Shown here: in pieces, positions 1-64,000 of the stretch | How positions within the stretch are numbered: position 1 is the stretch's first letter | How the letters are laid out: each line of letters starts with the position of its first letter | Assembly (NCBI GenBank): GCA_045601365.1 | Contig: JAZRZN010000103.1 | Location: 4,435 to 68,434 of the forward strand | Length of the DNA: 64,000 nucleotides | From: Clostridia bacterium | Lineage (GTDB): Bacteria; Bacillota; Clostridia; Christensenellales; QALW01 | Direction of reading: 5' to 3' | Program-made: the position numbers and the translations under genes | Notes under the pieces: generated by a model | What the model was told of the DNA's origin: nothing | The model's database searches: none | What the model saw: the letters and a program-made list of their open reading frames with translations, nothing else

Positions 1-407
1 AAATCACCGAGGATGCATTCGTTGACAATCAAACGCTTGCGTACAAGAATGTTGCGGAATGTAAAAATGAAGGATTCAATGTGGCTATAGACGATTTCGG
101 TGTCGGCAATTCATCAATAAGCGATATAAATGATTACCCCGTAGACCAAATCAAAGTGGACCGTGAAATAACCGCAAAGGTGACGACCAAGCGCGGTGAT
201 GAGCTGTTGCGCGGACTCGTTCAACTTGCACATCGGCTCAATATAGAGGTCGTATGTGAGGGCGTTGAAAACAAGCGACAGAATGACCATGTCGTTAAGG
301 GCGGTTGCGACTATATTCAGGGCTATTACTATTCATATGTTTTTCCGATAGAAGAAGCACAGCAACGCTATCTTGATTCGCTTGCAGGCATACAGCCGCA
401 AGCGTAA
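1..407 (+). CDS. EAL-domain c-di-GMP phosphodiesterase, C-terminal fragment (5' end outside window)
   Basis: Frame is open from the window edge to the stop at 405-407. Translation carries EAL-family motifs DDFGVGNSS, EVVCEGVEN, YIQGYYYS. Confidence 0.8.
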   Translation, partial: ITEDAFVDNQTLAYKNVAECKNEGFNVAIDDFGVGNSSISDINDYPVDQIKVDREITAKVTTKRGDELLRGLVQLAHRLNIEVVCEGVENKRQNDHVVKGGCDYIQGYYYSYVFPIEEAQQRYLDSLAGIQPQA

Positions 408-434
408 GCGAAACAGTATTTTGAATATAAGAAA

Positions 435-475
435 ACAGTGCCTTGATCATACATCAGGCACTGTGTTTGTTTTTA
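435..475. terminator. Hairpin terminator between convergent EAL gene and jag
   Basis: acagtgcct (435-443) pairs with aggcactgt (456-464), followed by gtttgttttt. Lies between two convergent stop codons. Confidence 0.6.
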
Positions 476-512
476 GCTTTTGAAAAAAACGAACGGGGAA
501 GCGGGGGGCGAA

Positions 513-1304
513 TCATTCTCCCTTTTTCCGGTCGATAACTATGTGACGGTTAGGTTCTTCACCTTCGCTGTATGTGGTAACATACTTATCGTTCTGAAGC
601 GCAAAATGGATTATTCTGCGTTCAAACGGGCTCATAGGCTCAAGGACTACCTTGTGTCCGGTGCGCGCCACCTGACCTGCCTTTTTGCGGGCAAGGCGGA
701 TAAGTGTACCTTCACGTTTTTTGCGGTAATTCTCGGTATCAACCGTTACACGGCAATAATCGTTTTTGTCCTTATTATAAACAAGAGAAGCGAGATACTG
801 TATTGCGTCAAGCGTTTCACCGCGGTGACCGATAAGGGTTCCCATATCGTCACCTTCAAGATTGATCAGCAGACCGTTGTCGGTGTTTGCCGCCTTTACC
901 GTACCGTTGACACCGACATGTTCCATAAGCCCCTTAAGAAACTCGGTGACCTCGTTTTCAACGAATTCTGTGCCTTCGGGGAAATACTCTTTTTTCTCTG
1001 CAGGCACGGTTGAAATATCTTCCGCATGTTCCGTACGCGGCTCACGTTTTTCCTTACGCGGACGGTCTTTTTTGTCCCTGCGGGGTGATTTCTCTTTTTT
1101 GTTCAAAATGAAATCCGGTACGATGGCTTCTTCACGCTCTGTCAGCTTGACCCTTGCCGGCTTGCTTCCGATGCCCATGAAGCCTTTTTTACCGTATTCA
1201 ATGACTTCCATTTCTATTTCGTCTATTGAAAGTCCCATCTGTTCAAGCCCCAAATACAGAGCCTGATCGACGGTATCGCCTTCAATTTCCAAGACTCTTG
1301 CCAT
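513..1304 (-). CDS. khpB: Jag/KhpB RNA-binding protein (Jag_N, KH, R3H domains)
   Basis: 263 aa. N-terminal [22 protein letters not shown]..., a Lys/Arg/Glu-rich linker, and a C-terminal R3H-like LEPMSPFERRIIH. Sits in the conserved position downstream of yidC; its start overlaps the yidC stop. Confidence 0.85.
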   Translation of the reverse strand: MARVLEIEGDTVDQALYLGLEQMGLSIDEIEMEVIEYGKKGFMGIGSKPARVKLTEREEAIVPDFILNKKEKSPRRDKKDRPRKEKREPRTEHAEDISTVPAEKKEYFPEGTEFVENEVTEFLKGLMEHVGVNGTVKAANTDNGLLINLEGDDMGTLIGHRGETLDAIQYLASLVYNKDKNDYCRVTVDTENYRKKREGTLIRLARKKAGQVARTGHKVVLEPMSPFERRIIHFALQNDKYVTTYSEGEEPNRHIVIDRKKGE

Positions 1305-2317
1305 TATTTATTTTCTCCTTCAACTGTTAAAGCTTTCTTTTTGTCGCGCGCATCAAGGACTTTGTTGATCACAAAGTTGAGTGCGAGCATGCAAACACTG
1401 GAGGTAACCCAATAAATAGCGAGTGCCGTAGATGATACAAGGCAGAAATAAACAAACATTATGGGGAAGAATATCTTCATGAATTTGCCTGTGCTTGCCG
1501 CTTGTGCCGCCTGAGCGTCGGTAGGTGCCGGTTGCTGTACATTGGTTGCATTGATGCTCCAAATCTGTACAACGCCTGCAAGAATGGGGAAAATATAGAA
1601 ACCGTTTCCGCCTATCCATGAAGCGCCGGAAGAGAAATTGGATGCAACAAATGTTCTTGCCGCGTCCAATCCGCCTGCGATCTGCGTAGTAAATGCCGCA
1701 AAATCAAGCCCACCGGGATTAAAGGCATCGAGCATGCCGCTTTTGAATGCCGATTGAAGCACTGCGGAAATACCGTTTGCCTGCGGAAGAATGTAGCCGT
1801 CGATATTCTTGATTATCCACAGCGTTCTCAAACCCCACGTTTGGCTGAAGTTAAGATATACATCGGGTTGCCATATGTTTTTTATCCACAAAAAGCTGTT
1901 TGTATCAAACCATTGCGCTATATCCGCATCGCTTGTGAGCATTGAAAGTTCACAGAGCTTTTCTGCGGCGAGGTTGCGGAACACGGCAAAGAACGCAAGC
2001 AGGATGGGATATGTCAACAGCATCATGCCGCATCCCTTAGGCATCATGCCGATGCCTTCGCGCTTACGGATCTCCATCATTCGTTGCTGTGCCTTCTCGG
2101 GATTGTTTTTGTATGCCTTGTTTATCATATCGATCTCAGGCTGGATCTTTGCCATTTTGGCGGTATATTCGCGCTGACCGATACGGCTTCTTATGTCGAA
2201 CGGTGAAAGCACCAGCCTGAAAAGTATCGTAAACAGGATTATCGACAGACCGTAGTTGTTTGTCAAGCCGTTGATCCAATCGAATATCCAGCCGAAAAAC
2301 TCACTAATATAACTCAC
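1304..2317 (-). CDS. yidC: YidC/Oxa1-family membrane protein insertase
   Basis: Polytopic membrane protein in the rnpA-yidD-yidC-jag synteny. I place the start at GTG 2317 (aa 26 of the listed ORF), which overlaps the yidD TGA as GTGA with gagagg upstream. The longer ORF to 2392 would run through yidD. Confidence 0.8.
1813..1821 (+). promoter_or_regulatory. Perfect DnaA box TTATCCACA (inside yidC coding sequence)
   Basis: Exact 9-mer read at 1813-1821. Confidence 0.6.
1882..1890 (+). promoter_or_regulatory. Perfect DnaA box TTATCCACA (inside yidC coding sequence)
   Basis: Exact 9-mer read at 1882-1890, 69 bp from the previous box and in the same orientation. Confidence 0.6.
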
Positions 2318-2556
2318 TTGGATTGTCCTCTCTTGAGCGGAACGGGATCGTATCCGCCCTTGCAAAATGGATTGCAGCGCAATATGCGCCACAGAGCAAG
2401 CGCTCCGCCCTTTAATGCACCGAAGCGTTCAATGGCTTCGCGTGCGTACTCGGAGCATGTCGGGTAAAATCTGCATGCCGGCGGAAAGCAGGGAGATACC
2501 TGCTTTTGATAAAAATCTATCAGCCGGAGCATAATGTATCTGACGGGCTGCCTCAT
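2314..2556 (-). CDS. yidD: Membrane protein insertion efficiency factor YidD
   Basis: 80 aa with the hallmark [19 protein letters not shown]...RILRCNPF. Confidence 0.9.
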
Positions 2557-2559
2557 TTT

Positions 2560-2901
2560 TTAACACCCGTCAGAGCAAGCACCCGCCTTGGAAAGCAACG
2601 AAAGCATTTCCGATCGTGCAACATCGGACTTACTGCCGACGAGTGCTTTTCTGGCAATAAAAAGGTATGCCGTATTTGTCTTCAGTGAAGGTAAAAGCGG
2701 CGTGACAGCTGCGCGCATTATGCGCTTTGTTCTGTTGCGGACAACGGCATTACCTAAGCCCTTGTTGACCGAAAAACCTATTTTTATGCCTGTTCTTAAA
2801 GTTGCACACTTCAACACCATGTAAGGTGATGCGTATGATTTGCCTCTCGAAGCGACGTACCTGAATTCCTTGTTCTTTTTTAGCATGTCCTGCTTTTTCA
2901 A
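2560..2901 (-). CDS. rnpA: Ribonuclease P protein component
   Basis: 113-aa basic protein (KKNKEFRYV...RNRTKRIMR) between rpmH and yidD. Confidence 0.85.
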   Translation of the reverse strand: MKKQDMLKKNKEFRYVASRGKSYASPYMVLKCATLRTGIKIGFSVNKGLGNAVVRNRTKRIMRAAVTPLLPSLKTNTAYLFIARKALVGSKSDVARSEMLSLLSKAGACSDGC

Positions 2902-2916
2902 GAGGTCACCTCCAAA

Positions 2917-3051
2917 TTACGCGCTGAGTACCTTTCTGCCGCGACGGCGACGTCTCTGAAGTACGTTGCGTCCGTTCTTGGTCTGCATTCTTTTGCGGAA
3001 GCCATGTACCTTCTTTCTTTTACGACGGTTGGGTTGATAAGTTCTTAACAT
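2917..3051 (-). CDS. rpmH: 50S ribosomal protein L34
   Basis: Not in the ORF track because it is under 60 aa. The reverse complement reads ATG..TAA and encodes [44 protein letters not shown] (44 aa). Confidence 0.95.
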
Positions 3052-3273
3052 GATAAAATCATCCTTTCATGATCGCCTCATTGGGCGCAAATTTGCTTAA
3101 TGTATTATTGTATACAGTTGCGGATCGCCGAACCACGCGATACGCATACAGTAACGTATCTATTATAGCGGAACGAACGGAATGTGTCAAATGAAAAATT
3201 CAAAAGCCGGAAAAACTGTGATCGGGCTTCAACAAAGTTTTTATAAGCGCATTTCTTTATGCATTATTCGGAG

Positions 3274-3282
3274 TTATCCACA
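3274..3282 (+). promoter_or_regulatory. Perfect DnaA box TTATCCACA (rpmH-dnaA spacer)
   Basis: Exact 9-mer upstream of the dnaA promoter. Confidence 0.75.
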
Positions 3283-3304
3283 AGATATTGTACGAAACAA
3301 AAAG

Positions 3305-3313
3305 TTATCCACA
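3305..3313 (+). promoter_or_regulatory. Perfect DnaA box TTATCCACA (rpmH-dnaA spacer)
   Basis: Exact 9-mer, 31 bp from the previous box, flanked by an AT-rich tract (aattttataaaaatttc). Confidence 0.75.
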
Positions 3314-3351
3314 ATTTTATAAAAATTTCTTTCAAAAACAACTTTTTTCCC

Positions 3352-3380
3352 TTGATAAACAAACATTTTTATGGTATGAT
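3352..3380 (+). promoter_or_regulatory. Putative sigma-A promoter of dnaA
   Basis: -35 TTGATA (3352-3357), 17-nt spacer, extended -10 TGgTATGAT (3372-3380). Confidence 0.55.
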
Positions 3381-3416
3381 GGTAGCACTCGGCAAAAAAT
3401 GAAAGGAGTGCAGGCT

Positions 3417-4760
3417 ATGTCGGCGGAAGAAATTTTCGGGCAGATATGTTCGATATTGGAACAGTCAAGTGACGAAATACAGCCTATTACATATAAAACA
3501 TGGATAGCTACTCTCAAACCGTTCAAATATCAGAACAATACTTTATTTTTGGTAGCTCCGTCGGATCTGCACCGCAGGCGCATCATGACGGGTAACGACG
3601 GCGCACTGCATCAATATCTCGTTGCCGCGCTCAACATAGTCGTAAATACGCAGGGCGCCGATGCCGTGATAATCACCGAAGACGAAATACCATCGGTAGC
3701 CGACAGGAATGAGCTGGAACAGACTGCGATACCGCACCCCATGCTCAACGAAAAGTATACCTTTGATAATTTTGTCATAGGTACAAGCAATCAGTTTGCA
3801 TATGCAGCAGCGGTAAGTGTAGCTGAATCTCCGGCGACGCTCAATAATCCTTTGTTCATATACGGCGGCGTAGGCTTGGGGAAAACACACCTTATGCATG
3901 CGATAGGAAATTATATACTGAGTGAATCTCCGTCAACTAAGGTCATGTATACGACTTGCGAAAAATACACAAACGATTTCATCAAAGCACTTGCGAAACA
4001 TCAGATAACGGCATTTCGTGAAAAATACCGTCAAAATGTTGATGTGCTGATGATAGATGACGTACAGTTCCTTGAGAAAAAGGAAAGTACGCAGGAAGAG
4101 ATATTCCATAATATAAACGATTTATTCAATGCAAACAAGCAGATAATACTTTCGTCGGACAGACCGCCGAAAAATATAGCGACGCTTTCCGACAGGCTAT
4201 GCTCACGCTTTGAGGGCGGGCTTATAGTTGATATAACACCTCCCGACCTTGAAATGCGTACAGCCATCCTGCGTAAAAAAGCGGAAATCGAAGGTATACC
4301 GATAGGCGAAGAGCTTCTTTTGATGATAGCTGAGAGAGCGAGCGACAATGTGCGCGAACTTGAAGGCGCACTCAAACGTGTGACGGCTTATTCATCGCTT
4401 ATCGGCGGAAATTTTACCGCAGAGCTTGTGAACGATGCACTTAAGGATTATCATACAGAAATACCGGAATATTACACAGCGGATATGATCATAGATGCGG
4501 TATCGGGGTATTTCAATATAACACCGGAAGATATTATCGGAACACGTCGGGATAAATCGGTAGTCCTGCCGCGGCAGATAGCGTATTATCTGTGCCGGGA
4601 GCTGACAGATCTTTCGACTTCGCGCATAGGTGAGGAATTCAACGGCCGTGATCATGCTACTATCATCAACGGTATAGGCAAGATCAGAAATGCGCTTAAA
4701 AATGACAGTGAGATCAAAAACTACGTAGACGATATCACCATGCGTCTGCGCGGCGAATAA
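3417..4760 (+). CDS. dnaA: Chromosomal replication initiator protein DnaA
   Basis: 447 aa starting at ATG 3417, preceded by gaaaggag. Walker A GGVGLGKTHL, box VII and the C-terminal DNA-binding helix (RDHATIINGI) are present. The listed ORF start at 3288 is an upstream in-frame extension. Confidence 0.95.
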   Translation: MSAEEIFGQICSILEQSSDEIQPITYKTWIATLKPFKYQNNTLFLVAPSDLHRRRIMTGNDGALHQYLVAALNIVVNTQGADAVIITEDEIPSVADRNELEQTAIPHPMLNEKYTFDNFVIGTSNQFAYAAAVSVAESPATLNNPLFIYGGVGLGKTHLMHAIGNYILSESPSTKVMYTTCEKYTNDFIKALAKHQITAFREKYRQNVDVLMIDDVQFLEKKESTQEEIFHNINDLFNANKQIILSSDRPPKNIATLSDRLCSRFEGGLIVDITPPDLEMRTAILRKKAEIEGIPIGEELLLMIAERASDNVRELEGALKRVTAYSSLIGGNFTAELVNDALKDYHTEIPEYYTADMIIDAVSGYFNITPEDIIGTRRDKSVVLPRQIAYYLCRELTDLSTSRIGEEFNGRDHATIINGIGKIRNALKNDSEIKNYVDDITMRLRGE

Positions 4761-4773
4761 TTAACAAACAAGG

Positions 4774-6900
4774 GTGATGCTTATGTTTAGCGGTACTTTT
4801 TTCGGAAACCTTTCGGGTTTCCTTTATTTTATTATTTATTTGGTCGCGGGGATCGCTGTTTCAAAAAGAATGTTTCCGGCATTCAGGGTGCTTGTACGCA
4901 TCTGGCTCGGTACTACGTTCGGCACTGTTTTGCTTATGTGGCTTCCTGCGGTCTGCTCGTTTATATTCGGATTTAATATGTTTTCCCATATTGCGGCACT
5001 TATTGTCCTTTTATGCCTGACGGCTGTCGTATATCTGATACCGTTATTGAAGAAAAAAAGCGGCGGTATTAAAACGGAAGCAAGAAAAAACAGTTCATTT
5101 TGCAAAAGTGATTTGCTTTCAATGATATTCATACTTCCGATGTGTGTATTCTTTGCGATAGTGGAAACAAATCATATCCTTGCGCCGGCAAATGACGGCG
5201 GTCTCATTTTCGGGCAAAGCACATATTTTGATGCAAATATACATTTAAGCTTCATAACCACGCCTGTGGCACAGGGCAAAATGCCGTTCGCATATAATAT
5301 TTTGCCGACTATGCAGGTATCGTATCCGTTTTTGAGTGATACGGTTTCGGCATCGGTTTATATTTTCGGTTCGTCGCTGAGATTTGCATACATACTCCCA
5401 ACGCTTATAGGCGCATTCAATGTATTCACGGGAGCATATGTATTCTTTGAAAAATGGCTGAAAAAATTCTCGTATGCGATAACGGCATGGCTGTTGTTCT
5501 TTTTTAACGGCGGATTCGGGTTTATTTACTTCCTTGACGGGCTTAAAAACTCATCGGATAATTTTACACGCATTTTTACGGCACTTTACGAAACACCGAC
5601 AAACCTTAACTCAAGTATGATACGCTGGGTGAATACTTTCTGCGATATGATGATCCCTCAGCGTGCAACTCTGTTCGGCTGGATGATGCTGTTTGCCGTA
5701 CTGTATTTGCTTTACCGTGCGGTTTTTATGAAAGAAAAAAAGTGCTTTATATTTGCCGGAGTGCTTGCCGGGCTTACGCCGCTTATCAGCACTCACATTT
5801 TTTTGAGCATTGCGGTGATATCGGCGGTATGGATGATCTCAAGACTTGCTTCGGATGTTGGACTGAAACACACAGGGATCATTGCGTGTACGGTTTTTGC
5901 TCTTTCGGCAGGAACGATGATCGTTACATATATAATAAGGAAAGACCTTGATATTTCGGGCAGAAATGCGCTTATTGCGGGAATATCCGCCATTGCGCTG
6001 ATATATGTATCCCTTATTGTATATGCACTGAAAAAAGGCTTTTTCAAACAGTTGCTTTCAACGTGGGGAGCATATCTTATAACCGTGCTTGTGTTGGCGT
6101 TGCCGCAACTCATATGCTTTACTTTCCGCCAAAGTGCCGGATCGGGCTTTTTGCGTCCGCATTTCAACTGGATAAATTCACAGGATGAATATTTGTGGTT
6201 CTATATAAAAAATGTGGGGATATGCGCACTGCTTTTGATACCCGCCGTCCTGAATGCGAACAAACGGCAAAAGAGCATCATTGCACCCATTGCCGTTCTG
6301 ATGCTTATTGCCGAAACCTTTGCGTTCCAGCCTAATCCTTATGATAACAATAAACTTCTTTACCCTGCGTATGTGCTTGTGTGCGGTGCGGTCGCAGAAT
6401 ATATGGGCATCCTTTATTCAAAGATAAAAGCCGTCAAAGGCAGTAAGGTGATTGCAACACTCGTTTTGATCCTGTGCATGCTCAGTGCTGTGCTTTCGAT
6501 GGGACGCGAGGCAGTCGCAGGTACATATGAGATATTTTCATCCGAGCAGGTGGAGCTTGCGTGGTGGATACAAAACAATACCGACGGCGATGCGATCTTT
6601 CTTACTAATGACAGGTACAATAATACGATAACCGGTATGACCGGCAGAAATGTCGTGTGCGGTTCGAATTCCTTCTTTTCAACACACGGTTTGCCGGGAT
6701 TCTATGAGCTTCAAAAAGATGTTTCGGCAATATATGCCGATGCTGAAGAAAATGAAGCTCTGACAAAAAAGTATGACGTTGATTATATAGTTGTCGGTAG
6801 GGAAGAAAAGGCAACATACGATGTCAACGAAGAACTGATAGCTTCAAAATATGATGTCGTCTACAGCAAAGACGGCATAAAGGTTTACAGGGTGAAATAA
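4774..6900 (+). CDS. Large polytopic membrane protein, GT-C-type glycosyltransferase-like (ArnT/PMT/DUF2298-like) with a C-terminal extracytoplasmic domain
   Basis: 708 aa with more than 12 predicted hydrophobic spans, then a ~140-aa soluble tail ending ...KKYDVDYIVVGREEKATYDV...GIKVYRV, which resembles the tails of GT-C/DUF2298 proteins. The family call rests on architecture only. Confidence 0.45.
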   Translation: MMLMFSGTFFGNLSGFLYFIIYLVAGIAVSKRMFPAFRVLVRIWLGTTFGTVLLMWLPAVCSFIFGFNMFSHIAALIVLLCLTAVVYLIPLLKKKSGGIKTEARKNSSFCKSDLLSMIFILPMCVFFAIVETNHILAPANDGGLIFGQSTYFDANIHLSFITTPVAQGKMPFAYNILPTMQVSYPFLSDTVSASVYIFGSSLRFAYILPTLIGAFNVFTGAYVFFEKWLKKFSYAITAWLLFFFNGGFGFIYFLDGLKNSSDNFTRIFTALYETPTNLNSSMIRWVNTFCDMMIPQRATLFGWMMLFAVLYLLYRAVFMKEKKCFIFAGVLAGLTPLISTHIFLSIAVISAVWMISRLASDVGLKHTGIIACTVFALSAGTMIVTYIIRKDLDISGRNALIAGISAIALIYVSLIVYALKKGFFKQLLSTWGAYLITVLVLALPQLICFTFRQSAGSGFLRPHFNWINSQDEYLWFYIKNVGICALLLIPAVLNANKRQKSIIAPIAVLMLIAETFAFQPNPYDNNKLLYPAYVLVCGAVAEYMGILYSKIKAVKGSKVIATLVLILCMLSAVLSMGREAVAGTYEIFSSEQVELAWWIQNNTDGDAIFLTNDRYNNTITGMTGRNVVCGSNSFFSTHGLPGFYELQKDVSAIYADAEENEALTKKYDVDYIVVGREEKATYDVNEELIASKYDVVYSKDGIKVYRVK

Positions 6901-7169
6901 GGTATACATTATACAATATAAAAACATAAGTAAAATTATCCAAATATATTACGAATTCAGTATTATTTTGCTGTAGAGCAATTTTCTTAAAAATAAATTC
7001 AAATAAAGTTAACAATAAATTAAAAGATTTTTTAACTTTCAAGGCAAAAAAAGCTTGCTTTTTTTCTATAAGCGAGTATAATATTATAAGAATAATGATA
7101 GGTGTGCGAAATCATACGAATAAGCGTTTTATTCGTCGTCGCTTGTCATGCGCATAAGGTGTTGAAATA

Positions 7170-8135
7170 ATGACAAATAACGAACATGGAACTATTAAAG
7201 GTGAAAATACCGGCAGTATTCTTGCCGCGCCTGAAGGGGTAGAACTTGATATTAAAGAAGTCGTAGCTGTTCTTATCAAGCGTTGGTGGATAATCCTTTT
7301 GTCAACTGTAATATGTGTAGTAGGTGCATTTTGTCTTTTTTACAGAAGCTATACTCCTCAGTACAGGGCGACGGCGAAGCTGTTCGTAAATAACAGCAGT
7401 CTTTCCTTGGGCGGCGCGAAGCTTTCGATTTCATCGGCAGATATTTCGACTTCAAAGGCGCTTGTAAACACATACATCGAAATACTTAAATCCCGTCTTA
7501 CGCTTAATGAAGTAAGCCGTCAGCTCAACAGCAAGTTCGGATATGAGCCGATGAAATACGCTACACTCAATAATAAGATAAGTTGCGGTGCCGTGGAAGA
7601 TACGGGTATTTTCTATATAAATGTTTCCGATTCGGATCCCGACAAGGCGATAAACATAGTAAATACAATCATTGATGTTTTGCCGGATCAGATAGCCACG
7701 ATCATTGACGGTACATCGGTACGTACGGTAGAACGCGCAGAGGAAGCTGTTTTGCTTGGTTCCGAGAGCAGAAGAGATATGCTTGTCGGCGCATTGATAG
7801 GCTTTGTTGCTTCGTGCGGTGCCGTTATTCTGCTTGATATAATCCTTAACGATACGATAAGCAACAGTGATTGGTTAAGGAATAATTACAGCGGTATCCC
7901 CGTACTTGCCGAAATACCCGATGCCAATGTCAACAGGCGCGGCGGCAAGTATTATCGCAGTAAGTATTACCGCAATAAGTATTACCGCAACGGTTCATAT
8001 GGCGGGGGATATTATCGCGGCGGTTACGGATACGGTCGCGGATATTACCGGGGATATTACGGTCACAGTTCGAGTCGGAACAATACACAAAAGACTCAAA
8101 CGGACAATAAACCGAATAATGATAACAAGAAGTAA
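7170..8135 (+). CDS. Wzz/CpsC/TkmA-like polysaccharide co-polymerase (BY-kinase transmembrane modulator) with a Tyr/Arg/Gly-rich C-terminal extension
   Basis: Two TM segments (aa ~38-57 and ~204-225) flank an extracellular domain, followed by the conserved juxtamembrane GIPVLAEIP. A ~70-aa tail then follows with 15 Tyr in aa 260-298. Confidence 0.8.
   Translation: MTNNEHGTIKGENTGSILAAPEGVELDIKEVVAVLIKRWWIILLSTVICVVGAFCLFYRSYTPQYRATAKLFVNNSSLSLGGAKLSISSADISTSKALVNTYIEILKSRLTLNEVSRQLNSKFGYEPMKYATLNNKISCGAVEDTGIFYINVSDSDPDKAINIVNTIIDVLPDQIATIIDGTSVRTVERAEEAVLLGSESRRDMLVGALIGFVASCGAVILLDIILNDTISNSDWLRNNYSGIPVLAEIPDANVNRRGGKYYRSKYYRNKYYRNGSYGGGYYRGGYGYGRGYYRGYYGHSSSRNNTQKTQTDNKPNNDNKK
7947..7991 (+). 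repeat. Three tandem in-frame 15-bp units encoding KYYR(S/N)
   Basis: aagtattatcgcagt / aagtattaccgcaat / aagtattaccgcaac. More degenerate ggatattaYcgS units follow up to ~8063. Confidence 0.85.
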
Positions 8136-8152
8136 GGAGCGGATAAATAATA

Positions 8153-8944
8153 ATGGAAACAAAAAATGTTGCTGCTTCGCTTGACTTCTTAGCTACCGAA
8201 GCGTATAATGTATTAAGAACCAATCTTACTTTCAGCATGCCTGATAAAAAAGGCGGCAGGGTGATCGGTGTTACTTCGCCGAACCCGCAGGAAGGTAAAT
8301 CTTTCACGGCGATAAACATGTGCTATTCGCTTGCAAAGGACGGTCATAAAACGATCCTTATTTCGGCTGACCTTCGATTGCCTTCGGTTGAGAATACTCT
8401 CAAGATGCCGTCCGGTATAGGTCTTTCGAATATCCTTGCCGATAACGCAAAGTCGAGCCTTGAAGAAATAATCCATCCGAATACGTTGCATGAGAATCTG
8501 TCTTTTCTTACGGCAGGCGAGATACCTCCGAACCCGTCGGAATTGCTTGGTTCCGAAAGAATGGGCAAGCTTCTGGAAAGGCTGTCATCCGAATATGAGT
8601 ATGTCGTACTTGATCTTCCGCCTGTGAATTCGGTAATCGACCCGGTAGCGGTTTCAAAGTATCTTGACGGCATGGTTATTGTTGTAAAACACGGATATAC
8701 CCGTAAGCAAAATATACGCCTTGCACTTGAACAGTTCAATTATGTAGGCGCGCACATACTCGGTTTTGTTTACAACGAGTACCACAGCGGCGGAAGATCG
8801 TATAAAAAGTCGGGCGGATATTACAGTTATAACAGATATTACAGTAAATATTATAAGAGCTATTACAAGAAGCCGGACAGCAATGACGGCAATAAAGGCG
8901 CCAATGACAGCAAAGCCTCCGTTGCCGATAAAAGTAATAAATAG
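8153..8944 (+). CDS. CpsD/CapB/PtkA-family bacterial tyrosine kinase (BY-kinase) catalytic subunit
   Basis: Walker A VTSPNPQEGKS, Walker A' ILISADLR, Walker B VVLDLPP. C-terminal Tyr cluster YNEYHSGGRSYKKSGGYYSYNRYYSKYYKSYYKK. Confidence 0.9.
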   Translation: METKNVAASLDFLATEAYNVLRTNLTFSMPDKKGGRVIGVTSPNPQEGKSFTAINMCYSLAKDGHKTILISADLRLPSVENTLKMPSGIGLSNILADNAKSSLEEIIHPNTLHENLSFLTAGEIPPNPSELLGSERMGKLLERLSSEYEYVVLDLPPVNSVIDPVAVSKYLDGMVIVVKHGYTRKQNIRLALEQFNYVGAHILGFVYNEYHSGGRSYKKSGGYYSYNRYYSKYYKSYYKKPDSNDGNKGANDSKASVADKSNK

Positions 8945-8956
8945 GAGTGAGCGGAA

Positions 8957-9742
8957 ATGAAAAAAATTTTAGCAATTTTATGTGCGGTGATTATGGCGGT
9001 GATCCTTTCTGTTAATGCGTTGGCAATGGATATACCGAGCAGAGGAAATGTCGATCCGCCTAAAGTAGTACCTTTTGAGTACGAAGGCGAATGGTATGAC
9101 GCGGAAATCACCAATAACAATAAAATAATCATTCGTATAGGCGATGAGTTCGTTATCGTTACCGATATCGCTGATATGTATAAGAAAAATGAGAACCTCA
9201 CACAGGAAAAGATGGAGCAGATAATCAGAAATCTTGTTGATGCTTATCAGGATGTTAAGTCTGCCAAGACTATGGGTGAGCTTAATGTAGGTTTGGAAAC
9301 ACTTGCAAAGAAGTACCGTTCCAACGCTACATCAAGCATATTCAAACCTATCAATCTTTTCGACCTTTCACTTTCAAGCATGGCGGTCGAGAATTACGAA
9401 GAGTATTTGAAGGATGTCAACAATGAGCTTGTAATAACATTGGATTACGGCGGAAAAGCCACAGATCCCAAGCCGGTAATTCTTTTCAAGAATTATGATG
9501 TTGACGGATGGAATCTCATTGCGGACGAAAAGACTGTGATCAACAATGACGGTTCGATAACGACCAAGTTCCCTTCGTTCGGTGTTGTACTTCTGCTTCA
9601 GCCTGATCTGTCGGAGTTCCCGCCGGAACAACCGGAGCATACCGGTGATACCGCTAATATCGGACTTTGGATCGGTATATGCGGCGTTGCGGTAGTAGTA
9701 TTTGCAGTAATTGCAATAATAAGTCGTAAACGTGACGATTAA
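8957..9742 (+). CDS. Secreted hypothetical protein with a C-terminal membrane anchor
   Basis: Signal peptide MKKILAILCAVIMAVILSVNALA. C-terminal hydrophobic span followed by SRKRDD. RBS aggag; starts 13 nt after the kinase stop. I recognise no family. Confidence 0.65.
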   Translation: MKKILAILCAVIMAVILSVNALAMDIPSRGNVDPPKVVPFEYEGEWYDAEITNNNKIIIRIGDEFVIVTDIADMYKKNENLTQEKMEQIIRNLVDAYQDVKSAKTMGELNVGLETLAKKYRSNATSSIFKPINLFDLSLSSMAVENYEEYLKDVNNELVITLDYGGKATDPKPVILFKNYDVDGWNLIADEKTVINNDGSITTKFPSFGVVLLLQPDLSEFPPEQPEHTGDTANIGLWIGICGVAVVVFAVIAIISRKRDD

Positions 9743-9751
9743 GAGAAACTA

Positions 9752-9786
9752 AGGCTGTGTTGCACGGTTGCGCACAGCCTTTTTTC
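9752..9786 (+). terminator. Rho-independent terminator
   Basis: aggctgtg (9752-9759) pairs with cacagcct (9773-9780), followed by a T-run. Confidence 0.7.
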
Positions 9787-9807
9787 TGTATTTGGAGTTG
9801 TTGAATT

Positions 9808-10794
9808 ATGAATATAATAAAAAGCAGACGCAATGTCCTCGTAATAATCATTGCGATAATTCTTATATGCGTGATACTGTTCATTGCTTTTAATATTGAT
9901 GAATGGTTGGGCAGAACACAACAGAATTATGAAAAAGAAAACAGCTTCGTTATGATAGACGGTCAAAGGTACACCGAGAAAAAGCTTCACAACTATCTTA
10001 TTATCGGACTTGATACTTCGGATCCGCTTGCACAGGAAACGATGGGTAACAATAATGAAATGGCGGACTTTGTTGCGTTGCTCTCATTTGATGACCATGC
10101 AAAGACCTATAGCGTATTACACCTGAACCGTGACAGCATGGTGGATATAGATGAATTAGGCGTAACAGGCGAACGTACCGGAAGAACGGTCAATGCACAG
10201 CTTTGTATTTCGCACGGCTACGGCAACGGCGGCGAGCAGAGTTGCCTGAACGTTAAACGTGCTGTTTCGCGGCTGTTGTTCGGAGTCAGCATCGAACGTT
10301 ATGTAGCTATGTCTATGGATGCGGTGGGTTCACTCAACGATACTATTGGCGGTGTTACGGTAACAATGCCGGATGATTATACATATCTTGATCCTGCATT
10401 TGTCAAAGATACGGATGTTACACTGATGGGAGATCAGGTGCTTTCGTTTGTGCGTCCCCGTATGAGTGCGGATGACGGTACGAATATTGCACGTATGAAA
10501 CGTCAGCGCCTGTATGTTGACGGCTTTGTGAAAAAGCTCTCCGAAATTGAAAATGCAGATGAAGATTACGTAAAGAGTGTCTACAAAACCGTAGAGGAAA
10601 AAGGCGCTATCGTTACCGATTGCACTGTTTATACGCTCGAGACTGTTGTTGATAACATAAAGAATTATACCTTCAAGGGTATTTTTACGCCGGACGGAAC
10701 GGCGGCGGTCAATGAAGGATATATGGAATTTACGATAGACCGGAATAGCCTTGTGGGATTGGTAACTTCGCTGTATTATGATAAATATAATTGA
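9808..10794 (+). CDS. LytR-CpsA-Psr (LCP) family protein
   Basis: N-terminal TM, then YLIIGLDTSD...MADFVALLSFD...VLHLNRDSMVDI, typical of the LCP core. Confidence 0.85.
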   Translation: MNIIKSRRNVLVIIIAIILICVILFIAFNIDEWLGRTQQNYEKENSFVMIDGQRYTEKKLHNYLIIGLDTSDPLAQETMGNNNEMADFVALLSFDDHAKTYSVLHLNRDSMVDIDELGVTGERTGRTVNAQLCISHGYGNGGEQSCLNVKRAVSRLLFGVSIERYVAMSMDAVGSLNDTIGGVTVTMPDDYTYLDPAFVKDTDVTLMGDQVLSFVRPRMSADDGTNIARMKRQRLYVDGFVKKLSEIENADEDYVKSVYKTVEEKGAIVTDCTVYTLETVVDNIKNYTFKGIFTPDGTAAVNEGYMEFTIDRNSLVGLVTSLYYDKYN

Positions 10795-11440
10795 TTTTCA
10801 TACACATATATTGCCGGAGATGGATGATGGCGCAAAAGATGTCGCAGAATCCGTAAAAATGCTTGAAATGATGCGTGCATACGGAGTCAATACATTGATA
10901 GCTACGCCGCACTTTTACCCCGAACGCGATAATCCGGATCGGTTCCTTATGCGCCGTAATGCGTCGCTTGAAAAGCTGGAAACGGATATGGACGTGCGTT
11001 TGGGGGCGGAAGTCGCGTACTTTTTCGGCATATCAAAATCAAAGCAGACAGAGCGTTTTTGCATTGCCGGCACGAATCATATTTTGATCGAAATGCCGTT
11101 TATGCCGTGGACACAACAACAAATAGAAGAAGTTATCAATATAAAGCGGTATATGGGGCTAAATCCGATACTTGCACATACCGAAAGGTATCGTCAGAAG
11201 CGCGGCACATGGATAAAAATGAAGGAAAATGACATCTTGCTCCAAAGTAATGCGAGTTTTTTTGAAGAACATCCATTATTGGCAAAAAAATATCTTCATA
11301 GCGGCTTTATTGATTTGCTCGGTACGGATTGTCATAATTGTGATACGCGCAAGCCAAATATGGATATAGCATTTCAGCGTGTTGAACATGAGGCCCTTGA
11401 GTATATATCGGATCTCGGAAGCGCGATCCTCGGTCCGTGA
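10778..11440 (+). CDS. CpsB/YwqE-type (PHP family) protein-tyrosine phosphatase
   Basis: N-terminal IIDFHTHILPEMDDGA and TPHF motifs. Overlaps the LCP gene by 17 nt. Confidence 0.85.
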   Translation: MINIIDFHTHILPEMDDGAKDVAESVKMLEMMRAYGVNTLIATPHFYPERDNPDRFLMRRNASLEKLETDMDVRLGAEVAYFFGISKSKQTERFCIAGTNHILIEMPFMPWTQQQIEEVINIKRYMGLNPILAHTERYRQKRGTWIKMKENDILLQSNASFFEEHPLLAKKYLHSGFIDLLGTDCHNCDTRKPNMDIAFQRVEHEALEYISDLGSAILGP

Positions 11441-11470
11441 TCGTAATTTTGATTTATGAGGAAAACTTTG

Positions 11471-11755
11471 ATGTTTGAAAATTTTGATTTTTTTGAATTT
11501 GTCAGGTCACTTTTCAGCTTTGAAAATACATACGGAAAAAAACTCGTCACTGTAACTTATTATATTATGCTTGCTGCGATAGCAGTCAATGCGGTAGTAA
11601 GCTTTATTGCGGGCATAGTGTATGTCGCTTCCGGAGAGGTACTTGGCGGGTTAGGGAAGATACTTTTTTGTGTTCCGCTTGCATTTGTTTATGCCGTGAT
11701 ACTTCGCTTGCTGTGCGAATTGGCAAACGCGATATTCGATCACTGCCAAAAATAA
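11471..11755 (+). CDS. Small membrane protein (DUF4282-like)
   Basis: MFENFDFFEFVRSLFSF followed by two hydrophobic spans. Start moved to ATG 11471, which has aggaaaa 8 nt upstream; the listed start at 11456 lacks an RBS. Confidence 0.55.
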   Translation: MFENFDFFEFVRSLFSFENTYGKKLVTVTYYIMLAAIAVNAVVSFIAGIVYVASGEVLGGLGKILFCVPLAFVYAVILRLLCELANAIFDHCQK

Positions 11756-11783
11756 GTAAACTTCCGCAAACAAATAATATGTA

Positions 11784-11811
11784 AAGATGTCCTTCGGGGC
11801 ATCTTTTTTTG
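11784..11811 (+). terminator. Rho-independent terminator (UUCG-loop hairpin)
   Basis: aagatgtcc-ttcg-gggcatctt followed by T7. An outer pairing ccgcaaacaaa (11764-11774) / tttgtttgcgg (11808-11818) encloses it. Confidence 0.7.
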
Positions 11812-11879
11812 TTTGCGGCATCTTTTTTGTGCAGATGAAAAAATTTTACACAGTCTTATAAATTCTGTACAGCTTGCTA

Positions 11880-12122
11880 TTATCTCATTTCCTGTTCAAG
11901 ATTTTTGAAATCTTCCGTGTTAAAAAAATCACTCAGACTTATTTCAAACCCGTCACACAGCATTTTCAAAGTGACTATACCGGGGTTTTTGCTTTTGCCG
12001 TAAAGAATATTTTTGATTGATGACGGAGCTATCCCCGATTCAAGCGAAAGCCTGTAGATAGTCATGTTCTTTTCCTCACAAAGCCGAAGTATGCGATTCT
12101 TTACCGTTTCGTATGTGTTCAT
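11880..12122 (-). CDS. XRE-family helix-turn-helix transcriptional regulator
   Basis: 80 aa. RLCEEKNMTIYRLSLESGIAPSSIKNILYGKSKNP is a classic HTH_3 segment. Confidence 0.8.
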   Translation of the reverse strand: MNTYETVKNRILRLCEEKNMTIYRLSLESGIAPSSIKNILYGKSKNPGIVTLKMLCDGFEISLSDFFNTEDFKNLEQEMR

Positions 12123-12174
12123 AATATTACCTCTGTCATAAATAGTATCTGCTTAATATTGTAGAATATTTTAC

Positions 12175-12246
12175 TTGACAAATAGGGCTATATATGATAC
12201 TATAGGGCTATAAATAGCTTAATTGGTTTGGCTGTGCCCTATTAGT
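12175..12246 (+). promoter_or_regulatory. Putative promoter with three ATAGGGC half-sites (candidate XRE operator)
   Basis: TTGACA 12175-12180, 17-nt spacer, TACTAT 12198-12203. atagggctata at 12182-12192 and 12202-12212 (20-bp spacing). Inverted gccctat at 12236-12242. Confidence 0.4.
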
Positions 12247-12325
12247 TTTTTGTTTTTATTATGGATTAGCAGTATAGATACGATTCTATACCGTTAAAAT
12301 AAGATATTAAAAAGAGGAGAGAAAC

Positions 12326-14737
12326 ATGAAACAGAAGATTGCCACAATGAGTACTTTTGCCGAAGGAAAACACCGTAATGCATTCAAGCCGGTCGCTTTG
12401 CTTATATGTATAACGGTATTGCTTACCGCGTTTTCGGGAATAACGGTAAGTGCAGCGAGCTATTCACGGATTGAATTGCCTGTACCTTATTTTTGCCAGA
12501 GGATATATGCAGATTGTGCTATATCGTCAATAGCTATGGTAGAAGCATATTATCACGGTTATCCGTCAAACAGTGATACCATTTACAATATAGTATATGG
12601 CAGTAACGGCTCCGTAAACATTTGGTCTTGGGATGCACTTGGATATTCTGTAGTATCATCTGACCTGACGACCGTTTATAATTACTTAAAAGCAGGTCAT
12701 CCTGTGATCGTGGGCAGGGCGAATAATGCGGGACTCACTCATTATTCTGTAATTTATGCTTATAACGGTAATACGTCACAGCTTGAAACAAGCGGGTTTT
12801 ACGTTCTTAACACATATCGTATAGACGGCGTTGTTTTCGGAATTGAACGCGGATACACGGTTTTGAATTTTCAGCAATGGCTAAATGAAAACAGCTCATA
12901 TTGGACGCAAACTGTAGTTCGGACAAGAGAGGTCATAATAATACCTCCTATTCACACACATACTTATACTTCATCTGTAACGAAGCAACCGACATGTACT
13001 GAGGAAGGCGTAAGGACATTCACTTGCACTTCCTGCAGTAACGGTAGCTATACCGAAAAAATCCCTGCATTGCAACATTCGTGGAATAGCGGCGAAATCG
13101 TAGAAAATGCGGGCTGCGTTGCAGATGGATTAAAAAAGTTTACATGCACAAGATGCGGCGAAACAAAATATGAAGCTATTTCTGCCAACGGACATACATC
13201 CGTAACAGATCCGGCTGTTGCTCCAACATGTAACAGTGTAGGGTATACAGAAGGAAGCCATTGTTCAAAGTGCAATGCCATCATAACCGGGCAGACGGTA
13301 ATACCCGCGCTTGGACATGACTATTCTCTCAACAATGTAGTTTACGGCTGCTGTGATGTTACAGGATCATACACTTGTACTCGTTGCGGCAATGAAAAAA
13401 CGGAAACTTCAAGTGATTACATTTGGTCGGATTGGCGAACGGACAGAATCGAAGAAATAGACAGCAGTCTTGAAGATACAAAAACACAGTATTCCTGTGT
13501 AGAACAGGTTGTGTCATACGGTGAGTGGAAAGATGCAGGATGGGTAAGAACAAAGCCTACGGAATCGGATACACTTAAAATAACATCAACAAAAAATGTA
13601 ACTGATTCCGCTGCATATACAATCTATCATTATTATCATTATTACGGATACAGCGGAGGACAAATATGGAATTCTTACGGTAGCGTTTACCCTAATTTGG
13701 AAACCACCCAAAGTACTGCTCCGTTCCCGGCGGGGAAATTATATGACGGTTATTATCAGTCGTATACACAGAGTATTTCGGGTATGCACGGTAATTTGTG
13801 GTGGATCTCATCAACCGAAAACGTTCCTGCGACAACACATACGGAATGGTTCTATCAGACAAGGACAAAGGACGTAGCATATAATAATTACGATTGGCAG
13901 GACACACCGATAGAGGTCGCTGAAGGGACACAGGTAAATACAAGAACGTTATACAGATATAAGATCACGCCCAAAGGCCATACGTTTTCAGATGAATGGT
14001 GTTATGATGAATTAAAGCATTGGCATGAATGCGTTGATTGCGATGTAACGTCAACTTCAATAGAACACATTTATGATAATTCGGATGATGCTACCTGTAA
14101 TGTATGCGGATATGCGAGATTTATCGAACCGATCGTTGTCGATCCGAGCGATCCGCAAATCGTAATTGATACAAAATCCGCACGTTGCGGTGAAAATATC
14201 ACGTTATCAATAACACTTAAGAATACAGATGCGCTGAAGTCAATAGCACTTTCCGGCATCACCTACGACAGCAACGCACTTGAGCTTATAGGCGGCTCAT
14301 GGATGTTTGAAAACAGCGCTTTATCAAATGTCGATATTACAAAAAAGGTTGCCGCAATTGCATTTTCCAATAATACGGACTGCAACGGAATAATCTTTTC
14401 ACTGATATTTAAGGTGAAAGAAAATGTCGATGACGGAGTATACCCGGTATCTTGCGCTATATCAGCAAAATACATGGAAGCAAACAGTGAGAAAACAGTA
14501 AACGTTGCTTCTGTTGCCGGCGCGGTAAATGTAGTAAGTGTGCTTAAAGGCGATGTCAACTCGGATAATGAAGTAAACAGCGATGATGCAATATATTTGC
14601 TTTACAACACTCTGTTGCCGGATATGTATCCGATAAATCAAAACGGTGATTTCGACGGAAACGGCGAACTCAACAGCGATGATGCGATATATTTGCTTTA
14701 TTACACGCTTTTGCCTTCCTTGTATCCGTTGCAATAA
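12326..14737 (+). CDS. Secreted multidomain protein: papain/C39-like peptidase domain, Cys3-His repeats, cohesin-like domain, dockerin
   Basis: 803 aa with RBS agaggag and a signal/anchor at aa 23-44. Domain evidence is itemised in the sub-features that follow. Confidence 0.75.
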   Translation: MKQKIATMSTFAEGKHRNAFKPVALLICITVLLTAFSGITVSAASYSRIELPVPYFCQRIYADCAISSIAMVEAYYHGYPSNSDTIYNIVYGSNGSVNIWSWDALGYSVVSSDLTTVYNYLKAGHPVIVGRANNAGLTHYSVIYAYNGNTSQLETSGFYVLNTYRIDGVVFGIERGYTVLNFQQWLNENSSYWTQTVVRTREVIIIPPIHTHTYTSSVTKQPTCTEEGVRTFTCTSCSNGSYTEKIPALQHSWNSGEIVENAGCVADGLKKFTCTRCGETKYEAISANGHTSVTDPAVAPTCNSVGYTEGSHCSKCNAIITGQTVIPALGHDYSLNNVVYGCCDVTGSYTCTRCGNEKTETSSDYIWSDWRTDRIEEIDSSLEDTKTQYSCVEQVVSYGEWKDAGWVRTKPTESDTLKITSTKNVTDSAAYTIYHYYHYYGYSGGQIWNSYGSVYPNLETTQSTAPFPAGKLYDGYYQSYTQSISGMHGNLWWISSTENVPATTHTEWFYQTRTKDVAYNNYDWQDTPIEVAEGTQVNTRTLYRYKITPKGHTFSDEWCYDELKHWHECVDCDVTSTSIEHIYDNSDDATCNVCGYARFIEPIVVDPSDPQIVIDTKSARCGENITLSITLKNTDALKSIALSGITYDSNALELIGGSWMFENSALSNVDITKKVAAIAFSNNTDCNGIIFSLIFKVKENVDDGVYPVSCAISAKYMEANSEKTVNVASVAGAVNVVSVLKGDVNSDNEVNSDDAIYLLYNTLLPDMYPINQNGDFDGNGELNSDDAIYLLYYTLLPSLYPLQ
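12473..12910 (+). other. Peptidase C39-like (papain-fold) domain
   Basis: Candidate catalytic Cys in YADCAISSIAMVEAYY (C64). Candidate His in GLTHYSVIYAY (H139). Spacing and context resemble C39_2-type domains. Confidence 0.5.
12953..13405 (+). repeat. Four tandem ~40-aa Cys3-His units, C-x(8-10)-C-x2-C-x(12-14)-H
   Basis: C224/C234/C237/H251; C264/C274/C277/H290; C302/C313/C316/H331; C342/C351/C354. Units end in IPAL(G/Q)H. A fifth related unit lies at aa 552-594. Confidence 0.7.
14141..14539 (+). other. Cohesin-like domain
   Basis: GENITLSITLKNTDALKSIALSGITYDSNALELIGGSW...GIIFSLIFKVKENVDDGVYPVS. Alignable to the two domains of the next gene. Confidence 0.6.
14546..14725 (+). other. Dockerin (two Ca-binding loop/helix repeats)
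   Basis: GDVNSDNEVNSDDAIYLLYNTLLP and GDFDGNGELNSDDAIYLLYYTLLP. Confidence 0.75.
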
Positions 14738-14752
14738 AAAGGTGATCACATA

Positions 14753-15835
14753 ATGAAGAAAATTGTTTGTTTCATATGTGTGATATGTGTTTTGATGACT
14801 GCGATGCATACCAATGCAGCAAGCGATACGGCAGTTGTATTGCGGGCAGAAAGTGATTCGGTAGTGCCGGGCGAGATAATAACATTTACCGTGAAGCTCT
14901 GTAATTGTTATAACTATAAATCCATAGCCCTTGTTTTTGATTACGATACCGATAATGATTTTGAAATCGTCAGCGGAAAATGGCTTTTGCCAAACATACC
15001 GATTTCAAGCTTTGATATTACCACCGCAAAAGCGGGAATTGCTGCGGCTGCGTTTGATAAGCCTACTAATACAAATAATGATGTTTTTGAGCTGAAGTTA
15101 AAGGTTAAAGAGAGCGCACGTCCCGGACAAAAACAACTGAGGGTCACTTCGGTAATAAGAAACGGCACGCAAAGTATCCCATGCGCCGATGGAACAGTAA
15201 GTATAAATGTAATACAGCTTCAAGACACACAAGCAACACTTAACGTATCAAATGTCAATACTTCCGTAAATTCTGAAATAGAAGTCACTGTAGGATTCCA
15301 TAATTGCGACAAATGCAAATCCGTCGCACTTGTTTTCGATTATGATACTGATAAAACATTTGAAATCATCAGTGGAGAATGGTTGTTGTCGAACGCTTCT
15401 ATTTCGGGCTTTGACATAGTAACTGCAAAAGCTGGTATCGCGGCAATCGCGTTCAACAGTGAAAAAGATATCAACGGTGATGTGTTTCTGCTTAAACTGA
15501 GGGTCAAAGAGGATGCACCGTCAGGCGACGCTTTTATTAAAGTAACGCCGATAGTAAAAAACGGTTCGTCAGATATTGCGTGTGCGGGTGATACCGTGAA
15601 AATTTCGATTGCCGGGCAATGCGAAATGATTAAAGGCGATATAACGTCCGACGGTAAAGTCACGGCAAAAGACAGAATGTTTATTTCACGTTATCTTGCC
15701 GGATGGAACGGATATCTTACGATAGATAATGAGCGCGCTGATGTTGACAATGACGGATATGTTACCGCAAATGACCGAATGATGATCGCACGCTATGTTG
15801 CCGGTTGGGAAGAGTACAAGCTGTACTTTGAATAA
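14753..15835 (+). CDS. Secreted scaffoldin-like protein: two cohesin-like domains plus a C-terminal dockerin
   Basis: 360 aa with signal peptide MKKIVCFICVICVLMTAMHTNAAS, then a duplicated ~125-aa domain and a dockerin. Confidence 0.75.
   Translation: MKKIVCFICVICVLMTAMHTNAASDTAVVLRAESDSVVPGEIITFTVKLCNCYNYKSIALVFDYDTDNDFEIVSGKWLLPNIPISSFDITTAKAGIAAAAFDKPTNTNNDVFELKLKVKESARPGQKQLRVTSVIRNGTQSIPCADGTVSINVIQLQDTQATLNVSNVNTSVNSEIEVTVGFHNCDKCKSVALVFDYDTDKTFEIISGEWLLSNASISGFDIVTAKAGIAAIAFNSEKDINGDVFLLKLRVKEDAPSGDAFIKVTPIVKNGSSDIACAGDTVKISIAGQCEMIKGDITSDGKVTAKDRMFISRYLAGWNGYLTIDNERADVDNDGYVTANDRMMIARYVAGWEEYKLYFE
14831..15613 (+). repeat. Tandem duplication of a cohesin-like domain (aa 27-153 and 160-287)
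   Basis: KSIALVFDYDTDNDFEIVSGKWLLPNIPISSFDITTAKAGIAAAAF versus KSVALVFDYDTDKTFEIISGEWLLSNASISGFDIVTAKAGIAAIAF. Confidence 0.8.
15632..15808 (+). other. Dockerin of a different sequence type
   Basis: GDITSDGKVTAKDRMFISRYLAGW and ADVDNDGYVTANDRMMIARYVAGW. Confidence 0.7.
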
Positions 15836-15854
15836 GAACATAATAAGCCGAAAA

Positions 15855-15886
15855 TAAGCAGTCAGCAGAACGACTGCTTATTTTTT
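15855..15886. terminator. Rho-independent terminator between convergent genes
   Basis: taagcagtc (15855-15863) pairs with gactgctta (15872-15880), followed by T6. Confidence 0.7.
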
Positions 15887-15921
15887 GATATTGTGGCTTT
15901 GTACGGTTCATGGGGGAAATG

Positions 15922-16713
15922 TCACTCAGTCACAAGCTTATCAAGTACCTGCTTTTCATCGGTGAAGCCGATGACCTTGCCGGTGGGATCGCAAATCACG
16001 ACGATATGAAAGCTGTTGCCGCAAAATCTTTTTGAAAGCTGCAAGAGGTCTTCGTTTTCCTGCGCTTTTATCAGCTTTACGGATTTGGAATTCTTGATGA
16101 TTTTTTCTCTTTTATCGGGACGGAACGGATACCTGAATGATTTTACCGAAGCGGTGAACATAAATACCGACATAACGATAAGGGAACTGTCAAAATGCAT
16201 TACAAGGAGCAAAATGCTGTAGATCAAATATGCCGATGAAATTATGATACCGATAACAGCGCAACATTTATGTCCCTTTTGTTCGCCGCAAAAGCTTTTC
16301 AAAAGCGAACACAGAATACGTCCGCCGTCGAGCGGATATACGGGGATCAGATTGAAAAGTGCTACAGAGTATGAAAGTGATACAAATTCATTGGGCACAA
16401 ACGGCAGCTTTTGTGCAAGAAAGCCGATAAACAGACTTGCGAGCGGTCCGCTTGCGGCTATAAGCCCTTCAAATGCGGGGAAGTCCTCTGTGCCGCATAT
16501 TTCGGCAGCACCGCCGAACGGATATATTTCTATGCTTTGTGTTTCAAAACCGAGAAGATGCGCAACAAGCATATGAGTGCATTCATGCAAAAGCACCACC
16601 GTTAAAAGTGTGAGCATAGTTTTCGTGTTACCGGCGATGATCCAGAGAATACAGCATGACAGCATCAGCGGGTCGAGCTTTATCCGTATGTTTTCGGTCT
16701 TAAAAAGTGTCAT
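15922..16713 (-). CDS. spoIVFB: Site-2 protease, SpoIVFB-like (M50 family) with a C-terminal CBS-like domain
   Basis: HECTHMLVAH (HExxH) within a TM segment and the NLIPVYPLDGGR motif. ATGA overlap with the upstream M23-like gene. Confidence 0.8.
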   Translation of the reverse strand: MTLFKTENIRIKLDPLMLSCCILWIIAGNTKTMLTLLTVVLLHECTHMLVAHLLGFETQSIEIYPFGGAAEICGTEDFPAFEGLIAASGPLASLFIGFLAQKLPFVPNEFVSLSYSVALFNLIPVYPLDGGRILCSLLKSFCGEQKGHKCCAVIGIIISSAYLIYSILLLVMHFDSSLIVMSVFMFTASVKSFRYPFRPDKREKIIKNSKSVKLIKAQENEDLLQLSKRFCGNSFHIVVICDPTGKVIGFTDEKQVLDKLVTE

Positions 16714-17234
16714 ATGTATTCACTCGGGTCAAGTGAAATGCAGTTTTCGTAGAGCTTGAAGCATACATCCGTTTTTGCGTAGCCTATGATATCGCCCTGT
16801 AAAACGTCCTGACCTTCCTTGCACAGAGCGCCGACACCTTTGTACACACTCTTTTTGCCGTCTCTGTGACGAAGGGATATGCTTTCTCCGTCGCAATGTT
16901 CAACAGTGCCGTCAGTGACTGCGCAGACACCCGCGAATTTTTTGCATTTGATGTTCATACAGTATTCACCCATGTCGGTAACGGTCTCGGCTTCTCCCTT
17001 GACCGGCATTATCATGTGCGACACCGTTACATTGCCGGAAACGCTGACGGAATCACCGTCGTTTTGCATGAGAAATACCTGACCTAAGCTTTCTTTTATT
17101 TTGAAATCCTCATCAAGGCTCATTTCTATTCCTTCGCGCAGGGTACGCGCGATACTGCTTTTGCCGAATGTTATGAACAGTGCAGAACAAATCATCAAAA
17201 ATGCAATACCGATAATCAAAGCTCGTTTTGACAT
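16710..17234 (-). CDS. Membrane-anchored LytM/M23-like protein, SpoIVFA-like by position
   Basis: N-terminal TM. C-terminal LRHRDGKKSVYKGVGALCKEGQDVLQGDIIGY resembles a (possibly degenerate) M23 fold. Lies immediately upstream of spoIVFB. Confidence 0.5.
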   Translation of the reverse strand: MSKRALIIGIAFLMICSALFITFGKSSIARTLREGIEMSLDEDFKIKESLGQVFLMQNDGDSVSVSGNVTVSHMIMPVKGEAETVTDMGEYCMNIKCKKFAGVCAVTDGTVEHCDGESISLRHRDGKKSVYKGVGALCKEGQDVLQGDIIGYAKTDVCFKLYENCISLDPSEYI

Positions 17235-17310
17235 AAAAAATCCCTCCGACAGAATATATGACGAAGGGAAAGGCTTTATTAAAATTCTTTATGTTTTACT
17301 GTGCGGACAT

Positions 17311-18459
17311 TCAATATCCCATAAAGGGATCAATAGGTCTGTTCATGCAAACGCTTTCAACAAGCCCGATGCCTATCATGTTCGTAAGCATGTTTGAGCC
17401 GCCGTAGCTGATGAACGGCAACGGAATGCCGGTGATGGGCATTATACCTATTACCATGCCGATGTTCTCAAAAATATGGAACATGAACATTGCCATTATG
17501 CCGATTATTATCATTTTGCCGTATCGGTCAGAGGCTCTGTGCTGCATCAGATACCACATGCGCCATTCCATTACGGCGTAAAGCGCTATAAGAATAAACC
17601 CTCCGAGGAATCCCATTGATTCTATTATTGCCGCAAAGATGAAATCGGTATCTATGGCAAAGATATTTCCCGCCTGACTTATGGAATCGACACCCAATAT
17701 GCCCTTGCCGAAGAATCCGCCGGAGCTTATCGCCATTTTTGCATATTTGAGCTGATCTACTTCTTCACCGTGAATAAAGTTGATTATACGGCTTTGCTGT
17801 TTTTCACCGAGTACGAACCACAGCACTACGCACGATACCGCACCGATACCGAGTATCATGAAAATATGCTTCCAGCGCATGCCGCCCGCAAACAGCATAA
17901 CTATAAAGATGAACACATATACGAGCGAAGTGCCGATATCCATCTGCGTGAGCAGTGCGGCAATAAATACGAACATAACGGCAAAGGTAGGCAGCAGGTC
18001 TTTTATTGATCCAAGCTCATCTTTTTTTGATACGGTCCTCGCAAGCACAAGAATGAGACCGAGCTTGCCTATTTCGGATGGCTGGAATGTAAAACCGATT
18101 TTTTGGATTTCTATCCACCCGCGCGTGCCGCCATGCTCCGCGCCGAAAAATGATGTAAATACTATCAAGCCGGCACATATACCTATGATAACGAACCATA
18201 TGCGCGAATATGTGTGATAATCTATCATTGCTACGCAGGCGAGCAGGACAAAGCTGATAACTATCCATATTGCCTGTTTTTTGACTTTTGAAAAGTTCAA
18301 CCGTGAAAGAGTCTGAAGCAAATCGGCCTCTTCACCGCCGGTCGCGGCATCAGCGCGTGCGGCAAGTATCGCGGTCAGACCGAAAAGTGTTATAACGGCA
18401 ACGATTATAAGAATTATATATTCTATGTTATGCAGTTTTCGTTTATCAAAAAGCCACAT
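17311..18459 (-). CDS. rodA: FtsW/RodA/SpoVE (SEDS) family peptidoglycan polymerase
   Basis: 382-aa polytopic protein ending GIPLPFISYGGSNMLTNMIGIGLV. Lies downstream of minDE. Confidence 0.85.
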   Translation of the reverse strand: MWLFDKRKLHNIEYIILIIVAVITLFGLTAILAARADAATGGEEADLLQTLSRLNFSKVKKQAIWIVISFVLLACVAMIDYHTYSRIWFVIIGICAGLIVFTSFFGAEHGGTRGWIEIQKIGFTFQPSEIGKLGLILVLARTVSKKDELGSIKDLLPTFAVMFVFIAALLTQMDIGTSLVYVFIFIVMLFAGGMRWKHIFMILGIGAVSCVVLWFVLGEKQQSRIINFIHGEEVDQLKYAKMAISSGGFFGKGILGVDSISQAGNIFAIDTDFIFAAIIESMGFLGGFILIALYAVMEWRMWYLMQHRASDRYGKMIIIGIMAMFMFHIFENIGMVIGIMPITGIPLPFISYGGSNMLTNMIGIGLVESVCMNRPIDPFMGY

Positions 18460-18522
18460 GACGTTCTCCGAAATATGTATTTTTTATATTTTAACATACT
18501 TCAAACAAAATTACAACAGAAA

Positions 18523-18556
18523 GTTGAATGTGTGCGGTATCTGAGTGTTGAATGTG
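18523..18556. repeat. Direct repeat gttgaatgtg x2 (24-bp spacing) upstream of rodA
   Basis: Identical 10-mers at 18523-18532 and 18547-18556 in the minE-rodA spacer. Confidence 0.5.
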
Positions 18557-18615
18557 AGAAAATTTATGAACAAAACGAGCTGTTACTGCAAAAAGCGGCA
18601 ACAGCCCGGGGGAAT

Positions 18616-18864
18616 TTATACTGTGGTTTTATAGCTTACAACGGGCAGACGCGCGTTAAGTACCGCGCCTGCACCTTTGCGTTCTATACTTATTGATATT
18701 TTATCGTAATCCGGCTCTATGTATTTTATTGCGGCTGAAATTATATCTGCGGTCATATGCAGTAAAAATTCGGCAGAAACATTTGCTCTGTCGCGCGAAA
18801 CAACGGACATAAGCCTTTGTTTCGCCGTGCCGACGCTTGTACTTTTTTTGAAAAATCCGAACAT
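18616..18864 (-). CDS. minE: Cell division topological specificity factor MinE
   Basis: 82 aa. MFGFFKKSTSVGTAKQRLMSVVSRDR is the typical MinE N-terminus. Confidence 0.85.
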   Translation of the reverse strand: MFGFFKKSTSVGTAKQRLMSVVSRDRANVSAEFLLHMTADIISAAIKYIEPDYDKISISIERKGAGAVLNARLPVVSYKTTV

Positions 18865-18886
18865 AAATATTCCTCCTTATACGGAT

Positions 18887-19678
18887 CTATACAGCTCTTT
18901 TTCCAAAGATCCTGCCTACAAGTGCGGCAAGACCTCCCGTAATATTTATGGGAATGTTTTCGCCTATGAGTCTGTGTGCGATATTTTCGTATTCTTTGCC
19001 TGCACGGCTTGAAGGCAGATCGAGTACCGGCTCACCGAGGTTGGCGGCGCGGACGATGCTTGCGTCATCGGGGACCGCTCCTATCGCTTTTTGCCCGAGA
19101 ATATCTTCCACATCCTCAACGGACAGCATATCGCCGCCGCGTACAAGCTCCTGCTTGATGCGGTTTACTATAAGCGAAATATGTGAGATCTCGCCTGAAG
19201 CCATAAGCCCTATCACTCTGTCGGCATCGCGTACAGATGATACTTCGGGTGTGCATACGACCAGTGCTTCATCAGCACCGGCTATGGCGTTTTTGAAGCC
19301 CTGTTCGATACCTGCCGGGCAATCGAGCAGAATAAAATCATACAGAGGCTTCAATTCGTTCAGCAAATCGCGCATTTGCTGTTCGCATATCGCATTTTTG
19401 TCGCGTGTTTGACTTGCCGGCATAAAGCTCAGATGCTCGTTACGCTTGTCCTTGATGATTGCCTGACGAATGCGGCATTTGTTTTCGATAACGTCAACTA
19501 TATCGAATACGATCCTGTTTTCAAGTCCGAGTACCGTATCAAGATTGCGCAGACCGAGGTCGGTGTCGATAAGCAAAACTTCCTTGCCCAACCGCGCAAG
19601 TCCGCATCCGACGTTTGCGCAAGCGGTCGTTTTGCCTACACCTCCTTTTCCGGATGTTACAACGATCACTCTACCCAT
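18887..19678 (-). CDS. minD: Septum site-determining protein MinD
   Basis: 263 aa from ATG 19678 with RBS ggaggga upstream. Deviant Walker A VVTSGKGGVGKTT. The listed start at 19765 is an extension. Confidence 0.9.
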   Translation of the reverse strand: MGRVIVVTSGKGGVGKTTACANVGCGLARLGKEVLLIDTDLGLRNLDTVLGLENRIVFDIVDVIENKCRIRQAIIKDKRNEHLSFMPASQTRDKNAICEQQMRDLLNELKPLYDFILLDCPAGIEQGFKNAIAGADEALVVCTPEVSSVRDADRVIGLMASGEISHISLIVNRIKQELVRGGDMLSVEDVEDILGQKAIGAVPDDASIVRAANLGEPVLDLPSSRAGKEYENIAHRLIGENIPINITGGLAALVGRIFGKRAV

Positions 19679-19844
19679 ATGTGATCCCTCCTTTGTATTG
19701 CATATGATACAACCTTGTCGGAAAAAAAGAAAGAACTCTTTTTGTCGAAAAAGAGTTTTTGACAAAACAAGAAAAAAGCTTTCAAAAAACGCACTGTAAA
19801 ATTGACAAAAATATCAAATGAAGCTATAATTATATTCAAGGAGG

Positions 19845-20072
19845 ATGCGGATCATGAAACAAGCTACAAAGCAGAATACAATAGGTGAAATACTTGAAAT
19901 GAACAGCGAAGTCGCGGCACTGTTCTTAGGACACGGTATGTTTTGCATAGCATGCCCGAGCGCACAGAACGAATCGTTTGAGGAAGCGTGTATGGTGCAT
20001 AATATCGACGCCGATGCGTTACTTGAGCTGATAAACAAATTCCTTGCGGCTGATGAGGTGGAAGAAAAATGA
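19845..20072 (+). CDS. DUF1858 / hybrid-cluster-protein-associated redox disulfide-like small protein
   Basis: 75 aa. TIGEILEMNSEVAALFLGHGMFCIACPSAQNESFEEAC has the typical CxxC context. Confidence 0.6.
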   Translation: MRIMKQATKQNTIGEILEMNSEVAALFLGHGMFCIACPSAQNESFEEACMVHNIDADALLELINKFLAADEVEEK

Positions 20073-20509
20073 TAGCTATAGGATGTGATCACGGCGGCTA
20101 TGAGCTTAAGCTTGCCATAATGAAGCATTTGGATGCGAAGGGGATAGAGTATAAGGATTTCGGATGCTGTTCATCCGAAAGCGTTGATTACCCCGATTAT
20201 GCGTATCCTGTCGCTAAAGCCGTTGCGGCAGGGGAGTATGAAAAAGGTATCCTTATTTGCGGTACGGGTATCGGCATGAGCATTGCCGCCAATAAGGTCA
20301 AAGGAATACGCTGTGCGCTGTGCGGAGATACGTTTTCGGCACACGCCACGCGCGAGCATAATGACAGCAATATCCTTGCACTCGGCGGGCGCGTAATAGG
20401 GTGCGAGCTTGCACTTGATATAGTTGATATATGGCTGGATACCGATTTCAGTAACGGTCCACGGCATATAAACAGGATCGGCAAAATAACGGCAATCGAA
20501 AACATCTGA
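20069..20509 (+). CDS. rpiB: Ribose-5-phosphate isomerase B
   Basis: IAIGCDHGGYELK...ILICGTGIGMSIAANKVKGIRCA. ATGA overlap with the upstream gene. Confidence 0.9.
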   Translation: MIAIGCDHGGYELKLAIMKHLDAKGIEYKDFGCCSSESVDYPDYAYPVAKAVAAGEYEKGILICGTGIGMSIAANKVKGIRCALCGDTFSAHATREHNDSNILALGGRVIGCELALDIVDIWLDTDFSNGPRHINRIGKITAIENI

Positions 20510-20612
20510 TAAGAGTTGCCGACGGCGTGTCGGCAGTTATTCAGCAGACATCAATAAAAAATATCGGACAGGCGGGTGTCCGATATTTTTTTGCTGTTGT
20601 ATTACCGATACT

Positions 20613-22247
20613 TTACTTTTTCTTAACGATAAGCACAAGGTCGTACAGGCTCGGCTTGGCGGCAACGGAGAAAGTACCGTCGAACGGCGTGAACTCTGCG
20701 ATATCGGTGTATTCACCCGTCTGCGGGTCGAACCATTGCGCAGTGTACGGCACGTTTTCAAGCTTGTTCAGTACACCGCCGCAGTTGCGGTTGCGATTGT
20801 AGAAATATACGACGTAAACATCACTGTCGATATGCGCGGCAGTGTAGAAAACATCGTCGCGTGTGTTGCGGTAGTATTCGCCCGAATCAAAATCCGGCAT
20901 GAGCTTCCACCAATCGAAGCTTTCAAAGAAATCACGCATATAGCCCATCTGATCGCCGGTCGGCATCTGTATCGCCATGCCCCACGGCATACGCTTTTCC
21001 CAGCAGGTCACGCGGTCAACGCCGTCGCTGTGTTCTTCGTTGAAGCTGTAACGGCTCTTGTAGCACCACATGTCAGCCGCGCCGTAGCCGTAGCCGAACA
21101 TTCCGCAAAGGAACGATATCCAGCCGTTAGCACGCGCACCGAAATTCTTGGTGTAAAGATAATCGTAGCGTGTTTCATAGTTGATGGCTACCTTGCCTTC
21201 GCCGTCGAACCAATAGTCCTTCGGAATGGAGAAAACATGCTGGCGGTCTACCTCGGGACGCCACTGTACGCCCCACCATGTATGCTCGGTCATACCGTAG
21301 AATGCCGATTGCTTACTCTGGCGCATCGCACCCCAGCATTCAGCCGCTGAGCCGCCCTTTGCGCCGCAGAGTGCGGCATTTTCCTGATGCCCCGTTATCG
21401 GATGCTTGTAGGGATCAAGCTGATATATGAATTTGCACATCTGCTTGTACGGATTGTTTTCGGGAGTCATGCCGTTTTTGTTGAAAAAGCTTCTGTCGAT
21501 CTCCTGCCCGAGTGTCCACAGCACAGGATAGGATGCGTAACGTGCCACCCAATAACGTGTTACATGATATAAAAATTCATTGTCGAACATCTGCGGTTTT
21601 ACTTCACCGGGGAATATAAGCTCCGCGTTGGCATGAGTCATACCTTTTTCGGCAAGATACTTGAAATATCTGTCCATTTTGCGGAAATCGGGGACATCTT
21701 CCGCAGTGATGCCGTCAAAGATATTGTATTTGTGACCGATAGGCTCACTCTGATATACCGTAAATTTCTGTTCGATACGTTTGTCAACGACATATTTGAA
21801 GTGCGAATCCGTCTCAATGTTGAAAGCATTCGGTCCCGCTTCGTCAAGCTCTTCTTCGGGCATTGCCCAGTGCGTATCACCGAGATAGAAGAACGGCGTG
21901 CCGTCATCGTATACGAAGTATTTTACATTCGGTATCGCTTTGACGAAACCGCGCTTATATACTTCAAGCTCTCCCGTGTACGGGATGCATTCTATTGCGC
22001 CCGTAACGCCGTTGAGCCCTATATCGACCTTGCCGGAGCAAGAAACGGTATAATCCCATATGCCGATTTCCGTAGGCGCGAAGCGCACCAGCCACTGTTC
22101 GATATCCCAGAACGCGGGAACCACGAGAGAGGTTTTCGTCTCACGGTTGACGAACGTAACGTCCATTACCGCTTCCTCGATGTTTTGGATATCTGCTTTC
22201 GGCGTAAAACCGATTTCAATACTCATCCATTTCTGAACCTGCAACAT
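20613..22247 (-). CDS. Cytoplasmic DUF5060/DUF4038 (GH140-like) glycoside hydrolase with a C-terminal beta-sandwich
   Basis: No signal peptide. FYLGDTHWAM, YPVLWTLGQE and C-terminal YTAQWFDPQTGEY are present. ATG 22247 has aaaggag 9 nt upstream. Paralog of 33937-35799. Confidence 0.65.
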   Translation of the reverse strand: MLQVQKWMSIEIGFTPKADIQNIEEAVMDVTFVNRETKTSLVVPAFWDIEQWLVRFAPTEIGIWDYTVSCSGKVDIGLNGVTGAIECIPYTGELEVYKRGFVKAIPNVKYFVYDDGTPFFYLGDTHWAMPEEELDEAGPNAFNIETDSHFKYVVDKRIEQKFTVYQSEPIGHKYNIFDGITAEDVPDFRKMDRYFKYLAEKGMTHANAELIFPGEVKPQMFDNEFLYHVTRYWVARYASYPVLWTLGQEIDRSFFNKNGMTPENNPYKQMCKFIYQLDPYKHPITGHQENAALCGAKGGSAAECWGAMRQSKQSAFYGMTEHTWWGVQWRPEVDRQHVFSIPKDYWFDGEGKVAINYETRYDYLYTKNFGARANGWISFLCGMFGYGYGAADMWCYKSRYSFNEEHSDGVDRVTCWEKRMPWGMAIQMPTGDQMGYMRDFFESFDWWKLMPDFDSGEYYRNTRDDVFYTAAHIDSDVYVVYFYNRNRNCGGVLNKLENVPYTAQWFDPQTGEYTDIAEFTPFDGTFSVAAKPSLYDLVLIVKKK

Positions 22248-22319
22248 AAATAACAACTCCTTTTATTCTATTTCGTATATTGTATCACACCCGTAAGGTG
22301 AAATGCAATAGAAAAACGC

Positions 22320-22363
22320 AAAAAAAGACCGCCGTTATGTCATTTTTCAGACACCTCGGCGGT
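22320..22363 (-). terminator. Rho-independent terminator after the GH63-like gene
   Basis: On the minus strand, accgccg pairs with cggcggt (22357-22363 / 22328-22334), followed by a T-run (plus-strand A-run ~22320-22326). Confidence 0.6.
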
Positions 22364-22370
22364 AAAACGG

Positions 22371-23606
22371 TCATATATTTTCTTTATACCAATCAAGCAT
22401 ATCGACAACGAGCAGATTCCAGCTCTGGAAGCCTTTGTTGTTCACACCTTTGCCCGTTTCGGGATCGTAGTATTCGTGCATGTCACCGTTCTCTTCGATG
22501 TCGCGCCCGAACATGAGTACGGTTTTTTCACAAAGCTCCTTTGCTTCGGCGATATAGCCGTAATCAAGCAGTCCGCGGAATATCATATAGTTAGATATGC
22601 CCCATATCGGACCGAGCCAGCATGACGGATTGCCCGATACCTTTATGGCATACATTTTTTCAAGCTTTGAAAGTGAGCGGATGCCATAAGGTGCGTTGAA
22701 AGTGCGCGTGTTGAGATAGTGGTTTTTCACCATCTTTTCGGCTTCTTCGGGCGATGCTATGCCTGCCCACATCGCCAAAAAGCCCGTCCAGACATCTATG
22801 CGCTGTATAAGGCAGCTCCAATGCCTCGGCGCACCCGAGTGCAGGAAATTTTTGCCTATGGGCAGTAAATTCAAATCCACACTGAAATAGAAGCCGTCGC
22901 GCTCATCCCAACAGTTGTCGCGTATCGCCTGTTTAAGCTTTGCGGCACGGTCTTCATATTCATTCGCTTTGCCGTCAAAGCCGAGCTTTTGTGCTATGAA
23001 TGCGGTGGCAAGCAGTTCCTTATACATGAAACAGTTGAGATATATCGAAGCCGTGCTTTTGTACGGACGGTAGAACGTGCAAGGCTCATTATCGACACCG
23101 ATGGCAGTATCGTCAAGCCAGAAGAAAAGTCCCGTTTCCGCATGAAAGCAATTATTGAAATAGAAGCCTAAAAAGCGTTCAAGATCGGCAAACCTGCCGT
23201 CAAGGAACGATGCGTCACCGGTAGCTTCGATAACGAAGCGGGCGTGCTGTGCAAGGCACGGCTTATGCGCGTTTATCTGATGCCCGTCAACATCACTCGG
23301 ATCAAAAGGCGGAGCTATCATATCGGTTTTTACCATTATCGGTGTCCAACCGTCATCACCGACGTGGTCGAGATAATTGAGGATACAGCCCTGTTCATAT
23401 TCGGTAAAATCTTCATCGGTTATTTTGCGTATGGCAATATCCGTCAGCCAGCTGTCCCAGTCCCACAGCTCCTGTGAATAACAGCTTCCGGGTACGATAA
23501 ACGGATGTCTGAGATTTCCGCCGGGTTCACGGAACAGCAGACGGTAATTGTTTTTTGCGTATGCGCGGATAACTTTGTCATATTTTTTGAAATCCTGTTT
23601 ATTCAT
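22371..23606 (-). CDS. (alpha/alpha)6-barrel glycoside hydrolase, GH63/MGH1/trehalase-like
   Basis: 411 aa, cytoplasmic. The motif pattern QELWDWDSW...GISNYMIFRGL...EYYDPETG resembles GH63-type barrels. Family call is approximate. Confidence 0.5.
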   Translation of the reverse strand: MNKQDFKKYDKVIRAYAKNNYRLLFREPGGNLRHPFIVPGSCYSQELWDWDSWLTDIAIRKITDEDFTEYEQGCILNYLDHVGDDGWTPIMVKTDMIAPPFDPSDVDGHQINAHKPCLAQHARFVIEATGDASFLDGRFADLERFLGFYFNNCFHAETGLFFWLDDTAIGVDNEPCTFYRPYKSTASIYLNCFMYKELLATAFIAQKLGFDGKANEYEDRAAKLKQAIRDNCWDERDGFYFSVDLNLLPIGKNFLHSGAPRHWSCLIQRIDVWTGFLAMWAGIASPEEAEKMVKNHYLNTRTFNAPYGIRSLSKLEKMYAIKVSGNPSCWLGPIWGISNYMIFRGLLDYGYIAEAKELCEKTVLMFGRDIEENGDMHEYYDPETGKGVNNKGFQSWNLLVVDMLDWYKENI

Positions 23607-23618
23607 AAATATATCTCC

Positions 23619-23870
23619 CTATTTCGTACTGTTATTTATCTTGTCAAGACAACCTTTGCAGATGGATTTGCCTTCATACATGATTATATCATCGGTGCTG
23701 TTGCAGAATATACATGCCGGCTCATATTTTTTAAGAATGATCTGATTTTCGTCATTTACGAATATTTCTACTGCATCATCTACACTGAGCCCGTATGTTT
23801 TGCGAAGCTCCTTGGGAATAACGACTCTGCCGAGTTTATCTATCGGTCTTACAATACCTGTTGCTTTCAT
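23619..23870 (-). CDS. abrB: AbrB/SpoVT-family transition-state regulator
   Basis: MKATGIVRPIDKLGRVVIPKELRKTYGL is the canonical swapped-hairpin N-terminus. Confidence 0.85.
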   Translation of the reverse strand: MKATGIVRPIDKLGRVVIPKELRKTYGLSVDDAVEIFVNDENQIILKKYEPACIFCNSTDDIIMYEGKSICKGCLDKINNSTK

Positions 23871-23913
23871 GACAATATACCTCCCGAAAATATTTTAAAA
23901 ATACTTTGATAGT

Positions 23914-23942
23914 ATTCTACATTAAATTACATATATTGTCAA
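23914..23942 (-). promoter_or_regulatory. Putative sigma-A promoter of abrB
   Basis: Minus strand reads TTGACA (23942-23937), 17-nt spacer, TAGAAT (23919-23914). Confidence 0.5.
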
Positions 23943-24031
23943 GAAATATATTTAATTACAGACATTTCCAAATTGCTCGACACGGAAAACACGCGAAAAA
24001 CGGCGTATTTTGCAGAACGGGCAAAATGAAT

Positions 24032-24070
24032 AAAAAAACAGCCCTCATGCATGAGCGCAATGAAGGCTTA
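24032..24070 (-). terminator. Rho-independent terminator of rpsT
   Basis: Minus strand reads agccttcat...atgagggct followed by T7. Confidence 0.6.
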
Positions 24071-24084
24071 TTCTTTTTTTGAGC

Positions 24085-24348
24085 TTAAGCCATCTTGTTT
24101 ACGGCTACGGCAAGCTGTGACTTCTTGTGAGCGCAGGCATTCTTGTGCATGATGCCCTTGGCGGCTGCTTTATCGACCATAGCGGTCATCTTAGGCAGCA
24201 TTGCCTGAGCTTCAGCCTTATTGCCGGACTCAACAACAGCATAGAATTTCTTGAGGTTTGTCTTAAGTGCCGACTTAACGCTCTTATTGCGAAGCTGCTT
24301 CTTAGCTGTAACCTTTATTCTCTTCTTAGCTGACTTTATATTTGCCAT
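24085..24348 (-). CDS. rpsT: 30S ribosomal protein S20
   Basis: MANIKSAKKRIKVTAKKQLRNKS... from ATG 24348. The listed ORF start is an extension. Confidence 0.9.
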   Translation of the reverse strand: MANIKSAKKRIKVTAKKQLRNKSVKSALKTNLKKFYAVVESGNKAEAQAMLPKMTAMVDKAAAKGIMHKNACAHKKSQLAVAVNKMA

Positions 24349-24509
24349 GGATATATCCCTCCCAACACGATAAATCATATCAACGTGCATATTCTACCAT
24401 GAAGTTTATTTTTTGGCAAGGCTTTTTTTGATTTTAATACGATGTTTAGAATTTTTTTTTACGAACATACTTGTAACGACAAGAATTTTTTGAGAAACGG
24501 AGCAGAATT

Positions 24510-25424
24510 ATGATATTCAGGACCGATCTTGCAAAGGAAGCATATGAGGGAAACGGACAGCTTGAGGGAATAATAAGCCGCGATATAATACTCAACGGTA
24601 TCAAGGGCAGCTGTGTTGAGGTAATAAGCGATGAGGCGGCAAAAAAAATCGGTAAGCGCAAGGGTAAGTATATTTCATTTGAAAGCGATGCGCTCATCAG
24701 GCGGAACGTAGCGGAATATGAAAACATCAGCCGCGCCATAGCCGGAGCTGTAAACGGGCTGTTGCATGTGGAAAAAAGTGATACGGTGCTTGTGGCGGGA
24801 ATAGGAAACGAAAACATGACACCTGATTCGGTAGGACCCAAGGTCGTAGGTAAGACCTTTGTTACACGTCATATATTTGAGTTTTTGCCGGATGAGGCGG
24901 ATGAAAGGATGCATTCGGTATGTGCGCTTGCGCCGGGGGTGCTTGGCGTTACGGGCATCGAAAGCGCGGATATAATTTCGGGCATCTGTAAAAAAGCGGA
25001 TGTCGGTGCCGTTATTGTGATAGATGCGCTTGCCGCAAGGAGATCCGAAAGAATGTTTTCGACGTTTCAGCTTACCGATACGGGGATCGAACCCGGTGCC
25101 GGTGTCGGCAATAAGCGAAGCGAACTGAACGAAGCAACTCTCGGTATACCTGTTATTGCCATCGGTGTGCCGACGGTCGTATATGCGTCATCACTTGTGT
25201 ACGATGCGGCGGTAAAAATGCTTATTTCAGCAACCGGCGGCGATGAAAATGCCGTTGAAAACGCCGCACGCGAAATCTCACAGACGCAGATAGGCGATAT
25301 GGTAGTCACGCCAAAGGAGATCGACGTTATTGCAGATGACAGCGCCAAAGTCATAGCCGACGGCATAAATCTTGCGCTTCATTCGGGAATGACACTTGAG
25401 GAAATAAACGCATATATGTTCTGA
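24510..25424 (+). CDS. gpr: Germination protease (GPR endopeptidase)
   Basis: RTDLAKEA...VAGIGNENMTPDSVGPKVV...IVIDALAA. Conserved rpsT-gpr-spoIIP neighbourhood. Confidence 0.85.
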   Translation: MIFRTDLAKEAYEGNGQLEGIISRDIILNGIKGSCVEVISDEAAKKIGKRKGKYISFESDALIRRNVAEYENISRAIAGAVNGLLHVEKSDTVLVAGIGNENMTPDSVGPKVVGKTFVTRHIFEFLPDEADERMHSVCALAPGVLGVTGIESADIISGICKKADVGAVIVIDALAARRSERMFSTFQLTDTGIEPGAGVGNKRSELNEATLGIPVIAIGVPTVVYASSLVYDAAVKMLISATGGDENAVENAAREISQTQIGDMVVTPKEIDVIADDSAKVIADGINLALHSGMTLEEINAYMF

Positions 25425-25463
25425 AAATCGCATATCATTTACCGTCGAAAGGATTGAGAGCGT

Positions 25464-26351
25464 ATGAGAAAATGGACTTGCTGTGTTATGTCGGCAGTGT
25501 TGCTTACACTGTCGTCACTTCCGGCAACGGTATATGCATCGTTTCTTGAGGGAGCAAAAAGCTTTTTCGGCAATGCCGTGACATTTTTTATAGGTATAGA
25601 CGGCACTGAAAGCACTATGCTTGCGCTTGAACCTGACGACACCGTAGACGAAAACATGATGATAGAAATAGAAAATATCAAAGCTCAGATAGAACGCGAA
25701 ACGGCTGAAGAACAGAACAATGCCGAAGAAGATACCGTGCCGGAGATGCGTAAAAGGATACTTATATATCATACGCATACCGACGAAGCTTACTTAAAGG
25801 AAAATAACGATTATATCGAAACAAGCGCCGGCAGGACGCTTGATACCGGTTACAACGTTGTGAGCGTAGGCGAGACCTTCGGCAAACAGCTTGAAGATTA
25901 TGGCTTCGGGGTGATCCACGACAGCACGGATAATGTTTCGCCCGGCTTCAACAAGGCGTACCAGACGAGCTATGAAACGATAAAGAAGTATATCGGCAAT
26001 GTGGATGTGTATGTCGATATGCACCGCGATGCGTATGCCGGAAAAGAACCGAACACGCTCGGAGTTGAGGGAGAGAGGTATGCATATATCTGTTTTGTAG
26101 TCGCAAACGGTGAAAACTATTCGGATAAGCCTCATTGGCAGGAAAATTATAAGCTGGCACAGAAGCTTACCGATAAACTGAACGAAATATGTCCGGGCAT
26201 AGCAAAAAAGGTGATATTCCGTGATGCGAGATACAATCAGCATATTTCGGATTCGTGTCTGCTCATTGAAATGGGCAACGAAAAAAACACTCTTGCCGAA
26301 GTCAAGGCAAGTGCCTCTGTTCTTGCAAGAGCGTTCGATGAAGTCCTGTAA
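25464..26351 (+). CDS. spoIIP: Stage II sporulation protein P
   Basis: Signal/anchor, then ILIYHTHTDEAY and LIEMGNEKNTL motifs. Confidence 0.85.
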   Translation: MRKWTCCVMSAVLLTLSSLPATVYASFLEGAKSFFGNAVTFFIGIDGTESTMLALEPDDTVDENMMIEIENIKAQIERETAEEQNNAEEDTVPEMRKRILIYHTHTDEAYLKENNDYIETSAGRTLDTGYNVVSVGETFGKQLEDYGFGVIHDSTDNVSPGFNKAYQTSYETIKKYIGNVDVYVDMHRDAYAGKEPNTLGVEGERYAYICFVVANGENYSDKPHWQENYKLAQKLTDKLNEICPGIAKKVIFRDARYNQHISDSCLLIEMGNEKNTLAEVKASASVLARAFDEVL

Positions 26352-26377
26352 GCCGAACGGCTGAATGCGACGGCTTG

Positions 26378-27412
26378 CTATTCTGCGATCGCCGTCTGTT
26401 CGGCTTCGGCGGTCGCTTCGCCACCTGCATTTTCTTCAGCGGTGTCGGTCGAAGGCGTGGGGGAAGGCGTAGGTATCGGCGACGGCGTGACATCCGATAT
26501 GCCGCGTGTCATCAGCCAATCACACCAGACGGGATAGTATTTCGCATACGGATGAGTGCCGTCACCTGTATACATCGGGTCGAGATATCCGTTTGCGTCG
26601 GCAAATATCGGATTGGGATCGATATAAAAAGTGTTCACACCGTCGGCAAGCTCGGAAAACATATTGTTCAGTTGGATTATATCCGGGTTATGCGAATATT
26701 TATCGGTTTTTGAGCATTCCGCCGTAACGAGCAGGTTTGCTTCAATGAATATTTTTGCATTCGGCTGAGCTGCCTTGATTTTACAGAGCAGCTCGGCATA
26801 TTTTTTTACAGTGTTGCTTTTTGCGTATCCGCATTCGTTGAAGCCGAGCATGACATACACCTTGCCGTATTGCTTTTTTGTAATGAAATCGGCAAAAAGC
26901 TGTCCCGCTGACCTGCTTACGGTGCTTGCTTTCTTAGAAATGTTATATACGCTCATGCCGACACACGCAAAGTAATCGGCGTTTTTAAGCGTGCCGCAGT
27001 TGCACATCATCGTACTGCGTGAATCGCCGACAAAGAGCGCATCATCGAAATATGTGCGGTCAACGGTTACAAAGCTACCTTTTTCGGGTGCAAAGTACGG
27101 CTTATCGCCGATCGGCACGGGAGTGGGTATCGGTGAGCGGGGCGGCGTTGAGGTCGCGAAAACGCTGTCGGCAGCAGACGGGGTATGTGTCTGCACTTCC
27201 GCAGTGGCGTTTTCGTCCGTGTTCACTGTGGCGGCAGGCTCGGGCGTGAAGCTCGCGTCGGGTGACTGAGTCGGTGCCGACGAAAAGCTTTCTTCGGCAT
27301 CGAAGCCTATGTTGCGCTCGTTTTTCTTGGCATATGATGACACGACGAACGGTATTGCGCAAACAAATACGAGCGCAAACAATACTATGAAAGAGTACTT
27401 GTTTATCTTCAT
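26378..27412 (-). CDS. Membrane-anchored SGNH/GDSL-like hydrolase/acyltransferase partner of the MBOAT protein
   Basis: N-terminal TM, a Pro/Thr/Ser linker, then LFVGDSRS (block I), MLGFNECG (block III-like) and GDGTHP (block V). Starts 9 nt after the MBOAT gene. Confidence 0.65.
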   Translation of the reverse strand: MKINKYSFIVLFALVFVCAIPFVVSSYAKKNERNIGFDAEESFSSAPTQSPDASFTPEPAATVNTDENATAEVQTHTPSAADSVFATSTPPRSPIPTPVPIGDKPYFAPEKGSFVTVDRTYFDDALFVGDSRSTMMCNCGTLKNADYFACVGMSVYNISKKASTVSRSAGQLFADFITKKQYGKVYVMLGFNECGYAKSNTVKKYAELLCKIKAAQPNAKIFIEANLLVTAECSKTDKYSHNPDIIQLNNMFSELADGVNTFYIDPNPIFADANGYLDPMYTGDGTHPYAKYYPVWCDWLMTRGISDVTPSPIPTPSPTPSTDTAEENAGGEATAEAEQTAIAE

Positions 27413-27421
27413 GGCTTTACC

Positions 27422-28825
27422 TCAGAATCTGAAATACAGGAACGGGTCGTTAAGCCCGATACACAGGAAATAAATGCTCAGGACGAACATTGCCGCAAGG
27501 ACGACAGCACCGAAAACGTTATCTTTTATCTTTGCGTATGCTTTCCTGCCGAGCGGTGTGGCGAGTATTATTCCGCCTGCCGTCAGCAAGCCGTACTGTT
27601 TTGCCCACGAAATGAGATCGAACGGTACGGTGTACGCATCTTTTGAAATAAAGAACGGGAACAGACGCGAAAACATGTCGCGTATCTGCGAAAGATCGGT
27701 TATCGCAAACGGCATCCACGAAAGCGGTATCAGTAATATCATATAGCAGTGACCGATGAATCGGTGAGAATCAAGAAACTTTTTCAGGAACAGCTTTTCC
27801 GCGGCTATTATCACGAACAGTGCGAGTCCCCATAAAAGAAAATTAAAGCTCGCACCGTGCCACAGTCCCGTGAATGCCCATACCGCAAGCAGATTGAAAA
27901 ATGTTCGCGCTTTGCCTTTTCTGCTGCCGCCGAGAGGGATGTAAACGTAATTCCTGAACCAATCGCCGAGCGTGATATGCCACCTGCGCCAAAATTCAGT
28001 CATGCTGACAGAAGCATACGGATCGAGAAAATTCCGCGGGATATCAAGGCCGAGCATACGCCCCATGCCGCGTGCCATAAGAGAATAGCCGAAAAAATCG
28101 AAATAGAGCTGAAGCGAATAAGCTGTCGCGGCGAGCCACGCCATAGGCGTTGAGATGCTGTCAAAACCCATCGACACGGCATCGCGCCACAGTCCGCCGA
28201 TGTTGTTGGCGAGTATCACCTTGAGCCCCAGACCGACGGTAAACAGTTTCAATCCGCTGTTGAAGCCTTCAAACGAATGCCTGCGTCCGTCAAGGCTGTT
28301 TTTTACCTGTCCGTATGTTACTATCGGTCCCGCTATAAGCTGAGGGAACATCGTAAGGTACGCACCGAACTTTATGAATGAACGTTCGGCACGGAACTTG
28401 CCGGAATACACATCTGCGATGTATGAGATCGCCTGAAATACATAAAAGCTTATTCCGATGGGTAAAACAAGCTTAAGCACGGGCAGCGAGATGCCGAAAA
28501 ACTCAAGGATGCTGTTTGCCGATGAAAACAGAAATGCTTCGTATTTGAACAAAAAAAGAATTCCGAAATCGTATATGACCGAAATAATAAGCATTGCCTT
28601 TGATGCTTTTTTATGTTTTTCGATAAGAATACCGGCAAAATAGCCTTCAAGCACAACAGACAACAGCAAAAAAGTGTAAAACGGCTTATCAAGTGTGCCG
28701 AACGTGTAAAATACGATGCTTGCAATGAACAAAAATGCATTCTTGGCTTTTGACGGAAGCAAATAGTACAATATAAAAAAAACAGGCAAAAAACCGAATA
28801 TGAATTCGAGACTGCTGAAAACCAT
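27422..28825 (-). CDS. MBOAT-family O-acyltransferase (AlgI/DltB-like)
   Basis: 467-aa polytopic protein with [25 protein letters not shown] and the conserved His in GLWHGAS. Confidence 0.85.
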
Positions 28826-28995
28826 GTTCGTACCTCGTTGGTGATTTGAAATATCCTGTCAAACAAACATTATATATAACCTTACCACAAATACCGACAA
28901 ATATCAAGCAAAAAAATAAAAACCGCTTGCAAATATTTCGTTTTATGATATTATTATATTGCAGTTACAATAAGCAAATAACGGAGGAAAGAAAA

Positions 28996-30672
28996 ATGGA
29001 GTATAAGTCCGATATAGAGATCGCACAGGCGTGCGAGATGGAAAACATAAACGATATAGCCGCCAAGGCTCATGTTGATGAAAAATACATTGAGCAGTAC
29101 GGCAAATATAAAGCAAAGATCGACCCGAAGCTTCTTACGGAGACAGCCCGCAAGGACGGCAAGCTCGTGCTTGTTACGGCAATAACACCTACCCCCGCAG
29201 GCGAAGGCAAAACCACGACGACGATAGGTCTTGCAGACGGACTTAAAAGAATAGGCAAAGATGTTACGATAGCTTTGCGTGAGCCGTCACTCGGACCTGT
29301 ATTCGGCGTAAAAGGCGGTGCGGCAGGCGGCGGATACGCACAGGTAGTGCCGATGGAGGATATCAACCTTCATTTTACGGGTGATTTCCATGCTATCGGT
29401 GCGGCAAACAATCTGCTTGCGGCGATGCTCGATAATCACATCCAGCAGGGCAATGCGCTTAACATCGACGTGCGCAAGATAACGTGGAAGCGTTGTGTTG
29501 ATATGAATGACCGTCAGCTCCGTTTTGTTGTTGACGGTATGGGCGGCAAGGCGAATGGCGTTCCGCGTGAGGACGGCTTTGACATCACGGTCGCATCCGA
29601 AATAATGGCAGTGTTCTGTCTTGCAAGCTCAATAACAGACTTAAAGGAAAGGCTTTCAAGAATAATAGTAGGATATACATATGACGATAAGCCCGTTACC
29701 GCAGGCGACTTAAAGGCTGTCGGCGCGATGACGGCACTTTTGAAGGATGCCGTCAAGCCGAACCTTGTACAGACACTTGAGGGCACTCCCGCATTCGTTC
29801 ACGGCGGTCCGTTCGCAAATATCGCGCACGGATGCAACTCGGTAATGGCTACCAAAATGGCACTTAAGATGGGCGATTACACTGTTACGGAAGCGGGCTT
29901 CGGTGCAGACCTCGGCGCTGAAAAATTCCTTGATATCAAATGCCGCATGGCGGGACTTGTGCCGGATGCCGTTGTTATCGTTGCCACGGTACGCGCACTC
30001 AAGATGCACGGCGGGCTTGATAAAAAACAGCTCGGCGACGAAAATATCGAAGCACTGGAAAAAGGCATCCCGAATCTGCTCAGGCATGTTTCCAACATCA
30101 AGAATGTATACGGGCTTCCCTGTGTAGTAGCGGTCAACAGGTTCCCGACCGATACCGACAAAGAAATCGACTTCATCGTAAGCGAATGCCGCAAGCTCGG
30201 CGTGAACACCGTGCTTTCCACCGTTTGGGCTGAGGGCGGCAAGGGCGGCGAGGCACTTGCCCGCGAGGTCGTTCGGCTGTGCGAAGAGGAGAAGGGCGAT
30301 TTTAAGTTCTCATATGAGCTTGATGCTTCTATTGAGGAGAAGATCGCTGCTGTTGTTAAGCGTGTGTACGGCGGAAAGGGCATCAACATCATGCCGAACG
30401 CCAAAAAGCAGATAGCGCAGCTCACTGAACTCGGCTTCGGCAAGTTGCCGGTATGCATCGCCAAGACGCAGTACAGCTTCTCTGACGATCCCACCAAGCT
30501 CGGCGCACCCGAGGACTTTGAGGTCACCGTTAAGAATGTAAAGGTTTCGGCAGGCGCAGGCTTCATAGTCGTATTGACAGGTGATATCCTCACGATGCCG
30601 GGACTTCCCAAAAAACCGGCGGCGGAAAATATCGACGTTGATGAAAACGGAAAAATAACGGGCTTGTTCTGA
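28996..30672 (+). CDS. fhs: Formate--tetrahydrofolate ligase
   Basis: 558 aa from ATG 28996 with RBS acggagga upstream. [11 protein letters not shown]..., [15 protein letters not shown]. The listed start at 28846 is an extension. Confidence 0.95.
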
Positions 30673-30705
30673 TACGAAAAATATCAAAAAATATAATTCT
30701 ACAGT

Positions 30706-30744
30706 CGGTAGAGTGTCATTTGCGAAACTCTACCGGCTTTTTTC
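30706..30744 (+). terminator. Rho-independent terminator of fhs
   Basis: cggtagagt (30706-30714) pairs with actctaccg (30727-30735), followed by gctttttt. Confidence 0.7.
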
Positions 30745-30829
30745 AAACAGTATAATCGGATTTTTGATCGGTAGGTAGCACGGACGGTACATATTTGGTA
30801 TAATCAGCACAGCTGACGGAGGGATGTAT

Positions 30830-31681
30830 ATGGCTGATTATATGATATTTGCCGATTCTTCATGCGATATCGAACGAAGCGTGCTTGACGCATGGAATGT
30901 AAAATGCATACAAATGAAACTTCTTATCGACGGAAAAGAATACGATGACGGAGAAATCGGAAACAGTGAGCTTTACTGCAAATTGCGTGAAGGTGCGGAA
31001 ACGAGTACGGCGGCAATCAATCCGCAACACTTTGCGGATATTTTCCGAGCCGAGACGGAACGGGGGATGAACGTACTGTATCTTTGCTTTTCGTCGGGAT
31101 TGAGCAGTATGTGCGATTCGGCAAAGAGTGCCGCTGCGGAGCTGAACACGTTGTACGGCACGGAACGTGTGCGTGTGGTCGATACACTTTGCGAATCGGC
31201 CGGCTACGGCATGCTTGTTTATCTTGCCGCAAAAAAACGCGATGCGGGTGCAAGCATGGCTGAAACAGCCGAATATACCGCGCAAATGAGATGCAAGATA
31301 GCACATTGGTTTACAGTTGACGAGCTTGCATATCTTAAACGCGGCGGAAGAATAAGTGCGACTACGGCTATGATAGGCGGCTTGCTCGACATCAAGCCCA
31401 TTCTGCACATGAATGATGAGGGCATGATCGTAAGTGTGAAAAATGTGCGCGGCAGAAAAAACGCCATACGCTTTTTGAGTGAGAAGTGTGCCGAAAATGC
31501 AATGGAGAACTATCCGGTATACATTTCACACGGCGATTGCGCAGATGATGCGGAGATTTTAAGGCAGATGCTTGCCAAACGAGATATCAAAACAGAACTG
31601 ATAGCGGATATAGGTCCTGTTATAGGCTCACATTCCGGGCCGGGAACGCTGGCGGTATTCTATGTGGGTGCAAACAGATAA
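30830..31681 (+). CDS. DegV-family fatty-acid-binding protein
   Basis: IFADSSCDI..., LSSGLS-like FSSGLSSM, GPVIGSHSGPG. ATG 30830 lies 6 nt after ggaggg. Confidence 0.85.
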   Translation: MADYMIFADSSCDIERSVLDAWNVKCIQMKLLIDGKEYDDGEIGNSELYCKLREGAETSTAAINPQHFADIFRAETERGMNVLYLCFSSGLSSMCDSAKSAAAELNTLYGTERVRVVDTLCESAGYGMLVYLAAKKRDAGASMAETAEYTAQMRCKIAHWFTVDELAYLKRGGRISATTAMIGGLLDIKPILHMNDEGMIVSVKNVRGRKNAIRFLSEKCAENAMENYPVYISHGDCADDAEILRQMLAKRDIKTELIADIGPVIGSHSGPGTLAVFYVGANR

Positions 31682-31733
31682 AACCTGAGTGTTGACGGAA
31701 TATGGGAACGGAAAATATAAATCCTCAAAAGGA

Positions 31734-31762
31734 TCCGAAAAAATTCCGAAAAAATTCCGAAA
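31734..31762 (+). repeat. 11-bp phased direct repeat tccgaaaaaat x2.6 (A-tracts) upstream of the rplM promoter
   Basis: tccgaaaaaat at 31734-31744 and 31745-31755; tccgaaa at 31756-31762. Confidence 0.6.
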
Positions 31763-31777
31763 CCGCTCAAATTTCGC

Positions 31778-31806
31778 TTGACATAATCCGAAATGTTTTG
31801 TATCAT
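31778..31806 (+). promoter_or_regulatory. Putative sigma-A promoter of rplM-rpsI
   Basis: TTGACA (31778-31783), 17-nt spacer, TATCAT (31801-31806). Confidence 0.6.
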
Positions 31807-31851
31807 ATATGAGCTTGCAAAAGCAATGTAAAATTTTTTGGAGGAATTGCT

Positions 31852-32280
31852 ATGAAATCATTTGTCGCAAAACCCGCTGACATTGAACGTAAATGGTACG
31901 TTATTGATGCTGACGGGCAGACTCTTGGCAGAGTTGCTACTCAGGTTGCAATGATTCTGCGCGGCAAACACAAACCTATCTATACGCCTCATGTTGATTG
32001 CGGTGACAATGTTATCGTTATCAATGCCGGCAGGGTTGTGCTTACCGGCAACAAGCTGGATCAGAAAAAGTATTACAGATACAGCGGTTACATCAGCGGT
32101 CTTAAAGAGACCAGCGCCCGTGATATGCTTGAAAAGGCTCCCGAAAAGATGTTCTTTGAAGCTGTTAAGGGCATGATGCCCAAAAACTCCTTAGGCAGAG
32201 AAATGCTTAAAAAACTTCGCGTTTATGCAGGTCCCGAGCATGAGCAGGCCGCTCAGAAGCCCGAAACCTACACGCTTTGA
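31852..32280 (+). CDS. rplM: 50S ribosomal protein L13
   Basis: [36 protein letters not shown]. Confidence 0.95.
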
Positions 32281-32297
32281 TGGGAGGAATTTGAATT

Positions 32298-32693
32298 ATG
32301 GCAGCAAAAGTTCAGTTCTGGGGCACCGGCAGACGTAAAAAGGCTGTAGCGAGAGTAAGACTTGCCGCAGGTAAGGGTGCAATAATCGTTAATAACCGTG
32401 AGCTTGACGACTACTTCGGGCTTGAAACTCTTAAGACGATCGTTCGTCAGCCGCTCGCACTGACTGAGACCGCAGGTAAATTTGATGTTCTTGTAAACGT
32501 TAAAGGCGGCGGCTTCACAGGTCAGGCAGGCGCTATCCGTCACGGTATCGCCCGTGCGCTCGTTAAGGCGGATGAGAATCTCAGACCGGCTCTTAAGAAA
32601 GCGGGCTTCCTTACCCGTGATCCGAGAATGAAGGAAAGAAAGAAGTACGGCTTGAAGGCCGCACGTCGCGCACCTCAGTTCTCAAAGAGATAA
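32298..32693 (+). CDS. rpsI: 30S ribosomal protein S9
   Basis: [12 protein letters not shown]...[19 protein letters not shown]...[10 protein letters not shown]. Confidence 0.95.
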
Positions 32694-32711
32694 TCTTTAC
32701 GGATTTATCTT

Positions 32712-32745
32712 CCCCGAAACCGTTATGGCTTCGGGGTTTTCTTTT
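32712..32745 (+). terminator. Rho-independent terminator of rplM-rpsI
   Basis: ccccgaa (32712-32718) pairs with ttcgggg (32730-32736), followed by a T-run. Confidence 0.7.
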
Positions 32746-32923
32746 ACCGCGAATGACAATTGCAATACTGTATTGCAAAAAATTTAATGAAATTTTATAA
32801 TTACCGCAAAATATGCAATGTTCATTTTAACAGTTATAATGTATACTATCATTGTATAGCATAAGGGAATCGAACTCCCATTCATACTGCTTTACAATGC
32901 AAATAAAGATAAGGAGTAGAAGG

Positions 32924-33925
32924 ATGAAAAAAGTGTTGACGCTCGTGCTGTGCTGTGTTGTGTTACTGTCACTTTTATGTGTAAGTGCATTTGCGCAGGG
33001 CGAAAACAAGCTTAAGAACGGAGCTTGGTCAAAGTATTACAACAAGGAAGACGTAACGAAGCTTCAGGAGAACGGTGAGGATTATTATTCTGCCGGCGGT
33101 ATCACCACTGCGTGGGGCTCGCCCGGTATCGACATAATGCCTGCCGTAAAGGCTGCAATGGGTACTGAGGATGAGGTGTCCGTATATATTGTTTTTGATG
33201 CACGCGTAAAGTATGCATCGGCAGGCGATAAGGGTGCTGATTATCCCGTAGGCGTAAAGATCCGTGCCGACGGGCTTACCGATGACGCAAAGGATCCCGA
33301 AAAATTCTCCACGGAATATGAGGGCGGAGCATTCCGCAACGACAGCGGCAACGTAAGCATAACCCTTACATCATCCGAGAATATATCCGATGAGTGGACA
33401 CGCCTTGAGTTCTGCCAGACATTCACTGCCGATGACATCAACTCAAAACTCTGGTCGAAGTGGATGCTCTGCTTTGACAGAATGGAGAATTTCGAAAGTG
33501 CTTCCGCGCTCGAATTCAAGAATACCGGCGTTTATCTTGAGGATGAATATGAATCACCGAATAAGCCGAAAGAAACACCCACGCCTAAGCCCACGGCAAC
33601 TCCCACAGCTAAGGCCGGCGATGAGAAAACCACGCCTGCGCCGAGCGGAAATAAATCGTCTGCCGATTTCAAACCGCTTGTGCTTAATGTTCCGATAAAC
33701 TTTGACCGTTATCCGATAACCTTTGCGGAAACAAAAGCACCCGCAAATGCAACCGAAGCTGTTTCATCATCGCCCGAAGCCGGCGCGACAGCAACAGCAT
33801 CAGCAGAACAGGATGAGAAAGACTCGGGCAATACGGGACTTATTATCGGCATAATCGCGGCGGCGGCAGTGATAGTTGCAGGCGCTGTATGTGCTGTCAT
33901 CGTTATAAATAAAAAGAAGAAATGA
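32924..33925 (+). CDS. Secreted, C-terminally membrane-anchored protein with an N-terminal beta-sandwich (CBM-like?) domain and a Pro/Thr linker
   Basis: ATG 32924 after aaggag. Signal peptide MKKVLTLVLCCVVLLSLLCVSAFA, PKETPTPKPTATPTAK linker, C-terminal TM followed by KKKK. The CBM call is a weak inference. Confidence 0.6.
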   Translation: MKKVLTLVLCCVVLLSLLCVSAFAQGENKLKNGAWSKYYNKEDVTKLQENGEDYYSAGGITTAWGSPGIDIMPAVKAAMGTEDEVSVYIVFDARVKYASAGDKGADYPVGVKIRADGLTDDAKDPEKFSTEYEGGAFRNDSGNVSITLTSSENISDEWTRLEFCQTFTADDINSKLWSKWMLCFDRMENFESASALEFKNTGVYLEDEYESPNKPKETPTPKPTATPTAKAGDEKTTPAPSGNKSSADFKPLVLNVPINFDRYPITFAETKAPANATEAVSSSPEAGATATASAEQDEKDSGNTGLIIGIIAAAAVIVAGAVCAVIVINKKKK

Positions 33926-33936
33926 GGAATAATGCA

Positions 33937-35799
33937 ATGAAAAAGCTTATAGCATTATTATGTGCTGTGGTTATTGCTTTCTCGATCGTCGGATGCGGCG
34001 GCAACGGCGATAACGGTTCAAGCGATAACGGCGGAAGCGGCAACGGCGGCAGCAACGCCATCGAAACCCCCGCACCCATTCCCGCAACCAAAGATGACAT
34101 AACCGAAAAAACAGATTATACTACACAGCAGTGGGTAGCAGTAGACATTCCGTTCACGGCTACCGAGAAATCAAAGAACATAGTCGATACCGAAATGGAT
34201 GTCACCTTTACGAACCGTGAGACCGGCACAAAAATGGTAATGCCTGCATTCTGGAACGGCGGTACGGATTGGATAGTACGTTTTGCTCCCACGGAGTACG
34301 GCGTTTGGGATTACACGACAGCAACCACCGGCAAGGATATCGGTCTTTCCGGCAAAAGCGGTACGCTTGCGTGCAATTCATACAAGGGCGATCTTGAGAT
34401 ATATCAGCGCGGCTTTGTAAAGACTGAGGCTGACAAGAGATATTTTGTATATAATGACGGCACACCGTTCTTCTATCTCGGTGATACGCACTGGGCTATG
34501 CTCCAGGAAGAATTTGATGCTCCCGGTAAGCATGCCGCCGACATTAAGACGGATTCGCACTTCAAGTATATAGTTGACAAGCGCGTTTCGCAGAGATTTA
34601 CAGTATATCAGAGCGAACCTATCGGTTCGAAATTCGATGTTTCCGACGGTAATGTCGGCGCGGGTGATGTTACCGGATTCCAGATGTGTGATAAATATTT
34701 CGCCTACATCGCGGAAAAAGGACTTGTTCATGCAAATGCACAGCTTATCTTCCCAAGCTCATGCACAAAGAAATTCAGCGAAAACATCCGTGCGCTCACA
34801 CGTTATTGGGTAGCGCGATATGCGGCATATCCCGTGCTTTGGTCACTCGGTCAGGAAGTTGATAACGGCAGTAACTATCCTGATGCTTACAATATGCCCG
34901 ATACATATGTTGAAATGTGCAAAATACTCAGTGAGGTCGATCCGTACAAGCATCCCACGACCGCACATCAGCTCAATGCGGCATCTGTAAACGCTACGGG
35001 ACAGGTTGCGGTCCGCGGTATAGACGGCGGCTACAATAATTATGATCCTGCAAGCACGAAGACCATCGGTACCACAAAACAGTCGGCGTTCTACAGTAAG
35101 CCCGGTCATACATGGTGGGGCGTTCAGTGGAGACCTACCGTAGACCAGCAGTATAATTTCAAAATTCCCAAAAACTATTGGTTCTTCGGCGAGAATAAAG
35201 TTGCCATCAACTATGAAAGCAGATACGATTATCTTTATACCAAGAATTTCGGTGCGCGTGTAAGCGGCTGGATAACCTATTTAAGCGGTATGTACGGCTA
35301 CGGCTACGGTGCGGCGGATATATGGTGCTACTTAAGCACATATTCGTTTGATGAAGCCGGCAATGACGGTGTAGATACCATCACGACCGATGATAAAAAG
35401 ATGCCGTGGGGCGAAGCAGTGCTTATGCCGACAGGTGACCAGATGACATATCTCAGAGGTTTCCTTACCTCGGCAGGCTGGTGGAAGCTCGTTCCGAACT
35501 TCGATGACGGTGGCTACTTCGTAAAAGATGAGGCGCAGGAGGGATGTTACGCCGCCGCTAATGACGGCAACGATACTTACGTTACCTACCTTTACAGCAA
35601 GACAAAAGCAGGCGTCGGTCATCTTGCAAAGATGGACGGCAAGGCAACATATACTGCGCAGTGGTTTGACCCGAGAACCGGCGAATATTCGCTTATCAGC
35701 ACGGAGATCAAACCGACAAAATCGGGTGACGATTACATCTATCAGATACCCGAGAAGCCGCAAGCTGACGACATGGCGTTGCTTGTAACCAAAAACTGA
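33937..35799 (+). CDS. Lipoprotein DUF5060/DUF4038 (GH140-like) glycoside hydrolase
   Basis: MKKLIALLCAVVIAFSIVGCGG lipobox, then a Gly/Ser/Asn linker. The body aligns along its length with 20613-22247 (MDVTFTNRETGTKMVMPAFWNG..WIVRFAPTEYGVWDYT; FYLGDTHWAM; YTAQWFDPRTGEY). Confidence 0.7.
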   Translation: MKKLIALLCAVVIAFSIVGCGGNGDNGSSDNGGSGNGGSNAIETPAPIPATKDDITEKTDYTTQQWVAVDIPFTATEKSKNIVDTEMDVTFTNRETGTKMVMPAFWNGGTDWIVRFAPTEYGVWDYTTATTGKDIGLSGKSGTLACNSYKGDLEIYQRGFVKTEADKRYFVYNDGTPFFYLGDTHWAMLQEEFDAPGKHAADIKTDSHFKYIVDKRVSQRFTVYQSEPIGSKFDVSDGNVGAGDVTGFQMCDKYFAYIAEKGLVHANAQLIFPSSCTKKFSENIRALTRYWVARYAAYPVLWSLGQEVDNGSNYPDAYNMPDTYVEMCKILSEVDPYKHPTTAHQLNAASVNATGQVAVRGIDGGYNNYDPASTKTIGTTKQSAFYSKPGHTWWGVQWRPTVDQQYNFKIPKNYWFFGENKVAINYESRYDYLYTKNFGARVSGWITYLSGMYGYGYGAADIWCYLSTYSFDEAGNDGVDTITTDDKKMPWGEAVLMPTGDQMTYLRGFLTSAGWWKLVPNFDDGGYFVKDEAQEGCYAAANDGNDTYVTYLYSKTKAGVGHLAKMDGKATYTAQWFDPRTGEYSLISTEIKPTKSGDDYIYQIPEKPQADDMALLVTKN

Positions 35800-35818
35800 A
35801 AAAGCTGATCATCAAACG

Positions 35819-35850
35819 GCTGATATCGTGAAATCGGTATCAGCTGTTTT
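35819..35850 (+). terminator. Rho-independent terminator
   Basis: gctgatatcg (35819-35828) pairs with cggtatcagc (35835-35844), followed by tgtttt. Confidence 0.7.
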
Positions 35851-35890
35851 GCGTGATGCTGTCTGATACTGTCCCGTATATTTTTTCGCA

Positions 35891-35903
35891 GGGACGCTGT
35901 CCC
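35891..35903. repeat. GC-rich palindrome gggacgctgtccc (same family as 41236-41327, opposite orientation)
   Basis: Its reverse complement, gggacagcgtccc, matches the core of the copies at 41.2-41.3 kb. Confidence 0.6.
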
Positions 35904-35938
35904 ATCGCATATGAAAAGAACCTACTTTACTTTTTTTA

Positions 35939-35967
35939 TTGCAATATTTGTTATTGTATGATATAAT
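35939..35967 (+). promoter_or_regulatory. Strong consensus-like sigma-A promoter
   Basis: TTGCAA (35939-35944), 17-nt spacer, extended -10 TGaTATAAT (35959-35967). Confidence 0.6.
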
Positions 35968-35973
35968 ACTCGC

Positions 35974-36175
35974 AGAAAGTCTTGCTACGCAAGCCTTGCG
36001 CCCTTCGTGCGCCATATCTTCGATATGTCTGCGTATTGAATGACGGCGCAAAAATGCCATTGCAAGCAAGCATTTTTGCTTGTGATACAATACGGTAAAA
36101 GAGTTTTGTTTTCAGAACTTATTTTTACATACTTACATACGGTAAGGGTACTGTACTACTTTTCAAGAGGTGATA
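35974..36175 (+). promoter_or_regulatory. ~200-nt structured 5' leader (or independent small RNA) upstream of the EEP gene
   Basis: Serial hairpins: cttgc-tac-gcaag; gcgc-ccttcgt-gcgc; atatc-ttc-gatat; and a 10-bp stem gcaaaaatgc (36048-36057) / gcatttttgc (36070-36079). Direct repeat atacggtaa at 36090 and 36137. Confidence 0.35.
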
Positions 36176-36958
36176 ATGATGACACGTTTTATGACATCAA
36201 ATGCGTGGGCTGATGTTTTCGGTAATCCCGTTCCGGGGCGTGATACGAATCTTATGCGGATCGTTGACCGATATATGCCCGACTGTATTTTCTTTCAGGA
36301 ATTTCATCCGTCGTGGCATAAATCCGACATAAAGCCGTATCTTAATAAAAAAGGCTATATTGAAGCCAAGCCCGAGCTTAACGGCAACGAATATAACTAC
36401 ACTCCGCTGTTTTATTCCGAAAAATTCAGAGAGCTGAAAAGCGGCTTCGTGCTTTTTAAGGGGCTTAATGATTACACGTCAAAGTCGCTCACGTACGCCG
36501 TGCTTGAGGATAAGAGCGGCAAAAGGTTCTTTGCGGGAGCAACGCATCTGTACTTTGAAGATAATCAGGCAGGCAATGAGGCACGGCTCGGCAATGTGCG
36601 CGAGATACTCGGCGAGGTCGGGAAATACGCCGACGGTATGCCTGTGTTTATCGGCGGAGACCTCAACTGCGATCTCAGATCGGAACCGTACATGCTGTTT
36701 GAGGAAAACGGCTTCACGGATTCGTTCAAGATCGCCGAAGAAAAAGAAAACCCCGTCACAACGTACCATGATGCGCCGAAATTCAAGGACGGTATTTTCG
36801 TTTCACCTGCTTGCAGGACTGAATACGACACCGATGCTTCGATAGATCATATCATTGTACGCAAGGAAACAAAAATCAATAAATACTGCGTCGATATCTC
36901 TTTGGAGGCACGCTCGTACAGTGACCATTACCCGGTAATAGTTGACGCGGTGATATAA
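36176..36958 (+). CDS. Endonuclease/exonuclease/phosphatase (EEP) family protein, cytoplasmic
   Basis: FFQEFHPSW, IGGDLNCDL, SDHYPVIVD (catalytic His region). No signal peptide. ATG 36176 follows aagagg. Confidence 0.8.
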   Translation: MMTRFMTSNAWADVFGNPVPGRDTNLMRIVDRYMPDCIFFQEFHPSWHKSDIKPYLNKKGYIEAKPELNGNEYNYTPLFYSEKFRELKSGFVLFKGLNDYTSKSLTYAVLEDKSGKRFFAGATHLYFEDNQAGNEARLGNVREILGEVGKYADGMPVFIGGDLNCDLRSEPYMLFEENGFTDSFKIAEEKENPVTTYHDAPKFKDGIFVSPACRTEYDTDASIDHIIVRKETKINKYCVDISLEARSYSDHYPVIVDAVI

Positions 36959-36990
36959 AACCCTGGTGTTGATACAGGCATGGAGGAACA

Positions 36991-38076
36991 ATGCGCACGA
37001 CAAGAACGCCAAAACGGTTTGATATAGTCGATTTTATGCCGCTGATACTTGCGGCGACAGCAATAATCGTCATAGTGTCGGTAACAGCATTACTGATCCC
37101 GGAAAAAGTCAAAAGTATAGCGGATAGCGAGCTTAAGGCACTTCCGTTTGAAAAGGGAACGGTTTACAAAACGTTAGGCAACGGAATAGTATATATAGAT
37201 TCCGAAAAAGGAAACCTGTATTATCTTGATGACAGAAATGAGGTCATGTGGGGATATTCCGGCACTGATGCCGATATGAAGCTCTATACCTGCGATACGC
37301 GCGTCGGCATCGCGGAGGGCAAAAAGCTTCAGGTCATCAACAAGGACGGTCAGCATGTGTTCTCAAAGGAATTTGACAGAAATATCTTCGATGTCGCAAT
37401 GGGTGATAAGCTTATTGCCGTAAGCCTCAGTCGCTCTGACGATACCATAATCCTGAACAGTACAGGCGAGGAGATAGACAGAATAACATCCAACAGCAAT
37501 TGCACCAATATCCGATTCGGTGTGTATTCGGGCGGAAGCGTGTGGGTGATAACTGTTGAAAATTCGGGATATTCGCCGGAATTCAGGCTTTCGACATATA
37601 AATACGATACGGGCAAGACTCAGACCGTAACGTTTGAGGACGACAGCCAGATGATGTACGATGCCGCTTTTGACGATAAGCTGTGCTATATTTTCGGAAC
37701 GGAGCGCATAATGGTGCGCGATTGCGATTATACCGGCACGGTAAACTATGATTATAACGTAAACGGCTACGATGTGACATCAATAGGCATGCTGGATAAA
37801 AAGATGCATATACTGCTGCTTAACAACGGATACTTGAAAGCGATAAACGGAAGAAAAGTAAGTGATATGCAATGCTCTGAAAAGATACTGTATGCATATG
37901 TTTCGGAAAAGCATTATTATGCGTTCAGCAAATATTTCATGTATCGCTTTGATCCTGACAGCGGCAAAAACGCAAAGTACCGTTTTCCTGTCCGAATCGA
38001 CGGATTTGAGCAAGGAAAGGATTTTGCAGTGATCGAATCCTGCGGAACACTGTACAGATACGGCATCCCGGCGTAA
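36991..38076 (+). CDS. N-terminally anchored hypothetical protein (possibly beta-propeller; DUF5711-like)
   Basis: RBS ggagga and one TM span (aa 16-36). The remainder is beta-rich with repeated G-x-V/I-Y patterns. No confident family. Confidence 0.55.
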   Translation: MRTTRTPKRFDIVDFMPLILAATAIIVIVSVTALLIPEKVKSIADSELKALPFEKGTVYKTLGNGIVYIDSEKGNLYYLDDRNEVMWGYSGTDADMKLYTCDTRVGIAEGKKLQVINKDGQHVFSKEFDRNIFDVAMGDKLIAVSLSRSDDTIILNSTGEEIDRITSNSNCTNIRFGVYSGGSVWVITVENSGYSPEFRLSTYKYDTGKTQTVTFEDDSQMMYDAAFDDKLCYIFGTERIMVRDCDYTGTVNYDYNVNGYDVTSIGMLDKKMHILLLNNGYLKAINGRKVSDMQCSEKILYAYVSEKHYYAFSKYFMYRFDPDSGKNAKYRFPVRIDGFEQGKDFAVIESCGTLYRYGIPA

Positions 38077-38094
38077 CATTTGGAGGATGATAAC

Positions 38095-38802
38095 GTGAAT
38101 TTAGTAGATTTAGGCATAATTCTTGTGCTTGGCATAGGTTTTGTTATCGGATGGTATAAAGGGTTTCTTGTGTCGGTATTGAATTTTGCGTCGTATATCG
38201 TGGCATGGCTGATTTCGGTCATATCGTACAAGGGGCTTGCCTCTTTTATATTGGAAAAAACGAATTTTGACAATACACTGCTGTATTTTACCGCGGGTGC
38301 GGAGAAACTGAGCGATATGAGTGTGGCGAATGTTGATATAGCGTCGCTCGGAAGTGAACGCATCGGCGAAATAATCAACACTTCGAATCTGCCGAAGCCT
38401 ATCGCGGGTATGATGATGGATAACATAGTCAATCAGGCGTTCGCAGGGCAGGGCATAACGACGCTGAGCGATTATTTCAATCAGACGATAATAAATCTCA
38501 GCCTCAGCCTTATAAGCTTCCTTATAATATTTTTTGCGGTAAGGCTTATTTGCATATTTGTTATAGGGCTTCTTGACCATGTAGTAAAGCTTCCCGTGCT
38601 TAAGCAGTTTGATGCTTTGATCGGCGGCGGCGTCGGCATATTGCTGGCGGCAGTGTTCGTATGCGTGGTATTTGCGATAATCCCGATAGCGATGTCAGTG
38701 CTTCCGCTTGAAAGCTTACATGACAAGGTACAGGCATCCCTTCTCGGCAGAGCGTTCTTTAACGGGAATATTATATTCAATGTGCTGAAATCAATTTTGT
38801 AG
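38095..38802 (+). CDS. cvpA: CvpA-family membrane protein
   Basis: GTG 38095 lies 7 nt after ggagga. (M)NLVDLGIILVLGIGFVIGWYKGFL is a typical CvpA N-terminus, with 4-5 TM spans. Confidence 0.7.
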   Translation: MNLVDLGIILVLGIGFVIGWYKGFLVSVLNFASYIVAWLISVISYKGLASFILEKTNFDNTLLYFTAGAEKLSDMSVANVDIASLGSERIGEIINTSNLPKPIAGMMMDNIVNQAFAGQGITTLSDYFNQTIINLSLSLISFLIIFFAVRLICIFVIGLLDHVVKLPVLKQFDALIGGGVGILLAAVFVCVVFAIIPIAMSVLPLESLHDKVQASLLGRAFFNGNIIFNVLKSIL

Positions 38803-38821
38803 AAAACGTCGGGAGTAATTT

Positions 38822-40756
38822 ATGTCTGAAAATAACGAAAATAACGAAACTAACGTAATCGATGAAAACAGCCGGGAAAATGAAATGACTGAGACACCGG
38901 AAAATGCCGTCAGCACAGATGATTCCGTAAGTGAAACCAACGCAAAAAAGAATTCACTGAGCGAAAAGCTTCGGAAATTACCGAAAATGAGCGTGACGCA
39001 AATAATCATCACCTGTGTTGTGGCGGCATTGCTTGTTGTTATGGCGGTAATAGCCGTTACGGTCACATGCGGGAAATATGATCCGTCAAAATATAATAAA
39101 ACAAAATACAGTGCTGCGGGCGGTGCGCCGCAGAAACACGCGAACCTCAACAAGCTTGAGATGCTTGCCGGCGAAAACGGTTCGTCCGATATATGTTTTT
39201 CATTCTGTTCGGGGAGCGGCGATACCTCGGAATGCGGCATTCCCGAATATTCGGTCGAATTTCTTCAGTCACCGCTACGGCTCAAGGTTACGTTTAAGGA
39301 GCTTGAATACTGGGATTACATAATTGCGGGTACTCCGTCGGATTCAAACGGAATTATCAAAGGCATGTTCCGTATGGCGGATGCGGCAACGAAAGAAACC
39401 GTCATGTATTTCAATCTTTCGGGCGATGTGAAGTTCAATGTAAACGAAAGTGAAAATAAGCTTACGGTATCACTCATCAAAAACGCGAAAGATAAAAATG
39501 AGCAAAAGTGGTATGTCCTGTGCGATCTGTACTATGAGTATCAGGCAGGCGAAATGCCGGATGCGGGCTTTACGCCGACGTTGTGCAGTGATAACATAAG
39601 CGTTATTATGATAAGCGAAGGTTATAAAAGTGAGGCGGATGCTTCAAAACGGTGCGACGAGCTGTTGACGGGAGAATTTGAGGGAGTGCCGATGAGAGTC
39701 GTCAAGCTTGACCGCTTCACATTGCCGGAATATTCGGAAAATACGAATGTTCTCGCACTGCTTAATGAATCGGTGCTGTCAGTCAACGGTGCCAAAAAAA
39801 CACTTCCGTTATTCTTTGCGGATGCACGTTTCCTTTGCTGGCTTCCCGATAACAGCGGTGCGCTGTTTTCAAAGCCGGAGGAGAGCGGAGAAGTATTTTA
39901 CGTTGCCGACAAGGACGGCACAAAGCACCGCCTTTTGGATCAGAGCTTTGCTACGATCGTAAAGGCAGCGTATTCGGGTAACGGAGAATACCTTAGCTTC
40001 GTTGAACAAAAGGATGATGTGAGCCTTGTGACGGTAGCCGATATTTCAAGCGGCGAGCTGACGGTCATAGGAAGCGATTCCGAGAGCAAGATATTGGGCG
40101 ATATGATAATCGGCATTGCAATGAATGATGACGGTTCCAAACTGTTCTGCCTGAGCGGAGACCAAATATATTCACTCAAGGAATATGACATCAACACAAA
40201 AGAAATCGTGATCCTTGCTTCGGATATTATTACCGAAAGCGACATTACCTATAATGACGGCTATCTTTATTATTGTGATGTTGTTGATGAAACAGAGGCC
40301 GTTGTGCGCACAAGCACACGCGAATTTTTGCCGCGCGAGGTGATAGCACGGGGCGCACAGTTTTCACTTTCGCCGGACGGACATTATCTTGCGGTACTTA
40401 CAGAGGATTATGACACTGCCGTTTGTGATCTGCGCATCGTAAACGTTACCGATAAAACCGCCGAAGTCGTGCAGGCTGATATCGTTTCGGGTGAGTTTTT
40501 CATCGCAAGCGACAGCAGAACGCTGTTCTATATCACCGAAACAGGCGATGAAGAATTCTATTATCAGATAATGAAATACGATATAGACGGTAAAGAAAGC
40601 GCTGTTATGGCACAGTGCATCAATGCGGTGTTCTTCCCGTCAAATAAGCCCGATGAAATCATTATCAGCGTTATTTACACTTCCGACGGCATCACACATC
40701 CCGTGACATATATCGCTGATTTCGCTGCCGACGATTTTGCAGGTGAACAAGGTTGA
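38822..40756 (+). CDS. Single-pass membrane protein with an acidic N-terminal tail, a SPOR-like segment and a TolB/PD40-like beta-propeller ectodomain (hypothetical)
   Basis: 644 aa with TM at aa ~60-83. ISVIMISEGYKSEADASKRCDELL..VPMRVVKLD is SPOR-like. The C-terminal part has repeated S-x-DG-x-x-L/F blades. Calls are architectural only. Confidence 0.5.
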   Translation: MSENNENNETNVIDENSRENEMTETPENAVSTDDSVSETNAKKNSLSEKLRKLPKMSVTQIIITCVVAALLVVMAVIAVTVTCGKYDPSKYNKTKYSAAGGAPQKHANLNKLEMLAGENGSSDICFSFCSGSGDTSECGIPEYSVEFLQSPLRLKVTFKELEYWDYIIAGTPSDSNGIIKGMFRMADAATKETVMYFNLSGDVKFNVNESENKLTVSLIKNAKDKNEQKWYVLCDLYYEYQAGEMPDAGFTPTLCSDNISVIMISEGYKSEADASKRCDELLTGEFEGVPMRVVKLDRFTLPEYSENTNVLALLNESVLSVNGAKKTLPLFFADARFLCWLPDNSGALFSKPEESGEVFYVADKDGTKHRLLDQSFATIVKAAYSGNGEYLSFVEQKDDVSLVTVADISSGELTVIGSDSESKILGDMIIGIAMNDDGSKLFCLSGDQIYSLKEYDINTKEIVILASDIITESDITYNDGYLYYCDVVDETEAVVRTSTREFLPREVIARGAQFSLSPDGHYLAVLTEDYDTAVCDLRIVNVTDKTAEVVQADIVSGEFFIASDSRTLFYITETGDEEFYYQIMKYDIDGKESAVMAQCINAVFFPSNKPDEIIISVIYTSDGITHPVTYIADFAADDFAGEQG

Positions 40757-41041
40757 TATCGGCGGGATCACTGTTTAAGTATTTTATCATTGTTTCGCGG
40801 GGCTTTGCCATACCATATCGCATGACGCATATAAAATACGATAGGCATTCTTGGCACATCAAATGAATTCTATTTGGGCTGTTAAAAAAGTCCCGAGAAT
40901 AGTGCAGAGACGAGAGCTGAAAAAGCAATCGTCTCTGTTTCGTTATTCACGGATCGCCACGCCTACTTCGTAGGCTTGCAACGGCATGATATATTAAGAT
41001 ATAAAACATGCTGCAATTCCTGCAATCTCTTTCATGCAAGC

Positions 41042-41063
41042 GGAACGCCGGGGACGGCGTTCC
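41042..41063. repeat. GC-rich hairpin ggaacgcc-ggggac-ggcgttcc
   Basis: Perfect 8-bp inverted repeat around a ggggac loop. Related to the ggggacNgcgtcccc family. Confidence 0.6.
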
Positions 41064-41235
41064 CTACGAACAAACAAAACTGTATGTCATATGCCGTAGG
41101 GTGCGGCATCCGCTGTCGCACCGCTTGCGGCGAGCCATAACACAAAATTCGCTCGGCAACGTTCACGCCGAGCGAATTTGTATAAAACAATAAAAGTTTT
41201 TGGCCGAGCTTTTTTCAAAAAAAGCTCGCAGGGTG

Positions 41236-41327
41236 GGGGACAGCGTCCCGCGGGCAGGGTTTGGGGCAGAGCCCCAAGAGAGGGGTGTGGGGACAGCGTC
41301 CCCACGAAGAAAAGGGGCAGCGTCCCC
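41236..41327. repeat. Cluster of GC-rich palindromes (REP-like)
   Basis: ggggacagcgtccc 41236-41249; ggggcagagcccc 41263-41275; ggggacagcgtcccc 41289-41303; ggggcagcgtcccc 41314-41327. Lies immediately 3' of the minus-strand operon. Confidence 0.7.
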
Positions 41328-41345
41328 GCAAAGGGTCTATGCTTA

Positions 41346-42191
41346 TTAAACTCCCGAGTAAGCGGCAAAACCGCCGTCAACTGGAACCACAACGCCGGTA
41401 ACGAAGCCGGACGCCTCATCGGAGACGAGCCACAAAAGAGTGCCGGTCAGGTCTTCGACGTCGCCGAAACGGTCCATAGGAGTGCCGCGCAGAATCTTTT
41501 CGGTTCTTGCGGTGGGCTTACCGTCCTTGAAAAGCAGGTCACGGTTCTGATTGGTCACAAAGAATCCGGGAGCAATGGCGTTTACTCTTATTCCGCAGGG
41601 CGCGAAGTGTACCGCAAGCCATTGTGTGAGGTTAGATACAGCCGCTTTAGCCGCCGAATAAGCGGGTATCTTCGTAAGCGGGCGGGACGCATTCATGGAT
41701 GAAACGTTCAGAATGACACCGCCGGTCTTTACCATTTCCTTTGTGAATGCCTGCGTGGTAAGCACTGCCGCAACGACGTTTAAGTCGAATACGAAACGGA
41801 TGCCGTCGGGATCAAGCTCAAAGAATGTTTTGATATCCTTGTTATCGAGCATGTCGGGCGTCATCTGCTCATTATCGGTAGTGCCGCGCGGATTGTTGCC
41901 GCCCGCACCGTTGATAAGGATATCGCATGCGCCAAGCTCTTTTACAACGACATCGTGTGCCGCCTCAAGGCTGTCGCTCTTAAGACAGTTCGCTTCAACG
42001 GCGATAGCGTTGCCGCCGTCGGCGTTTATCTCGTCAGCGACCTTTTTCGCCGCCTCAAGATTGATATCAAGTAAGGCGACCTTCGCACCGCACGCGGCAA
42101 GTGCCTTTGCAAAGCCGGAGCAAAGCACGCCGCCCGCACCGGTGATAACGGCTACCTTGCCGTTCAAATCAATAGAAAAAGGAAGTTTCAT
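41346..42191 (-). CDS. SDR-family oxidoreductase, UxuB/YjmF-like (D-mannonate/fructuronate oxidoreductase candidate)
   Basis: VAVITGAGGVLCSGFAKALA (Rossmann fold) and a YSAAK catalytic motif. 281 aa. Last gene of the uxaC-uxuA operon. Confidence 0.65.
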   Translation of the reverse strand: MKLPFSIDLNGKVAVITGAGGVLCSGFAKALAACGAKVALLDINLEAAKKVADEINADGGNAIAVEANCLKSDSLEAAHDVVVKELGACDILINGAGGNNPRGTTDNEQMTPDMLDNKDIKTFFELDPDGIRFVFDLNVVAAVLTTQAFTKEMVKTGGVILNVSSMNASRPLTKIPAYSAAKAAVSNLTQWLAVHFAPCGIRVNAIAPGFFVTNQNRDLLFKDGKPTARTEKILRGTPMDRFGDVEDLTGTLLWLVSDEASGFVTGVVVPVDGGFAAYSGV

Positions 42192-42209
42192 TATTTTTTT
42201 CTCCTTGTT

Positions 42210-43259
42210 TTACTTTTTGTCTGCGCGAACGATAGCTTCCCACAGACCGTTTATGTATGAAGCGCCGAGCGCACGGTCGAATAAGCCGTAGCCCGGGCGA
42301 CCGTCCTCGCCCCAGATGTTTCTGCCGTGGTCGGGACGTGTGTAGCCGTCAAAGCCGTTATCGTAAAGTGCCTTCATTATGCCGTACATGTCAAGACTTC
42401 CGCAAGCGGTGGGGTGTGGGCTTTCGTTGAAGCGACCTTCACCCGTAAAGCGGATATTGCGTGCGTGCAGGAAGTGTATTCTGCCCATTTTCGCGTACTT
42501 TGCGGCAAGCTTCACCATGTCGTTCCTGGGGTCACAGCCGAGCGAACCGGTGCAGAGCGTTATGCCATTGTACTTCGAATCGACCGCGGCAAACATTCTG
42601 TCAATGTTCTTTTCGCAGGTGATTATGCGGGGCAGACCGAACATGCTCCACGGCGGATCGTCGGGATGTATCGCCATTTTGACGTCACATTCCTCGCAAA
42701 CGGGAATGATCTTCTTTAAGAAGTAGATAAGATTTTGCATGAGCTGTTCTTCGTCGATGCTCTTGTACGCGTCAAGCAGACCCTTGAGTTGTTCCTTTGT
42801 GTAGCTCTCGTCCCAGCCGGGAAGCGAAAGCTCACCCTTGGCGGGATCCATTGCGTTTACGGTCTTCTGATCGTACGCAAGGCAGGTCGAGCCGTCGGGA
42901 TTTTTCATTTTAAGGTCACTGCGAAGCCAATCGAACACCGGCATGAAGTTGTAGCAGATGACTTTTACGCCTGCCACGCCAAGATTGCGGATGTTCTGAC
43001 AGTAGTTTTCAATAAGTCTGTCACGCGACGGTGTGCCCATTTTGATGTCCTCGTGTACGGGAACACTTTCGATGACTTCCATTTTGAGATTCTTTGCGTT
43101 CACCTTTTCCTTGAGCGCGAGAATGCGTTCAAGCGGCCATACTTCACCCACGGGAACATCGTAGATCGCCGTAACGACACCGCTCATCTGCGGTATCTGG
43201 CTGATGTATTCGAGCGTTACGGGATCGTTTTCGCCATACCAGCGGAAAGTCATATCCAT
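42210..43259 (-). CDS. uxuA: Mannonate dehydratase
   Basis: 349 aa from ATG 43259 with RBS aaggagg 10 nt upstream. MDMTFRWYGENDPVTLEYISQIP is the typical N-terminus. The listed start at 43478 is an extension. Confidence 0.9.
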   Translation of the reverse strand: MDMTFRWYGENDPVTLEYISQIPQMSGVVTAIYDVPVGEVWPLERILALKEKVNAKNLKMEVIESVPVHEDIKMGTPSRDRLIENYCQNIRNLGVAGVKVICYNFMPVFDWLRSDLKMKNPDGSTCLAYDQKTVNAMDPAKGELSLPGWDESYTKEQLKGLLDAYKSIDEEQLMQNLIYFLKKIIPVCEECDVKMAIHPDDPPWSMFGLPRIITCEKNIDRMFAAVDSKYNGITLCTGSLGCDPRNDMVKLAAKYAKMGRIHFLHARNIRFTGEGRFNESPHPTACGSLDMYGIMKALYDNGFDGYTRPDHGRNIWGEDGRPGYGLFDRALGASYINGLWEAIVRADKK

Positions 43260-43278
43260 AGGTCGTGATCCTCCTTGA

Positions 43279-44670
43279 TTATAAATTAAAGAAATTTTTG
43301 GCATTTTCGTAAGAAATGCCCTCAATAAGCTTGCCGCAATCGGGATCGAACTCGCCGTTTTCCACCCATGTGCCGATCTCGTTGCAGAGTATCCTGCGGA
43401 AGAAATCGAAACGAACATACGATGTGAACGAGCGCGAATCGGTGAGCATGCCGATGAACCTGCCCAAAAGTCCCGCATCGGCGAGTGAATGAAGCTGAGC
43501 CTTTATGCCGTCAACATGGTCGTTGAACCACCACGCCGAACCGAGCTGCATCTTGCCCGGAACTTTTTCGGAAAATGCACCCGTCATCGCGGCGATCATG
43601 TCGTTGACCGTTGCGTTGAGCGAGTAGAAAACCATTTTCGGCAGACCGCATTCGGACTCTCTGTTGATGCGGTCAAGTATGCGTGCAAAACGCTCCGCGG
43701 AGATCGGATCGCCGACAACGTCGATGCCCGAATCGGCACCCACGCGGTCGAACAGCTTGCTGTTCACGTTGCGAAGGGGCGACATGTGCAACTGCATGAC
43801 CATGTTGCGTTTAGCATAGAGCGAAGCGAAGAAGAAGGTCATGTAGTCGGTGTACTTTTCTATCTCGTCGGGATCGAGAAGCTTGCCGTGCAGAGCCTTG
43901 GTGAATATCTTTTTCGCTTCGTCATAGCCGCAGGTGACGGGGGAGAGCGTGTTCAGCGCATGATCCGCCACTACGCAACCGAGCGAAACGAAGTAATCAA
44001 GACGCTTTTCAAGCACCGCAAGCAGTGTTTCAAAGTTGCGTATCTCGGTGTTTTCCGTCTTGCCGAGACGCTCGATATAGAAAAGGATATCCTTGTCGTT
44101 GAGCTTGAAGCAAATCTTGTCGGGACGGAACGTCGGCAGTACGCGCACGAAGCCGAGATCCTGCATCTTTTTGTGATATTCAAGGCTGTCGGCAGGATCA
44201 TCGGTGGTGCAAATGACCTTTACGTTGCAACGCTTGATAAGCTCCTGCGAGGTAAAGCCGCCAGAGGCTATGCGCTCGTTGGCTTCGTTCCAGATGCCCT
44301 CCGCGCTCCTTGAATTAAGCGGACGGTTTATGCCGAAAAGCTGCTTTAATTCCATGTGCGACCAATAGTAGAGCGGGTTGCCGGGAGCGTATTCCATGGT
44401 GGAGGCAAACGCAACGAACTTGTCCTTCCAATCGGCACTGCCCGTTATAAGCTCCTCGTCGATGCCGTTCTGACGCATGGCACGCCATTTGTAGTGATCG
44501 CCCGCAAGCCAAAGCTGACCGATATTGTCGAATTTTACGTTTTCGTATATTTCTTTGGGGTCAAGATGGCAGTGGTAGTCGATTATCGGCTGATTTTTTG
44601 CATATTCCGCGTACAGCCTCTCAGCCGAAGCGTTGGAGAGCAGACAGGAATCATCAAAAAAGTTTTTCAT
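43279..44670 (-). CDS. uxaC: Glucuronate isomerase
   Basis: 463 aa. IIDYHCHLDPKEI, WLAGDHYKWRAMR, SAWWFNDH. Confidence 0.9.
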   Translation of the reverse strand: MKNFFDDSCLLSNASAERLYAEYAKNQPIIDYHCHLDPKEIYENVKFDNIGQLWLAGDHYKWRAMRQNGIDEELITGSADWKDKFVAFASTMEYAPGNPLYYWSHMELKQLFGINRPLNSRSAEGIWNEANERIASGGFTSQELIKRCNVKVICTTDDPADSLEYHKKMQDLGFVRVLPTFRPDKICFKLNDKDILFYIERLGKTENTEIRNFETLLAVLEKRLDYFVSLGCVVADHALNTLSPVTCGYDEAKKIFTKALHGKLLDPDEIEKYTDYMTFFFASLYAKRNMVMQLHMSPLRNVNSKLFDRVGADSGIDVVGDPISAERFARILDRINRESECGLPKMVFYSLNATVNDMIAAMTGAFSEKVPGKMQLGSAWWFNDHVDGIKAQLHSLADAGLLGRFIGMLTDSRSFTSYVRFDFFRRILCNEIGTWVENGEFDPDCGKLIEGISYENAKNFFNL

Positions 44671-44679
44671 AATATACCT

Positions 44680-45678
44680 CTAAAATAAAATATCGTTGCC
44701 CTTTGAGGCGTACATCGCAAGCAGTACCTTTACGGCTCTTGCCGCCTCCGATACGCTTATCGGCATATCGCTTCCGCTTTCAAGGCGCGAATAGAAATCA
44801 TCAAAGAGCATTTTGTGACCTACGCCCCAATACGCCTTGCCGTTTACAAGCAATGCGTCATCGTGCGCGTTCTGCGGCACGCCGTCGATAAAGATGTCAT
44901 CATCGTGAAGCGAAATGACTGCGTTTTCGCATTTTATCTCAAGCTTGACGGGTGAATCGCAGAAATAAGCGGTGGTGGCATAGAACATGCCGTGTGCGCC
45001 GCCGGGGAACGTGAGATACGCGCTTGCGGTATCTTCAACGTCGATAACGCCCTGCAAGTGATAATTTGCCGTAAGTGCGCTGAGCTTCTCGGGATCACCG
45101 CAGAGCCACAACATGAGGTCGAGCGTATGTATCGCCTGATTGATCATGACGCCGCCGCCCTCGGTGACCATTGAGCCGCGCCAATGGCTGTCGGTGTAGT
45201 AATGCTCACCGCGCGACCACAGTACCTCGCCGCTTGCAAACTGCACCTTGCCGAATTTTTCGCTTTCCACAAGTTCCTTTGCCATTTTGTTGCGGGCAAG
45301 ATAGCGGTTCTGGAATGAAATGCATATCTTTGCTTTGCTTTTGCGTTCGGCTTTTTCAAGTGCCGCAAGCTGGTCAAGGTCGATGCAGACAGGCTTTTCA
45401 AGCAGAACGTTTATGTTCCGCTCAAGCGCCGCTATCGCCATTTCGGCATGCAGATAATGCGGGGTGCATATGTGCAAGACATCGGGCTTGACATCATCGA
45501 GCATTTTGAGATAATCGTCAAAAACGAGAGCGTCGGGGGCGAAATCAGCCTTGAGCTTTTCCGCCCTTTCGACAAGAACATCGCATACGGCGACGATTTT
45601 GACATTTTGCATTTGAGTAAGGTTTGTGGCATGTGTCTGCGCGATACAGCCACAGCCGACTATTGCTGTTCTGAACAC
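44680..45678 (-). CDS. Gfo/Idh/MocA-family NAD(P)-dependent oxidoreductase
   Basis: GTG start after ggagat. AIVGCGCIAQTHA Rossmann N-terminus and EKPV motif. 332 aa. Confidence 0.85.
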   Translation of the reverse strand: MFRTAIVGCGCIAQTHATNLTQMQNVKIVAVCDVLVERAEKLKADFAPDALVFDDYLKMLDDVKPDVLHICTPHYLHAEMAIAALERNINVLLEKPVCIDLDQLAALEKAERKSKAKICISFQNRYLARNKMAKELVESEKFGKVQFASGEVLWSRGEHYYTDSHWRGSMVTEGGGVMINQAIHTLDLMLWLCGDPEKLSALTANYHLQGVIDVEDTASAYLTFPGGAHGMFYATTAYFCDSPVKLEIKCENAVISLHDDDIFIDGVPQNAHDDALLVNGKAYWGVGHKMLFDDFYSRLESGSDMPISVSEAARAVKVLLAMYASKGNDILF

Positions 45679-45694
45679 GTCAAATCATCTCCGA

Positions 45695-46888
45695 TTATTT
45701 TTTGTATGAGCTTGAAAAATCGGAAGAAACGGCGCTTGCGTTTTCGTCCTTTGAAACGGTTGAATTTTTGATATGCTCCTGAAGAAGCTCATAGTATTTC
45801 TTGCCGTCAAAGGGAATGTCAACGGCTTCGTTTGTCCAAGCGGACATGAGCATCGCATCGGCGAGCTGAACACCCTTTATGCCGTCTGAGGCAGGTGCGT
45901 AAAGCTCTTCAAGTCCGAGCAGTGTGTTTGCGAAGTTGTTGAGTATTCCGGCATGCTGGGGATTGTCGCCTGTCGTGTCTACCTCGATGACCTCTGCCTT
46001 GGGCTTACTGAATGAGGCGGGCTCTGTCTTTATATGCTCGCTTGTGGGCATTTCGTTCTTCCAGAAGGTGACCTTACCTTCATCGAAAACAAGCTTCCCG
46101 AGTTCGCCGGTAACTTCGAAACGGTTTGTTCCGGGGGCATCGCCGGTCGTTGTGATGAACACGCCGGTAGCGCCGTTCTCATATTCAAAGTAAGCGGTAA
46201 CGTCGTCCTCTACCTCGATGTTGTGATATTTACCGAACGAGCAGAATGCACGTACCTTCTTGGGCATCATATCGGGTATCCACTGAAAAAGATCGATGTT
46301 GTGGGGAGCCTGATTGAACAGCACGCCGCCGCCCTCGCCCTTCCATGTAGCACGCCAGCCGCCGCCGTCATAATATGACTGTGTGCGGTACCAATCGGTG
46401 ATTATCCAGTTAAGACGTGTGATCTTGCCGAGTTCACCGTCAGCGATCATCTGCTTCATTTTCTTGAATGCGGGGTTCGTTCTCTGGTTGAACATGATGC
46501 CGAGCTTAAGGTTGGGATATTTTTTGGCTTCCTCAAGCATTTCTTCCACTTGAAGCGTATAAACGCCAGCGGGCTTTTCAACGATGGCGTTCATGCCGTT
46601 CCTGAGCGCCTTGATGGCGTATTCGGGGTGGAAATAGTGGGGGATGGCTATGATGACTACATCACAGCATTTTGCGGCGATAAGCTCATCGCCCGAGCCG
46701 AAATACTGAACGTGTGCGCTCTCCTCGGGATGCTCTGCGGCGATAGCCTTGATGCCGTCAAGCTTTTCGGGCTTGAGGTCGGCGATAGCGGATACATAGC
46801 CGTTTATGATCTTGCCGCCCATAAAATTGTAGAAGTGCGCTCTTCCCATGTTACCTGCGCCGATGATACCGAATCTTATTTTTTCCAT
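45695..46888 (-). CDS. Gfo/Idh/MocA-family oxidoreductase (long, ~400-aa type)
   Basis: FGIIGAGNMGRAH and VEKPAG motifs. 397 aa. 13-nt overlap with the upstream TIM-barrel gene. Confidence 0.85.
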   Translation of the reverse strand: MEKIRFGIIGAGNMGRAHFYNFMGGKIINGYVSAIADLKPEKLDGIKAIAAEHPEESAHVQYFGSGDELIAAKCCDVVIIAIPHYFHPEYAIKALRNGMNAIVEKPAGVYTLQVEEMLEEAKKYPNLKLGIMFNQRTNPAFKKMKQMIADGELGKITRLNWIITDWYRTQSYYDGGGWRATWKGEGGGVLFNQAPHNIDLFQWIPDMMPKKVRAFCSFGKYHNIEVEDDVTAYFEYENGATGVFITTTGDAPGTNRFEVTGELGKLVFDEGKVTFWKNEMPTSEHIKTEPASFSKPKAEVIEVDTTGDNPQHAGILNNFANTLLGLEELYAPASDGIKGVQLADAMLMSAWTNEAVDIPFDGKKYYELLQEHIKNSTVSKDENASAVSSDFSSSYKK

Positions 46889-47760
46889 TTTCCTTCTCCT
46901 TCTGCATAACCTGAATTTTTTAATATATCCTTGAGGGCATTGACTGCCGCATCAAATGATTCATTGTTGTCCGCATATTCAAAATGATGTTTAAGCGTAC
47001 GCTTGTCAAGATTCGAATAGCCCGTGAAATTGAAAAGATGAGGCTCTACGGTAATGAATGTGTCCCTGTCGCCGCGTGCCGCTGCCGTCTTTTCGATAAC
47101 GAGAGATATTTTGCCGTCGCCGAAGCCTGCGGGAACTATTGCGTGATCCTCATATGTGCCGTCCTTGATGTGCAGATAATCTACATAGGGGGCGATGCGG
47201 TCTATTGCTTCGGGGATATCTTCGTTTTCCATTATGTAGTTGCACGGGTCGAATATCGCGTGCAGACGCGGAAGCTTTTTTTGCAAATATTCGCACTCAC
47301 GCGCAAGCCGTCCGAAAATGCGGGCTTCGTTTTCGTGGCAGAGCGTCACGCCCTCTTTTTCGGCGTAATCAAGCATCGCCGTAAGACGTGCAAGCACTTC
47401 GTCGGCATAGTCCATGGCATCTTTGCCGTCGGGAATAAAGAATGAGAACATTCTTATTTTTTTTGTGCCGAGTATCTGTGCGGTCTTTACCGCCTTTTTG
47501 AATCGCTCGAAATGCGGTTCGAACGGCTCAATGATGTCATACTTGCCGATGGGCGAGCCGAGCGAGGAGACCTTGATGCCGGCGGAGGCAAGCTCGTCGG
47601 CAAAAGCCTTTATTTCGTCTTCCGTATAGTCTATCACGCATTTGCCATCTATGGCGCGTATCTCGATATACTCAAGACCGTTGCGCTTGAGCGCATCTAT
47701 CTGTCCCTTTAAGTCCGATGCCGCTTCGTCGGCAAATGCCGAAATCAAAAACCGTGCCAT
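46876..47760 (-). CDS. Xylose-isomerase-like TIM-barrel protein ('sugar phosphate isomerase/epimerase')
   Basis: 294 aa from ATG 47760 (TAATG overlap with the upstream stop). LEYIEIR, LCHENE and HIKD motifs typical of the AP_endonuc_2 fold. Confidence 0.8.
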   Translation of the reverse strand: MARFLISAFADEAASDLKGQIDALKRNGLEYIEIRAIDGKCVIDYTEDEIKAFADELASAGIKVSSLGSPIGKYDIIEPFEPHFERFKKAVKTAQILGTKKIRMFSFFIPDGKDAMDYADEVLARLTAMLDYAEKEGVTLCHENEARIFGRLARECEYLQKKLPRLHAIFDPCNYIMENEDIPEAIDRIAPYVDYLHIKDGTYEDHAIVPAGFGDGKISLVIEKTAAARGDRDTFITVEPHLFNFTGYSNLDKRTLKHHFEYADNNESFDAAVNALKDILKNSGYAEGEGKWKK

Positions 47761-48551
47761 TATTTTATCCAACCCTTCGCTTTGATATTGTCGTAGCTTA
47801 TCTTCATCTGTTCCCAACTGCTGCTGAACGTGGGCGCATTGTCCTGTTCTACATAGGCGACCTTGACGGTCTTTACGTCGTTGAGAGCTTTGATGATATC
47901 ATCTGTCGGCATACTGCCGCTGTATATGGGAGTTATAAGCTCATACGGCTGTTTGCCTTCACACTCGGGATGGAAATCCTTCAAGTGAACATATTCAAGA
48001 CGGTCCGCATATTTTCTGATGTATGCGGGAGCATCCGCGCCCGCGAACGCCGCCCAGCCGCAGTCAAAAGTAAAGTTCCAATTCGTTTTCTCAAAGAAAA
48101 TGTCAAGGGGAAGCGGTTCGCCGTTCCTGCTTGCGAACTCAAGTGCATGGTTGTGATATGCGAGCTTGAGACCGGCATCGTTGAGCTTCTTTGTGGCATC
48201 GGAAAGGTCGGATACCATTTTTTCGGCAAGTACGTATCTTACACCGTCGATTTCCTCGAGGTAGCCGCCGGGATATCCGATACCGACAACATCGACACCG
48301 AGTGCCTTGTGCCTTGCGATGACATCGGCGGTATTGTTTATTATTTCAGCTATACCGCCTCCGACATGGGTAAGACCGATGTGCAGACCGAATTCTTCAG
48401 CCGCGTCGCGAGTTGCAACAGGGTCGTATGCAAAGCCGCTGACCTGAACGCTTGTATAACCGATATCCTTCATTGCCTTGAAAGTATTTCTGATACCGTC
48501 CTGTGAATCGCATGTGTCGCGTACCGAATAAAGTTGTGCGCCGATTATCAT
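47760..48551 (-). CDS. Xylose-isomerase-like TIM-barrel protein ('sugar phosphate isomerase/epimerase')
   Basis: 263 aa. MIIGAQLYSVRD..., AYHNHALEF, YVHLKD. RBS ggaggtg. Confidence 0.8.
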   Translation of the reverse strand: MIIGAQLYSVRDTCDSQDGIRNTFKAMKDIGYTSVQVSGFAYDPVATRDAAEEFGLHIGLTHVGGGIAEIINNTADVIARHKALGVDVVGIGYPGGYLEEIDGVRYVLAEKMVSDLSDATKKLNDAGLKLAYHNHALEFASRNGEPLPLDIFFEKTNWNFTFDCGWAAFAGADAPAYIRKYADRLEYVHLKDFHPECEGKQPYELITPIYSGSMPTDDIIKALNDVKTVKVAYVEQDNAPTFSSSWEQMKISYDNIKAKGWIK

Positions 48552-48572
48552 AATTACACCTCCAAAAAAATA

Positions 48573-48601
48573 TTGAAAAATTATTCAACTTGTATTATAC
48601 T
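48573..48601 (+). promoter_or_regulatory. Putative promoter of the AraC regulator in the divergent control region
   Basis: TTGAAA (48573-48578), 17-nt spacer, TATACT (48596-48601). Confidence 0.45.
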
Positions 48602-48685
48602 ATATATGCAACGAAAAAAACATTGCAAATTATGCTGTTTTTATAGCAAATTTACAAACAAAATTCAATATCGGAGAGTATTTTT

Positions 48686-49492
48686 GTGGAACAGGCTGAA
48701 CATATACGGTTCAAAGGCTTTTATTATCATCATACTGTGACCGACAGCCCGGTGAAGGATGACTTCCAGAGGCACTGCCATAATATGTACGAAATAATCT
48801 ACATCAGGCAGGGAAGCGGCACGTTTTTTGTCGAGGGCTCGTCATACAGTATACATCCGGGATGTCTGCTCGTATTTCGCCCGAGGGAGTTCCATTGCAT
48901 CAATATATCGCAGGATTGCGGCTATGAGCGGCTCGTAGTGCATTTTGACGAAAGCATCGTCTTTGAAAATTCGGCTCTTTTGCTTGATATTTTCAATAAC
49001 AGAGAGCTGGGTGTGAACAATCTTTATCCCGGGATAAATTCAAATATATCGGATACGTTTGCACGCATCTCGTCATGTACCGAGCTGAATGAGCCGGAAC
49101 GTTCGATAATGGCAAAGCTGATCCTTAATGAATTGCTTGTCGGTCTGCATAACGAATTTTCGCCCGGAGCGCGGTCTGAAACGGGAGAAAGGCTCATAAC
49201 ACGCATGGTAAATTACATAAATGATAATATTTCGGAACAGTTCAGGCTTGAAGAGCTTGCCGAAAAATTTTTCATTAGTAAATACCATTTGGGGCATATG
49301 TTCAAAAAATATACAGGCATGCCGGTCATGGAATACATAATACGCAAGCGTGTGGTGCTGGCACAACAGCTCATCGCCGACGGATGTCAGGCGTCGATAG
49401 CCGCGTCAATGTGCGGCTTCAACGACTATTCGGCGTTTTACAGAGCATACATAAAATATATAGGAGCCAAGCCTTCGGAGGAAGCAAAATAG
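48686..49492 (+). CDS. AraC-family transcriptional regulator (cupin sensor + HTH)
   Basis: GTG start 9 nt after ggag. N-terminal cupin (HCHNMYEIIYIRQGSG) and C-terminal AraC HTH (FISKYHLGHMFKKYTG...GFNDYSAFYRAY). Confidence 0.85.
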   Translation: MEQAEHIRFKGFYYHHTVTDSPVKDDFQRHCHNMYEIIYIRQGSGTFFVEGSSYSIHPGCLLVFRPREFHCINISQDCGYERLVVHFDESIVFENSALLLDIFNNRELGVNNLYPGINSNISDTFARISSCTELNEPERSIMAKLILNELLVGLHNEFSPGARSETGERLITRMVNYINDNISEQFRLEELAEKFFISKYHLGHMFKKYTGMPVMEYIIRKRVVLAQQLIADGCQASIAASMCGFNDYSAFYRAYIKYIGAKPSEEAK

Positions 49493-49500
49493 AAAACATT

Positions 49501-49534
49501 GCGGAAGTTATTCGGTGACTTCCGCAAATTTTTT
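49501..49534 (+). terminator. Rho-independent terminator of the AraC gene
   Basis: gcggaagt (49501-49508) pairs with acttccgc (49518-49525), followed by aaatttttt. Confidence 0.6.
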
Positions 49535-49607
49535 ATCATTTACACAAAATTTTCTGTTGACACGAATTTGTTTTTCATATAATATTGTATATACTCAAAA
49601 TCCGTAC

Positions 49608-50735
49608 ATGGGAGCTGATAATGCATTGCTTACAAGTGATGAGCTTTTCTGGCTGTATGTAAATAATATCAAAAATATGTATGCATACAGGTTTTCCGCA
49701 CTGTATTTTAAGTACGGGGAAAAACAGAAGCTTATTGATGCGATAGCGTGCGGAGAAGTGCCGGATTATATCGAAAACGATGCAAGAGACGATATCCTGA
49801 GCAATGCGTGGCTTGACAAAGCAAAGCGCCTTGAAGAGTATATGGCGGGCAGAAATATCAGGCTGATACTGCATGACGACCGAAGCTTTCCGAATGCACT
49901 CAGAGAAATACCGTCACCGCCTGCGCTCATTTACTGTATCGGCGATATTACGGCAACAGAGGGACAGTGCGCCGCGATAATCGGTTCAAGAGTATCGACA
50001 TCATACGGGCGCGAGTGCGCCGCACTGTTTGCATCCGAGCTTGCGAAAAACGGGATATGTACGGTTTCGGGTATGGCTGAGGGAATAGACGGATGCGCAC
50101 AGCGTGCCGCCATAAAAAACGGCGGCAGAACGGTCGCGGTTCTCGGCGGCGGTGTGGATCGCATATATCCTGTTGTGAACAGAGACCTTTATGATGAAAT
50201 ATGCGCTCACGGTGCAGTGATAAGCGAATATCCGCTCTCGTCGAATCCGATGCGCGGGAATTTCCCGTACAGGAACAGGATCATAAGCGGTCTGTCGAAA
50301 TGCCTGATCGTTATTGAGGCGGGGATCAAAAGCGGTACGATGTCTACCGTAGATCATGCGCTTGAGCAGAATAAAGATGTGTTTGCACTCCCCGGCAACA
50401 TTACTTCGCCGACGAGCGCGGGCACGAATTATTTGATAAAGAGCGGATGCACATGCGTCACTTCGCCGGAAGATATTCTGGAAGTGTTCGGCATTTACGG
50501 AAGAAAGAGATCGCTCGGACCGAGTATCCCGGATGACGGTTCGTTTGAAAAAATACACAGGGATATAATAAGTTTTTTAAGCATAGAGCCTTTGGCATAC
50601 GAGGAGCTTGAAGCAAAGCTCAAGGCAGAGCCGACAGAACTCAATACCGCGCTCATGATGCTTGAAATATCCGGCTATATAAACAAAAATGCCGGAAGAA
50701 TATATGAATTAAACAGACAAGGCGGAAATAACTGA
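49608..50735 (+). CDS. dprA: DNA-processing protein DprA/Smf
   Basis: ATG 49608. AIIGSRVSTSYG, SGMAEGIDG, VLGGGVD, VIEAGIKSGT. C-terminal winged-helix. Confidence 0.85.
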   Translation: MGADNALLTSDELFWLYVNNIKNMYAYRFSALYFKYGEKQKLIDAIACGEVPDYIENDARDDILSNAWLDKAKRLEEYMAGRNIRLILHDDRSFPNALREIPSPPALIYCIGDITATEGQCAAIIGSRVSTSYGRECAALFASELAKNGICTVSGMAEGIDGCAQRAAIKNGGRTVAVLGGGVDRIYPVVNRDLYDEICAHGAVISEYPLSSNPMRGNFPYRNRIISGLSKCLIVIEAGIKSGTMSTVDHALEQNKDVFALPGNITSPTSAGTNYLIKSGCTCVTSPEDILEVFGIYGRKRSLGPSIPDDGSFEKIHRDIISFLSIEPLAYEELEAKLKAEPTELNTALMMLEISGYINKNAGRIYELNRQGGNN

Positions 50736-52826
50736 ATGTCAAAACTTATGATAATGGAGTCACCCCACAAGGCAAAAACCGTAGGCGGTTTTTTGGGTAA
50801 GGAATACAAGGTGGTAGCCTGTACCGGTCATATAATCGACCTGCCAAAAAGCAAGCTCGGCATAGATGTCGAAAAGGATTTTCGACCGCAGTACACGATG
50901 ATATCGTCAAAACGGGAGCTTGCCGATCAACTCAAGGAGCAGGCGGCGGCGGCAGATGAGATATATCTCGCAACGGACCCTGACCGCGAGGGAGAGGCGA
51001 TAGCATGGCATCTTGCCGAGCTTCTGAAGATACCGCAGGATGCCGCTTGCAGAGTAACGTTCAACGAAATAACGAAAAACTGCGTTACAAATTCGATAAA
51101 AGAGCCGCGCGCACTCGATATGGACCTTATCGACGCACAACAGGCGCGCCGCGTGCTTGACAGGCTCGTCGGCTATGAGATAAGCCCGATACTCTGGCGT
51201 AAGATAAAGCGCGGGCTGAGTGCCGGCAGAGTGCAGTCGGCGGTCACGAAAATAGTCGTTGACAGGGAACGCGAAATAGAAAAATTCGTGCCCGAGGAGT
51301 TTTGGGAGCTTGACGTATGTCTTGCTTCTCAAAAGCCGAAAAAGAAGTTTTCCGCGCATTTCTTCGGAAATGTTGACGGCAAGATCGACCTTAAGAACGA
51401 AGCCGACGTGCAGGCGGTGATGTCGGAGCTTGAAAATGCCGCATACAAGGTGAGCGAGTATAAGGAAGGCACAAAGAGTAAGAACGCACAGCCGCCGTTC
51501 ACTACGAGCGTGCTTCAGCAGGATGCCGCGCGCAAGCTCGGATTTACCACAAAGAAAACCATGACGCTTGCACAGCAGCTCTATGAAGGTGTTGAAATAG
51601 CAGGTGTCGGCGCGGTCGGACTTATCACATATATAAGAACGGATTCGGTGCGCATCGCCGCCGAAGCTCTTGAGGATGTGCGCGGATATATTTCACGCAA
51701 TTACGATGCGAAATTTCTACCCGCAAAGCCCAATTTCTATAAAACCAAGAAAAACAGTCAGGACGCTCACGAGGCGATCCGTCCGTCGTCAACGGAGTTT
51801 TCCCCGGAACGCGTAAGGGCAAGCCTTACAAACGATCAGTACAAGCTCTATAAGCTTATATTCGAACGCTTCGTAGCGTGTCAGATGTCGCCCGCCAAGT
51901 ATTCGACGATAAATGTAAGCATCCTTGCGAATGACAAATATGTCTTTAAGGCATCGGCGTCGAAGCGCACGTTTGACGGCTTCATGACGCTGTATTCCGA
52001 CGGCGAGGAGGAAAAAGACTCTGCGCTTCCCGAAATGAAGGTCGGCGATGAGCTTATCTTCGAACGCTTCGATTCGGCACAGCACTTTACACAGCCGCCG
52101 CAGAGGTTCAATGAAGCATCGCTTGTAAAGGAAATGGAGGTCAAGGGGATAGGCAGACCGAGTACCTATGCCACCACCGTTTCGACGATACTTGAGCGCG
52201 ATTACATCGAGCGCGATAAAAAACAGCTCAAGCCGACAAATCTCGGCATTTGCGTAACGGACATGATGGCGGAGAATTTCCCCGATATAGTGGATATCAA
52301 ATTCACCGCGTCAATGGAGGAAAAGCTTGACGGTGTTGAAAGCGGTGACGAGGAATGGGTGAAGGTCGTTTCGGATTTTTACGGCCCGTTCAGAAAAACG
52401 CTTGATAAGGCAAGTCAGATAGAGCGTGTGAAAGTCCCCGTTGAAAAAACGGATATACCGTGCCCCAAGTGCGGCGAAATGATGGTAGTACGCAGCGGCA
52501 GATTCGGTAAATTCCTTGCCTGCCCGAACTATCCGCAGTGCAAATCCACAAAGCCGCTCCCGGCTGACGAAATAAAAGAGCCTTGTCCCAAATGCGGCGG
52601 CAAGCTCGTACAGCGCATTTCCAAGAAAGGCAAAAAATTCTACGGCTGTTCGAATTATCCCGAGTGCGATTTCGCTTCGGCAGGTCTGCCGACAGGCGAG
52701 AAATGCCCGCAGTGCGGAGGCTTTTTGATAAAAGGATTCAGAGGCAAGATACTTTGCAATAACTTCGATTGCAAATATGTCAAGTCGGCTAAAAAAGAGA
52801 AAGATACAGAAAAAGAGAGTGAATAA
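50736..52826 (+). CDS. topA: DNA topoisomerase I
   Basis: TOPRIM N-terminus LMIMESPHKAKT, active-site region ITYIRTDS, and three C-terminal CxxC...C zinc ribbons. Confidence 0.95.
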   Translation: MSKLMIMESPHKAKTVGGFLGKEYKVVACTGHIIDLPKSKLGIDVEKDFRPQYTMISSKRELADQLKEQAAAADEIYLATDPDREGEAIAWHLAELLKIPQDAACRVTFNEITKNCVTNSIKEPRALDMDLIDAQQARRVLDRLVGYEISPILWRKIKRGLSAGRVQSAVTKIVVDREREIEKFVPEEFWELDVCLASQKPKKKFSAHFFGNVDGKIDLKNEADVQAVMSELENAAYKVSEYKEGTKSKNAQPPFTTSVLQQDAARKLGFTTKKTMTLAQQLYEGVEIAGVGAVGLITYIRTDSVRIAAEALEDVRGYISRNYDAKFLPAKPNFYKTKKNSQDAHEAIRPSSTEFSPERVRASLTNDQYKLYKLIFERFVACQMSPAKYSTINVSILANDKYVFKASASKRTFDGFMTLYSDGEEEKDSALPEMKVGDELIFERFDSAQHFTQPPQRFNEASLVKEMEVKGIGRPSTYATTVSTILERDYIERDKKQLKPTNLGICVTDMMAENFPDIVDIKFTASMEEKLDGVESGDEEWVKVVSDFYGPFRKTLDKASQIERVKVPVEKTDIPCPKCGEMMVVRSGRFGKFLACPNYPQCKSTKPLPADEIKEPCPKCGGKLVQRISKKGKKFYGCSNYPECDFASAGLPTGEKCPQCGGFLIKGFRGKILCNNFDCKYVKSAKKEKDTEKESE

Positions 52827-54122
52827 ATGAAAGTTTCCGTTATCGGCGCGGGGCTTGCGGGCTGTGAAGCCGCGTACCAGCTTCTTAAGCGCGGCTTTGA
52901 GGTGAGCCTGTACGAAATGCGTCCCAAAAAGCTTACGCCTGCGCATAAGGGCGGCGGGTTTGCCGAGCTTGTATGCTCCAATTCTCTGCGCTCCGACCGC
53001 GTCGAGAATGCCGCGGGTCTGCTTAAGGCGGAGCTTCGTGAGCTTGATTCACTTATCATGCGGGCGGCGGATAACTGTGCCGTGCCTGCCGGCGGCGCTC
53101 TTGCCGTGGACAGAGAAAGCTTTTCATCTTTCGTTCGCGCCGAGCTTGAAAAATTTGATACCCTTACGGTGATAAACGAAGAAGTGACCGAGATACCCGA
53201 TGCCCCGGTCATAATCGCGGCGGGACCGCTTTGCAGTGACACACTTGCCGAAAGCATACAGCGCATGACGGGTGAGGAACATTGCCATTTTTTCGATGCC
53301 GCCGCTCCGATAATCACTAAAGATTCGATAAATACCGACATCGCGTTTCAGGCGAGCCGCTATGAGCGAGGCGACGATTACATCAACTGCCCGATGGATA
53401 AGGAGCAGTACGAAGCGTTCGTGAATGCGTTGCTTGAAGCGGAGGTCGCACCCGTTCACGGCTTTGAGGGACAGGTGTTCGAGGGCTGTATGCCCGTCGA
53501 GGTAATGGCATCGCGCGGCATACAGACGCTTGCCTACGGTCCGTGCAAGCCTGTCGGGATAGTCGATCCGCACACGGGCAAAATGCCGTATGCGTGCGTT
53601 CAGCTTCGGCGCGACGATGCCGCCGACACGCTGTATAACATTGTCGGCTTCCAGACGCATCTTAAGTTCGGGGAGCAAAAAAGAGTGTTTTCAATGATAC
53701 CCGGGCTTGAAAACTGTGAGATAGTCCGTTACGGCGTTATGCACCGCAACACATATATTTGTTCACCGAAGCTGCTTGACTTTACATACGCGATGCGAAA
53801 CAATGATAAAATAGCCTTCGCAGGTCAGATAACCGGCGTAGAGGGGTATATCGAATCCACGGCATCGGGCTTTGTTGCGGCGGTCGCCATGGCGCAGAGG
53901 CTGAATAATGAAGATATCACGGATTTCACTTCGCTTACGGCAGTCGGCGCACTCGGACATTATGTTTCGTCCGGCAGCGGCAGGGATTTTCAGCCGATGA
54001 ACGTCAATTTCGGCTTGATCGATCCGCCCGAGATGCGCATACGCGGCGGCAAGCTTGCTCGGTACGCATATGTTGCACAGCGTGCGCTTAAAAAAATCGA
54101 CGAGTTAAAGGAGAAAATATAA
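52827..54122 (+). CDS. trmFO: Methylenetetrahydrofolate--tRNA-(uracil-5-)-methyltransferase TrmFO
   Basis: [36 protein letters not shown]. Confidence 0.95.
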
Positions 54123-54658
54123 TGGAATTAAGAGGAACTACCATAGTTTGTGTCCGCAAAAACGGAAAATGCGCGATAGCGGGTGACGGTCAGGTCACTA
54201 TGGGAGAATCCGTTGTGATGAAGGCGGGCGCTGTCAAGGTGCGCAAGCTTTATAACGATACCGTTTCGGTAGGCTTTGCGGGAAGCGTTGCCGATGCGTT
54301 CACGCTTTGCGATCTGTTTGAATCAAAGCTTCAGGAGCATTCGGGAAATCTGTACCGCGCAAGCGTCGAGCTTGCACAGATGTGGCGCAGGGACAGAGCG
54401 TTGTCGAAGCTTGAAGCGATGCTGATAGCGGCGGATAAAAACGGTACGCTCGTGCTTTCGGGCACAGGCGAGGTCATCGAGCCGGATGACGGCATAGTCG
54501 CCATCGGAAGCGGCGGAAATTACGCGCTCGCCGCGGCACGCGCACTTGCGCAGAATACCGAGCTTGAAGCAAAGGATATCGCTTACAAGGCACTTAAGAT
54601 CGCCGGCGATATATGCGTGTACACCAACGATCACATAACCGTTCTGGAGGTAAACTGA
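54122..54658 (+). CDS. hslV: ATP-dependent protease subunit HslV
   Basis: [22 protein letters not shown] (N-terminal Thr nucleophile after Met-Glu-Leu-Arg-Gly). TAATG overlap with trmFO. Confidence 0.95.
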
Positions 54659-55977
54659 TGGAATATTCACCAAATCAGGTAGTAGACGAATTAAGCCGTT
54701 TCATAATAGGGCAGAACGAAGCAAAGCGTGCCGTGGCGGTGGCACTGCGCAACCGTTACAGACGCAGTAAGCTCCCGAAGGAAATGCAGGATGAAATAAC
54801 GCCAAAAAATATAATCATGTCGGGTCCCACCGGCGTCGGCAAGACCGAGATCGCGCGGCGCATCGCCAAAATTGTCGGCGCACCGTTCATCAAGGTCGAG
54901 GCGACGAAATTCACCGAGGTCGGCTATGTCGGACGTGATGTCGATTCGATGATACGCGACCTTGCGGAAGCTTCGATAAGGCTTATAAAGGAAGAAAAAA
55001 CCGTTCAGCTTCACGATAAGCTTGAAAACCTCACAACGAACAAGCTCATAGATATCCTTTTGCCGATGCGCAAGAAAAAGGATGACGAAAACAGCGATGT
55101 TTCTTCAAGGCGCGACGCTATCAAGGCAGACCTTGAAGCGGGGAAGATAGAAGATCTGACGATAGAGGTCGAGGTCGAGGATAAGCCCGCGGGCATGAAC
55201 GTCGAAATGCCCGGTCAGCCGGAGGTCGTTATAGGCGACATTTTCGGCGGAATGATGCCCAAAAAGACAAAAAAGCGCAAAATGCCCGTGCGTGAAGCGC
55301 GCAAGGTGATTTCTCAGCAGGAGCTGAACCGACTGATAGATATGGATTCCGTCACGCATGAAGCACTTGAGCGTGCCGAGCAAAGCGGAATAATATTCAT
55401 TGATGAGATCGACAAGATAGCCGGCGGAAGCCACGCAGGACACGGCGGCCCGGATGTCAGCCGTGAGGGCGTGCAGAGAGACATTCTCCCGCTCGTCGAG
55501 GGCTGTACGGTCAACACGAAATACGGTCCCGTCAAGACGGATTACATCCTGTTCATCGCGGCAGGTGCGTTCCACATGTCGAAGGTGTCCGACCTCATAC
55601 CCGAGCTTCAGGGCAGATTCCCGCTGCATGTTACATTGAGCGCGCTCGGCGAAAGAGAGCTTCGTGATATCCTTACGCGCACCGATAACGCACTCTTGCA
55701 TCAGTATCAGGCGCTTTTGAAGGTGGATAACGTCGATCTTAAATTCACCGATGATGCCATTGACCTTATCGCACATTTCGCATTTACCGAAAATGAGACC
55801 AAGGAAAATATCGGCGCACGCCGTCTGACATCGGTAATGGAACGTCTGCTTGACGACATATCGTTCACGGCGACCGACGAAATTCCGATGCATGAGGTCG
55901 TTATCGACACCGATTATATAAAGGCTCATCTCGGCGAAACTGCCGATGAAAAGAACCTGAAAAAATATATTCTGTGA
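54658..55977 (+). CDS. hslU: ATP-dependent protease ATPase subunit HslU
   Basis: 439 aa from ATG 54658 (TGATG overlap). Walker A GPTGVGKTEIARR, GIIFIDEIDK. Confidence 0.95.
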   Translation: MEYSPNQVVDELSRFIIGQNEAKRAVAVALRNRYRRSKLPKEMQDEITPKNIIMSGPTGVGKTEIARRIAKIVGAPFIKVEATKFTEVGYVGRDVDSMIRDLAEASIRLIKEEKTVQLHDKLENLTTNKLIDILLPMRKKKDDENSDVSSRRDAIKADLEAGKIEDLTIEVEVEDKPAGMNVEMPGQPEVVIGDIFGGMMPKKTKKRKMPVREARKVISQQELNRLIDMDSVTHEALERAEQSGIIFIDEIDKIAGGSHAGHGGPDVSREGVQRDILPLVEGCTVNTKYGPVKTDYILFIAAGAFHMSKVSDLIPELQGRFPLHVTLSALGERELRDILTRTDNALLHQYQALLKVDNVDLKFTDDAIDLIAHFAFTENETKENIGARRLTSVMERLLDDISFTATDEIPMHEVVIDTDYIKAHLGETADEKNLKKYIL

Positions 55978-56013
55978 CCGTGATGCCGCTGAAACATTCT
56001 TAATATGCAAAAC

Positions 56014-56038
56014 GCCCGGCATGTGAAGACTGCCGGGC
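56014..56038. terminator. Bidirectional hairpin between the convergent hslU and DUF4091 genes
   Basis: gcccggca (56014-56021) pairs with tgccgggc (56031-56038). T-rich on both flanks (gttttg on the minus strand, tgatttta on the plus strand). Confidence 0.55.
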
Positions 56039-56043
56039 TGATT

Positions 56044-57570
56044 TTACATTTGCTTTGAAAGCTTGGTAAGAAGTACTTTCCGAGCTTCGTCGGGAAGAGA
56101 AGGATCGGTTGAAAAATGTGAGAAATCTTTTGCAATGCTTTCGGAAAGCTCACGCACTGTTGTGATCCCTTTTGCTTCTGCAAGCTTCAGAAGTTCCCAA
56201 TCCTCAAAGCCCTCAAGTGTGGCAAGATATCGCGCTGACGGATATACGGGCGTTTCTGTGTCACCGGGGTAAATGATATATCCGTCACCTTTGAAGCGGG
56301 CGAGAGGCGAAAGTCCGTACATGTCGGTTCCCCAAAAATTGAAGCCCCAATGCAGAAAACCGTCCATGCGCTGTGAAAAACATGCCCACTCTATAAGGCG
56401 CGGATAGATGAGCGGACGGTCAACGAAATGATTGAGCCACCAATATTCCTCGGGATAGCAACAGCAGTAACACCACAGCTCAGCACCGTTTTGTTTAAGA
56501 CGATGATAAAAATCGGGATCGGTCGCGTAGACTTCGAAGCGGGGAATATAGAAGTCACATTCGCCGTCAAGTCCGACGGACACCGAATGAGTGTCGAGCG
56601 GATCGCCGCACGGAACGCCCGGCATGCATTTTTTGCATTTTTCGTGCGCCCAACGCCACGTTTCGCAGGAATGCGGTTCATCCTGAAGATGCATGCGAAG
56701 CATCGACAGCCATCCCTTTTCCTTGAAATGCTCATAGACAGAGGTAAGGAAAACCTCAGCCCATTCATCGGCTTCTTTTGTTCCGATATCGAGCGGGCGC
56801 TTGCCGCCTGTGCCGTCGGGGGCAAATATTTTGCCGCCTGTGACCGCGTTGCAGAAGTGCGAAACGGTTATATATCTGAATGAACCGTTTTTAAGAAATA
56901 ATTCCGTTACGCGGTCGGCAAGCGAAAAATCGAATTTGCCGTCGGTGAAAGAATCAAAGAATATTTCAAAAGGCAGACGCAGACTGTTTATGCGCAGTGC
57001 TTTCATGCTTTGCGCAAATGCGATAAGCGTATTTTCCCATTGCTTTGAGCCGACGGGATATGCGTACTGCTTGCCTTCGCCGAAGCATGAAAAAATGTCG
57101 AAGAAGTATTCGTGTAATATTGATGAGTTATCGGGTTCGGGCAATGTTACGGGAAAAACATTCAGTGTCCATTCGATGTCTGCATTTTTCTCCGAGGTTT
57201 CGATATGGAGCGTTATACCGTTTTTGCCGATCGGTGCTGTACTGCTGACATCAAATACGAAAAACACCGCTTGTGTGCAATGCGCGGGAACGCTCAGCTC
57301 TTTTAATGCTTCGACCGGGACAAGTCTGTCAGGATACGGAACTTTGTCGGAAAAAATCTCATCACAGGCAAAATATGCTTTGTATGTTACGCCGTCGGGA
57401 ACATCTGCGGCGATGCGGTTTACGGTGAAAGCTTCCCATGAACGAAGCAGAACGCGTCCCGTTACAGTCATGTCAAGCCCGCTGTAAAGCTCAAGAAATT
57501 CTCTTGATGCTTCTTTCGGACGCTCGTTTCTTAAAATGTTTTCACAGCCATTCGCGCTCCAGATAAACAT
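56044..57570 (-). CDS. DUF4091-domain protein (putative glycoside hydrolase), cytoplasmic
   Basis: 508 aa with RBS aaggag. WCYCCCYPEEYWWLNHFVDRPLIYPRLIEWACF...FLHWGFNFW resembles the DUF4091 core. Confidence 0.55.
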   Translation of the reverse strand: MFIWSANGCENILRNERPKEASREFLELYSGLDMTVTGRVLLRSWEAFTVNRIAADVPDGVTYKAYFACDEIFSDKVPYPDRLVPVEALKELSVPAHCTQAVFFVFDVSSTAPIGKNGITLHIETSEKNADIEWTLNVFPVTLPEPDNSSILHEYFFDIFSCFGEGKQYAYPVGSKQWENTLIAFAQSMKALRINSLRLPFEIFFDSFTDGKFDFSLADRVTELFLKNGSFRYITVSHFCNAVTGGKIFAPDGTGGKRPLDIGTKEADEWAEVFLTSVYEHFKEKGWLSMLRMHLQDEPHSCETWRWAHEKCKKCMPGVPCGDPLDTHSVSVGLDGECDFYIPRFEVYATDPDFYHRLKQNGAELWCYCCCYPEEYWWLNHFVDRPLIYPRLIEWACFSQRMDGFLHWGFNFWGTDMYGLSPLARFKGDGYIIYPGDTETPVYPSARYLATLEGFEDWELLKLAEAKGITTVRELSESIAKDFSHFSTDPSLPDEARKVLLTKLSKQM

Positions 57571-57652
57571 AATACTTCTCCTTATGATATGCGGTGATAT
57601 ATGATGTCATTACCTATGTTGTTATTCGCAGTCTTTTTTTATGCAACCGATC

Positions 57653-59017
57653 TCAAGGCTTCATGCTTTTACGGCAAAGCACTTTTACGCAGATCAGCTC
57701 TGCGGTTGCCGTCAAAAACCATGTTATCGGGTAAATTATGAACAGTGACCGCACATCCGAAGAATGTGCGCAAACGGTAAATATCCAAATCAAACGCAGT
57801 ACGCATGCACCTGCAACGGTCATGAGCAAAGCGAGCTTCGGCTTGCCGAGCCCGCAGAGTGAACCGCTTCCTACGTCCATACAGGCGTTGAGAAATTTTC
57901 CCGACAGGAAGAACGTCAACTGCAAAAATGCCGCCGACTTTATGCTTTCACCTATGGCATCGTTTGTGACATAAAGCGAAAGCAGAGGCTTGTTGAAAAG
58001 CATCACGAGCGCAGATAATACGACCGATGTGACAGTGGCGCAAATAAGTGTGATGCGCACGGTATACGGTATGCGTGAATGCCTGTTTGCGCCGATGTTC
58101 TGTCCGATCACGGTTATTGATGTATAGTAGAACGAGGACTGAACAGAGCCGACTATGTTTTCGATATTGGATGCCGCCGATGCGCCTGCAACTATTATCC
58201 CCGCGCCGCCGTCAAAACGGTTCACGGTGGCCTGTATCAGTGTGTTGGAAAATGAGAATACGAGATTTTGCAGACCCGAAGGGATGCCTAACCGCAGAAT
58301 GTCGGACAGCTTGTCTTTTTCAATAAACGGATGTATGAGTGTGAATTTACACGATATGTCCGCACGGTGCATATAGATGCAGATAAGTATCGCCGATATA
58401 ATTTGCGAAAGCGTCGTTGCGATGCCGACGCCGACCGCACCGGTATGAAAAAAGACGACAGCTATTATATTGAATGCTACATTCACTAAACCGGCTACGG
58501 TAAGAAATAACAGGGGATGGCGCGAATCACCCTCCGAACGCAGTGATGCCGCCATTGAATTGTAGATGAGCATTGCGGGCACACCGATGAAATAAGCCTT
58601 CATATACGGGATGGCTTCATCAAGCACTGCCGGAGGTGTATTCATCAGCTCAAGCAGATATCCAGATGCAAAAAAGCCGAACAGACACAGCGCAATGCCG
58701 CATAATAGCGAAATGAAAAACGCCGTGCGTACATACGAAGCCGTATCCTGCCGCCTGTTTGCACCGATGCTCTGCGCTACACATATGCTTACGCCGGTAG
58801 AAAGACCGACAAATGTATTCACTATAAGGTTTATCAGTGCGCCGCATGCGCCTACAGCACCCATTGCAAAGCTTCCGTTTTCAGAGAAGCTTCCGACTAT
58901 TACCATGTCGGCAACATTGTATAGTGTTTGCAACAGCATCGTTGCCATAAGCGGCAGGGCAAAGCGGATCAGGTTTTTGAGTATCGGTCCGTCAGTAAAA
59001 TCAACATCCTTAGCCAT
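57653..59017 (-). CDS. MATE-family efflux transporter
   Basis: 454 aa from ATG 59017. GPILKNLIRFALPLMATMLLQTLYNVADMVIVG is the typical N-terminus. 12 TM spans. Confidence 0.85.
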   Translation of the reverse strand: MAKDVDFTDGPILKNLIRFALPLMATMLLQTLYNVADMVIVGSFSENGSFAMGAVGACGALINLIVNTFVGLSTGVSICVAQSIGANRRQDTASYVRTAFFISLLCGIALCLFGFFASGYLLELMNTPPAVLDEAIPYMKAYFIGVPAMLIYNSMAASLRSEGDSRHPLLFLTVAGLVNVAFNIIAVVFFHTGAVGVGIATTLSQIISAILICIYMHRADISCKFTLIHPFIEKDKLSDILRLGIPSGLQNLVFSFSNTLIQATVNRFDGGAGIIVAGASAASNIENIVGSVQSSFYYTSITVIGQNIGANRHSRIPYTVRITLICATVTSVVLSALVMLFNKPLLSLYVTNDAIGESIKSAAFLQLTFFLSGKFLNACMDVGSGSLCGLGKPKLALLMTVAGACVLRLIWIFTVCAHSSDVRSLFIIYPITWFLTATAELICVKVLCRKSMKP

Positions 59018-59189
59018 TTGCTTTTCCTCACGATAAGAGCAGAACGTATACGCCGAACGGTGCAGCAACAGCTACCGTTTGACGGTGTACATTAAAAAAT
59101 GTGTTTTTTCTGTCAAAAACACTGTACAAATTACAAAATAATAAGTACAATGTACAATAACGGTCAGTTTGAAAGCACAGAATGAGAAA

Positions 59190-60623
59190 TCATTCGACAG
59201 CTATATTTTCACAAAATTCATTCTGCGTTATTTCAAGCGATGCTTTTCTGCCGTTTCGGATAATGTTCCTGAATGTTATTTCCGAGCTTTTATGTTCGTT
59301 GTCGAAGCCGACAATGGACACCTTGAGCGGAAAATTTCCGTATACATTTATGTTCTCGACGGTTATCCCGTGATTCTTGCCGCGGCGAAGTCCCGATGAC
59401 GAGTATTCGGGATGATAGTATACGACTGATTCGAAAAACACGGGGTAATAGCTTCCGTCATCAGTTTCCGGGAATTTGTGTGTATCGGTTTTTTGTAAAA
59501 GCGGAGTGCGGTATTTTTCGTCATATTCTATATTTATATTTCGGAATGTCACGTCGTGGATGTCGGCACAGTCAACATTCTGGCAGTCAAGTATGTTGTG
59601 TGTGGCGTGTATCACATCGCAGTTTTCAAATGTGACGTTGCATATTTCATCGGCGTATGTTTCCGCGCCTATCTCAAGTGATCTGCCCCAATCGTTCCAC
59701 AGTACACAGTCCGAAACGCGAATGTTGTCGAATTTACCGAAATAATCGCCGTTGTGGTGCATGTCGTTTACATCCATCAGGAAATCCCAGCCCTTGACAC
59801 AAATGCAGTCGTCGTACGTGCGGATGAAGCAGTGCGATATCTCAACGTTTTCGCAGTTGTGCATGTCTATGCCGTCGGAATTGTAACGCCAATTTCCCAA
59901 AAGCTTGACGTTGCGGATGCTTACGTTGCGGCATGCGATAGGACGTATATTATATAATAATGAATCGCGGATCATTATTCCGTCGATCTCGATATTGTTG
60001 CAAAATTCAAATACCATTGCATTGGTGCGCGTGGCGTTGAGTATCGCCTTTGCGTTTTCACTGTCCTCAACAGGATAGAGGATATGCTCTTTTGTGTGAC
60101 TGTTGTCAAGTATGCCGTGACCGAGTATGCGGATGTTTTCGGCATCACGGGCAATTACCGAGCCGTAAACGACAGCACCTTCTTCAAGGTAGAGCGTTGT
60201 GTTGCTTTTCAGCTCTATCACTCCGGCTTCGTGAACGCCTTTTTCAAAGCGGATCACATTGCCGGTCAAAGAGTATTCTTCAGCTTCGTCGGCAAAAACA
60301 TGAAGTGCATGATTCCTGCCGTAAGCTTCGACCGTGAAGTATGCGGGCTTATCGAGCGAAAAGTATATTTTTCCGTCTCTTATTTCGGGAATTACGCCCA
60401 GTGATCCCGGACGGATATCGACGTGCGAAAAAGGCTTCTGCGGCGTTATTTCGAAATCAAGCTTTTCGGTATATGTGAACGAAATAAAATCGACAAGCTC
60501 CGTTTGGTCAAGCGGACGCTGATGACCCGGCCAGCGGCGGTTGAACGGCATCGCCGATACTCTTGCGGTGTCGATTTTGACGGGTATGCCGTTGATTTTT
60601 ACGGTATAGTCTGATATATGCAT
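59190..60623 (-). CDS. Glycoside hydrolase family 28-like right-handed beta-helix protein (polygalacturonase/rhamnogalacturonase-like), no signal peptide
   Basis: NSDGIDMHNCENVEISHCFIRTYDDCICVKG contains the GH28-type NxDG and DDC motifs. ATG 60623 lies 10 nt after ggag. Confidence 0.7.
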   Translation of the reverse strand: MHISDYTVKINGIPVKIDTARVSAMPFNRRWPGHQRPLDQTELVDFISFTYTEKLDFEITPQKPFSHVDIRPGSLGVIPEIRDGKIYFSLDKPAYFTVEAYGRNHALHVFADEAEEYSLTGNVIRFEKGVHEAGVIELKSNTTLYLEEGAVVYGSVIARDAENIRILGHGILDNSHTKEHILYPVEDSENAKAILNATRTNAMVFEFCNNIEIDGIMIRDSLLYNIRPIACRNVSIRNVKLLGNWRYNSDGIDMHNCENVEISHCFIRTYDDCICVKGWDFLMDVNDMHHNGDYFGKFDNIRVSDCVLWNDWGRSLEIGAETYADEICNVTFENCDVIHATHNILDCQNVDCADIHDVTFRNINIEYDEKYRTPLLQKTDTHKFPETDDGSYYPVFFESVVYYHPEYSSSGLRRGKNHGITVENINVYGNFPLKVSIVGFDNEHKSSEITFRNIIRNGRKASLEITQNEFCENIAVE

Positions 60624-60685
60624 AATAAACACACTCCTTTTTCTTTATTTTATCGTAATACCGTCAAAAAGTAAAGTGATTTGTA

Positions 60686-60694
60686 TGTTATAAT
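60686..60694 (+). promoter_or_regulatory. Extended -10 element TGtTATAAT upstream of the VTC operon
   Basis: tgttataat at 60686-60694. The -35 region is poor (aaaaag). Confidence 0.4.
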
Positions 60695-60731
60695 CAAAAG
60701 TGTTGAAGAAATCAAAATGCGGGGTGAATAA

Positions 60732-61439
60732 ATGGATAATATCTTTGAAAGAGTCGAAAAAAAGTATATGATGTCGGCTTTACAGTATGAAAAGCTGATG
60801 GAAAAGATAAGTATCCATCTCGTTCCTGCCGAATACGGTAAAAGCACTGTTTGCAGTTTGTATCTTGATACCCCTGACGATTTGCTTATAAGAAATTCCA
60901 TAGACGCAAAGGTTTATAAGGAAAAACTGCGGATACGTTCTTACAGTGAGGCAGGAGAAAACGACGAGGTGTTTTTTGAAATCAAGAAAAAGTACAAAGG
61001 CATCGTGTACAAGCGACGGGAGCAGATGAAGCTGAACGAAATATACCGTTACATAAGTACAGGCAGATTTGAAAAAAACACGCAGATAACGCGCGAGCTT
61101 GATTATGCCATGAAATTCTACGGCATGCCGGTACCGAAAATGTTCATAGCTTATGAACGTCTTGCTTTCAACGTTAAAAATATGCCGGAGCTTCGTATCA
61201 CATTTGATTATGACATCAGATATCGGGATACATTGCTTGAATTCAAAAATACAGGATCGGGTAAAAGGTTACTTGAACCCGGCACGGTGCTTATGGAATT
61301 CAAAACCGAGCGCACAATGCCGCTTTGGCTGTCACACACGCTTGACGAGCTGAAAATATATCATACATCATTTTCGAAATACGCTGCGGCTTACCGCGAT
61401 AAGACCGCAAACGCAGAGGGGGAATATATCTATGCCTGA
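60732..61439 (+). CDS. VTC-domain / triphosphate-tunnel (CYTH-like) protein ('polyphosphate polymerase domain' protein)
   Basis: 235 aa, cytosolic. ERVEKKY, KLRIRSY, FFEIKKKYKGIVYKRRE, LRITFDYDIRYR, VLMEFKTE show alternating charged beta-strands. Confidence 0.75.
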   Translation: MDNIFERVEKKYMMSALQYEKLMEKISIHLVPAEYGKSTVCSLYLDTPDDLLIRNSIDAKVYKEKLRIRSYSEAGENDEVFFEIKKKYKGIVYKRREQMKLNEIYRYISTGRFEKNTQITRELDYAMKFYGMPVPKMFIAYERLAFNVKNMPELRITFDYDIRYRDTLLEFKNTGSGKRLLEPGTVLMEFKTERTMPLWLSHTLDELKIYHTSFSKYAAAYRDKTANAEGEYIYA

Positions 61440-62103
61440 GCTTTTTACTTCAATAACACAAAACGGATTCACACTCGGGAATTACATTATCTGTACAGCC
61501 ATTGCACTTGCATGCGGCATTATAGCGGCTGTAGCGGCAAGCTATAAAAATAATGTTACCAAAAGCTTTACGGTGTCGCTTGTCTTGCTTCCGGCTATAG
61601 TTGAAACGGTAATAATAATGGTAAACGGCAATATCGGCACAGGCGTGGCAGTGATGGGTGCGTTTTCGCTTATCCGTTTTCGCTCGGCGGCAGGTAGGGC
61701 GAAAGACATAGTATCCATTTTCCTTGTGATGACCGCAGGTCTTTCGTGCGCAGGCGGATATGTGGCTATAGCTTTGCTGCTTACGGTTATCGTGTCGGTG
61801 CTTATGATCGTTATCGGCGCGATCCCGCTTAAAGAAGACAGAACGGTGGAAATACATATAACCGTTCCCGAATCGCTCAATTTTAACGGCGTATTTGATG
61901 ATATTTTCAAAAAGTATACCGTTTCAAACGATCTTGTGTCGGTCAAAACCACAAATATGGGCAGTTTGTTCAAATTGAGCTACAGAGCCGAAATGAAGAA
62001 CAAAACAGACATCAAGAGCTTTATTGATGAATTGCGCATGCGCAACGGTAACCTTGAGATATCCGTAATGGAAGCGTCGCGTGGGGGACATGAAGAGCTG
62101 TGA
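61432..62103 (+). CDS. DUF4956-like membrane protein
   Basis: 223 aa with ~4 TM spans, FSLIRFRSAAGRAKDIVSIFLVMTAGL, and a C-terminal ~90-aa soluble domain. 8-nt overlap with the upstream gene. Confidence 0.7.
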   Translation: MPELFTSITQNGFTLGNYIICTAIALACGIIAAVAASYKNNVTKSFTVSLVLLPAIVETVIIMVNGNIGTGVAVMGAFSLIRFRSAAGRAKDIVSIFLVMTAGLSCAGGYVAIALLLTVIVSVLMIVIGAIPLKEDRTVEIHITVPESLNFNGVFDDIFKKYTVSNDLVSVKTTNMGSLFKLSYRAEMKNKTDIKSFIDELRMRNGNLEISVMEASRGGHEEL

Positions 62104-63845
62104 AAAAGATCGTCATACTTACCGTTTGCACCGTGTTCTGTGCGGGGGTGTTTGCATCCTGCGGGACTGCCACGGGCATTGACGGAACAAATACCGAAAG
62201 CACGGCAAATACGTCGGTTTCTGCAAACTATGACTTTACGGAACGGGAGCTTTCCGATAAATATTCCACCGCCGATGCTTCGTATATAGACCTTTCATCA
62301 CTTGAGGTTGCGGGCAAAAATGTATCGGTGAGCGAAAAAAAGATAAGGATAACGGGAGAAGGAACGTTTATAGTTTCCGGCAATAACGGCGACGCAATGA
62401 TATCGGTTGAGGCGAATAAAACCGATAAATTGCAGATAGTGCTTCAAAACGTATCGCTTACAAATAAAAACGGTCCTGCACTGTATGTCAAAAGCGCGGA
62501 TAAAGTTTTCGTAACACTCGACAGCTCAACGGTAAATACGCTTTCCGACGGAGAAAACTACAGCTTTTCCGATGCACAAGGCTCGGCAGACGGTACAGTA
62601 TTCAGCCGTGCAGATATCGCCTTCAACGGTAGCGGAACGCTTAATGTGAACGGCAATTATAAGCACGGCATCGTTTCAAAGGATGAACTTTCACTCGCGC
62701 AGGGAACGTTCAATATAAAGTCGGTAAAGGTCGGAATAAACGGCAAAGACTGTGTTCGCATCGCGGACGGCAGTTTCAATATAGAATCAGGCAGTGACGG
62801 CATGCGCTCGGATAACACGGACGATGCGTTGCGCGGATTCATTTATATCAAAGGCGGAAATCTTGATATCAAAGCCGCAAAGGACGGCATTCAGGCGGAA
62901 AGTGCGATACGCTTCGACGGCGGAACGCTTGCAGCCGATGCTTCGGACGATGCGGTAAAAGCAAGCGGCGATATAAGCATCAACGGAGGGAAAATCTGTA
63001 TTTCCGCGGCAAACGGCGGAATAACCGCAGGCGGAAAGGTCGATTTTGCGGACGGAGATATGAGTATTCTTGAAAGCCGTGAAGGGATCGAGGGTGCATG
63101 CGTCAGCATTTCGGGCGGGCGGATAAGCGTGAATGCATCCGATGACGGCATCAATGCAACGGGTGAAGCCGGCTCACAATCATTCGGCAGAACGCGGAAC
63201 GGTTTTGCCGCAAGCGGTGCCGATGTTACGGTTTCCGGCGGATATCTCTTTATAAATGCGAACGGCGATGGCATTGATTCAAACGGCACATTGAATTTTA
63301 CGGGCGGAATCACGCTGATAAGCGGACCTACCGACAGCGACGACGGTGCGCTTGATTATGAAACCGAATGCAATGTTGACGGCGGTACTGTAGTGGCGCT
63401 CGGTGCATCCGGCATGGCAGAGGGATTCACAAGTGTTGAAAATCAGGGCGGGATATTCACCGATATACCTTCGCAGAAAGGCGGCACTTCGTTCGCGCTG
63501 TGCGATAAAGAGGGAAATGTCATAGTTTCGTTCACACCGCCAAAGGCATATCAGTCAGTGGCGGTAACGGCTCCGGGCATCGTCAGCGGCAAAAGCTATA
63601 CCGTAGTGTGCGGCGGAACGGTCACGGACACAGATGAAAACGGATATACCGAAAATTCATCGGTCAGCGGAGGAGAAAATATTGCCGAAATAGAAATGGT
63701 ATCGAATAATTGTTCTTCCGGAAGACACGGCTTCGGCGGTGACAAAAGAGACGGCATGCCGGAATACGGTATGCCGCAGGCGGATGATAAAATGCCGCCG
63801 GATGATAAAATGCTGCGGAAGCCGGGCGGCACGCAACCTGCATGA
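62100..63845 (+). CDS. Lipoprotein with Cthe_2159-type beta-helix 'carbohydrate-binding' repeats
   Basis: GTG start in a GTGA overlap. Lipobox VFASC. Repeated DG(I/M).S....G.(L/I).(I/F).GG turns, e.g. NGDGIDSNGTLNFTGGITLISGP. Gly/Asp/Pro/Met-rich tail. Confidence 0.6.
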   Translation: MKKIVILTVCTVFCAGVFASCGTATGIDGTNTESTANTSVSANYDFTERELSDKYSTADASYIDLSSLEVAGKNVSVSEKKIRITGEGTFIVSGNNGDAMISVEANKTDKLQIVLQNVSLTNKNGPALYVKSADKVFVTLDSSTVNTLSDGENYSFSDAQGSADGTVFSRADIAFNGSGTLNVNGNYKHGIVSKDELSLAQGTFNIKSVKVGINGKDCVRIADGSFNIESGSDGMRSDNTDDALRGFIYIKGGNLDIKAAKDGIQAESAIRFDGGTLAADASDDAVKASGDISINGGKICISAANGGITAGGKVDFADGDMSILESREGIEGACVSISGGRISVNASDDGINATGEAGSQSFGRTRNGFAASGADVTVSGGYLFINANGDGIDSNGTLNFTGGITLISGPTDSDDGALDYETECNVDGGTVVALGASGMAEGFTSVENQGGIFTDIPSQKGGTSFALCDKEGNVIVSFTPPKAYQSVAVTAPGIVSGKSYTVVCGGTVTDTDENGYTENSSVSGGENIAEIEMVSNNCSSGRHGFGGDKRDGMPEYGMPQADDKMPPDDKMLRKPGGTQPA

Positions 63846-64000
63846 ACAACCGGCGACGGAAAAACGGTGCATTTTGACAAAAAAAGCTGTGTTAAAACAA
63901 AATTCATAAATTATTCTTCAAAAACCGCTTGTCAAAAAGTAAAAAAGGTAATATAATTGCAAAGCACTCTTGAGGGGAGGGGAAGCGAAAGCGGAACCGA

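Follow-up and report, generated by a model that had tools for sequence, protein, structure and literature searches.

Layout and conservation of the locus

The question raised by this locus is how glucuronate could be supplied to an operon that carries genes for its catabolism and lacks a glycoside hydrolase, a transporter, kdgK and kdgA. The operon (41346-48551) lies in a 64-kb stretch of DNA, the window, from an uncultured gut Clostridia bacterium. It consists of seven tightly spaced genes, all on the minus strand, encoding two mutually unrelated xylose-isomerase-fold TIM barrels, TIM1 (47760-48551, 263 aa) and TIM2 (46876-47760, 294 aa), two Gfo/Idh/MocA proteins, Gfo1 (45695-46888, 397 aa) and Gfo2 (44680-45678, 332 aa, GTG start codon), the glucuronate isomerase UxaC (43279-44670, 463 aa), the mannonate dehydratase UxuA (42210-43259, 349 aa) and UxuB, an SDR-type D-mannonate oxidoreductase (fructuronate reductase; 41346-42191, 281 aa). 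An AraC-family regulator gene (48686-49492, plus strand) is divergent from the operon. The first-pass annotation had described seven packed genes with gaps of at most 19 nt or overlaps and a divergent AraC gene, and all of these are present: the ATG of TIM2 lies within TAATG at 47760, Gfo1 and TIM2 overlap by 13 nt (46876-46888), and the remaining gaps measure 16, 9, 19 and 18 nt. Two longer gene calls were rejected, a 313-aa TIM2 ORF with a TTG start, which is a mechanical extension of the 294-aa gene, and a 422-aa uxuA ORF overlapping uxaC, which is an artefact of ORF listing; for uxuA the ATG behind AGGAGG was chosen.

The three downstream proteins score well above the cut-offs of their families: UxaC gives 533 bits to the NF002794 equivalog (cut-off 387; Pfam PF02614, E=7e-179), UxuA 393 bits to TIGR00695 (cut-off 200; PF03786 was also matched) and UxuB 412 bits to NF006132 (cut-off 281). 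The partner genes are of the Uxu (gluco) branch and not of the UxaB/UxaA (galacto) branch. The claimed absence of a glycoside hydrolase, a transporter and kdgK/kdgA from the operon was borne out; queries with kdgA, kdgK and GPH (glycoside-pentoside-hexuronide family) transporters found no homologue across the whole window, and no GH2 glucuronidase emerged when every window ORF of 200 aa or longer was scanned with Pfam. The operon had also been noted as GC-richer than the cohesin locus, and this difference is real (0.50-0.52 versus 0.40-0.41) but uninformative. A foreign origin of the operon is not supported by it, because housekeeping stretches at 20-22, 26-28 and 50-56 kb have a similar G+C (0.49-0.52), and it is the cohesin/capsule locus that is the AT-rich outlier.

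The same seven-gene order, with uxaC, uxuA and uxuB retained, is found in about 10 related species, and the order TIM-TIM-Gfo-Gfo-uxuA-uxuB also occurs. Cultured Paludicola sp. MB14-C6 has uxaC-uxuA-uxuB-kdgA-kdgK-TIM-TIM-Gfo, and members of the Oscillospiraceae have tim2-gfo1-gfo2-tim1-uxaC(-uxuA-uxuB). In Arthrobacter the cassette is accompanied by a UxaC-like gene, a mannitol-DH-type reductase, an enolase-type ManD and a GPH transporter, the neighbours representing non-orthologous displacement of the same steps. Hexuronate genes are carried by 25 of the 54 loci of the window type that have a TIM partner. Across Clostridia the cassette is repeatedly coupled to genes of the glucuronate branch, in shuffled and independent arrangements.

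All relatives with a contig that extends far enough have the AraC gene in this divergent position, and the protein combines a cupin/AraC_binding sensor (PF02311) with an HTH_18 domain (PF12833). A consensus scan and phylogenetic footprinting located the operon promoter and a probable operator at 48594-48638 (minus strand). The conserved block ACAGCAnnATTTGCAATG includes the -35 sequence TTGCAA (48628-48623), which is followed by an 18-nt spacer and then by TATAGTATAAT with the -10 sequence TATAGT (48604-48599). This block is retained in 11 species whose flanking proteins share only 47-79% identity, and it is the predicted binding site of the AraC protein, which probably activates the operon via the ACAGCA..TTGCAA element in response to a presumed ligand. 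At the other end, a perfect hairpin of 13-14 bp (41145-41179, minus strand), approximately 170 nt downstream of uxuB and with a tail that is not T-rich, may tentatively be taken as the operon terminator.

Candidate enzymes for oxidation and elimination

A precedent for the four upstream proteins is the P2B11 cluster, a fosmid hit with two oxidoreductases and two “sugar phosphate isomerases” (Nasseri et al., bioRxiv 10.1101/2024.03.25.586180; Nature 2024 631:199; PDB 8TDI). Together these proteins cleave both alpha- and beta-glucuronides via a 3-keto intermediate, and Mn/Co stimulates them; the activity requires Oxido1, is enhanced by both isomerases and owes little to Oxido2 (10.1101/2024.03.25.586180). 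As a proxy for Iso1, Iso2 and Oxido2 we used the Faecalimonas umbilicata cluster, in which Oxido1 shares 79% identity with 8TDI and the cassette is preceded by genes for an AraC-like protein and a GPH-family (MFS_2) transporter. The four operon proteins match this cluster one-to-one (TIM1 28%, TIM2 36%, Gfo1 42% and Gfo2 35% identity), a pattern also seen in 25 Firmicutes loci, and weaker AraC-like matches adjoin 13 of 41 P2B11-type loci.

Gfo1 matches the P2B11 glucuronide-3-dehydrogenase (8TDI) with 298 bits (6e-88, 46% identity over 370 aligned residues), while the second-best solved structure reaches only 100 bits. The six active-site residues that the preprint names are all kept at a constant offset, P2B11 N147, W179, R181, Y185, N205 and H209 corresponding to N134, W166, R168, Y172, N192 and H196. 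Gfo1 is therefore a predicted glucuronide 3-dehydrogenase and the counterpart of Oxido1. Homologues approximately 50% identical to Gfo1 are found in Paenibacillus in TIM-Gfo-Gfo modules without hexuronate genes, and the Gfo1 family is therefore not mono-functional. Gfo2 belongs to Gfo/Idh/MocA by Pfam, has the same FxNR, WxRxxxY and NQAxH motifs as Gfo1, and is the reciprocal best match of the gene following Oxido1 in F. umbilicata. Its closest solved relatives are, in order, 3Q2I and 3Q2K, 8TDI, and DgpA, and some related cassettes lack it; as the Oxido2 counterpart it is predicted to be a 3-keto-glucuronate reductase or a redox-recycling partner.

The best sequence matches of TIM1 are chains of the 3-keto-beta-glucopyranoside 1,2-lyases AL1 and BT1, 8TCS/8TCD/8TCT (phmmer E=1.5e-14). 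A Foldseek search with its AF2 model (pLDDT 97) placed AL1 (8TCD/8TCR) at the top, BT1 (8TCT) next and the A. tumefaciens beta-eliminase AtOGE (8BVK) at rank 8. The AL1 metal or substrate residues H103, H178, H180, D211, W214 and H237 map to H62, H133, H135, D163, W166 and H189, none of which varies among 40 homologues, and from sequence and model we predict that TIM1 is an AL1/BT1-like 3-keto-glucuronide 1,2-lyase (beta-eliminase).

TIM2 carries PF01261 and has no match in NCBIfam and no close solved relative. The fold matches of its AF2 model (pLDDT 93) are generic, comprising ketose 3-epimerases, UlaE, Art22 and IolI, with the hydratase AtHYD at rank 37, and they do not separate a hydratase from an epimerase. 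E143, D171, H197 and E239 are invariant, its 36%-identical F. umbilicata counterpart lies 5' of Oxido1, and natural TIM2::Gfo1 fusion proteins occur. TIM2 is predicted to be a 2-hydroxy-3-keto-glucuronal hydratase and/or the lyase for the other anomer, a division of labour with TIM1 that we infer.

The proposed route and its rivals

We consider it most likely that the operon serves cytoplasmic, glucuronidase-independent utilisation of glucuronides by oxidation and elimination. Gfo1 with tightly bound NAD+ would oxidise the C3-OH of the terminal glucuronosyl residue to give a 3-keto-glucuronide, in which the keto group would acidify H-2 so that the metal-dependent TIM1 could expel the aglycone by E1cB elimination, leaving the uronate form of 2-hydroxy-3-keto-glucal. 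TIM2 would hydrate this enone to 3-keto-glucuronate, and/or act on the other anomer, and reduction of the keto group by Gfo1-NADH, in a redox-neutral cycle, or by Gfo2 would yield free D-glucuronate. UxaC would then form D-fructuronate, UxuB D-mannonate and UxuA 2-keto-3-deoxygluconate, with uptake, KdgK and KdgA presumably encoded outside the operon and the window. Since elimination follows C3 oxidation, the pathway is expected to accept both anomers as well as thio-linkages and to be unaffected by inhibitors directed at GH2 enzymes.

The same gene content could be read as a cyclitol (inositol-type) pathway, in which two dehydrogenases and two TIM-barrel dehydratases/epimerases take inositol to a keto-aldonate or uronate for Uxu, much as the Thermotoga inositol route ends in tagaturonate/fructuronate. 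In NCBIfam the best name is indeed IolG for each of the Gfo proteins, while TIM1 is best named IolE, and IolI and IolE structures are among the TIM fold matches. However, the scores are far below the cut-offs (IolG 89-103 bits versus 355, IolE 52 versus 290), with no clustering with these families, Gfo1 scores three times higher to the glucuronide 3-dehydrogenase than to any inositol dehydrogenase, and the top matches of TIM1 are 3-keto-glycoside lyases. Neither the window nor the related loci showed an iolB/C/D/J-like gene, a ring-cleaving hydrolase or an inositol transporter, and we regard this pathway as very improbable.

Somewhat less remote, yet still unlikely, is a free sugar acid as substrate, the four enzymes forming an epimerase module for salvage that feeds UxaC/UxuB. 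They would oxidise another uronate or keto-aldonate, epimerise or isomerise it, and reduce it, so as to reach glucuronate or fructuronate. The nearest TIM2 folds (ketose 3-epimerases and UlaE) would suit such a module, as would the lack of a linked transporter or aglycone-handling gene in the source lineage and the many related cassettes that adjoin uxuA/uxuB without uxaC, which would fit a ketose uronate product. In the wider clade 17 loci have uxuA/uxuB without uxaC and 6 with it, a uxaC-less majority that would not be expected of a pathway ending in free glucuronate in every case; this majority can also be accounted for if those genomes have uxaC, which is common to the galacturonate branch, at another place. 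Against a free acid, the homologous P2B11 set cleaves glycosidic and thioglycosidic bonds (10.1101/2024.03.25.586180), TIM1 keeps the full AL1/BT1 lyase residue set, and in both F. umbilicata and Arthrobacter the cassette is accompanied by a GPH transporter. Substrates of the 6-PO4, 6-SO4 and sulfoquinovoside types are cleaved by the P2B11 enzymes as well, but more slowly than glucuronides (10.1101/2024.03.25.586180). That such 6-anionic glucosides (sulfoquinovosides, 6-sulfo- and 6-phospho-glucosides) are the physiological substrates here, and glucuronide activity a side reaction, is hard to credit, as the conserved partners UxaC, UxuB and UxuA make sense only for glucuronate and the neighbourhood showed neither sulfoquinovose nor sulfatase genes.

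The preferred reading thus remains glucuronide cleavage without a glucuronidase, as proposed in the first-pass annotation and now supported by the matches of Gfo1 to 8TDI and of TIM1 to AL1/BT1 and by the P2B11 precedent. The chemistry demonstrated for P2B11 most likely applies here, as judged from homology, catalytic residues and genomic coupling. At identities of 46, 36, 35 and 28% the substrate range could differ from that of P2B11, and glucuronides are the presumed natural substrates.

Relation to known systems

The levoglucosan pathway LgdA/LgdB1/LgdB2/LgdC reportedly has the identical composition of two Gfo/Idh/MocA and two xylose-isomerase-fold proteins and the same four-step logic of oxidation, elimination, hydration and reduction. 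However, its substrate has an intramolecular 1,6-anhydro bond and is not a glucuronide, it is not known to have a Uxu link, and the operon proteins reach only 70-75 bits to the LevoglcsnDh model (cut-off 650). AtOGE (8BVK, a 3-keto-glycoside beta-eliminase) and AtHYD (8RO4, a 2-hydroxy-3-keto-glucal hydratase) of A. tumefaciens likewise use the xylose-isomerase fold for the two non-redox steps, but identity is low (15-20%), and AtHYD, which reaches only a middle rank among the fold matches of TIM2, gives no confirmation that TIM2 is a hydratase.

With the 3-keto-glucoside systems AL1-AL4 (Alistipes) and BT2156-2160 (Bacteroides thetaiotaomicron) the operon shares a Gfo/Idh/MocA 3-dehydrogenase as the predicted first enzyme and the principle of breaking the glycosidic bond by elimination, and its TIM1 corresponds in structure and sequence to the AL1/BT1 1,2-lyases. 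In place of the DUF1080 lyase/hydratase it has a second TIM barrel, scores to the BT_2158/BT_2159 family models are far under their cut-offs, and the expected substrates carry a C6 carboxylate. Also unlike those systems, the operon proteins have no Sec/TAT signal peptides (none is visible at the N-terminus of Gfo1), and the system is therefore taken to be cytoplasmic. The classical route from GH2 beta-glucuronidase (GusA/UidA) and GusB/UidB to UxaC-UxuB-UxuA-KdgK-KdgA has the same net reaction, glucuronide to aglycone and glucuronate, and the same downstream isomerase pathway, but here a glycoside hydrolase would be replaced by elimination after C3 oxidation.

The closest relative is P2B11, also Gram-positive, with the same four components, a conserved Oxido1 active site, no DUF1080 protein and the same predicted chemistry of C3 oxidation, 1,2-elimination, hydration and reduction. 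The gene order differs (TIM1-TIM2-Gfo1-Gfo2 versus Iso-Oxido1-Oxido2-Iso), and identity is only 46% for Oxido1 and 28-42% for the four proteins against the 79%-identical proxy cluster. According to the preprint P2B11 has no transporter or regulator close by, and hexuronate genes go unmentioned there (10.1101/2024.03.25.586180), whereas here the four genes share one operon with uxaC-uxuA-uxuB and face a divergent AraC gene. The novelty of the chemistry implied by the first-pass annotation does not hold, the mechanism having been published with P2B11 in 2024; what goes beyond the preprint is the coupling to hexuronate genes and the conserved AraC gene and promoter, which make this operon a better-connected new example of published glucuronide cleavage.

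Organization of the operon and its surroundings

The operon consists of seven tightly packed minus-strand genes, found where the first-pass annotation had placed them. Two genes for TIM barrels of the xylose-isomerase fold, TIM1 (47760-48551, 263 aa) and TIM2 (46876-47760, 294 aa), both matching Pfam AP_endonuc_2, are followed by genes for two oxidoreductases, Gfo1 (45695-46888, 397 aa) and Gfo2 (44680-45678, 332 aa, GTG start), each with three Gfo/Idh/MocA domains in Pfam. These four genes, here called the cassette, run into uxaC (43279-44670, 463 aa), uxuA (42210-43259, 349 aa) and an SDR-type uxuB (41346-42191, 281 aa). The TAATG stop/start overlap at 47760 and the 13-nt TIM2/Gfo1 overlap at 46876-46888 are both real, and the remaining gaps of 16, 9, 19, and 18 nt agree with the upper limit of 19 nt noted at first reading. 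The divergent AraC sensor was confirmed at 48686-49492 by its cupin and HTH domains, and dprA and topA follow it. The last three gene products of the operon all scored above the curated NCBIfam equivalog or subfamily cut-offs (UxaC 533 bits against 387, UxuA 393 against 200, UxuB 412 against 281) and make up the hexuronate isomerase pathway UxaC-UxuB-UxuA. Two other forms, a 313-aa TIM2 with a TTG start and a 422-aa UxuA that would overlap uxaC by 200 nt, were rejected as ORF-listing artefacts, the real start lying behind a Shine-Dalgarno sequence in both cases.

Pfam scans of all window ORFs of at least 200 aa showed an origin-proximal chromosomal region with jag, yidC, and dnaA, a capsule locus, sporulation genes, and FTHFS. 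Since jag-yidC-dnaA occupies the left end (513-4760), the window adjoins the chromosomal replication origin. The window also encodes cohesin and cohesin-dockerin proteins, and scattered among the housekeeping genes are two apiosidase-like (GH140-type Pfam), one GH28, one GH63/MGH1-like, and one GH123-like gene at 20613-22256 (-), 33922-35799 (+), 59190-60632 (-), 22371-23606 (-), and 56044-57570 (-). By their domains these CAZymes and the cohesin/dockerin proteins point to a probable plant-wall degrader oriented towards pectin and RG-II. Five ORFs had no Pfam match above noise, 4774-6900 (708 aa), 8957-9742 (261 aa), 32852-33925 (357 aa), 36991-38076 (361 aa), and 38822-40756 (644 aa), the last of which converges on the 3' end of the operon.

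The operon had been described as devoid of a glycoside hydrolase, a transporter, and kdgK/kdgA. Indeed, no GH2 glucuronidase was present among the window ORFs of at least 200 aa, and no homologue of KdgA, KdgK, or the GPH transporter turned up in the window when the proteins of related loci served as tblastn queries. The operon had also been described as GC-richer than the cohesin locus, and this difference holds (0.50-0.52 versus 0.40-0.41), but it is the cohesin/capsule locus and not the operon that is the outlier. Horizontal transfer as an explanation of the GC difference was rejected, because the operon has the GC content of the neighbouring housekeeping genes and the topA-dprA-araC-operon synteny is kept across the lineage.

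Identity of the cassette proteins

The closest solved relative of Gfo1 comes from P2B11, a fosmid carrying a published four-gene glucuronide-cleaving cluster (Oxido1, Oxido2, and two Iso proteins). Searched against all PDB sequences, Gfo1 matched the Oxido1 structure 8TDI ("P2B11 Glucuronide-3-dehydrogenase") at 6e-88 with 298 bits and 46% identity over 370 aligned residues, while the second-best structure reached 100 bits. The six P2B11 active-site residues N147, W179, R181, Y185, N205, and H209, which fall within the motifs FNQRTN, WYRxxSY, and NQAPH, are all kept in Gfo1 at a constant offset of 10, and Gfo2 has the same active-site motifs as Gfo1. The solved relatives of Gfo2 were, best first, 3Q2I and 3Q2K, 8TDI, and DgpA.

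For TIM1 the best sequence matches were 8TCS, 8TCD, 8TCR, and 8TCT. A Foldseek search with its AlphaFold model (pLDDT 97) placed AL1 and BT1, the "3-keto-beta-glucopyranoside-1,2-lyases" of Alistipes and Bacteroides thetaiotaomicron, at the top, followed by unannotated Parabacteroides homologues and, at rank 8, by AtOGE, the O-glycoside beta-eliminase of A. tumefaciens. The AL1 residues H103, H178, H180, D211, W214, and H237 correspond to H62, H133, H135, D163, W166, and H189 in TIM1, and all six are invariant across a 40-sequence alignment. By sequence matches, fold matches, and residues TIM1 is a predicted AL1/BT1-type 1,2-lyase with a His/His/Asp/His site. TIM2 belongs to another TIM-barrel subfamily, has no BLASTP similarity to TIM1, and matched none of the NCBIfam models. 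It carries an invariant Glu-Asp-His-Glu set (E143, D171, H197, and E239). Although its structure was modelled with confidence (pLDDT 93), the fold search gave only generic TIM-barrel neighbours (ketose 3-epimerases, UlaE, Art22, and IolI); AtHYD, the 2-hydroxy-3-keto-glucal hydratase of A. tumefaciens, appears only at rank 37, and these matches do not discriminate a hydratase from an epimerase. Among relatives we observed proteins in which a TIM2-like barrel and a Gfo1-like dehydrogenase are fused, with uxuA-uxuB after them (P0063, 689 aa; P0068, 687 aa; and 1393-3462 in the related locus L108). These are possibly assembly errors; a frameshift in the 13-nt TIM2/Gfo1 overlap of the window could create such a fusion.

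The first-pass annotation had named levoglucosan, BT2156-2160, inositol, and DgpA-type C-glycoside systems for comparison, and the levoglucosan, BT2158/2159, inositol, and DgpA assignments were all rejected on curated cut-offs or relative scores. The inositol models gave 89-103 bits for IolG (TIGR04380, cut-off 355) and 52 bits for IolE (TIGR04379, cut-off 290), and no other iol genes are present in the window. Levoglucosan dehydrogenase (NF052479, cut-off 650) gave 75 bits for Gfo1 and 70 for Gfo2; BT_2158_fam (cut-off 750) gave 45 bits for Gfo2 and no match for Gfo1, and BT_2159_fam (cut-off 650) gave 18-27 bits. By relative bit scores DgpA is not the closest relative of either dehydrogenase, as its chains reached 41-46 bits with Gfo1, below 8TDI, and 57-90 bits with Gfo2, below both 3Q2I/3Q2K and 8TDI. 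DgpB/C chains were absent among the TIM1 and TIM2 sequence matches and the listed top 50 fold hits.

In P2B11 four genes are responsible for the activity, two oxidoreductases with "sugar-phosphate isomerases" on either side, and the four proteins jointly catalyze 3-keto hydrolysis at similar rates on alpha- and beta-glucuronides (10.1101/2024.03.25.586180). The reaction requires Oxido1 and is made much faster by both isomerases, the effect of Oxido2 is minor, and Mn2+ and Co2+ are stimulatory (10.1101/2024.03.25.586180). A search with 8TDI as query gathered P2B11-type loci from species-representative genomes, where a relative is encoded in at least 595 stretches. The order tim2-gfo1-gfo2-tim1, exactly the "flanked" arrangement published for P2B11, was found in 25 of 41 Lachnospiraceae and Oscillospiraceae loci, with all four genes present in each of the 25. 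As a proxy for the Iso and Oxido2 proteins we used the cluster of Faecalimonas umbilicata DSM 103426, whose Oxido1 is 79% identical to 8TDI. BLASTP gave clean reciprocal one-to-one best matches, pairing TIM2 with the 5' isomerase (36% identity), Gfo1 with Oxido1 (42%), Gfo2 with Oxido2 (35%), and TIM1 with the 3' isomerase (28%), showing that the window contains the same four-component system in a strongly diverged form.

Linkage to glucuronate catabolism and regulation

The close relatives of the operon come from uncultured Clostridia MAGs of human guts, one (L001) at 97% identity and some ten other species at 68-74%, and wherever the contig is long enough the arrangement topA-dprA-araC / TIM1-TIM2-Gfo1-Gfo2-uxaC-uxuA-uxuB is whole. 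The seven-gene order, link to uxaC-uxuA-uxuB included, is thus conserved in related genomes, which could be due to inheritance alone. The coupling was also found as araC / TIM-TIM-Gfo-Gfo-uxuA-uxuB in a different Clostridia lineage, as TIM, a TIM2::Gfo1 fusion protein, uxuA, and uxuB in a rearranged context, as araC / uxaC-uxuA-uxuB-kdgA-kdgK-TIM-TIM-Gfo in the cultured Paludicola sp. MB14-C6, as tim2-gfo1-gfo2-tim1-uxaC(-uxuA-uxuB) in Subdoligranulum, Ruthenibacterium, Faecousia, and other Oscillospiraceae, and in many further permutations. Of the window-type loci, 54 have a detectable TIM partner, and in 25 of these hexuronate genes lie at most 9 kb away. In Arthrobacter the cassette is accompanied by a LacI regulator, by two transporters (one Opp-type ABC and one GPH), and by genes for a UxaC-like protein, a reductase of the mannitol-dehydrogenase family, and a ManD-like dehydratase of the enolase superfamily; by family, these neighbours are predicted to provide the same pathway steps through non-homologous enzymes, and a uxaC-like gene occurs in 31 of 39 actinobacterial loci. 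In F. umbilicata the cassette is preceded by an AraC-like gene and a GPH (MFS_2) transporter, and in the lineage of the window no linked transporter was seen.

The partners always belong to the Uxu (gluco) branch, with no homologue-based sign of UxaB/UxaA among the cassette loci, and this fits a gluco-configured uronate product. UxaC itself is common to the galacturonate branch. In the wider clade uxuA/uxuB occur without uxaC in 17 loci versus 6 loci with it. The simplest reading is a uxaC copy elsewhere in the genome, and the alternative is a UxaC-independent product: in such sub-lineages TIM2 might isomerize the 3-keto intermediate and deliver fructuronate instead of glucuronate, in which case UxaC would be bypassed. 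The loci with uxuA/uxuB but no uxaC are L111, L112, L114, L116, L123, L124, L126, L135, L139, L144, L148, L151, L153, L156, L166, L173, and L180, and L106-L108 also belong here.

Gfo1 homologues of about 50% identity are found in Paenibacillus in TIM-Gfo-Gfo modules without hexuronate genes, and the Gfo1 family therefore spans several specificities. Three-gene modules of this kind are seen at 8087-11334 in Paenibacillus amylolyticus CP168019 (L158) and in about 20 other Bacillales loci, and are probably related 3-keto modules for a different substrate. The tblastn count of loci with "no TIM partner" is partly a threshold artefact; in P. amylolyticus the Gfo1 homologue is overlapped at its start by a divergent AP_endonuc_2 gene.

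Some relatives carry additional genes. The locus L006 / L110 (JAZRYL010000055.1, ~230-9400) reads tim1-tim1-tim2-gfo1-gfo1-gfo2-uxaC-uxuA-uxuB, and these tandem duplicates of TIM1 and Gfo1 suggest diversification of the substrate range inside the operon. Right after Gfo, the Paludicola locus (L105, CP133133.1, 12033-16914) has nagA, nagB, a third TIM barrel, and two further Gfo/Idh/MocA genes, possibly a second module of the 3-keto type that acts on substrates containing amino sugars, or else a hint at GlcA-GlcNAc disaccharides. Across the relatives L002-L017, UxuA and UxuB (41346-43259 in the window) are 89-96% and 87-92% identical, while identity is much lower for TopA (75-80%), UxaC (72-76%), and the cassette proteins; TIM1, at only 47-57%, evolves faster than any other gene of the operon.

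An alignment of the 134-nt araC-TIM1 spacer from 11 species in which the flanking proteins are only 47-79% identical contains a sharply conserved block, ACAGCAnnATTTGCAATG, with the -35 element TTGCAA inside it, and 18 nt after this block stands TATAGTATAAT. These elements agree with the best predicted minus-strand promoter, and from the alignment we infer a putative AraC-dependent promoter with an operator overlapping or abutting the -35 element. A perfect hairpin of 13-14 bp about 170 nt downstream of uxuB may be the transcript terminator. The G+C-rich short palindrome GGGRCAGCGTCCC has four copies in the window against 0.11 expected by chance; three (41237-41249, 41290-41302, and 41314-41326, plus strand) fall within the 590-nt spacer that follows uxuB and the fourth (35891-35903, minus strand) just behind the GH140-like gene ending at 35799. 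This palindrome resembles a small intergenic repeat of the REP type.

Proposed route and comparison with known systems

In the proposed route Gfo1-NAD+ would oxidize the C3-OH of a glucuronosyl residue, and TIM1 would take H-2, with expulsion of the aglycone; both steps are predicted from close homology and conserved catalytic residues. TIM2 would then hydrate the 2-hydroxy-3-keto-glycal uronate, or act on the other anomer, and 3-keto-glucuronate would be converted to glucuronate by Gfo1-NADH or Gfo2, by analogy with P2B11, the AL/BT enzymes, and the LgdB2/LgdC steps of levoglucosan catabolism. Finally, UxaC, UxuB, and UxuA are predicted, by their curated family membership, to carry glucuronate to KDG.

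By homology, the oxidation/elimination route to glucuronate without a glucuronidase proposed by the first-pass annotation is essentially right, with both the chemistry and a homologous cluster published in 2024, and the operon is most likely a new, divergent example of it. That chemistry was published with cloned enzymes from one fosmid (10.1101/2024.03.25.586180), for which Nasseri et al. noted "No apparent nearby transporter/regulator" (10.1101/2024.03.25.586180), and our search for later literature on glucuronide 3-dehydrogenase, 3-keto-glucuronides, and the uxaC link found nothing beyond this preprint. What the window locus and its relatives add is a physiological frame: operonic fusion to the glucuronate pathway, a dedicated and conserved AraC-type regulator with a conserved promoter, and recurrence of the coupling across phyla, all three absent from the preprint. 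The cassette is present in hundreds of species, and its role is testable in the cultured Paludicola sp. MB14-C6 and F. umbilicata DSM 103426. For annotation, a "Sugar phosphate isomerase" and a "Gfo/Idh/MocA oxidoreductase" beside uxu genes should be interpreted as a module for glucuronide cleavage.

The ability of gut bacteria to strip drugs, hormones, and bilirubin of glucuronic acid is currently ascribed to GH2 beta-glucuronidases, and inhibitors have been designed against these enzymes; they would not block the oxidation/elimination route. We consider it rather unlikely that the AraC-controlled cassette-plus-Uxu operon defines a glucuronide regulon that is widespread in gut Clostridia and independent of glucuronidases, with glucuronosyl linkages that are poor targets for glycoside hydrolases as its natural substrates. 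On this reading the candidates would be plant-wall oligosaccharides (from RG-II, arabinogalactan, or xylan), in an organism with cohesin/dockerin, GH28, and GH140-like genes, or host and drug glucuronides.

The AL/BT system differs from the operon in having a DUF1080 lyase/hydratase and in being periplasmic. No DUF1080 was found among the Pfam matches of the scanned window ORFs, and the four cassette proteins have no signal peptides, each N-terminus leading straight into the first beta-strand or Rossmann motif, which makes the system cytoplasmic, unlike the AL/BT enzymes. Compared with the Iso-Oxido1-Oxido2-Iso order of P2B11-type clusters, the window order TIM1-TIM2-Gfo1-Gfo2 has the lyase gene shifted from the 3' to the 5' end, a difference that is architectural and not mechanistic.

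Follow-up and report, generated by a model that had tools for sequence, protein, structure and literature searches.

Exactly three ORFs, all co-directional on the + strand, were listed in the 60686-63845 region of the window (the whole 64,000-nucleotide stretch that was analyzed). Based on a Pfam search, they belong to the VTC (gene 1), DUF4956 (gene 2), and Cthe_2159 (gene 3) families, each above the curated cut-offs, which bears out the VTC, DUF4956, and beta-helix assignments of the sequence-only reading. The features of the region are as follows.

60686-60694, + strand: putative promoter-like extended -10 element TGTTATAAT, from direct sequence reading
60732-61439, + strand: gene 1, 235 aa, start ATG
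61432-62103, + strand: gene 2, 223 aa, start ATG
62100-63845, + strand: gene 3, 581 aa, start GTG
62100-62162, + strand: predicted lipoprotein signal peptide of gene 3, MKKIVILTVCTVFCAGVFAS followed by C, with lipobox F18-A19-S20-C21, from the translation

The ORF listing and the sequence itself agree with the gene overlaps described earlier: genes 1 and 2 share 8 nt (61432-61439, ATGCCTGA), and genes 2 and 3 share 4 nt (62100-62103, GTGA). Among relatives, 8 nt and 4 nt were likewise the most frequent overlap lengths (28 and 17 loci, respectively), and a purine-rich Shine-Dalgarno-like run is located upstream of the start of all three genes. As part of the interpretation favored below, the three genes would form one translationally coupled operon. 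The extended -10 motif lies within the 99-bp divergent intergenic region between gene 1 and a GH28 gene on the - strand. A simple consensus promoter scan left it out for want of a good -35 hexamer. The interval previously assigned to the locus starts at 60686, i.e., at the first base of this motif.

Gene 1 matched the VTC family (E = 2.3e-36; protein residues 7 to 221), and no CYTH-type family was found among its Pfam matches. It encodes a stand-alone cytosolic domain lacking both an SPX domain and a membrane segment, and its AlphaFold model (mean pLDDT, 91.9) has the triphosphate tunnel fold. Peptides ERVEKKY, FFEIKKKYKGIVYKRRE, LRITFDYDIRYR, and LMEFKTE, which had been quoted as the signature of such enzymes, are all present in gene 1, on predicted beta strands 1, 4-5, 7, and 8. 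The 13 best PDB matches in a Foldseek search were all yeast Vtc4, Vtc3, or Vtc2 (E, about 6e-13 to 7e-10; best TM score, 0.74), and CyaB/CYTH-type tunnel enzymes ranked only after them (E, 1e-7 to 1e-5; TM, about 0.45-0.57). CYTH/CyaB-ThTPase enzymes (PDB 3sy3, 2gfg, 5a60 YgiF, and 7ns8) share the tunnel superfold and one strand-1 motif glutamate with gene 1 but lack the VTC-specific extra helices and are about 60 residues shorter. The Vtc4 sequence, first verified against PDB 3g3q/8i6v, was aligned to gene 1 with hhalign (Vtc4 196-480; E = 1.8e-6; 216 columns). The two share only about 17-22% identity, and all nine Vtc4 residues essential for polyphosphate (polyP) synthesis are identical in gene 1. 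The predicted catalytic residues of gene 1 in the hhalign pairing are the following.

K11, paired with Vtc4 K200
R67, paired with Vtc4 R264
R69, paired with Vtc4 R266
K85, paired with Vtc4 K281
Y141, paired with Vtc4 Y359
R143, paired with Vtc4 R361
E189, paired with Vtc4 E426
S215, paired with Vtc4 S457
K216, paired with Vtc4 K458

These positions, which include the tunnel Lys, Arg, and Glu residues, were either invariant or conserved to 90% or more across an alignment of 35 homologues. Gene 1 is a VTC-type triphosphate-tunnel enzyme with a complete Vtc4 active site. In cryo-EM work on the VTC complex, the nine Vtc4 residues coordinate triphosphate and Mn2+ and are needed for cellular polyP, and K458 is the single one of them that is replaced in the noncatalytic Vtc2 and Vtc3 (bioRxiv 10.1101/2023.01.27.525886).

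A polymerase activity of gene 1 would be consistent with this conservation, but tunnel enzymes with similar residues catalyze other reactions, e.g., as a triphosphatase or a cyclase. In addition, strand 1 of the bacterial clade reads R7-x-E9-x-K11, with E9 at least 90% conserved, whereas Vtc4 has R-x-T-x-K; the glutamate makes strand 1 more like the ExExK motif seen in CYTH hydrolases. It is therefore conceivable, if doubtful, that gene 1 is a nonpolymerizing tunnel enzyme, hydrolytic or otherwise (for example, a triphosphatase, a polyphosphatase, or an enzyme that modifies nucleotides), and that no polymer crosses the membrane. Gene 1 would then act on, or be regulated by, DUF4956, with the latter serving as a small regulatory, sensory, or ion-handling membrane protein that has a cytoplasmic ACT-like ligand-binding domain. 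That CYTH-type enzymes are the next-best structural matches fits this alternative. However, VTC domains matched clearly better than the hydrolytic tunnel enzymes (E about 1e-13 versus 1e-7), the identity of all nine residues extends to K458, which is dispensable in noncatalytic paralogues, and the consistent co-transcription of an exported lipoprotein or CotH is left unexplained.

Gene 2 matched DUF4956 with an E value of 1.2e-12. It had been described as a DUF4956-like protein with ~4 transmembrane helices and a soluble C-terminal domain; the family and the domain stand, but five membrane helices are predicted (residues 15-37, 44-63, 68-85, 90-108, and 111-130). Lys and Arg are restricted to alternate loops, and this positive-inside pattern puts the C-terminal domain (138-214), which is ferredoxin/ACT-like, in the cytoplasm. 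The AlphaFold model is of moderate confidence (mean pLDDT, 74). Foldseek returned only weak ACT/CutA/S6/MgtC-C-like matches, all to the C-terminal domain (E, 0.005-0.03), and no significant structural neighbor of the membrane part. An ACT-like fold is typical of small-molecule sensors and thus speaks for the nonpolymerizing alternative, as does the layout of five helices and a cytoplasmic ACT-like domain, which resembles that of MgtC; nevertheless, the Pfam MgtC family was undetected in gene 2 even at E values of up to 10. The sequence-only reading had also extended to DUF4956 the logic of the yeast VTC channel, which threads the nascent polymer. This did not hold: hhalign revealed no homology between DUF4956 and the channel subunit Vtc1 (probability, 0.3%), and no VTC chain was among the 50 Foldseek matches listed for gene 2. 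Because DUF4956 shows neither homology nor a fold match to the yeast channel, a channel threading the polymer stays an analogy, and the missing homology is a further point in favor of a nonpolymerizing gene 1. The 35-sequence alignment of gene 2 contains the invariant motif VNGNxGTGxAxxGAFSLxRFRS.

The match of gene 3 to Cthe_2159 comprises three stretches (E = 8.3e-79), and residues 74-297 align to the Cthe_2159 crystal structure (PDB 4peu; E = 2.1e-33), in line with the lipobox and Cthe_2159-type beta-helix noticed before. After removal of the signal peptide, the mature protein would begin with a lipidated Cys21. Gene 3 shares the Pfam family, the right-handed beta-helix, and the pectate-lyase superfamily with Cthe_2159 of Clostridium thermocellum (PDB 4peu/4phb) but is about twice as long, starts with a lipoprotein signal, ends in a disordered tail rich in Pro, Asp, and Lys, and belongs to a subfamily tied to VTC-DUF4956. 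A lipobox-like motif was identified by a regular expression in 47 of the 53 adjacent gene 3 homologues, and most others looked similar by eye. The mature protein is acidic (calculated pI, 4.3), and gene 3 and its homologues are strongly acidic as a group (pI 4.0-4.6). This speaks against a polyanion being captured by charge alone; without bridging cations, such proteins and polyP would repel each other.

The neighborhood was surveyed in 80 species-level relatives, with counts made over 78 (VTC) and 75 (Cthe_2159) loci. In 71/78 loci, the gene immediately before DUF4956 was VTC. Cthe_2159 came immediately after DUF4956 in 53/75 and was no more than 6 kb away in 61/75, being missing within that distance in about a fifth. 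Six gene 3 homologues were chosen independently, long contigs being the sole criterion, and five of them were directly behind VTC-DUF4956. The synteny of the trio, proposed earlier as a conserved neighborhood, holds starting from either end, and its order is kept across dozens of species, beyond chance. These counts weigh strongly against gene 3 being a mere pectin- or cellulose-binding lipoprotein that partners the divergent GH28 pectinase-like gene and has a meaningless place behind VTC-DUF4956. Such a role is suggested by the family, which binds cellulose and polygalacturonic acid according to the passage of bioRxiv 10.1101/401869 that cites Close et al. 2014, by the GH28 gene 99 bp upstream on the opposite strand in both the window and the closest relative, and by other glycoside hydrolases (GH123) detected by the Pfam search near the operon in the window. 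However, a GH28 homologue occurs within 8 kb at only 1/80 related loci, and the modal overlap of Cthe_2159 with DUF4956 is 4 nt, making this explanation very improbable.

The VTC-DUF4956 pair is the constant core. It is also constant in distant relatives, in which the exported partner varies (CotH or PLD-like); no VTC match adjoined two distant DUF4956 genes, in Hymenobacter and Nonomuraea. The census of third genes suggested earlier gave Cthe_2159 in close relatives, where CotH was within 8 kb at 0/80 loci (none was near the operon in the window, either), and CotH in distant ones. The distant loci are often inside glycosyltransferase-rich envelope clusters: the order is GT2-CotH-VTC-DUF4956-GT4-acyltransferase-pyruvyl transferases in Pseudobutyrivibrio, VTC-DUF4956-RR-HK-CotH in E. 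faecalis, and VTC-DUF4956-CotH-hypothetical-HEAT-glycosyltransferase in Planococcus, the last of which mirrors C. perfringens NELoc-2. Gene 2 shares only about 25-28% identity with the DUF4956 proteins from CotH-type loci. The VTC/DUF4956/CotH neighborhood has already been noted in papers: clusters of CotH, a "polyphosphate polymerase," and DUF4956 (/DUF4832) are located beside Gram-positive pel operons (Whitfield et al., bioRxiv 10.1101/768473) and in NELoc-2 (PMC2879425). The locus described here shares with them an adjacent, co-directional core and an exported third protein; Cthe_2159 as the third partner is the variant here, and the triad is usually outside a glycosyltransferase cluster.

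Such envelope-polymer clusters, together with the contiguity to pel operons, suggest another role, in which VTC-DUF4956 supplies phosphoryl groups outside the membrane, as exported short polyP or another phospho-carrier, and an extracytoplasmic partner (a CotH kinase in other clades and Cthe_2159 here) modifies wall polysaccharide or surface proteins. The operon would then act as a module for envelope modification, not as a store or coat of polyP. NAGPA "phosphodiester glycosidase" genes, recurrent beside the triad (5/80 loci plus locus L092), also point in this direction. We regard this role as unlikely: CotH is absent within 8 kb in the 80 close relatives and near the operon in the window, the flanks of the triad are otherwise variable and usually devoid of glycosyltransferases, Cthe_2159 has no known transferase activity, being reported only as a binder, and the donor chemistry is pure speculation.

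Our preferred reading, to which we assign a probability of about 0.42, is an envelope-associated bacterial VTC-type polyphosphate machine at the membrane, possibly exporting its product. Gene 1 would most likely bind a nucleoside triphosphate and Mn2+/Mg2+ in its tunnel and lengthen polyP by transfer of the gamma-phosphate. Gene 2, made in fixed proportion via the overlapping reading frame, would be the membrane partner: its ACT-like domain could dock the tunnel enzyme, and its Gly-rich, Arg-bearing membrane motif (VNGNxGTG...GAFSLxRFRS) could take up the anionic product, which would then either stay at the membrane or cross it through an oligomeric conduit formed by gene 2. Gene 3, anchored on the extracellular side of the membrane, may bind the product there or process it, probably via bridging Ca2+/Mg2+. 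In keeping with an earlier statement that the product of a bacterial VTC/DUF4956 pair is nowhere experimentally defined, we found in the literature no such product and no biochemical study or activity data on any bacterial VTC member.

As in the yeast VTC complex (Vtc4; PDB 3g3q/3g3r, 7ytj, and 8i6v), an eight-stranded tunnel enzyme is genetically coupled to a membrane protein. In contrast to yeast, gene 1 has no fused three-helix DUF202 membrane domain, the membrane partner is unrelated to Vtc1, the third component is a surface lipoprotein, and what lies across the membrane is the outside of the cell instead of the vacuole. Bacterial polyphosphate kinases PPK1 and PPK2 have the same presumed product, polyP from nucleoside triphosphate, but are unrelated to gene 1 in fold and family and make cytoplasmic granules uncoupled from a surface protein. 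In reviews, PPK counts as the prokaryotic enzyme type and VTC as the eukaryotic one (PMC12526157); here, a "eukaryotic" VTC catalytic domain with its key residues intact stands alone in an operon of a gut Clostridia bacterium.

A two-component system adjoins the triad at about half of the loci, and the triad with such a system also occurs in Paenibacillus (Bacilli). This OmpR-type system may control the operon in many relatives. One locus has Cthe_2159 and the two-component system but neither VTC nor DUF4956.

Three co-directional ORFs on the plus strand at the 3' end of the window encode proteins that match Pfam families VTC, DUF4956, and Cthe_2159, the same three families that a sequence-only reading had assigned by eye; the peptide strings quoted in that reading were all found in the sequence. 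The three genes (from the ORF listing) and their surroundings are as follows.

56044-57570, minus strand, GH123-like gene, upstream of the operon
57653-59068, minus strand, MATE efflux transporter gene, upstream of the operon
59190-60632, minus strand, GH28-like beta-helix gene, divergent from gene 1
60686-60694, putative extended -10 motif TGTTATAAT in the 99-bp intergenic region upstream of gene 1, read from the sequence
60732-61439, plus strand, gene 1, 235 amino acids, VTC
61432-62103, plus strand, gene 2, 223 amino acids, DUF4956
62100-63845, plus strand, gene 3, 581 amino acids, GTG start, Cthe_2159

Both of the overlaps claimed previously, of 8 nt between genes 1 and 2 (ATCT-ATG-CC-TGA-G) and of 4 nt between genes 2 and 3 (GAGCT-GTGA-AAAAG), are present in the junction sequences, and a G-rich, ribosome-binding-like run precedes the start of each gene. 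The start of the stretch singled out in the sequence-only reading coincides with the extended -10 motif at 60686-60694. No riboswitch or other RNA family was detected in an Rfam search of positions 60300 to 64000, and no NCBIfam model matched any of the three proteins. A reading of the trio as an anti-phage defence system was rejected, as PADLOC models gave no match for any of the three proteins. Homologues carry generic annotations, namely, "polyphosphate polymerase domain-containing protein" for gene 1, "DUF4956 domain-containing protein" for gene 2, and "carbohydrate-binding domain-containing protein" for gene 3.

The product of gene 1 matched Pfam VTC (PF09359) with 125.9 bits (gathering cutoff, 23; E = 2.3e-36) over residues 7 to 221, corresponding to profile positions 2 to 231 of 235. 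VTC was the only Pfam domain found in its 235 amino acids, the N-terminal SPX domain through which inositol pyrophosphates control the eukaryotic VTC subunits being absent, and the protein has no membrane segment, nor a DUF202-type three-helix domain like those of Vtc1 and of the C termini of Vtc2/3/4 that build the VTC channel. The AlphaFold model of gene 1, built on 35 homologues, had a mean pLDDT of 91.9. In a Foldseek search with this model, ranks 1 to 13 were occupied exclusively by the tunnel domains of Vtc4, Vtc3, and Vtc2 (E = 6e-13 to 7e-10), the top match being Vtc4 (3g3r; E = 6e-13; TM, 0.74), and CYTH/CyaB-type tunnel enzymes appeared only from rank 14 on (E, ~1e-7; TM, ~0.53), which bears out the proposed relationship to VTC. 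Searches of the PDB by phmmer with the single sequences of genes 1 and 2 returned only noise. The 35-sequence profile of gene 1 reached Vtc4 in the PDB (E = 0.002) with an alignment of residues 10 to 169 only, i.e., the first two-thirds of the protein, and a C-terminal-only profile did not recover the Vtc4 C terminus.

The gene 1 family alignment was compared by hhalign with Vtc4 residues 196 to 480, using a sequence that is 100% identical to 3g3q_A and to residues 196 to 480 of 8i6v_E and a numbering that matches every residue named in the literature. Over 216 aligned columns (E = 1.8e-6), nine active-site residues were identical (gene 1/Vtc4): K11/K200, R67/R264, R69/R266, K85/K281, Y141/Y359, R143/R361, E189/E426, S215/S457, and K216/K458, the last in the motif F-S-K-[YF]. 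Further pairs were K94/K294, R155/R373, and K191/K428. All nine residues are invariant or at least 90% conserved among the 35 bacterial homologues, and K216 is invariant in the family alignment. In Vtc4, the nine residues coordinate triphosphate and Mn2+, and mutating them lowers cellular polyphosphate (polyP); K458 is the sole one of the nine that is replaced (by Ile or Leu) in the noncatalytic Vtc2 and Vtc3 (bioRxiv 10.1101/2023.01.27.525886). The minimal protein encoded by gene 1, which differs from Vtc4 in having neither an SPX nor a membrane domain, is predicted to have a full Vtc4-type active site, in which it probably binds a triphosphate substrate and turns it over.

Hydrolytic CYTH tunnel enzymes carry an N-terminal ExExK metal-binding motif in strand 1. 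Strand 1 of gene 1 (residues 5 to 12; window positions 60732 to 60770) reads F-E-R-V-E-K-K-Y, and its R7-V-E9-K-K11 aligns with R196-Q-T198-T-K200 of Vtc4, so that one of the two CYTH glutamates is retained and Arg stands in place of the other, as it does in Vtc4. The R-x-E-x-K pattern, with at least 90% conservation across the bacterial clade, partly recalls ExExK and lies between the CYTH motif and the R-x-T-x-K of Vtc4, from which gene 1 differs by the strand-1 glutamate. The main rival explanation is a non-polymerising tunnel enzyme that works with a membrane sensor or regulator; the strand-1 glutamate speaks for it and the nine conserved Vtc4 residues speak against it, and we regard the rival as unlikely.

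Gene 2 matched Pfam DUF4956 (PF16316) with 48.4 bits (gathering cutoff, 30.6; E = 1e-12). This match is confined to the membrane part (residues 30 to 128; profile positions 6 to 107 of 169), indicating divergence of the C-terminal domain within this clade. The gene 2 model, of moderate confidence (pLDDT, 74), contains five helices (residues 15 to 37, 44 to 63, 68 to 85, 90 to 108, and 111 to 130) followed by a beta-alpha-beta-beta-alpha-beta domain (138 to 214). Thus, the DUF4956 assignment and the soluble C-terminal domain suggested previously are both retained, whereas the number of transmembrane helices is raised from about four to five. Lys and Arg are restricted to the 1-2 loop, the 3-4 loop, and the region after helix 5, so that, by the positive-inside rule, the N terminus is predicted to lie outside and the C-terminal domain in the cytoplasm (N-out, C-in), facing gene 1. 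In the alignment, VNGNxGTGxAxxGAFSLxRFRS forms an invariant block, and a strand in the C-terminal part, RNGNLEI, is conserved.

Foldseek gave no match for the gene 2 membrane part and weak ferredoxin/ACT/CutA/S6/MgtC-C-like matches (E = 0.005 to 0.03) for the C-terminal domain. Membership in the MgtC/SapB family was not supported: Pfam MgtC was undetected even at E values of up to 10, and the resemblance is confined to the C-terminal fold, which is weakly similar to the MgtC C-domain (2lqj; E = 0.029). Comparison of gene 2 with yeast Vtc1 (PDB-verified sequence) by hhalign yielded a probability of 0.3%, and there were no VTC chains among the 50 Foldseek matches listed for gene 2. Judged by length, no VTC-DUF4956 fusions occur among the best 120 or 150 homologues (150 for DUF4956). 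Gene 2 is unrelated to the VTC channel. The idea that the trio follows the same logic as yeast VTC, with the functions distributed over separate proteins, is therefore supported by the coupling of the genes rather than by a homologous membrane part. The DUF4956 family comprises 4589 representatives at 50% identity with E values of 1e-3 or lower, 430 of them with E values of 1e-30 or lower, and gene 1 has more than 4,000 homologues.

Gene 3 matched Pfam Cthe_2159 (PF14262) with 265 bits (E = 8e-79), and its residues 74 to 297 matched the founding crystal structure (PDB 4peu; E = 2e-33). Together with a signal peptide, MKKIVILTVCTVFCAGVFAS-C21, that ends in a predicted lipobox, F-A-S-C21, this agrees with the lipobox and the Cthe_2159-type beta-helix recognized by eye. 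A lipobox-like motif was found by regular expression in 47 of the 53 gene 3 homologues adjoining DUF4956, most of the others being similar by eye, and the calculated pI is 4.0 to 4.6 in all 53. On these sequence features, gene 3 is predicted to encode an acidic surface lipoprotein. Its acidity would make direct capture of polyP hard, and bridging cations would be needed. Binding of cellulose and polygalacturonate is reported for the founding Cthe_2159 protein only, and this protein is similar to PL9 pectate lyases (Close et al. 2014, cited in bioRxiv 10.1101/401869).

The conservation of this arrangement was assessed by a pattern scan with one genome per species, in which at least 581 species had a DUF4956 relative. 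The 80 best loci, all from Clostridia and representing the closest relatives only, were taken for a census, in which HMMs derived from the three proteins in the window were run against every ORF. VTC lies directly upstream of DUF4956 in 71 of 78 loci, and Cthe_2159 lies directly downstream in 53 of 75 and within 6 kb in 61 of 75. The commonest overlaps are 8 nt for VTC/DUF4956 (28 loci) and 4 nt for DUF4956/Cthe_2159 (17 loci), both counts being approximate as they use the longest-ORF start. In the reverse direction, five of six gene 3 homologues (39% to 43% identical and chosen solely for their long contigs) were located directly behind VTC-DUF4956; at the sixth locus, the Cthe_2159 lipoprotein gene is accompanied by a two-component system (L093:6876-8776) and there is no VTC or DUF4956 gene. 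Conservation of the neighbourhood was thus found from both sides. Native or cultured carriers of the operon include Paenibacillus cellulosilyticus, Ligaoa zhengdingensis, Mobilisporobacter senegalensis, and Ruminococcus sp. YE282. The trio is a real, conserved, and uncharacterised system and very probably a functional module, and the synteny effectively excludes that gene 3 is an incidental neighbour. In one of the five (L094:3607-4352), two ORFs of 139 and 108 amino acids take the place of a single VTC gene before intact DUF4956 and Cthe_2159 genes, probably through a frameshift that reflects either a pseudogene or an assembly error.

The genes flanking the trio are otherwise variable, except for two kinds. 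An OmpR-type response regulator (RR) and a histidine kinase (HK) of ~410 amino acids adjoin the trio in 29 of 61 loci, and no such two-component system adjoins the operon in the window. Their position varies from upstream to divergent to convergent downstream (other examples are L042:5104-7034, L032:5182-7133, and L091:6886-8795). NAGPA "phosphodiester glycosidase" genes occur near the trio in 5 of 80 loci (e.g., L072:8704-9708 and L077:8650-10680) and also at L092:7086-9410, a recurrence that may point to a connection with wall polymers containing phosphodiesters. In L072 and L077, the NAGPA gene is located between DUF4956 and Cthe_2159; in L077, the same protein contains GT2 and GtrA domains in addition to the NAGPA domain, as a fusion, and the L092 protein carries a dockerin. 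The GH28 neighbour was found in only 1 of 80 loci, that of the closest relative (L002), whose contig ends soon after gene 3. GH28 was consequently rejected as a functional partner, leaving a pectin-related reading of gene 3 without synteny support.

None of the ORFs in the 80 close loci matched CotH. Distant examples were collected by tblastn of a plasmid/chromid collection with gene 2, which gave seven records with the following gene orders.

Paenibacillus cellulosilyticus: HK/RR (divergent), VTC-DUF4956-Cthe_2159
Acetoanaerobium: RR-HK-VTC-DUF4956-PLD/cardiolipin-synthase-like
E. faecalis: VTC-DUF4956-RR-HK-CotH
Planococcus: VTC-DUF4956-CotH-hypothetical-HEAT-glycosyltransferase
Pseudobutyrivibrio: GT2-CotH-VTC-DUF4956-GT4-acyltransferase...pyruvyl transferases
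Nonomuraea: DUF4956-CotH
Hymenobacter: DUF4956 near a two-component system, without a VTC match

CotH is present in four of these distant relatives. The choice between a Cthe_2159 lipoprotein and CotH as the third gene, raised in the sequence-only reading, falls to Cthe_2159 in this clade and mostly to CotH in distant clades, in a sample that covers 80 close loci and seven distant records. The VTC-DUF4956 pair is the constant core. In Acetoanaerobium noterae (L082:7681-9237), a PLD/cardiolipin-synthase-like protein with PLDc_N and two PLD domains replaces Cthe_2159 or CotH. CotH-type clusters also contain a conserved protein of ~685 to 689 amino acids without a Pfam match (L084:8011-10080 in Planococcus; C. 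perfringens CP4_0466), a further conserved and uncharacterised partner of the VTC-DUF4956 pair; genes for a HEAT-repeat protein and a glycosyltransferase come next.

Related clusters have been described before. A CotH/"polyphosphate polymerase"/DUF4956/DUF4832 accessory cluster was noted, without functional work, beside Gram-positive pel operons (Whitfield et al., bioRxiv 10.1101/768473). In C. perfringens NELoc-2, VTC-domain genes are paired with membrane proteins of 222 to 226 amino acids misannotated as "tubulin/FtsZ GTPase," and one such pair is directly followed by CotH (PMC2879425). A variant of the polyP model, in which the pair supplies enzymes outside the cytoplasm, CotH among them, with phosphoryl groups, is favoured by the clusters in which CotH adjoins the pair and disfavoured by the operon in the window, near which there is no CotH gene; we consider it improbable.

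The proposal of a split polyP polymerase/exporter came through every test that could be run here, and its functional core is predicted. By family, the trio would consist of a VTC polyphosphate polymerase without SPX, a separate and nonhomologous membrane partner, and, linked to these, a surface lipoprotein. We estimate the probability that the product is polyP at about 0.5. It is somewhat doubtful that DUF4956 carries the product across the membrane and quite unlikely that the lipoprotein receives it.

No published biochemistry was found on DUF4956, "VTC domain," CotH with polyphosphate polymerase, or bacterial VTC; the other mentions examined were entries in omics or mutation lists. Reviews divide polyP synthases into prokaryotic PPK and eukaryotic VTC (PMC12526157), and a survey of VTC distribution covered eukaryotes only. 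The bacterial VTC domain described here keeps every residue needed for polyP synthesis; it belongs to a sizeable family and is firmly coupled to both a membrane and an exported protein. If polyP is made, the trio would represent a new pathway to polyP in bacteria, one that is common among Clostridia of the gut and rumen, would provide functions for two large domains, DUF4956 and the Cthe_2159-type lipoproteins, could explain the CotH/VTC/DUF4956 clusters beside biofilm (pel) loci and at the NELoc-2 locus associated with necrotic enteritis in C. perfringens, and would have implications for how the eukaryotic VTC complex arose. As the system comprises only three genes, the question is directly testable.

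A broader and speculative possibility, unlikely as a whole, is that many Firmicutes have a third, VTC-type polyP route at the cytoplasmic membrane that delivers polyP to the cell surface. DUF4956 would then be a new polyP conduit, and the exported partners (the Cthe_2159 lipoprotein here and the CotH kinase in other loci) would be the first proteins outside the cytoplasm dedicated to binding or using polyP. If so, these bacteria would possess an inorganic polyanion coat resembling teichoic acid or an external donor of phosphoryl groups or energy, and the prokaryotic ancestor of the eukaryotic VTC polymerase would be identified.

Some minor elements were also seen at the 3' end of the operon. 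The region encoding the C-terminal tail of gene 3 (63780-63842) contains a short direct repeat, GATGATAAAATGCC/GATGATAAAATGCT, which encodes DDKMPP/DDKML and sits in a disordered Pro/Asp/Lys-rich tail. No clear intrinsic terminator was seen after gene 3. A near-consensus promoter-like site, TTGTCA-17-TATAAT (11/12), is located at 63929-63957, 85 nt past the gene 3 stop, and is directed towards a gene beyond the window end.
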